Position numbers and translations under genes: made by a program. The notes beneath the pieces were generated by a model that was not told where the DNA came from, ran no database searches, and saw only the letters and a program-made list of their open reading frames with translations. A stretch of DNA of 64,000 nt from Chrysomallon squamiferum (Eukaryota > Animalia > Mollusca), in NCBI GenBank assembly GCA_012295275.1, contig CM022675.1, forward strand, positions 3,224,001 to 3,288,000, written 5' to 3'. Positions 1-64,000 of this stretch are shown here, piece by piece (position 1 is the stretch's first letter; every line of letters starts with the position of its first letter).

Positions 1-69
1 CATTCTGAAATATTTTGAAAATAAATTAAGCTAAAATTAAGCTAAGACTAAACATGTTATAAATATTAA

Positions 70-112
<43 letters not shown>

Positions 113-864
113 TTTATTATTTCTGCCAAATTTAAAATAAATTTGCTTTGACCAAACAATCTTCGTATGCCTATCCTGTCTGGGAAAATAAATATAAACA
201 ATCTGTTGATAGGGTAATTCTGGATACCTGACATAAATAGTTAAATTGTGTGACCAGTACATGGTGCTTAAAACTTAACAGAACAAGAAAACTGAGTTTT
301 AAATATATTACATACAGATATTAACACAAGACATATATACAAAACAAAAATACAGCTTTTTGAGGACAGAACTATATTTCTATTAATAAATTACTTGTTT
401 TACACACAAACAAACATTTGTATAGTGTTCAGAGTTACTCCTTTACAGTTTAATTACAGGTTCAGATCTTAAAAGACCATTCTAAAATGAGTTTTCATTT
501 ACAAAATAAATAAATAGTTTCTATTTGACATTTAGTTTTGAGTTATTATTTTTGTTATTGACATTTACAAGCATCAGTTGTAACAATTTAACTTTTCATA
601 GCAAATTATTACTTCATTAGTAAATGTTTTAAAGTAAATTGACACAGATTCACCTATCACTATAATTATATAAATATAATTCATTGATATATATACTTCA
701 CATTGGTAGACATTTTAGAGATGGCTGGATTACATGTGTGATTTTATTGACTGATGCTGCTTTGTGATTTTAACCCAACTCAGCTATTTATGTATTGTTG
801 ATTTATAATTGTTATTTTATAGTCAGAATTGTTTTCATGTTGCTTGACTGTTTATATTTTACAG

Positions 865-1122
865 ATTTCACTTTCCACACTTCCACTCTGACTGACAAAT
901 TTACAACTCAGACAGGTGAGTGAATCTGAAATAATGTTGTTTGTTTGCTTGTTTCTTTATTTGCTAGTTTAGTATTAATTTATTTGTTTGTTTGTGTATT
1001 TATTAGTTTGTTTGTTGGTCTGTCTGTCTGTTTTTATTTATTTATTTATTTATTTGTTTTATTACTTGTCTGTTATTTATTTGATGTTTATGTTGCTTTT
1101 TATTAAACAACAACATTAACTA

Positions 1123-1154
<32 letters not shown>

Positions 1155-1636
1155 TGTTACACAGTAAAAGCATTTTTTGTCTTGTTTATGTTCAAAAGTT
1201 TTGTATTACATGTTTTATAGATTTTTCATCAACTCAAGTTCAGATCACCTCCGAAACAACAATTAATTCAGATAAAAATATAAATAATTTGAATATCTGT
1301 GTGATAAAATTTGGGGATTGAGTGAAGGGATGATAGTTTCGCAATTAATTAATTAATTTTTATAATTATTTAAAAAATATATATATTTGTTTGTTTGTTT
1401 GTTTATTGATATATTGTTATTGTTTTTATTTCATTTATTGTTTTGTACCCAGTAGATATTTTTCAGATTACAAGAATATTTTTTCTTTGATGTAAATTAG
1501 ATGTAACCATTTTGTTACAGATCAAAGTTCAACTGGAAGCACAAAAACGGTTTTAAGTAAAACAAAATCATCAAATTCAGGTAACTTTGTGAATGTATTA
1601 TTGTTAAATTCAATGTTATTATTTTAAAGCTAAAAT

Positions 1637-1667
<31 letters not shown>

Positions 1668-2456
1668 AACACAGATTAAGTAGAAGTAGTATGTAAGTAT
1701 TTGTCATTAAAAACAGTGAACACAAAAATATAAAATGGCTAGTCAGAAAAGTCTAGTGTTCACTTTCTTTTCCTTGGAAACATGAATGTTAGCAAACAGC
1801 TCTTATTAATGGATAATTTTTTTTTTTTTTTTTGCATTTTATAAATTTATATTTTTTGCAGGTGTTGCTGTTGGTTTTTCTGTAACTGTCATTATACTTT
1901 TAGTAGTGTGCACAGTTGTCGCTGTTGTTTATATGAAAAGGTAAATAGAGTTACCATTCTTGATTGATGACTTGAGATAACTCTTTATATTTATGTAATA
2001 ATGTTTCAGTTCTTAAATTATTTACTATATATAATAAACAAACATAGAAATAATAATAATATCAAAAATAATAATTATTATTATCATCATTATTATTATT
2101 AATGATTGTCATTATTTTTTAATTGTTATTTTATTTTAGCTTATTTCATGTTAATTGATTGCTATTTTTGAAAAGTAAATATTAAAAATGTATATTTTGT
2201 TTTCTCAATCACACACTTTATCTGTTATTGCAGGAAAAATCTTTTATGTTTTCAACAAAAGTCAGTAGACGTCGCTCACAACAACAGCAACAACTCAGTG
2301 ACTACGACAACAGCAACAGAAACTGAGAACAGTGCAATCAGTGACTCAAATTATGAGCAACTCAGTATGACTCACAGTTCTGAAAATGAGTACATGAGCA
2401 TGCCACGTGAAACAGAACATGTTTACTGTGTAATGGGCTCAAATGTTGAAGATTAA
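865..2456 (+). CDS. Paralog A: 3' part of a CTLD/WSC-family type I membrane receptor, short-tail class (5' exons not found in the window)
   Basis: Stalk exons 865-915 (DFTFHTSTLTDKFTTQT) and 1521-1580; 1221-1271 looks like a stalk exon but its donor reads AT. TM exon 1862-1940 (GVAVGFSVTVIILLVVCTVVAVVYMKR). Tail exon 2234-2456 (KNLLCF...DSNYEQL...EYMSM...HVYCVMGSNVED*). Phases are compatible and TM/tail are homologous to D and E. Confidence 0.8.
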
Positions 2457-3530
2457 AACAAATAAAGTTTGACTGAGTGAAATACTCGATCTGCTAGTTA
2501 AAATAAAACTTTTACAAGTGTACTGCATAGTCTGCAGAAATGTTTATTTATTTTTTAATTTTTAATTTTGTTTACTTTCATATTCAGGAAAATACTGAAA
2601 CACAGATTAATCAGATTAACTTAACATTTATAATAATAATAATAATAATAATGGCTAATATTTATTTGATAATTATGATAATTAATTAATTTAGAATTAC
2701 TTCTTTGTATTAATAACACACACATATTCAAACAGCTCTACATGCACATTCATTTACATATCTATTTCTGTGTATATCTCTATAGGCACATACACAAACA
2801 CATATCTGTCTTATCTATCTATTCATATAATCTATCCATATATCTACCTTTCTATCTAATTTTATAATGTACACATAAAATAATATATACATGTAGGGGC
2901 CGACAGCTGATAAATATTTCACTTACTTTTTAAATGCAAACTACTAATTATTCACAAAAATACAAAACACACAACTACTCTTCACAGTCAAAATTTACAT
3001 CAGAAACATCAAGTGTAATAATGATCTGTTCTCTCTGTGAGACTTATTTAACTAATTCCTGTTCCAACTGGTTATCTTAACATGTTTATCAAGATTATTG
3101 TAAAATGATTATTTATTAATGTCAGTACTGAACAGCCTTTACTTCCCTAATTACAAAAATATTTTGAGAAATGGAGAAGTGTATTTAGAATTTTTAAAAT
3201 TAAAGCTACAATAATGAATGTGTATGTGTGTAAATGAAAGATTGTAAAACACAGAAGTAATTTTTTCTTAAAGTTGTGTAATTCAGAGCTGGTCACACAA
3301 AATATTTCCTGTTCCAGTCAATACCAGTGACTGGTTTTCCTGTTTACGAGAGGGTATATATTTTGTTAATAATAAACGAGAGTAGTCCATGCTGTGCTAT
3401 CATCAGGTTTCCTCTCCGTACTTCTATGATTCTTAACACATCACCTTGTAATTATATATTACAAATTAATAAAACATCTCTTCTTCCTATGACATCAAGA
3501 AATGACAAAAGAACACAGAATTATTAAAAA

Positions 3531-6292
3531 TCAACCTCTCACAGAATCAAGGTGGTTATAATCATCACTGGTGTAGTCAGCTTTTTTCAGATCCATGTCA
3601 GTGATGTAGTCGCCTTCAGTCATAGCAGCGATGTGGTTGTACGTCTCATCATGAGAAGATGTTGACTTTGATGCTGTTGTATCGTAATCACCTTCCATGA
3701 TGTCTCCGATGTGGTTGTATGTTTTGTCATGAGTAGACATGGACTTTGGTTTTGATTCAGTTGTATCATAATCATCTTCAACATAGCTGTCGGTGTGGTT
3801 GTAGTTGCTATTCTGATTGTCAATGATGTGCGACCCAGATGTTTCGTTCTTCTTCATCTTTTTGTTTATTTGACTGTAGACATCAGAACTTGATTTAACT
3901 TCATTGCTGCCTTGTAGGACGTTGTAGTCATCATCAATGTTGTTGTTGTAGCTGTTGTTTGTTTGAACATTCGCTGCATTCACATCAGTTGCCAGTTCAT
4001 AGTCACTGGAGTTTGGCTTGGTTGCCATGGTAACATTTGTTAGAGTTTCAAACACGTAATGTGAATCAGTGTCTGGTTTGATCTCATCATAATCTGACAA
4101 GTTTTGATGTTTCACAGATCTGATTCATCGAGTCATGCTGCTTTCTTGTTTAGTCTTGAAACAAAATTTATGTGATCTGAAGAGAAAAAACCCACAAACA
4201 AACAAAATAATTAAACAGAAATAAATAAATAATTTAACAAATAAACAACAAACAAATGAATAGAGAAGCAAACAAATATAATCAAAAAAACAAAATAGAA
4301 GATAAACAAGTAAATAAATTAACTAAATGTAATAAACAAACATAAATAAGAAAACAAATAAACAAACAAAAAACAAAAAAACAAAATGTATTGTGTGTAG
4401 AAACATTTAGAGTTTTAATTTAGATAAACAATTAATAAGCTTGAAAAGATTTCATATTTACCTTTTCATTCAAATAGTCAGAACAACTGCTCCAGTGATG
4501 AATAGAATTAGAGTAACAGAAACACCTACAGCAATACCTACATAAATAAATAAATAAATAATAAAATAAAATAAAAATGAGTAAATATGCTGACAGAATA
4601 TCAATAATTATACATAGTCTATTGAATATAATTATCTTAAGTTAGGTTTGGTTAAAATTAGTATTATACAGTTACATTTTATAGAAAGTATTTTTACATC
4701 TTGCATGACATTTCTTTTTTTTTATTTTTTCACAGGTAAATAAAATATATTTTATTTTGTTTCCTAATAACTTTTTGTGCAAGTATACTAATTAAAGTAA
4801 AGAAATAAATATTAAAAACTGAAATAGTCATTCGTTTTAAATTTGTACCTGTTTGGTCTTTTTTATCTACAATAATAACAATAATTACAACAGTAATAAC
4901 ATTAACAAAAAAAAATACAGCGACAACAACAGTATTAACAACACTAATAATAACGTTAACAATAACAACAACAAGACAACACAAATGATTATAGCAGTAG
5001 TAGCAGTGGTGGTAGTAACAATGATAATAATGATAATAATAATGATGATAGTGATCAAATAAAATTATAATGATAATAATAATAACAACAACAATAGCAA
5101 TAACACTAAAAACGTCATAATAAAAACAACAATATTAAAATAGTGTTTTTTACTTGTAGTACTATAACAACAACAGCAACAACTTCTATAGTTCTGCTAT
5201 TATTAACTTCAAAACAATGATAAATAATACCTAATATTTTATTATTTTGAATGAATTCTGTTACATCAAATATGTATACACGTCATTTTAAAATGTTACG
5301 GTATTTCATTTAATTCTTTTGTTTGTTAGGTTTCAAAAGTTATTTATTTGTGTGTTTCTGAAATTACACTAACAATGGTTTAATCGTAAATATCAATTAT
5401 AAATTAAAAGAAATTATTAATTAAGTATTTATGAAGGATAATAATAATATTACTTGTTATGGAAGCGAACGGAGTTGTCTCCCTTCCAGACTTTACCGAT
5501 GCAGACGACTCGAAAACAGTTTTCTCGTCTTTCGAAGCTGGTGTTTTGGTACTTCCAACTAACAAATTTGAATGAGATAAAGTCGTATGTTTTAAGAAAT
5601 TTGATGCACGTTTTCTGAACAGATCTTAATTATAGATCATCACTCGAATATGTTAATATTACATAATGTTATTACTTTAGAAGTAATCAGAAGAAAACAG
5701 CAAACAAACCTGTCTATCTATATATCTATAATCTGTAACTATATGTATGTGTTCATGTATGTTTTCATGTATGTATTTATGTATGTATGTATTTATGTAT
5801 CCATCTATCTGTCTATGTATTTGTCTGTCTGTTCATTGATACATTTTGTTTATACTTTTTTTAATACAGAATTATCCAAACATTAAAAATATATTAGTAT
5901 TAATACCTGGACTTGGTAGATTATATGTTCGAAAATTCGAATCTGTAATATATGAAAAATTATAATTACTAAAAACACATTTTAAAATATTAATATCCTG
6001 TAAGTGATGATAAAAAATAATCGGTGTTATCAGATAAACAAAATAGGGTAACAAGATCAGATTTCAAATACTGGATGGTTAGCAGTTCTCTGAAAATTTT
6101 ATTTCACTAGTTGATAGAATGCTTCTAAAATATCTGTGTATATATAAATAAATAAATAATACTTACTACTAATACAAATGGCGGAGTGGACGTCACTACA
6201 GCTCCTAATTGAAAATGAAGTTTTGGCGTTTGAGTATTTTTCTAACAACAGGCAGCCATTTTGTGTAATGTTTATATTCAGTGTCATATGTT
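3531..6292 (-). pseudogene. Paralog B: 5'-truncated pseudogene, long-tail class
   Basis: Minus-strand exons 6292-6167 (CTLD2 C-half), 5942-5907, 5558-5454, 4866-4849 (stalk), TM 4537-4462 and tail 4176-3531. TGA at 4470-4472 replaces Trp of WMKR, and TGA at 4125-4127 replaces Gln of paralog C. Exons 1-6 are absent; a Tc1 relic starts about 230 bp upstream of exon 7. Confidence 0.85.
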
Positions 6293-6798
6293 CTGAAATA
6301 CAAATTATGTTTTGATTTAATTAGGCAGTTGAAAAGAATATTGGTTAAGTTGCTAAGAATAAACAAATAAAAACAACCGAAGTTATAATAATAATAATAA
6401 CAATAACAACAATAATAATAATAATAATAATAATAACAGATAATTACAAAATAAATAAATAAATACGTAAATCAAATCAGAATGGACGAAATCAATGTAA
6501 ATTATATACACTACATACATTTATACTGAACAAAATAAGAAACTTACGCTAACTTTGCTTGAACATAACACGATGAAACCAAACCGGGGAAATAATTGTT
6601 ATATATGTCTTTAAAGAATGTTCAGTTATACATTGTCTGGTACAAACATCATGGCCATAGATTAAAAAAAAAAAATGGGAGAAATTTTAACCAAGTCTGG
6701 TAGGGGTTAAAGAAACACACACACACTTAATAACAGGTATTACCACCTCTTGAACTGACCACTGCAGTACATCATAAGGCGCATACAATTGACTAGAG

Positions 6799-9433
6799 CA
6801 GTGTTTCTCAACCTTTTTTTACTCTCGACATATCTACGAGCGCATGAAACTGTCGCGACACAGTAATAATTTTAAATATTATATGATGAAATCGTAAAAT
6901 AAATTTAAAAATACGTATATAGACTTGTCTGAAACAGTTTATTATGTTAGTATCCCAGAATTGCCACTTACCTAGTGTGAAACTTGTTCCTGGTTTTGTC
7001 TTATGACTTCTTGAATATTTGGTCGTATGTGCGATAAGCAAACTCTCATTTCTTCTTCAGTGCAACGTAGTCTTTCTCTCTTCTTATTTTTTATATTATT
7101 TAAGGTTGAAAAGCCCAATTCACACAAATAAGGAGTAGAGAATTGTAAAAGAACTAACAGGGCTTTTTCAGCTAATGCGGGAAATTCCTTTTGTATTGAA
7201 ATACAAAATGTGTCGATATCTACCTCAGAATGCTTTATTTTAAGACTGCTGTCACTTGAAATGGTAGCCAATTCTTCTTCTTCGCATAATTTAAACCCAA
7301 TATTAGAAGGAACATCTACAAAAGGATTACGAACCCAGTCGTACTTTTCAGTGTTCAGCGACGGAAAGTAGTGGTCGATGTCTTCTTCGAGCGCTGTCAG
7401 ATGCTCAACCACGATAGGGATCATTTCTTTAGTGCAGTTAGTACGCATTGTAGGAAACATATCAAACTCACCCAACTTTGCTCTGTTTTTCCAAATAACA
7501 ATTTTCTTTTTAAGGGCAACCAACTTATCTGTCGAAGTTAGAATATTTTCGTTTCGACCTTGCATACTACTGTTCACAATATTAAGTTGACCAAATATTT
7601 CAGTCAAATATTCCATTTTGGCCATCCAAAATTCACATCGAGGATATTTACCAAATCTTTCGTGCTTTTCTTTATCAAAAATACTATTAATTCCTTCTGT
7701 AATTCATGAACGCGAGTTAACACTTTACCTATTGACAGCCATCGAACGTCGGTATGCATGAGTAAGCGAACATGTTGAGAATCCATTGACTTGCATAGTT
7801 CTTCGAATAATCTCGACTTTATTGGCCTGCTTTTAATGTAATTGACAATTTCAACTACTTGATGTAACACTTGCTTCAAATCTTCTTGTGATACTTTTGA
7901 AACTAAAACTTCTCTATGTAAAAAGCAATGAGTACGAACAAGATTTGGATTTTCTTTCCGTGCTAGTGATGCAAAACCTTTAATGCAGCCTACCATACAT
8001 GGTGCACCATCAGTACAAATACCAACACAAAACTTCCACGTCAAATTCATTTTTTTAAGATAGCCGGTTATCATATCAAAAATATCTTGACCTCTAGTAG
8101 TTGTTGGCATTTCTTTACAACACAAAAACTGACTGATTATTTCATCATCATTAATGAAACGAACAAATACAAGCAATTGAGCACTGTTACTGATATCGGT
8201 CGATTCATCAACTATTAAAGCAAATTTAGATCCTTCAAGTTTTTTCTGAACATTAGTTTCAATGTTTTCAGATAAATCTACAATTCTCCTGTGTATTGTA
8301 TCATTTGAAAGCGGAATTTTACTAATTTCTTTTTCAGCTGTTTCGCCTAACATGGATTTCACCATCTTTTTACAAGCGGGAAGGATAACTGACTCAGCAA
8401 GAGTGTGGGATTTGAATTTCATTGCTATTATTTCAGCTACCTCAATTGAAGCGAGTTGAGCCCGTTCAGACATGGTCATTGTTTTCTGAAAAACATTGCT
8501 TTGATTGCTGTTGTAACAGTCTTTGAAAATAATTAAGATCTTTATCTTGTAGGTAGGAATGTTTAGTCGTGAAATGTCTTAGTAATTTATTTGGTACCAT
8601 GGATTCATTGGCCATTTTTTCACCACAAACTATACATAATGGACATGGTTGAGCAACATCTCCTGACCAAGGAAATCCAAACTTCAAATAATCATCACAA
8701 TACCGTCTATTATGGTGAACTTTTGCCTTTTTTTGTGCTGGATTTTGTGGGCTTCATTGTATGTTCTGTTTCAACCTCACACCTGTCTCTAACATCCTTC
8801 CTTTTAACAAATTTATCCATTGTGAAGGGGTATTCATCAGCAATTAACACGCGCGTACTCTAACCAACAACAGTAAACAACAGGCAGCGTTAAACTAGTT
8901 ATGATTAGTCACAAGCTAATTTAGTTTAAATTCATCTGTAATTTAGAGGTCAAAATTGAGTGTGCAGTACGATTGAGTTCGATGTAAGTAAATAGTAAAC
9001 ACCGTAAACTGAACAGATTTGCCGTGACGACAGATTTGCATTTGCAAAGTCTGTTCTAACTAGCATAATTTCTTAACTAAATACACCTAGTTAGTTACAT
9101 CTCTTTACTAATAAGTGTTTAAGAATGACAATAATTTAAAACACAGCGAAGTTAATTCGACAACACCACACACACAAACTATCACACTGACGTCTCATGG
9201 GCAACTGATCGACCTTGAGCGAAAGGTGCAAAGGTTGGTGGCCGCCACTGATCGGTGGACTTTGAATGTGTGCATATTCAAGGCATATCCTCCAAGGCAT
9301 ATCAGTAGAACATGAAACCGAGATCTATGCACACTGTCCGTGTTTTCAGGTGTTCGTCACAAAGTTTCGCGACACACCTGAGGGAGCTTCGCGACACACT
9401 TGTGTGTCGCGACACGGCGGTTGAGAATCACTG
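6799..9433 (-). mobile_element. Full-length hAT DNA transposon (Buster/Charlie/SPIN-like)
   Basis: 15-bp TIRs CAGTGTTTCTCAACC (6799) and GGTTGAGAATCACTG (ends 9433), one mismatch. Perfect 8-bp TSD GACTAGAG at 6791-6798 and 9434-9441 with central TA. The empty site (gactagaa) is visible in the paralogous Tc1 copy at ~27979. Confidence 0.95.
6972..8820 (-). pseudogene. hAT transposase (ZBED5/ZBED8/SCAND3-like) broken by three frameshifts
   Basis: ATG at 8820 (MDKFVKRK). Zn finger CIVC...[34 protein letters not shown], and C-terminal FSTPYLCELGFS. Frameshifts near 8730, 8500 and 7680; no in-frame stops inside the aligned segments. Confidence 0.9.
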
Positions 9434-10800
9434 GACTAGAGTGCTGATTTCTGAGTGAGGAATATTGTTCCAGTCCTCCTGAATGAGCGTTTGACAAAGT
9501 TCGTTGATGTTAGGGGGTGGGTTGGGACGACGCCTCAGCCGTCTGTCCAGACTTTCCCAGACAAACTCGATGTGACAGTCATGAATGTAGTCAGTGTTAT
9601 TGTTTGTGTGCCCAGTTAAAACGCTTCCGACGTAAGGACGTGTCCATGTAAAGCGTCCATGTAACTCAGCAAATAATAACACAGCTCAAGGCTAATACTA
9701 CCTACATAACTTCATTACACAATGAATTCTTAAACACAACAAATACTATATATACAGATCGAAAATGTCTTTTTTTTTTCTTCAGCATATATACATAAAT
9801 TCATACACAAATACACACCTACACATACGCACGAACATTCATACAAACACATCGCACGTACATAAACACACACAGAATTTACACGCCTCTGTCAGTATAT
9901 ATACACACACGTTTTTGTGCGAATGTGTTTCTCTGCGTATCTATTTTTATATATACAAATGTTTGTACGTAGATACACATATCTACTTTCGTATATACAC
10001 AGATAGGTATGAATATATTTACCTCTTTGTATGTTTACATAAACACACACATACACACACCCTCACATACACAGTGATTTGCACACACATACATAGTTGC
10101 TTAAATAGATGCACATACTTGCATATATGCATATATACTCAGAAACACACTGGCATGTACTATATAACAGTTATTCAGTCACTACAGTCAACTTTCCTCT
10201 GTTTCTTTTTCTATTCACCTTTGTCTTATTTCTTCACATCACCTCTTTTTCTGTCTACTTCTTATTCTGTTTCGTTAACACGAGTAGTAAACTGAATAAT
10301 GTAAGTTAATTTAAAATTCGTATTTTAAACTGAGCGACAAAGAAACACAGATGAACAAGAAAAGTAAATAAATAATAAATAAAACGAACACACAGAAAAC
10401 AGGTTTAACAAGTTTATATCAAGTTGACGTCTGAGTTATTTTCTTTCAAGGAGAGCAAAGTCTGATGTAATATTTCAAACGAGAAATAGCTACCTCGAAA
10501 TATTTTTATGTTTTATGTGTTAGTGATTTTCTGTATAGATAATATGCATCTAGGTGGATATGTGCATCTACATAAACACGTGTGTATGTGTGTGCGTGTG
10601 TGTGTACTTATGTAAGCATACTTAAAGAGATAAACATGTATTCATATATATGTATATAAGTAGCTATGTGGATCTACGTACACTCATGCAAACAGAAAAA
10701 CACACATTCATAAGCATGTATATATACATACTGACAGACGTGTGTATGTTTGTATATGTGTCCCATGTACGTCGTCTATGTGTGTATTTATACATTCATG

Positions 10801-10859
<59 letters not shown>

Positions 10860-11416
10860 CTATTATTAGTTTCTAGACAGAAAACGCTGTACAAAAATAA
10901 TAAATACAAATTTCAGTTTCTGTTAACTATTTAAATAATTTTAGCCAGCCTTTCCGTATTTCTCATTATTATCAAAATCATAACATTATCATCGTCATCT
11001 TAACATAATAACAACATTATCGTAATTATAATCATCGTCGTCGTTGTCGTCATCTTCATAATACTAACTGAATTATCGTAATTACAGTCATCATCATTGC
11101 CATCTTCATCTTCATCATAAAAACGAACACAAAGCAAACAGGTAGATAGTCTATATTTAGCAAGTTTATTTAATACAGACGAGTGAGTTATTTTCTTTCT
11201 AGGACAGCAGACACACTCTGTTCACTTCTTGGTTTAATGTGTTTTAATGCACAGATTAATGTAAGATTTCAAACGAGTTTTAACTACCTCGGTAATAAAA
11301 ATATTTCATTATTATTCATCTACGTATAAATATTTTCGTGTATTACTGGAGATTTTGAAAGGGTTTTTGTAAAAATAGATCAATGTTTTACTTCCTTGTT
11401 CAGTTAACAGGGTGTC

Positions 11417-12123
11417 ATGGCTGAAGTATGGAGTACAAGTCGTCTGCTTCTTACAACTTTTGGCGGGATTTTATATCAGTTGTTATCTGCGTCAGGTAAA
11501 ATATTTTGATTGTTGTGTTTATAATAGTGGGAAGGAAAACAAATTTTTAAAAAGTAGTGAGACTTCCCGGTTATTTTAGATAATTTACGAATGTTTTTAT
11601 TAAGCATATTATCACTGAGTTTTAAATTTAATTTATATTCAGAGTTCTTACCCCCAGCGGCACTTGTTTGAAGAAAGATGTATAAATTGTTATCTTTGTA
11701 GAACAGCAGACACTTTGTCTCACTTCCAAAGTGTAATGTGTAAAGCCTAGCGTAAGATTTCAAACGATTACTGGGTACCTCAGTAATTAAAATGTTTTCC
11801 ATGTATAACTATTTTAGTGTAATAGAGTTTTCGAAGTTGTTATATCGGTTAACAAAATTAATCTTCCTGAAAATGGGTGTCATGGCTGAAGTATGGATTA
11901 AAAGTCAGCGGTTTTCTGCGTCAAGTAAAAAAAAAATAATTACAAGTGCAAACATTTTTATTTTTATTTTGCTATGGCTAGACTTTTGTGGTAGAAAATA
12001 ATATTTTAAAAAGTGGTGAGAATTCCCGATTATTTTTGATAATTTACAAATGTCTTGCAAGTATATTATTATTATTATTTAATTTTGATTCATATTTAGA
12101 TAACTGGCCCTCAGAAGCGCTAG

Positions 12124-12201
<78 letters not shown>

Positions 12202-15200
12202 GTTTAGAAGTTTATTAATTACAGCTATTTGCGTGTATTAAATGACGTCACATGGGATACACGTTTTATACATGTCATCAACATAGTTCTGCAGAGAGAG
12301 AGATTAAATGACGTCAGTTTGTTTAGTAAGTAAACATGGGATTACAGCTACTCTGCGTGTATTAAATGACGTCACATGGGATACAGCGTTTTATACATGT
12401 CATCAACATGGAGAACAACTGTACAGTACGTCAGATATTACATCACTGAGTGACGTCACAGCAGGATCTTACTGGATTGGAGCTAAAGTTCAGTACAGTT
12501 CATGGATGTGGACAGGTGAAATAAATATTTATTAGTTAACTGAGCAGTTACTCAGACCAAAAGTTATGGCATCTGTGAATATGCAGTTGTATTAAATTTA
12601 AATTTAATATGAACAAGTTTATTAGTAAATTTATTAGTAAAATATCAGTATATTTGTAATTGTTGATATTGTTTAATAAATGTACATTTATTGTACTTAG
12701 ATAATTTAAACATGAGCGTTGATATTTGTTCTCCTGCTACAAACAGATTGACTTTATCTAGTCAGGTGATTTAAAATACGTCCACTAAGAATAACTAATT
12801 AACGCAGACACCTAATTAAGATAAAAATGGTGTATTTATGACATTTAATCTTCTTTTCTTAGCACACACATATTAACACACACATATACACACACGCACG
12901 CACAGATGATTTCTTCTTTTTTTTTGTTGTTGTATAGTTGTGGTTGATTTTTCCTTCCTTTTTAAATTATTAGTATTAATATTATTATTATTGGTGGTGT
13001 TGTTATTGTTATTATTAGTAGTAGTTATTATTATCATTGTTATGATTATTATCATTCTTATTATCATCATTATCATCAATAATATCGTTATTATCATTAT
13101 TATTTTATTGTTGTTATTATCATTGTTGTTGTTGTTTGTATTGTTCTTATTTTGTAGCAGTAGTAGTTGCTGTTGTTTTGTTTGATATTAGAATGGTTAT
13201 AAAAGTCCGACTAACAAAACAGGAATGAGAAATAAAGTGAATGCAATTGTATAATATATAAATGTGTGTCCTAGTGCATATCTGTGTGTTGTGTCTTCAT
13301 GTATTTGCCAAATACAGTTTCCATATAAAATTATTGCTTACATTGTAAAATCGATTATATTAAACAAGTGAAATTTTCTTTACAGCGGATAATACACCAC
13401 TGTTTGATTACATTGGAGAAGAAAATGAACATTCAGTATCTGCACAGTTTTATGAAATCAAATATGACAACCAGGCAAGCCGATGTTACTACGAATGTCA
13501 ACACAACAACATTATTGTAATATATGTGGGACTACAGGTTGGTAACATAGATTAAATACATATTTACATAAGAGAGACATACGTACACACATACATATAT
13601 GTGCATAGGTGTAAACAAACATATATACTTACATACGTATATATGTAACTACATACATATACATATAAACTTTAAAACAGTTCTTAGTACTAAAAGAAAA
13701 AGAATATCTGGTTGTCAAATAAATATTTATTACAGTTTAGCAGCAAAGGTTCTTTTACATGAACACAGTTATAGCATTATCTCCGATTAATATGTTACTC
13801 TGTTTGGAACGGGAAACGTATTGAACTGATGTGAAAGTGATAAGAAAGTATCTTTATTTTAACACGTGTTATATTTATTATTTTAAATGTTTGTGTTACA
13901 GAGTGAGAAGTGTTACTGTTTTATCTTGATGAGCTTGATTCCAGTTCCCTTTGAAACTGTTCAAAGAGAAAATAAAACTGCTTGTCTAGGAAACTTCAAA
14001 GAAAACTGTGGGACTGAAAGCACAATGAGTATTTATAAAACAGGTAAAATCTTGTTTACGTCTGTAGACCTTTCTGTGCTCATCTCTTTCGGCAGTTTTG
14101 AGTATTTATTTATTTAGAAGAGGTTTTTTTTTTTTTTTTTTTATTGACACCTTAGGGTTTGATGACAATCCTGTTGCCATAGTGATTCGGAATTCAAGAT
14201 ATTTCAATGTCTTTTGATGTGTATTTAATTTAAAAACGGAATTAATTTATTCTTGATATCATTTTGCAAATAGAATCATAAAAATAAAATACCACTATAA
14301 TGCGAATTTATTATTTTATTCTTATATTTCCCAAAATATATTTATTTATTTAAATATTTATTTTATTTTAAGTTATTTATTTATTTATTTATTTATTTAT
14401 TTGTTTATTTATTTATTTATTTATTTATTTATTTTGTTATTATTTTATTTTTTTTATTTTATCTGTTGCTGTTTCTTGTTTGTTTTTTGTTTATTGTTTT
14501 TTTCTTGTTGTTGTTCTATTTTATTTATTTATTTACAGATTTCACAATCAGATATGTTACGTGGTTACTTGATGTTGATGGTGTTTGTGGCTACATTGAA
14601 CAAAGTGGAAATATTTTTGTGAAAACAGACAAAAACTGTAACACACAGAGAGGATTTGTCTGTGACTGTGAGTGAATATTTCTGTTTCAGTATTGTTATG
14701 TTTGTAAATATAAATTTCACAAAAACATTATTTATTTTTAGTAAAAATCGTTTATTATTATTTATTTATTTATTATTATTATTATTATTTTGTATTTGAT
14801 GTTATTGTTGGTTTCCTTTGGTTTGGGGGATTTTCTTTACTTTTTTTCTAGAACATTTCTCGGTGTATGTGGTGAATGTCTATAATAGTCGATAAAATGT
14901 TTTATTACAAAGCAAATTTATATTCCATAGATATATGTTCTTTTTATTTCAAATATGTTACCTTGACGTTATTTGTTTCTTCGTTTATTACAGGTAGTAG
15001 AAATTACAACAGTACTTCGTGTTACCATCATGATCAGACTCACAGCTGGTTTTCATCTAAAGCAACTTGCTCATTAACAAAACTAAATAAAAACAATCCT
15101 GCAGTAATTAGACTAAAAATGGCGGGTTCTCAGCAGTACTGGATTGGACTAAAACGTGACAAACAAATAGTTTGGTTTGACAGTTTTTACAGTGAGTAAT

Positions 15201-18200
15201 TGTAAAACTGATTCACTCTTAAATCAAAAACTGTTTTTAATTTTTATATATATTCTCATTTTCCTGTCTTTCCTTGTTTTAAGTCATTCTAATTTTGTTT
15301 ATTTACGTTTTTATTTATTAATTATTTTGATATTTCTTTTATTATAAATGTTGTTTTTAGTTTACTTATTTGGTCTACTTGCTACTTATATTAAACAATA
15401 CTGTTTCCAGTTGTTTAATTAAATAGAAAGCTACTTTTATTTCAGAATATGTATCACTGAATATAAACATTACTCAAAATGGCTGTGTGTTGTTAAAAAA
15501 ATCCACAAACGGCAAAATTTCATTTTCAATTATTAACTGTAGTGAAGTCCACTCCGCCATATTTATTAATGGTAAGTATTATTTATTTTTATTTATTTAT
15601 TTAATGTAATCATACACCAGTGTTTCTGAAGTATTTTAATCAGTATTCAATGAATATCATAAAGAATATAATATATGCAAATGACGACTTTCCATCCACT
15701 TGTCAGCATTAACCATTCAGTATTTGAAAATATGAATATGTTATCATCTTCTTTTTTATAGTCACTTACAGGATGTAAACATATTAAATTTGTTTTTAGA
15801 AATTTTCTAAAGAACTAAAACGAAACTGATAATAAGCAATCCTCAAAGGTATTCAGTTACAGTTTTCGTCGAGAACCTGTGGATATTTTATTTGCTCCTT
15901 CTCATTAACAGACGGTTATTGACACTTAATTTGTTAATTGATTTATGAAGCACTTGACGAAACAAGCAATAACCAAATGTGCACTGAGGAAGGTCTAACG
16001 GTTAAACAAATAATGGTAATCGTTTATGACAGTATTGTCTGTGTATAATAGTAAATTATGGTTAAAATTTATTTAAATATTGTCGATAAAATAGTTTTAA
16101 ATACTTAGTTACATATTTTGTATATTACAGATTCCAGTTTTCAAATATCTAACATTCCAAGCAGTGAAACAAACAAAATAAGTCCAGGTATTAAAAACAA
16201 TGTATTTTTAATCTTTGGATTATTTTATATTAAGAAATTTATAAAAGTGGATGGATGGACGGATATATAGATACACATGTTAATACAGACTGTAAATATA
16301 GATAGCTATTTGTTCTTAGCTGTTGGAAATCTTACTCTTTTTTTTTTTATTTTCTAATTTTTTTGTCGATTTGAAATTAATAATTCTTGTAAAACAATTT
16401 TGGACTTCTCGCTTTCTTTTGTACTGAAACAATCAAATATTCTGATGAATAAAAAGTGATGACCTAAAACGTTTCCAGATCAAAAAATTGTTCTTATATT
16501 ACCAGATACCAGTTAAACTAAAAAATCTGATTTTGATTTTATTCAGATCAAGATCTGTTCACAAAATGTTCATCATGTTTATTAATACGTTGTTAAAACA
16601 TTTGATTTTATCTCCTTCAAATCTGTTAGTTGCGAGTTCCTCTAAAATAACAACTTCAAGAGAAGACAAAACAGTCAAAAATCCCCTTCATTAGAAACGT
16701 CTTAAAGGGAGGCAACTTTGTTCCCTTCAGTATTACATAAAATCATTATTTAATTTAAAAAATACTTATTAACTTCTTTAAATTTATGATTAAACCATTG
16801 TTAGTGTAATTTTCAAATACAAAACATAACTTTTGAAACATTTTTAAAATAATGTATATACATACTTGATGTTAACAGAGAATTCTAACAAAATAATAAA
16901 ATATTAGATATTATTTATTATTATACTGAAATTAATAATAGCAGAAGTGTAGAAGTTGTTTTATTACTTCAGTTTTTGTATTTGTTAAGATTAGGAGTGG
17001 CAGTGTTAATTCTTGTTGCTGTTACTATAGTACTACTAGTAAAATAAGTTATATTAATTTTGTTTTTATTATGACAATAGTAGTAGTATTGCTATTGTTG
17101 TTGCTGTTTATTATTATTTTTATCACTATCATCATTTATATTGTCATCATCATTATAATTGTCATTACTACTACTATTACTACTATTATTATTTGTTTTG
17201 TTGTTGTCATTGTTATTGTAATTATTGTTGTTCTTGTTAATATTCTTGGTTTTATCAATATGTTGTTCTTGTTAATGTTATTATTGTCGTTTGTAATTGT
17301 TACTGTTAATATTCTTTTTATTATTGTTTTTATTGTTGTTACTGTTGTTGTTGTTTTTGTTGTTGTAGGTGCTGATGATACAAAATCTCAGATTCTTATT
17401 GAAAATGAAAACGATCAAACAGGTACAATTCCCAAAATGACTGTATTTTAGTTTTCAATATTCATTTGTATACTTTGATGAATGTACTTGCACAAAATTA
17501 TTAAACAAAATATATATATATCTTACCTCTGTAAGAAAAATAAAGAAAAAAGAAATATGTAAAATTTAAAAATACTTCCTCTAAATTTTGACTGTAATAC
17601 TAACCTTAAACAAAACTAATTTAAAATAATTATACTGTCAATAACAAAATAGTCAATACTGATTTATAAATATTCATTTATATTATAATTTATATTGCAG
17701 TTTAGGTTATTAATACGTTATTGTTGTTGTTGTTGTTGTTGTTGTTATTATTATTATTATCATCATCATCATTATTCTTTATAAATGTTTTCGTTTGTTT
17801 GTTTGTTTATTTATTTATTTATTTATTTATTTATCTGTGTAGGTGTTGCTGTGGGTGTTTGTATTACTCTAATTCTACTTGTAGTTGGAGCTGTTGTTGT
17901 GACAGTCTGGATGAAAAGGTAAACAAACACATCCACGTTACAAGCTTATTTAAAAAAAAAAAAAAAAAAAAAACGAAAAAAAATTATTCAACTGCGACTA
18001 TTCCTAATTATTTATTTATTTATTTATCTTTTTAATTTCTTTGTTATATTTATTTGCATGTCTATTCATTTTTTTATTTTTTTTTTTTTTGCTTGTTTCT
18101 TTTTTCTTTTTCCATTTTTTTCTCTCTCTCTCTTCAGATCACATAAATTTTGTTTCAAGATTAAACAAGAAAGCAGCATGACTCGACAAATCAGATCTGT

Positions 18201-18762
18201 GAATCAGCAAAATTTGTCAGATTACGATGAGATCAAACCAGGAACTGTTTCAAATTACGAGTTTGAAACTCTAACAAATGTTACCATGGCAACCAAGCCA
18301 AACTCCAGTGACTACGAACTTGCAGCTGATGTGAATACAGCGAATGTTCAAACAAGCTCCAGTGACTATGAATTGGCAACCACTATGGATGCAGCAACTG
18401 CTCAAACAAACAACAGCTACTACAACGACATTGATGAAGATGACTACAAAGTCCTAAATAACAGTCAAATAAACAAGAATGTCAACTACAACCACACTGA
18501 CATCAACGTTGAAGGTGATTATGATAGAACTGAATCAAAACCAAAGTCCATGTCTGTTCATGACAAAACATACAACCACATCAGAGACGTCATGGAAGGT
18601 GATTACGATACAACAGCATCAAAGTCAACATCTTCTTGTGATGAGACATACAACCACATCACTGCTGTAACTGAAGACGACTACAACATCGCTGAGATGG
18701 ATCTGAAAAATGCTGACTACACCAGTGATGATTATAACCACCTTAATTCTGTGAGAGGTTGA
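11417..18762 (+). CDS. Paralog C: CTLD(WSC-inserted)-CTLD-stalk-TM receptor with long Tyr-rich tail, about 601 aa
   Basis: Exons 11417-11495 (signal peptide MAEVWSTSRLLLTTFGGILYQLLSAS), 12348-12515, 13386-13537, 13902-14043, 14539-14667, 14994-15191, 15446-15571, 16131-16187, 17369-17422, TM 17843-17918, tail 18138-18762. All GT-AG, total 1806 nt, open frame. The stalk exon at ~16630-16735 is decayed and assumed skipped. Confidence 0.8.
11650..12100 (+). repeat. Tandem partial duplicate of the paralog C upstream region and exon 1, inside intron 1
   Basis: A second gggtgtcATGGCTGAAGTATGG at ~11882 with an internal deletion of exon 1. Flanks repeat 11200-11660. Confidence 0.7.
12130..12198. 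repeat. (GA)n microsatellite in intron 1 of paralog C
   Basis: Perfect GA run just upstream of exon 2. Same position as the GA run in paralog E. Confidence 0.95.
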
Positions 18763-19469
18763 TTATGTTAATAATTCTGTTTTTTTTTGTCATTTCTTGA
18801 TTTCACTGGAAGAAGAGATGTTGTATTAATTTGTAATATATGATTATATGGTGACATACAGTGTCTAAGAATCATAAAAAAATGAAGAGGAAACCTGATG
18901 TTAACACAACATGTATTACTCTTTTTATTATTATTAACAAGATTTATACACTCTCATAGACAGGAAAACCAGTCACGAGGTATTAGCTGGAACAGGAAAT
19001 ATTTTGTGTGACCAACTCTGAATTACACAAATTTCACATAATTATAGCTTTTATATTAATTATTGTTGGCTTCTCTTTAATTTCTCAAACTGTTTTTATC
19101 ATCACGGAAGCAAAGGCTGTTCAGTACTGACATTACCAGACAATCATTTTAACAATAACCTTAAATGCCAGCAAACATGCCAGCATCACTAGTTGGAACT
19201 GGAATTAATGAAATAAATCTCACAGAGACAACACATCAATATTATACTTCGTTTTTCTAGTGAAAATTTTAACTGTGAAAAGTAGTTGTGTGTTTTGCAT
19301 TTTTATGAATAATGAGTAGTTTGCATTTAATAAGTAAGTGAAATATTTATCAGTTATCAGGTGTCACAGGTAAATATGTGTGTCTTTATATACTGAGATA
19401 GATAGACAGAGAGATAGATAGATAGATAGATAAATAGATAGGTAGATAGGTAGATTGATAGATAGATAG

Positions 19470-19517
<48 letters not shown>

Positions 19518-19665
19518 AATGTTAAATTAATCTGATTCATTTGTGTTTCAGTATTTTTCTGAATATGAAAGTAAAAACATATTTCTGCAGCCTATGCAAT
19601 ACATGTGTAAAAGTTTTATTTTAACTAGCAGACTGAGTATTTCACTGAGTGAAAGTTTATTTGTT

Positions 19666-20009
19666 TTAATCTTCAACGTTTGAACCCATTACGCAATAAA
19701 CATGTTCTGTTTCATGTGGCACGTTCATGTACTCATTTTGAGAACTTTGAGTTCTGTTGAGTCGCTCATAATTTGAGTCACTGATTGCACTGTTCTCAGT
19801 TTCTGTTACTGTTGTCGGAGTCACCGAGTTGTCGCCGTTGAGAGCGACGTCTGCTGACTTTTATTGAAAACAAAAAACAGTTTTCCTGCAATAAGAAATA
19901 AACTGCCTGAGAGTTAGAAAAATATATATAAATTTTTAATATTTTTTTTTAAATGATTATTATATTATTATTATTGTTATTATTATTTTATTATTGTTAC
20001 TATTACTAC

Positions 20010-20041
<32 letters not shown>

Positions 20042-22574
20042 TTATTATTATTTATTTGTTTCTTTGGTGTTTCTTTTTTATATATAATATCTATACATTA
20101 AGTAATTTTAACAATTGAAACATTATTATATTAATACAAAAACGTATCTCATGTCGTCAGTCAAGAACGGTAACTCTATTTACCTTTTCATATAAACAAG
20201 AGCGACAACTGTGCACACTACTAAAAGTATAATGACAGCTACAGAAACACCAACAGCAACGTCTGCAAAAATATAAATTTATAAACTACAACAACAAAAA
20301 TTTAAATAAATATTATCCATTAGCAACAAATGTTTGCTAACGTACATGTTTCCAATGAAAATACGAATACATACTCTATTATATATATATATATATATAT
20401 CGTGTGTGTGTGTGTGTGTGCTGACAAAGGAGAGTGTGTTTATACATAAACATTTGTCATTTTAACCATATATACAGATAAATCTTTTGATCTGGAAACA
20501 TTTTTGGTCATCACTCGAATTCGGCATATTATCATCAGAATATTTTATCAGCTCAATAAATATATTTCAACAACAATGAAACAACACTCCATAATTGCTT
20601 CACAAATCGTCCAAAAACAACACAAACAAAAAACCTATCTATATATCTATATGTATTTATGTATATCTCTTTCTATCTATCCATCTATCTGTCTTATCTA
20701 TCTCTCTTTCTCGATTTCTGTGTGTCTGCTATTACTGCTACTCCTACTATAAAAAATGCATCAGTTCTGCTATTATTAATTTCAGTATGATAATAAATAA
20801 TATCTAATATTTTATTCTTGTGTTAGAATTCTTTGTTAACGACAAATACGTACACACGTTATTTTATACATGTTACGGTATTTCATTTAATATTTGGTTT
20901 GTTAAGTTTCAAAAGTTATTTATTTGGGTGTTTGTGAAATTACTCTAACAATGGTTTAATCATAAATATCAATTATGATTTTAAACAAATTATTAATTAA
21001 GTATTTATGAAGGGAAATAATTGTTTTACTTATTACAGAAATAAACGCTGTTGTCTCCCTTCCAGAGTTTTCAGATGCAGACGACTCGAAAACAGTTTTA
21101 TCTTCTCTTGAAGTTGTTATTTCAGAGGAACTTGGAATTAACAAATTTGAATGAGATAAAGCCGTATATTTTAACTTATTTAGAAAATGTTTAGATCATA
21201 ACTGGAATATGCCATTTTATTATTACAGATTATAACTGCTTTAAAAACAGTCCAAAAAAAATAATTAAATAGAAAGAAAAAAATGAAAGAAAGAACAGCA
21301 AACAAAAACGAAAAGCACCATATCTGTATATCTATAACTGTATCTATATATTTGTATGGAAGTATGTATGTATCCATAAGTCTATGCGTATGTCTGTCTG
21401 TCAGTCGATCTCTTTTTAATAATTTCATAAAATAGAATTATCCAAAGATTAAAAACAGATTAGTATTAATACCTGGACTTGGAAGGTTAGATGTTCGAAA
21501 CCTGGAATCTATAAAATATAAAATATAAAATTATGTTTTTAAAAATTATTTTTATTGACAGTATTAAAATATCTGTCAGTCTAAGTTTACTATCATACAC
21601 TGACCATACTGTTGTTAACGAATGCCATTATTTGTATAACTATTGCACCTAAACTTCCTCAGTGCACAATGGGCTATTGCTTGTTTCATCCAGCGCTTCG
21701 TAAATTATTTAGTATAAGTGTGAATAAACTTCTGTCAGTAAGATTGAGTATAGTTTCTAACTGAATACCAAATATAGCCATTTATTTATAATTCTGGAGA
21801 AAATACATATACATACATATATTAATATCCAGTAGATGATGACAAACAAGTAATCGGTTTGTTCAGATATACAAAAGAGGTTTATAGGCTCAGATTTTCA
21901 AAGAATCACTAGTTATGAATAAAATAATAAATGAATAAATGAATAAATAAATAATACTTACTAATAATACAAATGGCGGAATGGTGGGTACTGCAGTTAC
22001 TGATTAAAAATGAAATTTAGCCACTTGAGGATTTTTCTAACAACACGCAGCCATTTTGTTTGATGTTTATATTCAGCGTTTTATCTTCTAAAATTGAAAT
22101 AATATAATCAAAAGAAGAAGAAGATCAAACTAACAAACACAACCTAGTAAAAATAATGTTTCTCTTCGTCTTAACTTGAACAAAATAACTCACTGAAATG
22201 ACTGTCAATCCGGACTATTTGTTTATGACGTTTTAATCCAATCCACTATTTTGTATTAATCCAATCCACTATACCATAAAAGTCGTCTTACTATTTCAGC
22301 GTTATTTCTGTTTAGTTTTGCTAACACACAGCTTGAATTAGATGAAAACCAGCTCTTAGTCATGTGATGATTGTAACATGAGTTCCTAGAATAGTCTCCT
22401 GTACCTGAGGAAAAAAACAAAGAAAAAATATTTAAATTATTGTACATAGCAACATGGTGTTTTAAATGAAACGATGCTAATCGAACACAAGAATATGTGT
22501 TAAACTATGTAATTTATGAAATAATTTTTAACAGTTTTAGGTGATATTTTGTTTTAGAATTGTATATATTATTA

Positions 22575-22607
<33 letters not shown>

Positions 22608-24698
22608 TATAATTATAATAATAATAATTAAGAATTTTAAAAATTAATTTTACTGAGCACAATTGTTATGCCTAAAAATAGTTTTGGATAAAATTGTATC
22701 TTATCTTCGTGTACATCTCAGTAACAGCTGAAAGCTTTATTAACATGTCATTGAACTTACAAACTGCATTTAAGAGCAACCTAAAAATATATTCTACCTT
22801 CCATGCACTGTCTGTTTTCTAAAGGGAGGGAGGGGGAGAACAGAAGTTTTAGTTTTGGATAGTGTACGTACTAAGAGGAATAAGATTACAATCGTAGCTA
22901 TGTTCGATCATGTTTTTTCATTTCGATTTCGATTGACACACATGTCATCTGAATATGATGATTAAATCGAAATAGTTCTTGTTATTGCTTGGTTCATCCC
23001 AAAACTACCGCCGATTTCTCATCTTTTTTCTCAGTTTTCAAGTCCTTGTTTCCAGTTTTTATACTACAGTTATCACTTCTCCTTAATACTGATACACTTT
23101 CTTGTTGTCCTGTGTTAAGTTAAAAGAAAACGTTTATCCACAAGAAAACAAACAAACAAACAATCCTATATTACCTCCCCTAAAACAACAACAGAATTAC
23201 ACAAAACAAGCAAAAACCAAAAAAAGCAAAACAAAGGAAATGTCCAGTAAAAAACTCCCAAACAAACAGAAAAACAAAATAAAACCACTGAAATGATGCC
23301 AACTATGCTTACAGATTAACGAAAATTGAAGCAATAGATGTGACCTTTATAATGCGCTTTGAAACGGCACTGCTTTGAACTTAGGCGAATCTGAAACATC
23401 CATCAGTTTATAATCAGTGTTAACTCAGTGCTGTTTGTGTACGCCAGAAATATGTAATATTCAAGTACCAAATGCCAGTTTTATAATCCCAGTTCATGTG
23501 GCAATTCCTTAGTACAAAATATTACTTTGACGTTTGTACTTCAGTTTCAGCAAGGACCAAATCCGTACATAGTCTCGGATTCAATGGTTTCTCTGTCATG
23601 AACTCCTTTTCTAAGTCATTCATGTCAAACATCATGTTAAAGCTGTTTGCTGATGCTGGACTTTCATTGTGTACCGTATGATACAAATTTAGTAAATCGA
23701 ACAAATAGCATTCATAGCATTTTTATTAGTTTCTTCTTTTTAGCTGTCATCTTCGAGTTTTTGACAACCTTCTTTCCGTCACGTTTAAATAAAAATAACT
23801 GTGGCATTTAACATAATGAAAACTGAGATATCTGAACATCTGCATTTTGGAAAAATCATGGATGTGAATTTTCCTGCTAGTGTCAGTTGTGTTGTGAGCA
23901 TCAAGAGTGGCAGTTGATAAATTACACGTGTGTACACGTCAGTCGAAAACGTTCAAAATACGTGAACACGAATACGAATAAAATATTTAGAAATGTTTTG
24001 AAGAGCAAAGAATATAAAAATTAAGTAACCTGCAGAACATCATAATTATTACTGTAAATCAGTCGGGTCACCTCACTGTGCTCGACCTGTTCAATCCACT
24101 TTTCGGTGACATACTTCGCAAATCTTAAAACTTGTGGATTCTCTAGATCGGCTTGGATTCCCATTTTAACGACACTGATTATAGCGACTGAAGTGTTCGG
24201 CCGTATTACTTAATGTTTTCTAATCCCTACAGACTGCGGGCACAGTGAGGTTAACCCAATCAGTCAGTTAATATAAAAAAAAGTAAAAAACATGTTATAA
24301 TATTGTTCTTAATTAATCAGGTCAGTTTCACTATATTATAAGTGAAAATATTCAAAATGTAAAACGTATATAAACTATTCAAATATGAACGCTTTAAAAC
24401 TGGCTTTGAATGTGTATAAGGGATTATGTGTCTAAACTGCATATTAAAATGGTTAACTCACAGTTACAAATAAATCCTTTTTTTGTTTCACAGTCCTCTT
24501 CTGTTTTGATTATTAATTTGGATGAATCTTGTTTTACAAATCCACATATACCGTGAATACCCAAATCGACAGATATATCTGTAAAAACAACAACAAAAAA
24601 ACAACAACAAACAATTAATTATATACATACTAGTAACAGTGGAATATCAGTAATGGTAGAAATAGTTATAATACAGTTAGTGCAGTAGTAGTAGTAGC

Positions 24699-24731
<33 letters not shown>

Positions 24732-26209
24732 GGTAGTGGTAGTAACAGTTTTAGTGGTGATATTAGTAGTATGAGTGCCTGTAAAAGCTGTAGAATATAA
24801 TTAAAACTGATATAACAAAAAGCATTGAGGCACACAGAAAGATGTTACTAATCCTAGGATCATCCTTCTTATAGTTTCATTAAATGTTCTTAGAGTTAAA
24901 TTCAGCAAGAATTTTTTTTATTTTACATAGCTCTTCTTTCTTTCGTTTCTTTATTTTTAAAGATAAATAAAATAAATTTTGTTTTTTAATAAAGATTTTA
25001 TGAAAGTATTTTCGTTAAAGTAAACAAATGAACATAAAAACTAATTATAGCCGTTACCTTCAGATAAATATTGTTTTTGTTACCTGTTTGATCGTTATTA
25101 AAAATCTCAGATTCTGTAGCATCAGTACCTACAACAACAGCAATAAAAAGAGCAACAACAAATACAACAACAATAATAACATTAACAATAATAATAACAA
25201 TAAAAAATAATGATAGTAATAATAACTAGAACAAGAAAAACGATGATAATGAGAACAATAAAACAAATAATAATAGTGGTAATAGTACTAGTAATGATAA
25301 TTATAATCGTAATAATGACAGTACTGATAATGATTATTATGATGAATATGGTAATAACAATAATGATAATGATGATAATAATAATAACAGTGATAAAAAA
25401 AATAATGGTAATAACAACACAGCTAATAATTGTAGCTTATTTTGTTACCACATCATTAAGGATTTGTTTTGTATTTGTGGATGTTCTGCTCATTTATAAT
25501 GAGCAAAATTAACAGATGTAGTAAAATGTTACCTATTTTATAAACACTCATTGTGTTTTCAGTCCCGCAGTTTTCTCTGAAGTTTCCCAAACAACCAGTT
25601 TTATTTTCTTTATTAACAAATGTAAGTGGAAGCTGAAACCAGTCTATCAAGTTAAAACAGCAACACTTCTCTCTCTGCAATTCAAACATTTAAAATAATA
25701 AATAAATGCCTGTGTATATGTACGTGTACATATATGTATGTATATGCGGCTGTGTTTATGCTTGCCTGTTTGCATGCATGTGGATGTGTGTGTGTGTGTG
25801 CATTTTTCTGTGTCTTTGTGTATTATTTACTTAATCTGTGTTACTAACCTGTAATCCAACATATCTTACACTTGCAGTAGTTTTGTGTTTTTTACATTCG
25901 TAGTAACATCGACTTGCCTGGTTGTCGTATTTTATTTGATAAAACTTTAAAGATTTTAATTCATTCACTTCTGTGAGATAATCAAACAGTGGTGTGTTAT
26001 CCGCTGTAAAACAAAATTCATTTGTTTAATATAATCAGTTTTACAACATAAGCAATCATTTTGTGTATAAAATGAAGTCAGACTCACATACGCACACACA
26101 CACAAACACACACACACACAGATTAGCTTGACGTTCAAAAACTATACTAATAACAAAGCAAACAATAGCATCTACTACTAGCACAATAATAATAATAATG
26201 ATGATGATG

Positions 26210-26257
<48 letters not shown>

Positions 26258-27025
26258 TAACAGCAATTTTTATTTAATAAAAGCAATGTAAAATTAGTTT
26301 AAAAAGGAAAAGAGAAAAACAACAACACACAGCCGTAAGAAAAAGACAACACAACAACAAAGAAAAACTAATATATATATTTATTTTTGTAAAAAAAATC
26401 GAAGATTTAATTGTCGTTAGCATATTATTTTTTTATCTTAATTAGCTGTGTCAATTATACATTGCTGTTGTGATCTATTTTATATCACGTGACAAAAGAA
26501 ATGCTATCTTTAAAGAAGGGAGAACAAATATCGAAGCTTATATTTAGTAAAATCTGTTGTTTAATTTTCTTATTGTGTATGTAACGACAGTAAATGCACT
26601 GTATTAAACAATATTAACAATATTTTTATAATAAATGTACCAATACACTTGCTCATATTAAACAATAATATAAATTTAATACAGATGAATATTCACAGTC
26701 GCCATAACTTTTGATCTGAGTATTACTTTAGATTTTGTGATCGTAACTGCTCATTTGAACAACTTAATAATTTACATCACCTGTCCACTTCCAGGAACTG
26801 TACTGAACTTTAGCTCCAATCCAGTAAGATCCTGCTGTGACATCACTCAGTGATGTAATATCTAACGTACTGTACAGTTGTTCTCCATGTTGATGACATG
26901 TATAAAACGCTGTATCCCATGTGACGTCATTTAATACACGCAGAGTAGCTGTAATGAAACGGCTGACACAAAATCCCGCCGAAAATTGTAAGATGCAGAC
27001 GACTTGTAATCCATACTTCAGCCAT
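19666..27025 (-). pseudogene. Paralog D: full-length pseudogene, short-tail class
   Basis: ATG 27025; exon 1 is fused to the end of intron 1 (frameshift). Exons 26948-26781, 26003-25849, 25674-25533, 24578-24462, 22404-22194 (internal duplication giving a stop), 22087-21962 (TAA at 22017-22019), 21508-21473, TM 20262-20184, tail 19885-19666 (TAA at 19861-19863). Confidence 0.9.
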
Positions 27026-27083
27026 GACACCTTGTTAATTGTACAAGGAAGTCAAACACTGATCTGTTTTTACACCCGTTTTT

Positions 27084-27168
<85 letters not shown>

Positions 27169-27719
27169 CTTTTTTTAATTTGGTTAAAAGATATGACAAC
27201 TTCAAAAACTAATACCACGAAAATATTTATACGTAGATAATTAACAATAAAATATATTAATCACGAGGTAGCTAGAACTCGTTCGAGATCTTACGCTAGA
27301 CTTTGTACATTAAAACACTTTTATCTTGAGTGAACAAAGTGGTTCGCTGTCCTAAAAAGATGATAAGTTAAACGTCCGCTCCAAATAAACTTGCTAAATA
27401 TAGACTATCTACATGTTTGCTTTGTGTTCGTTTTTATGATGAAGATGACGACGGCTGTGATAACTGTCTATAACTACGATGATGCTGTTATTATGTTAAG
27501 ATGACGACGATGATGTGATGGAAAATTTAATTATTTTTCTAATGGGAATTATGTTATGGTTGGCTGAAGTTATTTCAGTATTTAACAGAAACCTTTTGTT
27601 GAATATAAATATTGTACACAGTTTTGTGCTAGAAATTAATAAATACACGCAAAAAACACATACACACATATACATACATATAAATTCATATATGTGCATA
27701 TACATACACTACGTACAAA

Positions 27720-28928
27720 CACTGAACAAAATAAGAAACTTCCGCTAATATTGCTTTAACATAAGTTGACGAAAACAAACTGAATGAATTATTGTTATGA
27801 CTTTAAAGAAGGTTCTATTACGCATTGTTTGGTGCAAAAAACATGGCCACAGGTTAAAAGAAACTGGGAGAAATTTTGACCAAGTGTGACAGGGGTTAAA
27901 AAAAACACAGACACTTAATAACGGATTTGACAACCTCTTGATCTGACCACTGCAGTACATCATAAGGCGCTTACAATTGACTAGAATGTTGATTTCTGAC
28001 TGTGGAATATTGTTCCAGTCCTGAATGAGCGCTTGACAAAGTTCGTTGATGTTAGGGGCTGGGTTGGGACGACGCCTCAATCGTCTGTCCAGACTTTCCC
28101 AGACAGGTTCTGTGTGGCAGTCATCAGTGAAATCCATGTAACTGTTTGTGTACACGTGCCCAGTTAAAACGATTTAGTCGATGACTTTGTGTTAAAACTC
28201 ATTCGACATAAAGAGTCGTGCATGTAAACCGTCCTCTCGCAGACGATTAGAACAGTTTGCCCGCTGATTCGGTTTGTTATGAAGCCAGGTGTGTTAGCAG
28301 CAGTAGCAGTGGCAGTTTGGAATCGACTGCGCAAATGTGTATTCATGATGTAGCGGTCTTGTAACACGAGTTGTAACACGAGTTGTAACACGCGTTGTAA
28401 CACGCGGACGTCCAAGACAAGGCGAAGTCGTTGGTGCTTCCTGTCAGTCGAAATCAGAGATGTCGTATCGCTCGATCAGAACTCCCAAAATACCTTGAAA
28501 CAACTTCTTTTGACAAGGCAGCATCAAGCATGACCATCTCCCGTTCGCGTAAATTATTGGGAATCCTTAGCATTCAGAAAATTCTTCAATGAAAAAAAAC
28601 GTTATTTTATTTTTACTTTTATTTATTCATTATTATTAATTTTTTTTTTTTTTTTTACCGTTTTCGTTCACTTTACAACAATGTCAATAAGACAAGTAAA
28701 ATAAACTGGCCGAATACTACACGGGACATGTCGAACAATTAATGCACGTGCAAACTGAGTTTCACGTTGTCGATGATTAACAGTGCAAAAATAATCGACA
28801 AAATTCATGAATCCTGATAATACAGCTCAAGGCTAATACTACATACATATTTTCATTACACAATACATTCTTTAACACAACAAATACTATATGTATAAAA
28901 CGGAAGTTTCTTTAATTTTTTCGGGATA
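27720..28928 (-). mobile_element. Tc1/mariner relic, internally deleted, between head-to-head paralogs D and E
   Basis: Imperfect TIRs cactgaacaaaataagaaacttccg and cggaagtttctttaattttttcgg. Transposase remnants QDRYIMNTHLRSRFQTATATAANTPG..RISGQTV and VWESLDRRLRRRPNPAPNINELCQALIQDWNNIPQSEINILV. Confidence 0.8.
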
Positions 28929-30503
28929 TATATACGTGTTTATCTCTTTTTATGTATGTTTAGATAAACACACATACACGTGTGTTTACATAGATGTACA
29001 TATCTACCCAGATGCATGAACATAGGAAGACACTAGCATATACTTTATAACAATTATTCCGTCACTGCTGTCTGCGTTTCTCAGTTTCTTTTTCTTATAA
29101 TTTTTTTTTTTTATTATTATTTCTTCAGATCATCTTTTTCTTTCTTCTTATTTTGTTTCATCAACACATATAGCAAACTCAATAACGCAAGCTAATTTTA
29201 AATTCGTATTTTAAACTGAGCGACAAAGAAACAGAGATAATTTATAAAAATAAATACACAATAAATAAAGGAACACACAGAAAACAGGTTTAGTAAGTTT
29301 ATTTATGTTGACGTCGGAGTTTGCACTGTTAATCGTCAACAAGGTGAAACTCAGTTTGCATGAGCATTAATTGTTCGATATGTCTCGTGTAGTATTCGGT
29401 CAGTTTGTTTACTTATCTTACTGACATTGTTTTCAAGTGAACGAAAATGGTGAAATAAATAAATAAATAAATAAATAAATAAAAACAATAGTAAAAATAA
29501 AATAACGTTTTTTCTTTCAAGGTCAGAAAAGTCTGATGTGAGATTTCAAAAGAGAAATAGCTACCTCCGAAATATAGTATGTGCTTGTGTTTTTCTGTGT
29601 GTGTATATCCAGGTAGGTAGATTGTGCATCTACATAAACATGTGTGTGTGTGTTTACATAAAAATAACATAAAAGTGAAAAGAAAACGAAAGCAGTTACC
29701 GAATAATTGTTAAGCAGTATAAGCCAGTGTGTTTCTGTGTATATATATGAACGTACGTAGATATACATATCTACGTAAACATAGGTATGTGTATATATGT
29801 GCATCTAAGTTTACACACTTTTGTGAGCGAGGTGTGTATATTTGTGTATGTGTCTATGTATATATGATGTGAATATGTGAATGTACGTGCGTATGTGTGT
29901 CTGTATTTGTGTATGAATGTATGTACACATGTGCACGTTGTGTTGTATGTATGTATGTATGTATGTGTATGTATAGGTGTATTTATTAGATTCTAGGCAG
30001 ACAACGTTGCACAATAATTATATTAAACACAAAATCCAGTTTCTGTTAACTATTTAAACAATTTCAGCCAGCCTTTCCATCTTTCTCATTATTATCAAAA
30101 TCACTGAGTTTTTCATCATAACATCATCATCATCATCTTAACATAATAACAACATTATCATAATTATAGCCATCATCGTCGTCTCCGTCATCTTTAAAAA
30201 CGAACACAAAGCAAACAGGTAGACAGTCTATATTTAGCAAGTTTATTTAATGCAGACGTGTGAGTTATTTTCTTTCTAGGACAGCAGACACACACTGTTC
30301 ACTTTCTGGTTTGTTAAACACAAAAGTGTTTTAATGTAGAGTCTAACGTAAGATTTCAAACGAGTTTTAACTACCGCGGTAATTACGATCATCTGCGTAT
30401 AAAATTTTGGATTTTTTGAAGTTGTTACGTCGTTTTACACGAAAAACCGGTGTTTGTAAAAATAGATCAATGTTTTACTTCCTTGTACAGTTAACAGGGT
30501 GTC

Positions 30504-38516
<8,013 letters not shown>

Positions 38517-38594
38517 AATAAACTTTCACTGAGTAAAATACTCGATCTGCTAGCTAAAATAAAACATTTACACATATACATCATAGTTCTGCAC

Positions 38595-38995
38595 CATGGC
38601 CGTATCTACACTGAGGCGAATGTCTCGTACAGAAATTGATTATTGTTTTTTGTTGTTGCTGGGGTTTGTTTTTGTTTTTGTTTTTTGTTGTGTTGTTTTT
38701 TTGTGTGTATGTGTGATGTTTCTTTTTTCTTTTTTTGTAGTATGTTTATTTATTTATGTGTGCATACACACACACACACACACAGAGATTTTATTTTTTT
38801 TATTTAAAAAATATAAAATATAAATCTCTGTCCCGATAGAAACGATATCCGCTTTCAAGTCGGAGCTTCATGGGCCCTTTGGCCCCTCGTCCACATTTCT
38901 TCTCTTTTTTTGTACCTCTCCGCTCGGCGATTAAGTGTTTTTGTCCCATTTAAAAATAATAATAATAAAAAAAAAAAAAAGGTCTAGTTACGGCC
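38595..38995. mobile_element. Non-autonomous MITE-like insertion in the 3' flank of paralog E
   Basis: Inverted ends (catggccgtatctac ... ctagttacggcc) with flanking direct repeat tctgcac. Absent at the homologous position downstream of A (~2530) and D. Confidence 0.55.
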
Positions 38996-39567
38996 GTCTG
39001 CACAAACATTTTATTTTTATTTTTATTTTTTTCTTTAAATTATATTCAGGAATATGCTAAAACACAGTTTAATCAAATTAATTTAACATATATTGCATAA
39101 AGCACTGCTGTGTAGTTATTTAACTGTTTTAAATAGAAACATGGTGACAGTCCACTGTTTATGCTGCATGATTTTAATTACAAAATAGGAAAATGGCGGA
39201 ATTTTTCATAGCAGTTTAATTTTACTGTTGTAATTTATTTGTTATCAAAAACTGATGGCGAAAATCAATAAAGTAAAAATTTTAAAGAATGTAAAAGGAA
39301 TTTAAACTTTTTAGTCGCTTGTACGCTTTAACAACAACACAAATAATATTTATAAATAATAAAAAAAAAGTGTGTCTGCGTGAGTATGTGTGCTAAGAAG
39401 TAAGGAGGGAAAAAGAAACAATCACTTTGAAATTTATTTCATTTGTTCGTACATTCAGATAAATTTTAAATGAAAATAAAAATGTTATATAAAACGACTA
39501 GTCCCAGATTATAAGCTGTGGTACGCACTTTTTTGTCTTTGGAAATAAAGATATTAGCGAATATTTT

Positions 39568-39598
<31 letters not shown>

Positions 39599-40567
39599 TT
39601 ATTATTATTAGATAAGATTTAATCGTACAGCATTTCTTAAATTAAACTAAAATTTAAGTAGATCTGGTTCTAACTGCTCAAATGCATGGTTACGTAGATC
39701 TAAGGAAAGGCAAAACATTAAATTTAAGAAAATCTGTGGTGAAACAAACATCGTTAATGATTTATCTGAAGACAAAAATATGAGTTCCTGGAAGCAGGCT
39801 TTGCAAACAGTACAAAGAGAATGATATCTACAATGCCGACGTCACAGCGTAGTTGTTTATATGTTTTAATACATATAAATGCATTAAAAATTTATATACG
39901 TCAGTTGTGTCATATTTTAAAGTTTATGTATTTTGTGGAACCTACAACTGACATGTACACACTTTGTCTTAAAATCTTTAAAAATATGAAAGAAAAACGC
40001 CATTTAACATTAAAGGCTGTTCGATTCGTTAGAGTAAATAAACAGGGCGGACTCTTTCTAAACAAGATTTTTTGTGAGTAAATAATCAGATGTGGTATCA
40101 TTTCATAGTTTAACAAATCTTTTTTTTTTTTACCTTTGTGATTCGATGCTTCGATGCTTCGAAGTTTCTGGTAGAAAATACATCTTAATATATCACTTCC
40201 TGTTTACAGTTTTCAGGTTACGACCGGCAAAATCAAACTCCTAAGGTTTGTTTAATTTATAAATCTTAGCTTTTGTCACCTTTGACAGGTCATCATAGGT
40301 GACTGGATAAATATTAACTTACTTGTGTTCTTTTTAATTTTTAATATTTATCGAATGTTAGAATCTTTTAAACATTCGCACGAATGTCTCGTCTGATCCT
40401 CGCATTACTTCACTGTGAGGCAGTGCTGTGTGCAAGAGCGAGAAAAATAATAATAAAATAAAACAAAAATAAATAATAATTCAGTACTAATAAATTTCTA
40501 TGTTAATTATCATTATAATTATATTGTATAATTACAGTCCTGAAACTTTTATTATTATTATTATTAC

Positions 40568-40622
<55 letters not shown>

Positions 40623-40993
40623 GAAAAAACATTCAGTACATATTACTTGATTATAGTCTTTAATGTTTGTTGATAACTTGAATTACTAATTATTTCTTTC
40701 TACAAATTGGTGTCAAAGTGTGTGAAAATAAAAAAATAAAAAGAATAAGAAATTACAGTTACAACTTAAGAAAAAAAGAAAAAAGAAATACAGTTTATGA
40801 AATTCCATTGCATATTAATTATTATTCATTCTTATTGTTTGAATTTAAGATAAAGTTTAATTTCTTAACTAATAATACACATCAGTAATGGAAAATTAAT
40901 CTATGTATTTTCCTTTCAGGGTGCAGAAAAGAAAGTTTATGACTTTCTCAAAGATATGCACTTTTTGGTTACATTTTGAAAAACTGCTGCACT

Positions 40994-42362
<1,369 letters not shown>

Positions 42363-43262
42363 TGATATTATTTCTCTAATTTTAAGTTATTTATTATTAT
42401 TATTGTTATGTTTTCCTCATAGTTTTATTAAAATGATACTCTCATTTTATTATACTCATTGCTATTTGTTATAGTTATAATATTTAAATTGCTATCCCCT
42501 ATTTTTCATAATAATATATGTTTGTATCTATGTACGTATGTGTGTATCTGTATGTGTTTTTACATGCATACATCCATACACACACATGTAATTATATATG
42601 TGTATATGCGTTTTTCACTTTGTATATATGTTTATATATGATAACTTGTGGACAAAACATACACACACACAAACATGAATATAAGCATGCAGACTTTCAT
42701 ACAGACTGTATAATAATTATTCTGTGAATGCTGTCTATCTTTCTGTTTGTTTTTCATTTTATCTTTCTTATTTCTTGAGTTGACCTCTTTATCTTTTTCT
42801 TTTTCTTTTTCTTTTTCTTATCTTATTGTGGTTTGTTGACACAAGTAATGAACTGAAAAATGTAAGCAAATTTAAAATTCAAAATTCAAATTAAAGACAG
42901 CAAAAAAGAAACAGGTGATTTGAAAAACTGAAAAAACTAACACAAAACAAGCAGATAGAGATACTCTGTATTAGTAAGTTTATTTGAAGTTGATGTGTAA
43001 GTTATTATCTTCCTAGAACAACAGACACACTCTGTTTATCTCACCTTCTGATTTATTAAAGATAAAAGATTTAATGTACAAAGTCTGATGTAAGATTATA
43101 AACAATAAAAATGTTTTACACTCAGACCTCTGTTTAACAGCTGTTTCACATATCACTGGAGTTTTTCTGCTTATATCTTTTTACAAAATCAGTCTTCCTG
43201 AAAAACAGGTGTTGTTGAAAACAGATCATTGTTTTACTTCCTTGTACAGCTAGCAGGGTGTC

Positions 43263-46200
43263 ATGGCTGAACTATGGGGCACAAGTCATCTGCTTCTTAC
43301 AATTTTTGGCCTGATTTTCTCTCAGCTGTTCTCTGCATCAGGAAAAATATTTATCTTTTGTTATTCTGTTGTATGTAATTAAATAGCATTTATAAAGTCA
43401 TCAAATTTATTTATGTATGAATAAAATTATGTTACATATATAGGTAACTATCTCCTACCTACCAAACTACTTACCTAGTTACATACAAATACCATTATTT
43501 TAATTTAAGCCCCTTTTTTTGTACATAACTAAATAGCATTAATGAAAGAGACAGAGAAAAAGACAGAGATTATAAAGTTAGTTTTATAAGTAAATTTATT
43601 CTGTTTTATTACAGCTACTCTGCGTGTATTAAATGACGTCACATGGGATACTGCATTTTATACATGTCATAAACATGGAGAACAACTGTACAGTACGTCA
43701 GATATTACATCACTGAGTGATGTCACAGCTGGATCTTATTGACTGGAGCTAAAGTTCAGTACAGTTCATGGATGTGGACAGGTGATATAAATTATTATTT
43801 TGTTGTACTGTGCAGTTACAATCACAAAATTAAAGAAATAAGCAGACCAAAAATTATGATGACTGAATATTCAGTTGTATTAAATTTATATTACTTTTTT
43901 ATATGTGCACAATAATTTATACATTTATTAAATATACTTGCTAATATTGTTTAACAGTATGAATTTATTATTGTTACACAATAAGGTATAAAATACAAAA
44001 CTATAATAATAACTAAAATAGATTTTATTTAGCTTTAGTACCAGTGTTTCTCTATCAATGCTATAACTAGGCAGCTAGTGAAATGGTGTAAAATACATGT
44101 ATGTCTAATTAACACAGCTAAGTAAAATATCTATATATTACATTTACTACAATTCTTTTCATTTAACCCAGATATTTTTTTTATTTATGTATTTTACACT
44201 GACTGATGTTCTCTTTGTATTATTGTTATTGTTATTGTTATTGTTATTATTAATATTATGATTATTATTATTATTATTATTGCTGCAGCACAAATCGTTG
44301 TTTTATTAGTTGAATATTAGTTCAATATTTATCTAGTTTTTAACAGATTCAGAAAAGAAATGCATGTATATTTCTGGTATTTTATGTTTTCAAAATTGAT
44401 TATTTTAAACAAATAAAGTTTGTTTTACAGCGGATAACACACCACTATTTGATTACACTGGAGAAGTGAATGAATCACAATCTGAACAGTTTTATCAAAT
44501 CAAATACGACAACCAGGCAAGCCGATGTTACTACGAATGTCAACAACACAAAACTACTGCAAGTGTAATGTATGTGGGATTGCAGGTTGGTAACATAGAT
44601 TTATTTATGATTTATTTATTAAGCTTACATAAAATGGACACACACCCACTCATAAAGCCTAGGAATGCTTATTAAGACCATAAACAAAGTATATCTGGTT
44701 GTAGTCACTAAAACAATGATCGTTAACAATTAGCAGCAAGAATCTTTTACATGAATACAGTTATATCATTGTCTGTGATTAACATGTTACCCTGTTTGGA
44801 ATGGGAAACAAATTCTGTTGATGTGAAAGTGGGAAGAAATTATTGTTATTTTGACAAGTGTTATTTTAAATGTTTGTGTTACAGGGAGAGAAGTGTTACT
44901 GTTTTAACTGGAGAAGCTGGAATCAGATTTCACATGAATCTTTTCAAACAGAAAAGAAAACTACTTGTTTGGGAAACTTCAAAGAAAACTGGAACAGAAA
45001 TTACAATGAGTATTTATAAAACAGGTAATATTTGGTATATGAATGTAGATTTTTTTTATATTCATGTCTATCTGTGATACTGTCAGCAATCTTGAATTTT
45101 TCTTATTTTTCTATTTATTTAATTTTATTTCATTATGTTTCGTTTATTATCTTTTTCATATTTTGTTTTTGTTTACTTACTTCATTTTATTTTATTTGTT
45201 ATATTTATTTACAGATTTCACAATCAGCTATGTTACGTGATTACTTGATGTTGATGGTGTTTGTGGCTACATTGACCAAAGTGTAAATATTTTTGTGAAA
45301 ACAGATAGAAACTGTAACAGAAAGAGAGGATTTGTCTGTGACTGTGAGTGAATATTTCTGTTTCAATGTTGTTATTTTTGTAAGTTGTAAAAGACAACAC
45401 AAAGACAGTCATGAAATGTTGGAGATTTTTTCCCCATTAATCACTGTAGTTAGAAAGCTGTTTATATATATAAATATATATAACAGTTTTATTCCTGTAC
45501 TGAACATCATCATCATCATCATCATTCCAGGTTCACTTTTGACAGCATATACTGTTCAAAATATTACAATATATGGGACATTTGCAATGATGTAATTTTT
45601 ACTTTATTTACATTATTATTATTATTAACTTGTTTCTTTGGAATTGCCATTTATTTTGATTTTATTGTTGTGTTGTTATTGTTTATATGTTTACTTATGT
45701 ATTACAGGTGCTGAAGATTACAACAATGCTTCATGTTATCATCATGACAAGACTCACAGCTGGTTTTCATCTAACTCAACTTGCTCATTAACCAAACTAA
45801 ATAAAAATAATGCTGAACTAATTAGAAGAGAAATGAATGGTGGAGTACAGTACTGGATTGGACTAAAACGTGACAGACAAATAGTTTGGTTTAACAGTTT
45901 TTACACTGAGTTATTGTAAAACTGATTCACTCTTAAATCAAAAACTTTTCTTAATTTTTATTTATGTTCTCATGTAGATGATTTACGTTTTTATTTCAAT
46001 TATTATTGTTGTTGTTGTTATTGTTATTAAATGTGGTTGTTTATTTATTTACTGACATACTAACTTACTTATTTACGATTTCTAGCAAATTTTAAAAATA
46101 TTTTTCTTTTTATTTGTTAGATTATATAAACAAAAAGATACATTGAATTTCAGATGAAACACTGAATATAAACATGACACAAAATGGTTGTGTATTGCTG

Positions 46201-46276
46201 GACAAATTCTCAAATGGCAAAACTTCATTTTCAGTTACTAACTGTAGTGATGTCCACTCTTCCATTTGTATTAGGA
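43263..46276 (+). pseudogene. Paralog F: pseudogene with a C-like ectodomain; 3' part lost at the assembly gap
   Basis: Exon 1 43263-43341 (donor GA), exon 2 43615-43781 (1-nt deletion, TGA 43740-43742), 44431-44585, 44885-45024 (2-nt deletion at the CG motif), 45215-45343 (TGG>TGA 45238-45240), 45708-45905 (donor CT), 46154-46276. Confidence 0.9.
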
Positions 46277-46590
46277 GTAAGTATTATTCTTTTTATTTTA
46301 TTTTATTTTTTTTTTCTCACAAAGGAGGTAATATATGTACTTGGTATCATCTTCATCTACCACTCCAATTCATAATCTGGTAAATTTATTTATTTATGGG
46401 TGTGAAATATGTAAGTTTATTCCATACCACCCTATTTTCAAATCAGATTAGCATTGTTCATTAAGATCTGTATGTGTGTACATACATGAAATTAATTTAA
46501 ATGTTTTCTAACAAGAATATTTTACTGTGACTGACAAAATAAATAAATAATTAAAAACTAAATTAAATTAAAAAATATATTGTTTTTAGA

Positions 46591-46790
46591 NNNNNNNNNN
46601 NNNNNNNNNNNNNNNNNNNNNNNNNNNNNNNNNNNNNNNNNNNNNNNNNNNNNNNNNNNNNNNNNNNNNNNNNNNNNNNNNNNNNNNNNNNNNNNNNNNN
46701 NNNNNNNNNNNNNNNNNNNNNNNNNNNNNNNNNNNNNNNNNNNNNNNNNNNNNNNNNNNNNNNNNNNNNNNNNNNNNNNNNNNNNNNNNN
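46591..46790. other. Assembly gap (200 N)
   Basis: Run of N. Order and distance across it are not guaranteed. Confidence 1.
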
Positions 46791-47235
46791 ATGTCTTTAT
46801 CTGTCTTTCCATCTCAGTCTGTGTCTCTAACTTTATCTAAGTCCTTTTCTCTCTCGTCATCTTTCTCCATTACATCATACACATACCTTCACTCACACTC
46901 TCAGTCCTGAATTCACATATAAAACATAATTTGTGTTAGTATACTACACACATTTTTGTCATTACTCCACATTTTGTTTTCACTTGTCAGCGGTTACGGG
47001 TGAAAAGATTTGAGGCCTTAAATGGTATAATTTTATTTGTGTAATACTTTTCAAATGAGAGACATCATTTTTACGACAACAGATGTATTTCACATTCCTA
47101 CTGCGCATGCCACCGAAGAGTAGCGTCCCTTGACAAGCTACACTGAAACTAGTCTATTTACAAATTGAGGGGCGTGACAGACAGGTTGTTATGGGCGACA
47201 CGAATAGCTTCGTAGCAGACTTTAAACTTAGCCAG

Positions 47236-49358
47236 CTAACACGTACACATTTCTAACATGTACGTATTTCTAGCATGTACGTATTTCTAGCATGTACATA
47301 TTTCTAGCATGTACATATTTCTAACATGTACATATTTCTAGCATGTACATATTTCTAACATATACGTATTTCTAGCATGTACATATTTCTAACATGTACA
47401 CATTTCTAACATGTACGTATTTCTAACAAGTACGTATTTCTAACATGTACATATTTCTAACATGTATGTATTTCTAACATGTACATATTTCTAACATGTA
47501 CGTATTTCTAACAAGTACGTATTTCTAACATGTACATATTTCTAACATGTACATATTTCTAACATGTACGTATTTCTAACATGTACATATTTCTAACACG
47601 TACATATTTATAACATGTACGTATTTCTAACATGTACGTATTTCTAACATGTACGTATTTCTAACATGTACACATTTCTAACATGCACGTATTTCTAACA
47701 TGTATGTATTTCTAACATGTACGTATTTCTAACATGTACGTATTTCTAACATGTACGTATTTCTAACATGTACACATTTCTAACATGTACACATTTCTAA
47801 CATGTATGTATTTCTAACATGTACATATTTCTAACATGTACGTATTTCTAACATGTACGTATTTCTAACATGTATGTATTTCTAAAATGTACACATTTCT
47901 AACATGTATGTATTTCTAACATGTACGTATTTCTAACATGTACGTATTTCTAACATGTACGTATTTCTAACATGTACACATTTCTAACATGTACGTATTT
48001 CTCACATGTACGTATTTCTAACATGTACGTATTTCTAACATGTACGTATTTCTAACATGTACGTATTTCTCACATGTACGTATTTCTAACATGTACACAT
48101 TTCTAACATGTACACATTTCTAACATGTATGTATTTCTAACATGTACATATTTCTAACATGTACGTATTTCTAACATGTACGTATTTCTAACATGTATGT
48201 ATTTCTAAAATGTACACATTTCTAACATGTATGTATTTCTAAAATGTACACATTTCTAACATGTATGTATTTCTAACATGTACGTATTTCTAACATGTAC
48301 ATATTTCTAACATGTACATATTTCTAACATGTACGTATTTCTAACATGTACGTATTTCTAACATGTACATATTTCTAACATGTACACATTTCTAACATGT
48401 ACATATTTCTAACATGTACGTATTTCTAACATAAACACATTTCTAACATGTACACATTTCTAACATGTACACATTTCTAACATGTACGTATTTCTAACAT
48501 GTACATATTTCTAACATGTACACATTTCTAACATGTACATATTTCTAACATGTACGTATTTCTAACATGTACATATTTCTAACATGTACACATTTCTAAC
48601 ACGTACATATTTCTAACATGTACGTATTTCTAACGTACATATTTCTAACATGTATGTATTTCTAACATGTACATATTTCTAACATGTATGTATTTCTAAC
48701 ATGTAAGTATTTCTAACGTACATATTTCTAACATGTACATATTTCTAACACGTACACATTTCTAACATGTACGTATTTCTAACATGTACGTATTTCTAAC
48801 ATGTACATATTTCTAACATGTACACATTTCTAACATGTACATATTTCTAACATGTACATATTTCTAACACGTACACATTTCTAACATGTAAGTATTTCTA
48901 ACATGTACGTATTTCTAACATGTACGTATTTCTAACATGTACATATTTCTAACATGTACATATTCTAACATGTACGTATTTCTAACATGCATGTATTTCT
49001 AACACGTACATATTTCTAACATGTACATATTTCTAACATGTACATATTTCTAACATGTACATATTCTAACATGTACGTATTTCTAACATGCATGTATTTC
49101 TACAATGTACATATTTCTAACATGCACATATTTCTAACACGTACGTATTTCTAACATGTACATATTTCTAACACGTACGTATTTCTAACACGTACGTATT
49201 TCTAACATGTACATATTTCTAACATGTACATATTTCTAACGTGTATATATTTTTAACATGTACATATTTCTAACGTGTACATATTTCTAACATGTACATA
49301 TTTCTAACATGAACACATTTCTAACATGTATGTATTTCTAACATGTATGTATTTCTAA
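47236..49358. repeat. 17-bp tandem satellite (TATTTCTAACATGTACG)n, roughly 125 copies
   Basis: Direct period-17 array. Most variants fall at the CG dinucleotide. Confidence 0.97.
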
Positions 49359-50366
49359 TTAGATGGTAGAATGTCTGTAGAAAATGGTCCACTGAAATTT
49401 ACAGTGGAAAGGTTCAAGCTAAAAAGCAGTGCAACAACTTGGTCAAAGTCTCTGCGACGCGAACCCGAGTGTTTTGATAACGCCAGATTAAAAGACTGTC
49501 TTGTAAAAAGTACAAACAAAACATCTGAGAGAGATCCCATACCAGCGTTTAAAAGTCTGAAAAGATATAAACATTTATCGGATTGATATATATAATTTGT
49601 TCACTGGAAACACATACATGCATAAATATTGTAAATGCACCCATGTCAAAATGAGGACCTATTTATGGGTCTCACTATAGTATGTATGTGTGTATACATA
49701 AATGCTGGTATCCAGCCTGTCATCTCCCACCTACAGCAATGGTAGCCTGTTTCTTTGTCTACACACACACACACACAGACACACATACACACACAGAGAC
49801 ACACACATACACATACACACCCACAGACACACACCCACACATATACAGACAGAAACACACACACACAGACAGACTGTACAACTGAAAAAACACCTCTGAA
49901 AACAATTCAAGTCCAGATCAGGGTGTAGCAGGTGCCCATCCCCCACAGATTACTACAAACATTTGCCATAACTTGTTTGTTCAGCAAGTCTTTGTAGTGA
50001 CGTCATTTACAGTCAGAGTATTTACTTTGTTGCAGACACATCTCTGACTGAACACTGACAACATGGCCACATAGTGTGTTCAACAAACAAAACATACAGT
50101 AACATGATTAATTAAATCTTTTGTTTATGAAGGAAATGTGAGGAACTTATTTCCTTATAGGTTAAAACCACTCACTTGTGTAATTACAGTTATTGTTAGG
50201 TGTTATTAGTACTAATACACACAAGTATCCAGGAATTACCCAGCAACGGCACATGCGCAGTGAAATGTGAAATACCTCTGTTCAGTAAATTTATCAGTAT
50301 ATAAATGACTAAACATAACCAAAACTAAACATACACAAATATACATATATCTGTCTCTGCCTGTTT

Positions 50367-50490
<124 letters not shown>

Positions 50491-50704
50491 GAGTTTATCT
50501 AAAACATGTTTTATTTTTATCACACAGATACACTACACTGTCCTATAACTGAGTAAACAAGGGAAGGAAAAAGCTGATACGATCCTAACAACAATCTTTT
50601 ACTCTTTTAATCTTTTAATCTTTTAATCTTTTACTTGTTATCTTCTTCAGGGTCAGGTCCAAGTTATTTATACATAGTAGTTTAAACGTCTCGAAAAATC
50701 CGCT

Positions 50705-57273
<6,569 letters not shown>

Positions 57274-57778
57274 AATTTATAAAATAATTTTTTGAATTCT
57301 TAGAAATCACAGCAATGTATAAAATGACATCGACCAATTCTCTTCACTCTACTAATTCCACATCAAATAACAAAACAAATCAATAAAATATTTGATGCAG
57401 CTTATTTCAAATTTAATAGTTGGTAAATGTATATCCTCTCTATGCCTTTCTCCTGCAAGAAATTATTTCCATTGTTTATCCTCAGAAAGTAATATCATTT
57501 GTGGTATTGATTAAAAAATATTTCAGTTTTATTTTATACTAAAATTATATTTTAACTATTTTACCTGTTGATGTAATACTTTGTTCACTTATATACTATG
57601 TTAGACCTTCACACACTATTATGTTAATTTATTTTTTATTTTTATATATTATTCTTATTATTTATATCTTATTGAGAAATTATATTAAACTGTATGAAAA
57701 CAATAAAATTTAAGAATAATATACCTTTCTCTCTTTTTTAATTAAAAAGAAAAAAGTGTATATAAAAAAAGTGTCTAT

Positions 57779-57889
<111 letters not shown>

Positions 57890-58566
57890 CCCTTTCTGGC
57901 TCAAAACCTAAAACAGATAAATTCAATTTTCATAATTTATTCCACACGTAAACATATTCTTAAAATTCGTAAACAGAAAACGCTAATTTGTAAACAGAAA
58001 ACACTAATTTGTATATAGTCAAATGAGGAATACAGGAAAGAGGCAAACAACAGTTACAGAGAGAAACAATGTATATGTGTGTGCATACTTGTATGTGTAC
58101 ATGCATGTATGAGTGTATGTATGTGCGTGTGTCCTTGTTTGTGAATGCTAGAACACGTATTGTTTGTAAATAATGTGTGCGTGTGTGCGTGTCTGCATAG
58201 ATATAATTTATTGAATAACAATTAAAACTGATATTTTGTACCTATGGTGAACAGTCCCCCGGTAATCCATTTTCAAGTACAAATTACCGTATTAGCCACT
58301 ACGAGGTGGGGGTGTCATCACTCACCAGGTGACTCCGTGTCGCTGCATTTTAGGTACAATTTATTAAAACAATGGTGAGGAATCATCTCAAATTTACTTT
58401 GAATTCAAACAGTGTAAGACACATAGCAAATAAGAAAATAATTATTTTACTATTTCTACTTTTACTAGTCTTATTATTACAGAGAGAGAGTGTGTGAGAG
58501 AGAGAGAGAGAGAGAGAGGTAGAGAGATAGACAGATAGAGAGACAGAGAGCGAGATAGAGAGAGAA

Positions 58567-58659
<93 letters not shown>

Positions 58660-58729
58660 GCTGTACGTCTGGTATTAACATCGGTGTATATACTGTTATA
58701 AGCAAACACTTTATCTGTATGTACGTATC

Positions 58730-61700
58730 ATCCTGCATCTGTATCTTCCCTTGTATGTGTTTATCAGTCTTTATAAATCCATATCTATCATTATATGTAG
58801 GTGTGTGTTAATCTATATCTGATTCTATCGTTATCTTTAGGGTGTATTAACCTGTATCTCTATCTGCCGATATCTTTAGATGTGTATTAATATGTATCTG
58901 TTTCTGTCTTTATCTTTAGGTCTGTATTAATCTATATCTGTATCTGTATCTATCGTTATCTTTATGTGTTTGTCAATCTATACCTGTGTCCATCATTTTC
59001 TTTAGGTGTTTATTAATCTATATATCTATCTGTCCTGATCCATAGATGTTTATTTATCTTAAATCTCTATATATCGTTATGTGTAGGTGTGTATTAATCT
59101 GGATAGTTTTTGTATCGTGATCCATACATGTATATATTCTTTTCTACAGGTGTGTATGATCTACATCTGCATATATCGTTATCTATAGGTGTATATTAAT
59201 CTATGAATGTTTCAGTCGTTATCTGTTTGTGAATATTAGTCTATATCTGATTCCGTAGTTATTTTTTTTGTGTATTAATCTATACCTGTCTATCCTTATC
59301 TATATGTGTATGTTAATCTTTGTCTATAGGTATGTATTAATTTTTATTTTTATATATCGTTATCTATTGTTTATCTATGTGTATTGGTCTACATCTGTTA
59401 TCTATACCTGTGTCTACATTTATCTTTACGTCTGTATTAATCTATATCTGGATATATTGTTAGCTACATGTGTATTAATCAATATGTGTATGTATCGTTA
59501 TCTGTAAATATATTAATATCTGCATTTATCGTAATCTATTGGTGTCTATTAATCTCTATCTGTAGATGTGTATCATTAAGTATCATTATTTTTATGTGTG
59601 TAATAATCTATATTTGTATGTATCGTTATTTTTAGGTTTGTATTAATCAATATTTGTATCTATCGTTATTTTTAGGTTTGTATTAATCAATATTTGTATC
59701 TATCGTTATTTTTAGGTTTGTATTAATCAATATTTGTATCTATCGTTATTTTTAGGTTTGTATTAATCAATATTTGTATCTATCGTTATTTTTAGGTTTG
59801 TATTAATCAATATTTGTATCTATCGCTATTTTCAGGTGTGTATTAATCAATATCTGTATCTATCACTATTTTCAGGTGTGTATTAATATATATCTGTATC
59901 TATCGTTATCTAAAGGTGGGTTTCACTCTTCTTATGTATTAATCTAATCTCTATTAATATATGTAGATGTGTATACTGTCGATATCCCTAGGGGTGTATC
60001 GGTCTACATCTGTATCTATCGTTATCTGTAATAGTGTATTAGTCTACATCTGTATCTATCGTTATCTGTAATAGTGTATTAGTCTACATCTGTGTCTATC
60101 GGTATCTGTAATAGTGTATTAGTCTACATCTGTATCTATCGTTATCTGTAATAGTGTATTAGTCTACATCTGTGTCTATCGGTATCTGCAATAGTGTATT
60201 AGTCTACATCTGTATCTATCGTTATCTGTAATAGTGTATTAGTCTACATCTGTGTATATCGGTATCTGTAATAGTGTATTAGTCTACATCTGTGTCTATC
60301 GGTATCTGTAATAGTGTATTAGTCTACATCTGTGTCTATCGTTATCTGTAATAGTGTATTAGTCTACATCTGTGTCTATCGGTATCTGTAATAGTGTATT
60401 AGTCTACATCTGTGTCTATCGTTATCTGTAATAGTGTATTAGTCTACATCTGTGTCTATCGTTATCTGTAATAGTGTATTAGTCTACATCTGTGTCTATC
60501 GGTATCTGAAATAGTGTATTAGTCTACATCTGTATCTATCGTTATCTGAAATAGTGTATTAGTCTACATCTGTATCTATCGTTATCTGTAATAGTGTATT
60601 AGTCTACATCTGTGTCTATCGGTATCTGTAATAGTGTATTAGTCTACATCTGTATCTATCGTTATCTGAAATAGTGTATTAGTCTACATCTGTATCTATC
60701 GTTATCTGAAATAGTGTATTAGTCTACATCTGTGTCTATCGGTATCTGTAACTGTGTATTAGTCTACATCTGTGTCTATCGGTATCTGTAACTGTGTATT
60801 AGTCTACATCTGTGTCTATCGGTATGTGTAACTGTATATTAGTCTGCATCTGTGTCTATCGGTATGTGTAGTTGTATCTTTAATTCTATATCTCTCTTTT
60901 TCGTTATAGACAGGTGAGTGTTTTAATCTATAAGTGCATGTATCCTTATCTGTAGGTGTGTATTAATCTATGTCTCTATCTATTGTTTAGGTGCCTATTA
61001 ATCTATATCTCTCCCTATCTCTATGTATTAATCTTTATCTGTATCTCTCCTTATCTTCAGGTGTGTTGTATTAATCGATATCTGTATCTATTGTTATTCT
61101 TAGTGTGTATCTATCTTTGTCTACAGGTATGTATTAATCTGTACCTCTATCTATCGTTATCAACAGGTGTGTATTAATCTATATCTGTATCTATCTTTAT
61201 CTACAGGTGTTTGTTTATCTATATCGTAACTATCGTTATCAACAGGTATGTATTAATCTATTCTGTATCTCTTTTTTTATCCTCAGGTGTGTATTAATTT
61301 ACATCTGTATCTATCGTTTTCTATTAGTCAGTTTTAATCTGTATCTGAATCTCCCGTTATCTTTAGTTGTCTATTAATCTATATCTGTATCTGTTTTATC
61401 TACAGGTGTGCATTAATCTATATCTATGTCTATCTTTGTCTTTAGGGTGTATTAATCTATATCTCTATCTATCGTCAGTTTTAGGTTTGTATTAATCTTT
61501 ATGTGTATCTATCTTTATCTGTTTTAGGTTTCTTAATTAATCTATTATCGTGATCTGTAGTTCTATCTTTATCTGTATATGTCCTTATCTACAGATGTGT
61601 ATTAATCTATATATCTTTATTTCATTATCTATTGGTGCCTTCTGATCTATAACTGTATCTATCGTTATCTTTATCTATGTCTGTATGTCTTTTTCCCTAT

Positions 61701-64000
61701 AGGTTTGTATTAACTATGTCTGTACGTATCAATATTTTTAGGTGTGTATTTATCGATATCTGCATCTATTTTAATCTTGAGGTATGTAGTAATCTATATC
61801 TGTATCTATATTTATCTTTATATGTGTATTAATCTGTATCTATTGATATCTATAGGTGTGTATTAACCTCTATATCTGTACCGATCATTATCTTTAGGTG
61901 TGTTTTGATCTTCATCTGTGTCTATCGTTATCTTTAAATGTGTATTAACCTATATCTATATATATCGGTATCTGTAGGTGTGAATTAAACTTCATCTGTA
62001 CGTGTCTTTATCTATAGTTGTGTTTTAATATCTGTATATGTGATTATCTATAGGCGTTTATTAATCCATGTCTCTCTCTCTGTCGTTATCTTTATCTGTG
62101 TCTGTATCTTTTATCATGTACAGGTGTGTATATCTGTTTGTGTCCTGATCTATAGGTGTTTATCTTAAATCTCTCTATATCGTTATGTGTAGATGTGTAT
62201 TAATCTGGATATTTTTTTTTTATCGTGATCCATATATGTATAATATAGGTGTGTATGATCTAGATCTGCATATGTCGTTATCTATAGGTGTATATTAATC
62301 TGTAACTGTTTCAGTCGTTATCAATTTGTGAATATTAGTCTATACCTGATTCCCTAGTTATCTTTAGGTGTGTATTAATCTATACCTGTGTCTATCCTTA
62401 TCTACAGGTATATGTTAATCTATGTCTGTATGTACCTTTGTCTTTAGGTATGTATTAATTTTTATCTTTATCTATTGTTGTGTATTGGTCTACATCTGTT
62501 TCGGTCGTTATCTATTGGTGTGTATTAATCTACACCTGTGTCTGTACTTATCTTTACGTGTGTATTAATCTATACCTGTGTCTGTACTTACCTTTACGTG
62601 TGTATTAAACTGTATCTGGACATATTGTTATCTACATGTGTATTAATCAATATGTGTATGTATCGTTATCTGTAAGTGTGTATTAATTAATATCTGCATT
62701 TATGCATCTATTGGTCTGTATTAATCTCTATCTGTATCTTTCGTTATTTTTGGATGTTTATCATTATCTATCGTTATTTTTATAATCTATATCTGTATAT
62801 ATCGTTATTTTTAGGTTTGTATCAATCTATATTTGTATCTATCGCTATTTTCAGGTGTGTATTAATCTATATTTGTAGCTATCGTTATCTAAAGGTGGTT
62901 TTCACTCTTCTTACGTATTAATCTAATATCTATTAATATCTGTAGATGTGTATACTATCGTTATCCCTAGGGTGTATCGGTCTATATCTGTATCTATCTT
63001 ATCTCAGGTGTGTATCAATGTATATCGTATCTATTGTTATGTGTAGTTGTATCTTTAAATCTATATCTCTCTTTTTCGTTATCTATATTTGAGTGTATTA
63101 ATCTATAATTGTATTTATTGTTATCTGTGTATAAGTCTATGAATGTGTCTTCGTTATCTGTAGTTGTGTACTGATCTGTAATGTGTATCAAGCCTAATTT
63201 GTAGGTTTGTATTGATCTACAATCTGTTTCTATCGTTATATGTATCAATCTGTATATGTGTCTTACTTATCTATAGGTGTTTATTAATATATAATCTACA
63301 AAGTTATGGTTTATCTGTTGCTGTGTACTAAACTAGAATGTGTATCAATGGTAATGTGTACGGTTGTGTTAATCTATAGTTTGTTTCTATCGTTAAATGT
63401 AGGTACCTAACCATCTATATATGTGTCTTACTTATCTATATACGTATGTATTAATCTGTATTTGTGACTACTATTACGTGTAGGCGTGTATTGAAGTATA
63501 TATCTGTCTATCTTTATCTGTAGGTGTGTTTCAACCTATTTGTCTTAGTTATCTATAGTGGTGAACTTTAAACTACATCTGAATTTATCGCTATCTGTAG
63601 GTGTGTGTTCATCTATAGATGTGTCTTTATTATCTGTAAATTTATACCAATCTGTGTATGTGTAGGTGCCTATTAGTCTCTATGTGTACGTTCGTTGTCT
63701 GTGAGTATCTATCAGTCTCTATAATGTATCTATCGTTATCTGTACTTGTGTATCATTCTGTTTGTTTGTGGTCGCTACCTGTAGCTGTGTATTAATCTAT
63801 ATCTGTAGGTGTTTATCAACCTGTGTCTGTACTGTAATGTGTACTTATTTATAAATCTGTATCTGTATCCATCTGTACGTCTGTATCATTCTATATATTC
63901 TTCGCTCTCTGTACATATATCTCAATCTGTACCTTATATATTGCTATCTGTAAGTGTTTGTCAGTCTATATCTGTTTCTATCATTATGTGTAGCTTTTTT
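58730..64000. repeat. Degenerate ~40-bp tandem satellite (TCTGTATCTATCGTTATCTNTAGGTGTGTATTAATCTATA-like) with homogenised sub-arrays
   Basis: Near-perfect 40-bp sub-arrays at ~59610-59900 and ~60000-60860 within a diverged array that runs to the window end. Confidence 0.92.

Follow-up and report, generated by a model that had tools for sequence, protein, structure and literature searches.

In C-type lectin domains (CTLDs), the long loop between strands beta2 and beta3 carries the E/Q-P-D/N motif and strand beta4 carries the W-N-D motif, as described in the available parts of PMC6468738 and PMC9630629. WSC domains, represented by the CRD of yeast Wsc1 (7PZ2) and by Kremen1 (5FWS), adopt a PAN/Apple-like fold marked by CxxxC, GL, CxC, C..CG and SxY, and are located either at the N-terminus or between Kringle and CUB. 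The disulfides of Wsc1 connect C27 with C86, C49 with C69, C53 with C71, and C90 with C98 (PMC9024836, available part). Eight cysteines are present in 49 of the 55 canonical WSC domains that we collected. In polycystin-1, the WSC and CTL domains are separate and arranged in series. Both belong to the ectodomain of this protein (PMC9672506, available part), an 11-TM protein with no sign of kinship with the family described here. For bivalves, Saco et al. name CTL plus WSC among the domain combinations found (PMC10140915); in the available part of that paper the pair is listed as a combination with nesting unmentioned, whereas the present family is from gastropods and has a nested order. The genome paper on Gigantopelta counts C-type lectins, and WSC is absent from the available part of its main text (PMC7895826); in that of PMC8242945, WSC appears only in a legend list. 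The layout reported below is real and conserved, and no description of a WSC domain nested in a CTLD was found in the literature searched, supplements and subscription papers aside.

The window, that is, the whole 64-kb stretch of Chrysomallon squamiferum DNA that was analysed, is AT-rich (GC 0.24-0.38) and holds a tandem cluster of spliced receptor genes in seven copies, A to G, only three of which (C, E and G) are intact. Gene C comprises 11 exons, bounded by GT-AG, with an open frame of 601 codons (11417-18762), giving a type I membrane protein of 601 aa in the order signal peptide, CTLD N-half, WSC, CTLD C-half, second CTLD, stalk, TM and Tyr-rich tail. Exons 2-5 join in frame, with phases of 1-1 for exon 2, 1-0 for exon 3, 0-1 for exon 4 and 1-1 for exon 5, and exons 3 and 4 together are flanked on both sides by phase-1 introns. 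An earlier note, made from the letters alone, had proposed the succession of N-half, WSC and C-half with the insert at the long loop, and coordinates, frame and motifs bear it out. The features of the window, with the evidence for each exon of gene C in brackets, are as follows.

11417..11495, forward strand: gene C exon 1, signal-peptide-like N-terminus (sequence; RNA joint to exon 2)
12348..12515, forward strand: gene C exon 2, CTLD N-half comprising alpha1 with C1, alpha2, the WIG strand and WxW (profiles)
13386..13537, forward strand: gene C exon 3, start of the CTLD long loop (DNTPLF), then the WSC N-half (profiles, alignment, loose ends of RNA contigs)
13902..14043, forward strand: gene C exon 4, WSC C-half with CxC, sixth Cys absent, C7-C8 and the SxY strand (profiles)
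14539..14667, forward strand: gene C exon 5, CTLD C-half, beta3-beta4-beta5 with three Cys (profiles, alignment)
14994..15191, forward strand: gene C exon 6, N-half of the second CTLD (profiles)
15446..15571, forward strand: gene C exon 7, C-half of the second CTLD (sequence; Lectin_C match of homologue P0009)
16131-16187, 17369-17422 and 17843-17918, forward strand: gene C exons 8-10, short Ser/Thr stalk and transmembrane helix (sequence)
18138..18762, forward strand: gene C exon 11, cytoplasmic tail of 208 aa with 15 Tyr and two ITIM-like matches (sequence)
19666..27025, reverse strand: paralogue D, layout as in C, exon 6 frameshifted and exon 7 interrupted by a stop
30504..38515, forward strand: paralogue E, intact, 450 aa, layout as in C, short tail
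43263..46279, forward strand: paralogue F, layout as in C, exons 2 and 4 frameshifted, exon 5 interrupted by a stop, 3' part missing because of an assembly gap
51259..57273, forward strand: paralogue G, intact, 708 aa, 24-26% identical to C/D/E and closest to Gigantopelta P0009/P0010
3534..6293, reverse strand: fragment B, exon 7, TM and tail, with stops
1864..2308, forward strand: fragment A, TM exon and start of the tail of a further copy, running off the window

Thus, D, E, F and G share the layout, as the earlier note had it, but D and F are broken genes, with stops or frameshifts. Mis-assembly or a chance exon order was considered and rejected, the order being identical in five genes of the window and in RefSeq proteins of two lineages. 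The upstream exons of fragment B were looked for in the window and none was found; upstream of the fragment, at the place expected for them, lies a broken transposase remnant (DUF4371, E 2e-5; ~6900-8820, minus strand), which we take to be hAT-like. Other observations on the window include a partial duplicate of exon 2 directly upstream of gene C exon 2 (12221-12347), the acceptor of which has a pyrimidine tract poor relative to the paralogues, pieces of a SelO gene between E and F (40921-42330; Pfam SelO, E 2e-10), the second exon of which is duplicated, and long minisatellite arrays at 47250-49360 and 59600-60860 with units of ~20 and ~40 bases.

The family is expressed and spliced in this exon order, as seen in contigs placed on exons 1-4, which come from three RNA runs belonging to one study and from a further run whose kind is unrecorded. 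RNA depth is concentrated on exon bins, the GT..AG joint between exons 1 and 2 is present in all three RNA runs, loose contig ends past exon 2 match exon 3 starts in two runs, and joints across intron 3 occur in two runs. The step from exon 4 to exon 5 is seen through loose ends: in one run, five contigs agree by eye with the beginning of exon 5 at 27 of 30 positions. The contigs are 85-100% alike, and the splice order is therefore that of the family rather than of gene C as their source. In run X1, across 11300-14460, the summed contig depth on exons is tens to ~100 times that of most intron bins, an excess that, although depth is no copy number, hints at a family much larger than seven copies.

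The identity of exons 3 and 4 as a WSC domain is solid: the motifs named in the earlier note are present, and profile, Pfam (in three of nine homologues), PDB and fold matches agree with its assignment. On a profile of the 55 canonical WSC domains, exons 3+4 of C, D, E and G score 25-31 bits, reached by none of 1000 shuffles in any of the four genes, a test that is partly circular for exon 4 because the canonical set was gathered using this exon. For exon 3 alone, the independent part, 1-4 of 1000 shuffles reach the WSC score, and its alignment is off register in gene C. Among nine homologues, Pfam WSC (PF01822, gathering score 27.8 bits) is above cut-off in three, from abalone (P0023, 29.5 bits; P0027, 29.8 bits; P0028, 31 bits), below it in three and absent from three, and exon 4 of G alone obtains 15 bits. 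The best PDB match of the family profile is Wsc1 (7PZ2, residues 19-111, E 8e-6) over the whole domain length; a profile of exon 3 has no PDB match. In the AlphaFold model of P0009, which was built from an alignment that included canonical WSC rows, residues 81-130 have a pLDDT of 84-90 and the same PAN/Apple fold as Wsc1 and Kremen1. The model matches Wsc1 with a Foldseek probability of 1.00 (TM by target 0.67, rmsd 3.4), and by structure comparison it resembles both Wsc1 (Z 9.1, rmsd 3.0, 93 aligned) and Kremen1 (Z 8.2, rmsd 3.1, 83 aligned). The ESM Atlas, queried with P0009 25-235, returned feature matches below 0.9 and structure matches with TM below 0.5, with WSC, PAN and Lectin_C as leads.

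While the fold and motifs are those of Wsc1 and Kremen1, the family differs from them in two respects. Its WSC lies between the two halves of another domain, and it retains six of the eight cysteines, a number found in all ten sequences listed, with one extra in an insertion of P0010; the family thus departs from the usual WSC set of eight cysteines in four disulfides. In exon 3 of gene C, the WSC part has the CxxxC helix and GLQ, and the first Cys is replaced. The earlier note described the missing first and sixth cysteines as a disulfide pair, correctly so, as C1-C6 of Wsc1 is C27-C86 (PMC9024836, available part).

Searching 1.84 billion representatives with a profile built from four exon-4 sequences yielded 24 matches, made up of 4 family members, 15 multi-WSC proteins and 5 repeat artefacts, and further homologue searches found family members in 3 of 571 and 3 of 2362 candidates. 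Every named member is annotated as an 'uncharacterized' protein, from either Gigantopelta or Haliotis, and the layout is common to Neomphalida and Haliotis; the closest database protein is P0021 of Gigantopelta aegis, 53-55% identical to C/D/E. A word-based search with exon 2 of G yielded none among 8 candidates, a metagenome scan for family loci returned one unrelated canonical CTLD only, and a phage search gave nothing relevant. Two variants of the exon set were seen: the CTLD N-half exon is skipped in P0027 (Haliotis rufescens LOC124137087 isoform X2) and P0030 is without the second N-half, and either layout would leave an orphan C-half.

The lectin halves that flank the WSC domain were assigned as follows. 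Exon 2 alone matches Lectin_C at positions 3-57 of 107 (E 0.074), and a profile of six N-half exons matches 112 PDB sequences at E<=1, the 60 matches listed all being CTLD proteins; CLEC9A is matched over 13-81. Together with the quoted motifs, all present, these matches sustain exon 2 as a CTLD N-half. For exon 5, claimed as the C-half, the profile has a single PDB match among 177,635 sequences, namely the C-half of CLEC9A (97-124, E 0.0045), and a shuffle test agrees in three of four genes: scored on an independent CTLD profile of 12 sequences, exon 5 exceeds 2000 of 2000 shuffles in C, D and E, and does not do so in G (598 of 2000). One unguided alignment placed 11 of 11 canonical C-halves on the columns of exon 5 with Cys in register, a placement unstable in other row sets. 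Profile-profile comparisons of exon 5 did not reach significance, at E 0.23 against exon 7, where three Cys were in register, and at E 0.019 against canonical CTLDs; a profile made from 118 prokaryotic and phage CTLDs, most of them poor in Cys, left exon 5 unrecognised. The second CTLD is seen in exon 6 of G (Lectin_C, E 7e-4) and in P0009, where Lectin_C covers 2-106 of 107 positions at this region.

The insertion point falls within the long loop. DNTPLF, at the start of exon 3, aligns with the long-loop start of canonical CTLDs, which puts the beginning of the WSC a few residues into the loop; the location at the loop claimed earlier holds, but the boundary is not at the intron. In six homologues, Lectin_C matches end at profile positions 63-73 of 107, just ahead of the WSC. 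As claimed, EPN and QPD are absent, and neither these motifs nor WND occur in the ectodomains of C, E and G. In these absences, in the N- and C-half motifs and in the C1-C4 pattern, the family is like canonical CTLDs (PF00059) of the non-Ca2+ type such as CLEC9A; it differs from them in that a 90-residue folded domain takes the place of the long loop, in its type I topology and in having two tandem CTLD units. Myxobacterial CTLDs (L135-L164; G001, G002) carry variable insertions directly after the same DG-x-x-F position, suggesting that this site is tolerant of insertions.

Which C-half closes exon 2 is where the possible readings diverge, and the WSC sits in the long-loop position of a lectin whether the halves are simply nested or swapped. 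The reading that we prefer, with a probability of about 0.48, is that exon 5 closes exon 2 as one CTLD with the WSC nested within it. Modelled as two chains, exon 2 and exon 5 of gene C scored 0.34 against 0.13 for the best control; 51 of 78 solved pairs and 2 of 108 mismatched ones attain the mark, and passes at 0.60 or under count as weak. The runs agree in at least 82% of contacts, the partner pLDDT is at least 60, and both halves, at a pLDDT of 35-53 in controls, climb to 60-64 when modelled together. The two-chain fold gives weak support to this pairing, as a pass may stem from likeness to solved CTLDs and is blind to which half in the family is the true partner. Against the pairing, adding exon 5 to exon 2 brings a gain of only ~2 bits on our own CTLD profile. 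Awkward for a core shared by the two exons is that exon 2 is 95-98% identical among C/D/E and exon 5 is 32-47% identical.

The AlphaFold models of P0009 are less confident outside the WSC. The first, from 18 rows, has a pLDDT of 41.5, and a Foldseek search with it gave nothing; the second, from 48 rows, reaches 63 with outside N-half and WSC rows in the alignment and outside C-half rows left out, as no subset among 177 drawn at random brought the outside rows for the three parts (N-half, WSC and C-half) into register together. In the second model, exon 5 forms three strands with Cys in CTLD order, and the superpositions on CTLDs (Z 4-5) extend from residue ~14 to 330 rather than ending at the exon-5 end at 213; the last strand is out of register, aligned to the beta3 region of the CTLD and not to beta5. 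Foldseek with this model gave weak, partial CTLD rows only. Neither model builds a full CTLD from exon 2, which would fit a scenario in which the WSC insertion broke the first CTLD and left its halves as unfolded or differently folded linkers round a stand-alone WSC, as would the lack of the N-half exon altogether in the Haliotis isoform P0027. We consider such a relic improbable, given that two gastropod lineages with ~25% overall identity have both preserved the core Trp, the WIG-type motif, C1 and the Cys pair of beta3/beta4 and that the pLDDT of both halves rises when they are modelled together.

The cysteines tell a different story from the two-chain fold. Haliotis P0025/P0026 are without C4 of exon 5 and C1 of exon 6, and retain C1 of exon 2 and C4 of exon 7, whereas both of the former cysteines are present in C, D, E, F, G, P0009, P0023 and P0028. 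If exon 2 pairs with exon 5, this pattern leaves two free thiols; were exon 5 bonded to exon 6 instead, and exon 2 to exon 7, the co-loss would be the clean loss of one disulfide. Exons 2 and 7 would then form an outer CTLD and exons 5 and 6 a circularly permuted inner one, the two cores lying head to head at their long-loop poles and linked by two crossovers, one plain and one carrying the WSC. This arrangement has a single Cys mismatch, against three in two lineages for exon 2 with exon 5, and it agrees with the one residue between C4 of exon 5 and the first Cys of the next domain in C/D/E/F, which is tight for separate domains. It is also in line with both AlphaFold models, in which the exon-5 strands run directly into those of exon 6, with the CTLD superpositions from residue ~14 to 330, and with the lesser divergence of exon 7 (50-68% identical) relative to exon 5 (32-47%). 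Precedents for the exchange are loop swapping between CTLDs in snaclecs (PMC6468738, available part) and segment swapping between collagen IV NC1 subdomains (PMC3779223, available part). In both, the long-loop pole or segments of a CTLD-like fold are used for swapping, and they are analogous to the swapped topology only, as snaclecs swap just the loop, between two chains and without an inserted domain (PMC6468738, available part).

Against the swap, the cysteine evidence comes from one lineage, with two orthologues 87% identical, and gene C itself shows that an unpaired Cys can occur: the mismatch is its exon-7 C4, lost alone and in this gene only, where the last Cys of the exon has become Phe. 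The models, being of low confidence over most of exons 6-7 and having the last strand on the beta3 region, give it no clean support, and exon 2 with exon 5 did pass, if weakly, as two chains. Native half-domain swaps are rare, which we counted against it. On balance, the swapped pairing is a serious but tentative alternative, and the nested pairing of exon 2 with exon 5 is retained as the preferred reading.

Tandem birth-and-death and exon-scale mosaicism have shaped the cluster. Exon 2 is 94-99% identical in nucleotides among paralogues (12348-12515, 26781-26948, 30931-31098 and 43615-43781) while neighbouring exons differ strongly; among C/D/E, dS is 0-0.06 for exon 2, 0.23-0.47 for exons 3-4 and 0.95-1.7 for exon 5. 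Exon 5 is common to C and F at 93%, and exon 3 to E and F at 95%. To judge by these sequence comparisons, the mosaic probably arose through exon-scale exchange between copies. The dN/dS of exons 3-4 is 0.2-1.0, with a maximum of ~1 (exon 4, C-D) and no clear positive selection, and an excess of amino-acid change concentrated in the WSC exons was looked for among the paralogues and not found; with dN/dS at ~1 at most, the WSC is not singled out as a diversifying ligand surface. If the swapped pairing held, the protein might consist of two interlocked lectins, with an outer CTLD (exons 2+7) enclosing the WSC and a circularly permuted CTLD (exons 5+6) in a single-chain, snaclec-like, head-to-head swap, a grafted binding domain on one crossover, and diversification through exchange at exon scale between tandem copies, in snails that have symbiont-hosting vent snails as their closest relatives in databases. 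We hold this fuller picture to be possible, if less likely than not.

Judging from their domains, these proteins are likely calcium-independent recognition receptors. With exons 2 and 5 nested as preferred, the WSC module would interrupt the CTLD at the long loop that normally holds the calcium and sugar site, and exon 5 is predicted to fold back on exon 2, closing one CTLD from the alpha1 Cys to the beta5 Cys. The WSC would bud out because its first and last strands are predicted to lie side by side, and the loss of the C1-C6 bond may go with beta1 being anchored by the host domain instead. The WSC and the variable lectin surfaces could bind microbial glycan or protein, after which receptor clustering might recruit Src-type kinases and SH2 proteins to the tail and signal through its tyrosine motifs. 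ITIM-like [ILVST]xYxx[ILV] matches in the tail number two in C, one in E and none in G, the pattern being short and the counts raw.

Glycan binding by this WSC, like the earlier note's proposal that the grafted domain is the ligand-binding element of a lectin scaffold, would be conjecture by analogy, and the same fold may do another job. The WSC could be a protein-binding or spacer module as in Kremen, with the lectin halves carrying specificity, and the receptors could serve cell adhesion, self-recognition or development instead of detecting glycans of microbes. Single WSC domains are described as having no glycan pocket, Wsc1 among them, and the Kremen WSC binds protein, contacting Dkk1 (PMC9024836, available part). 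Within the family, the exon most diverged among paralogues is exon 5 and not the WSC exons, and its sole PDB match, CLEC9A, is an F-actin-binding CTLD. On the other side are the tandem duplication, pseudogenes, mosaic exons and ITIM-like tail motifs of the cluster, which are typical of immune receptor clusters. SiWsc3, moreover, binds beta-glucan, through three repeated WSC domains (PMC9024836, available part). We hold this alternative role to be possible, with some doubt, and continue to favour the reading as recognition receptors.

The long loop is where CTLDs change function: it forms the sugar site, is deleted in compact CTLDs and is swapped in snaclecs. A whole folded domain placed in its slot is a further solution, one that was not found in the literature searched. 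Because each half scores near or under the cut-off, the receptors are annotated as 'uncharacterized' and would be missed in Pfam-based counts of pattern-recognition receptors in molluscs. Being expanded, expressed and mosaic, the family is a concrete candidate for microbe recognition in gastropods.
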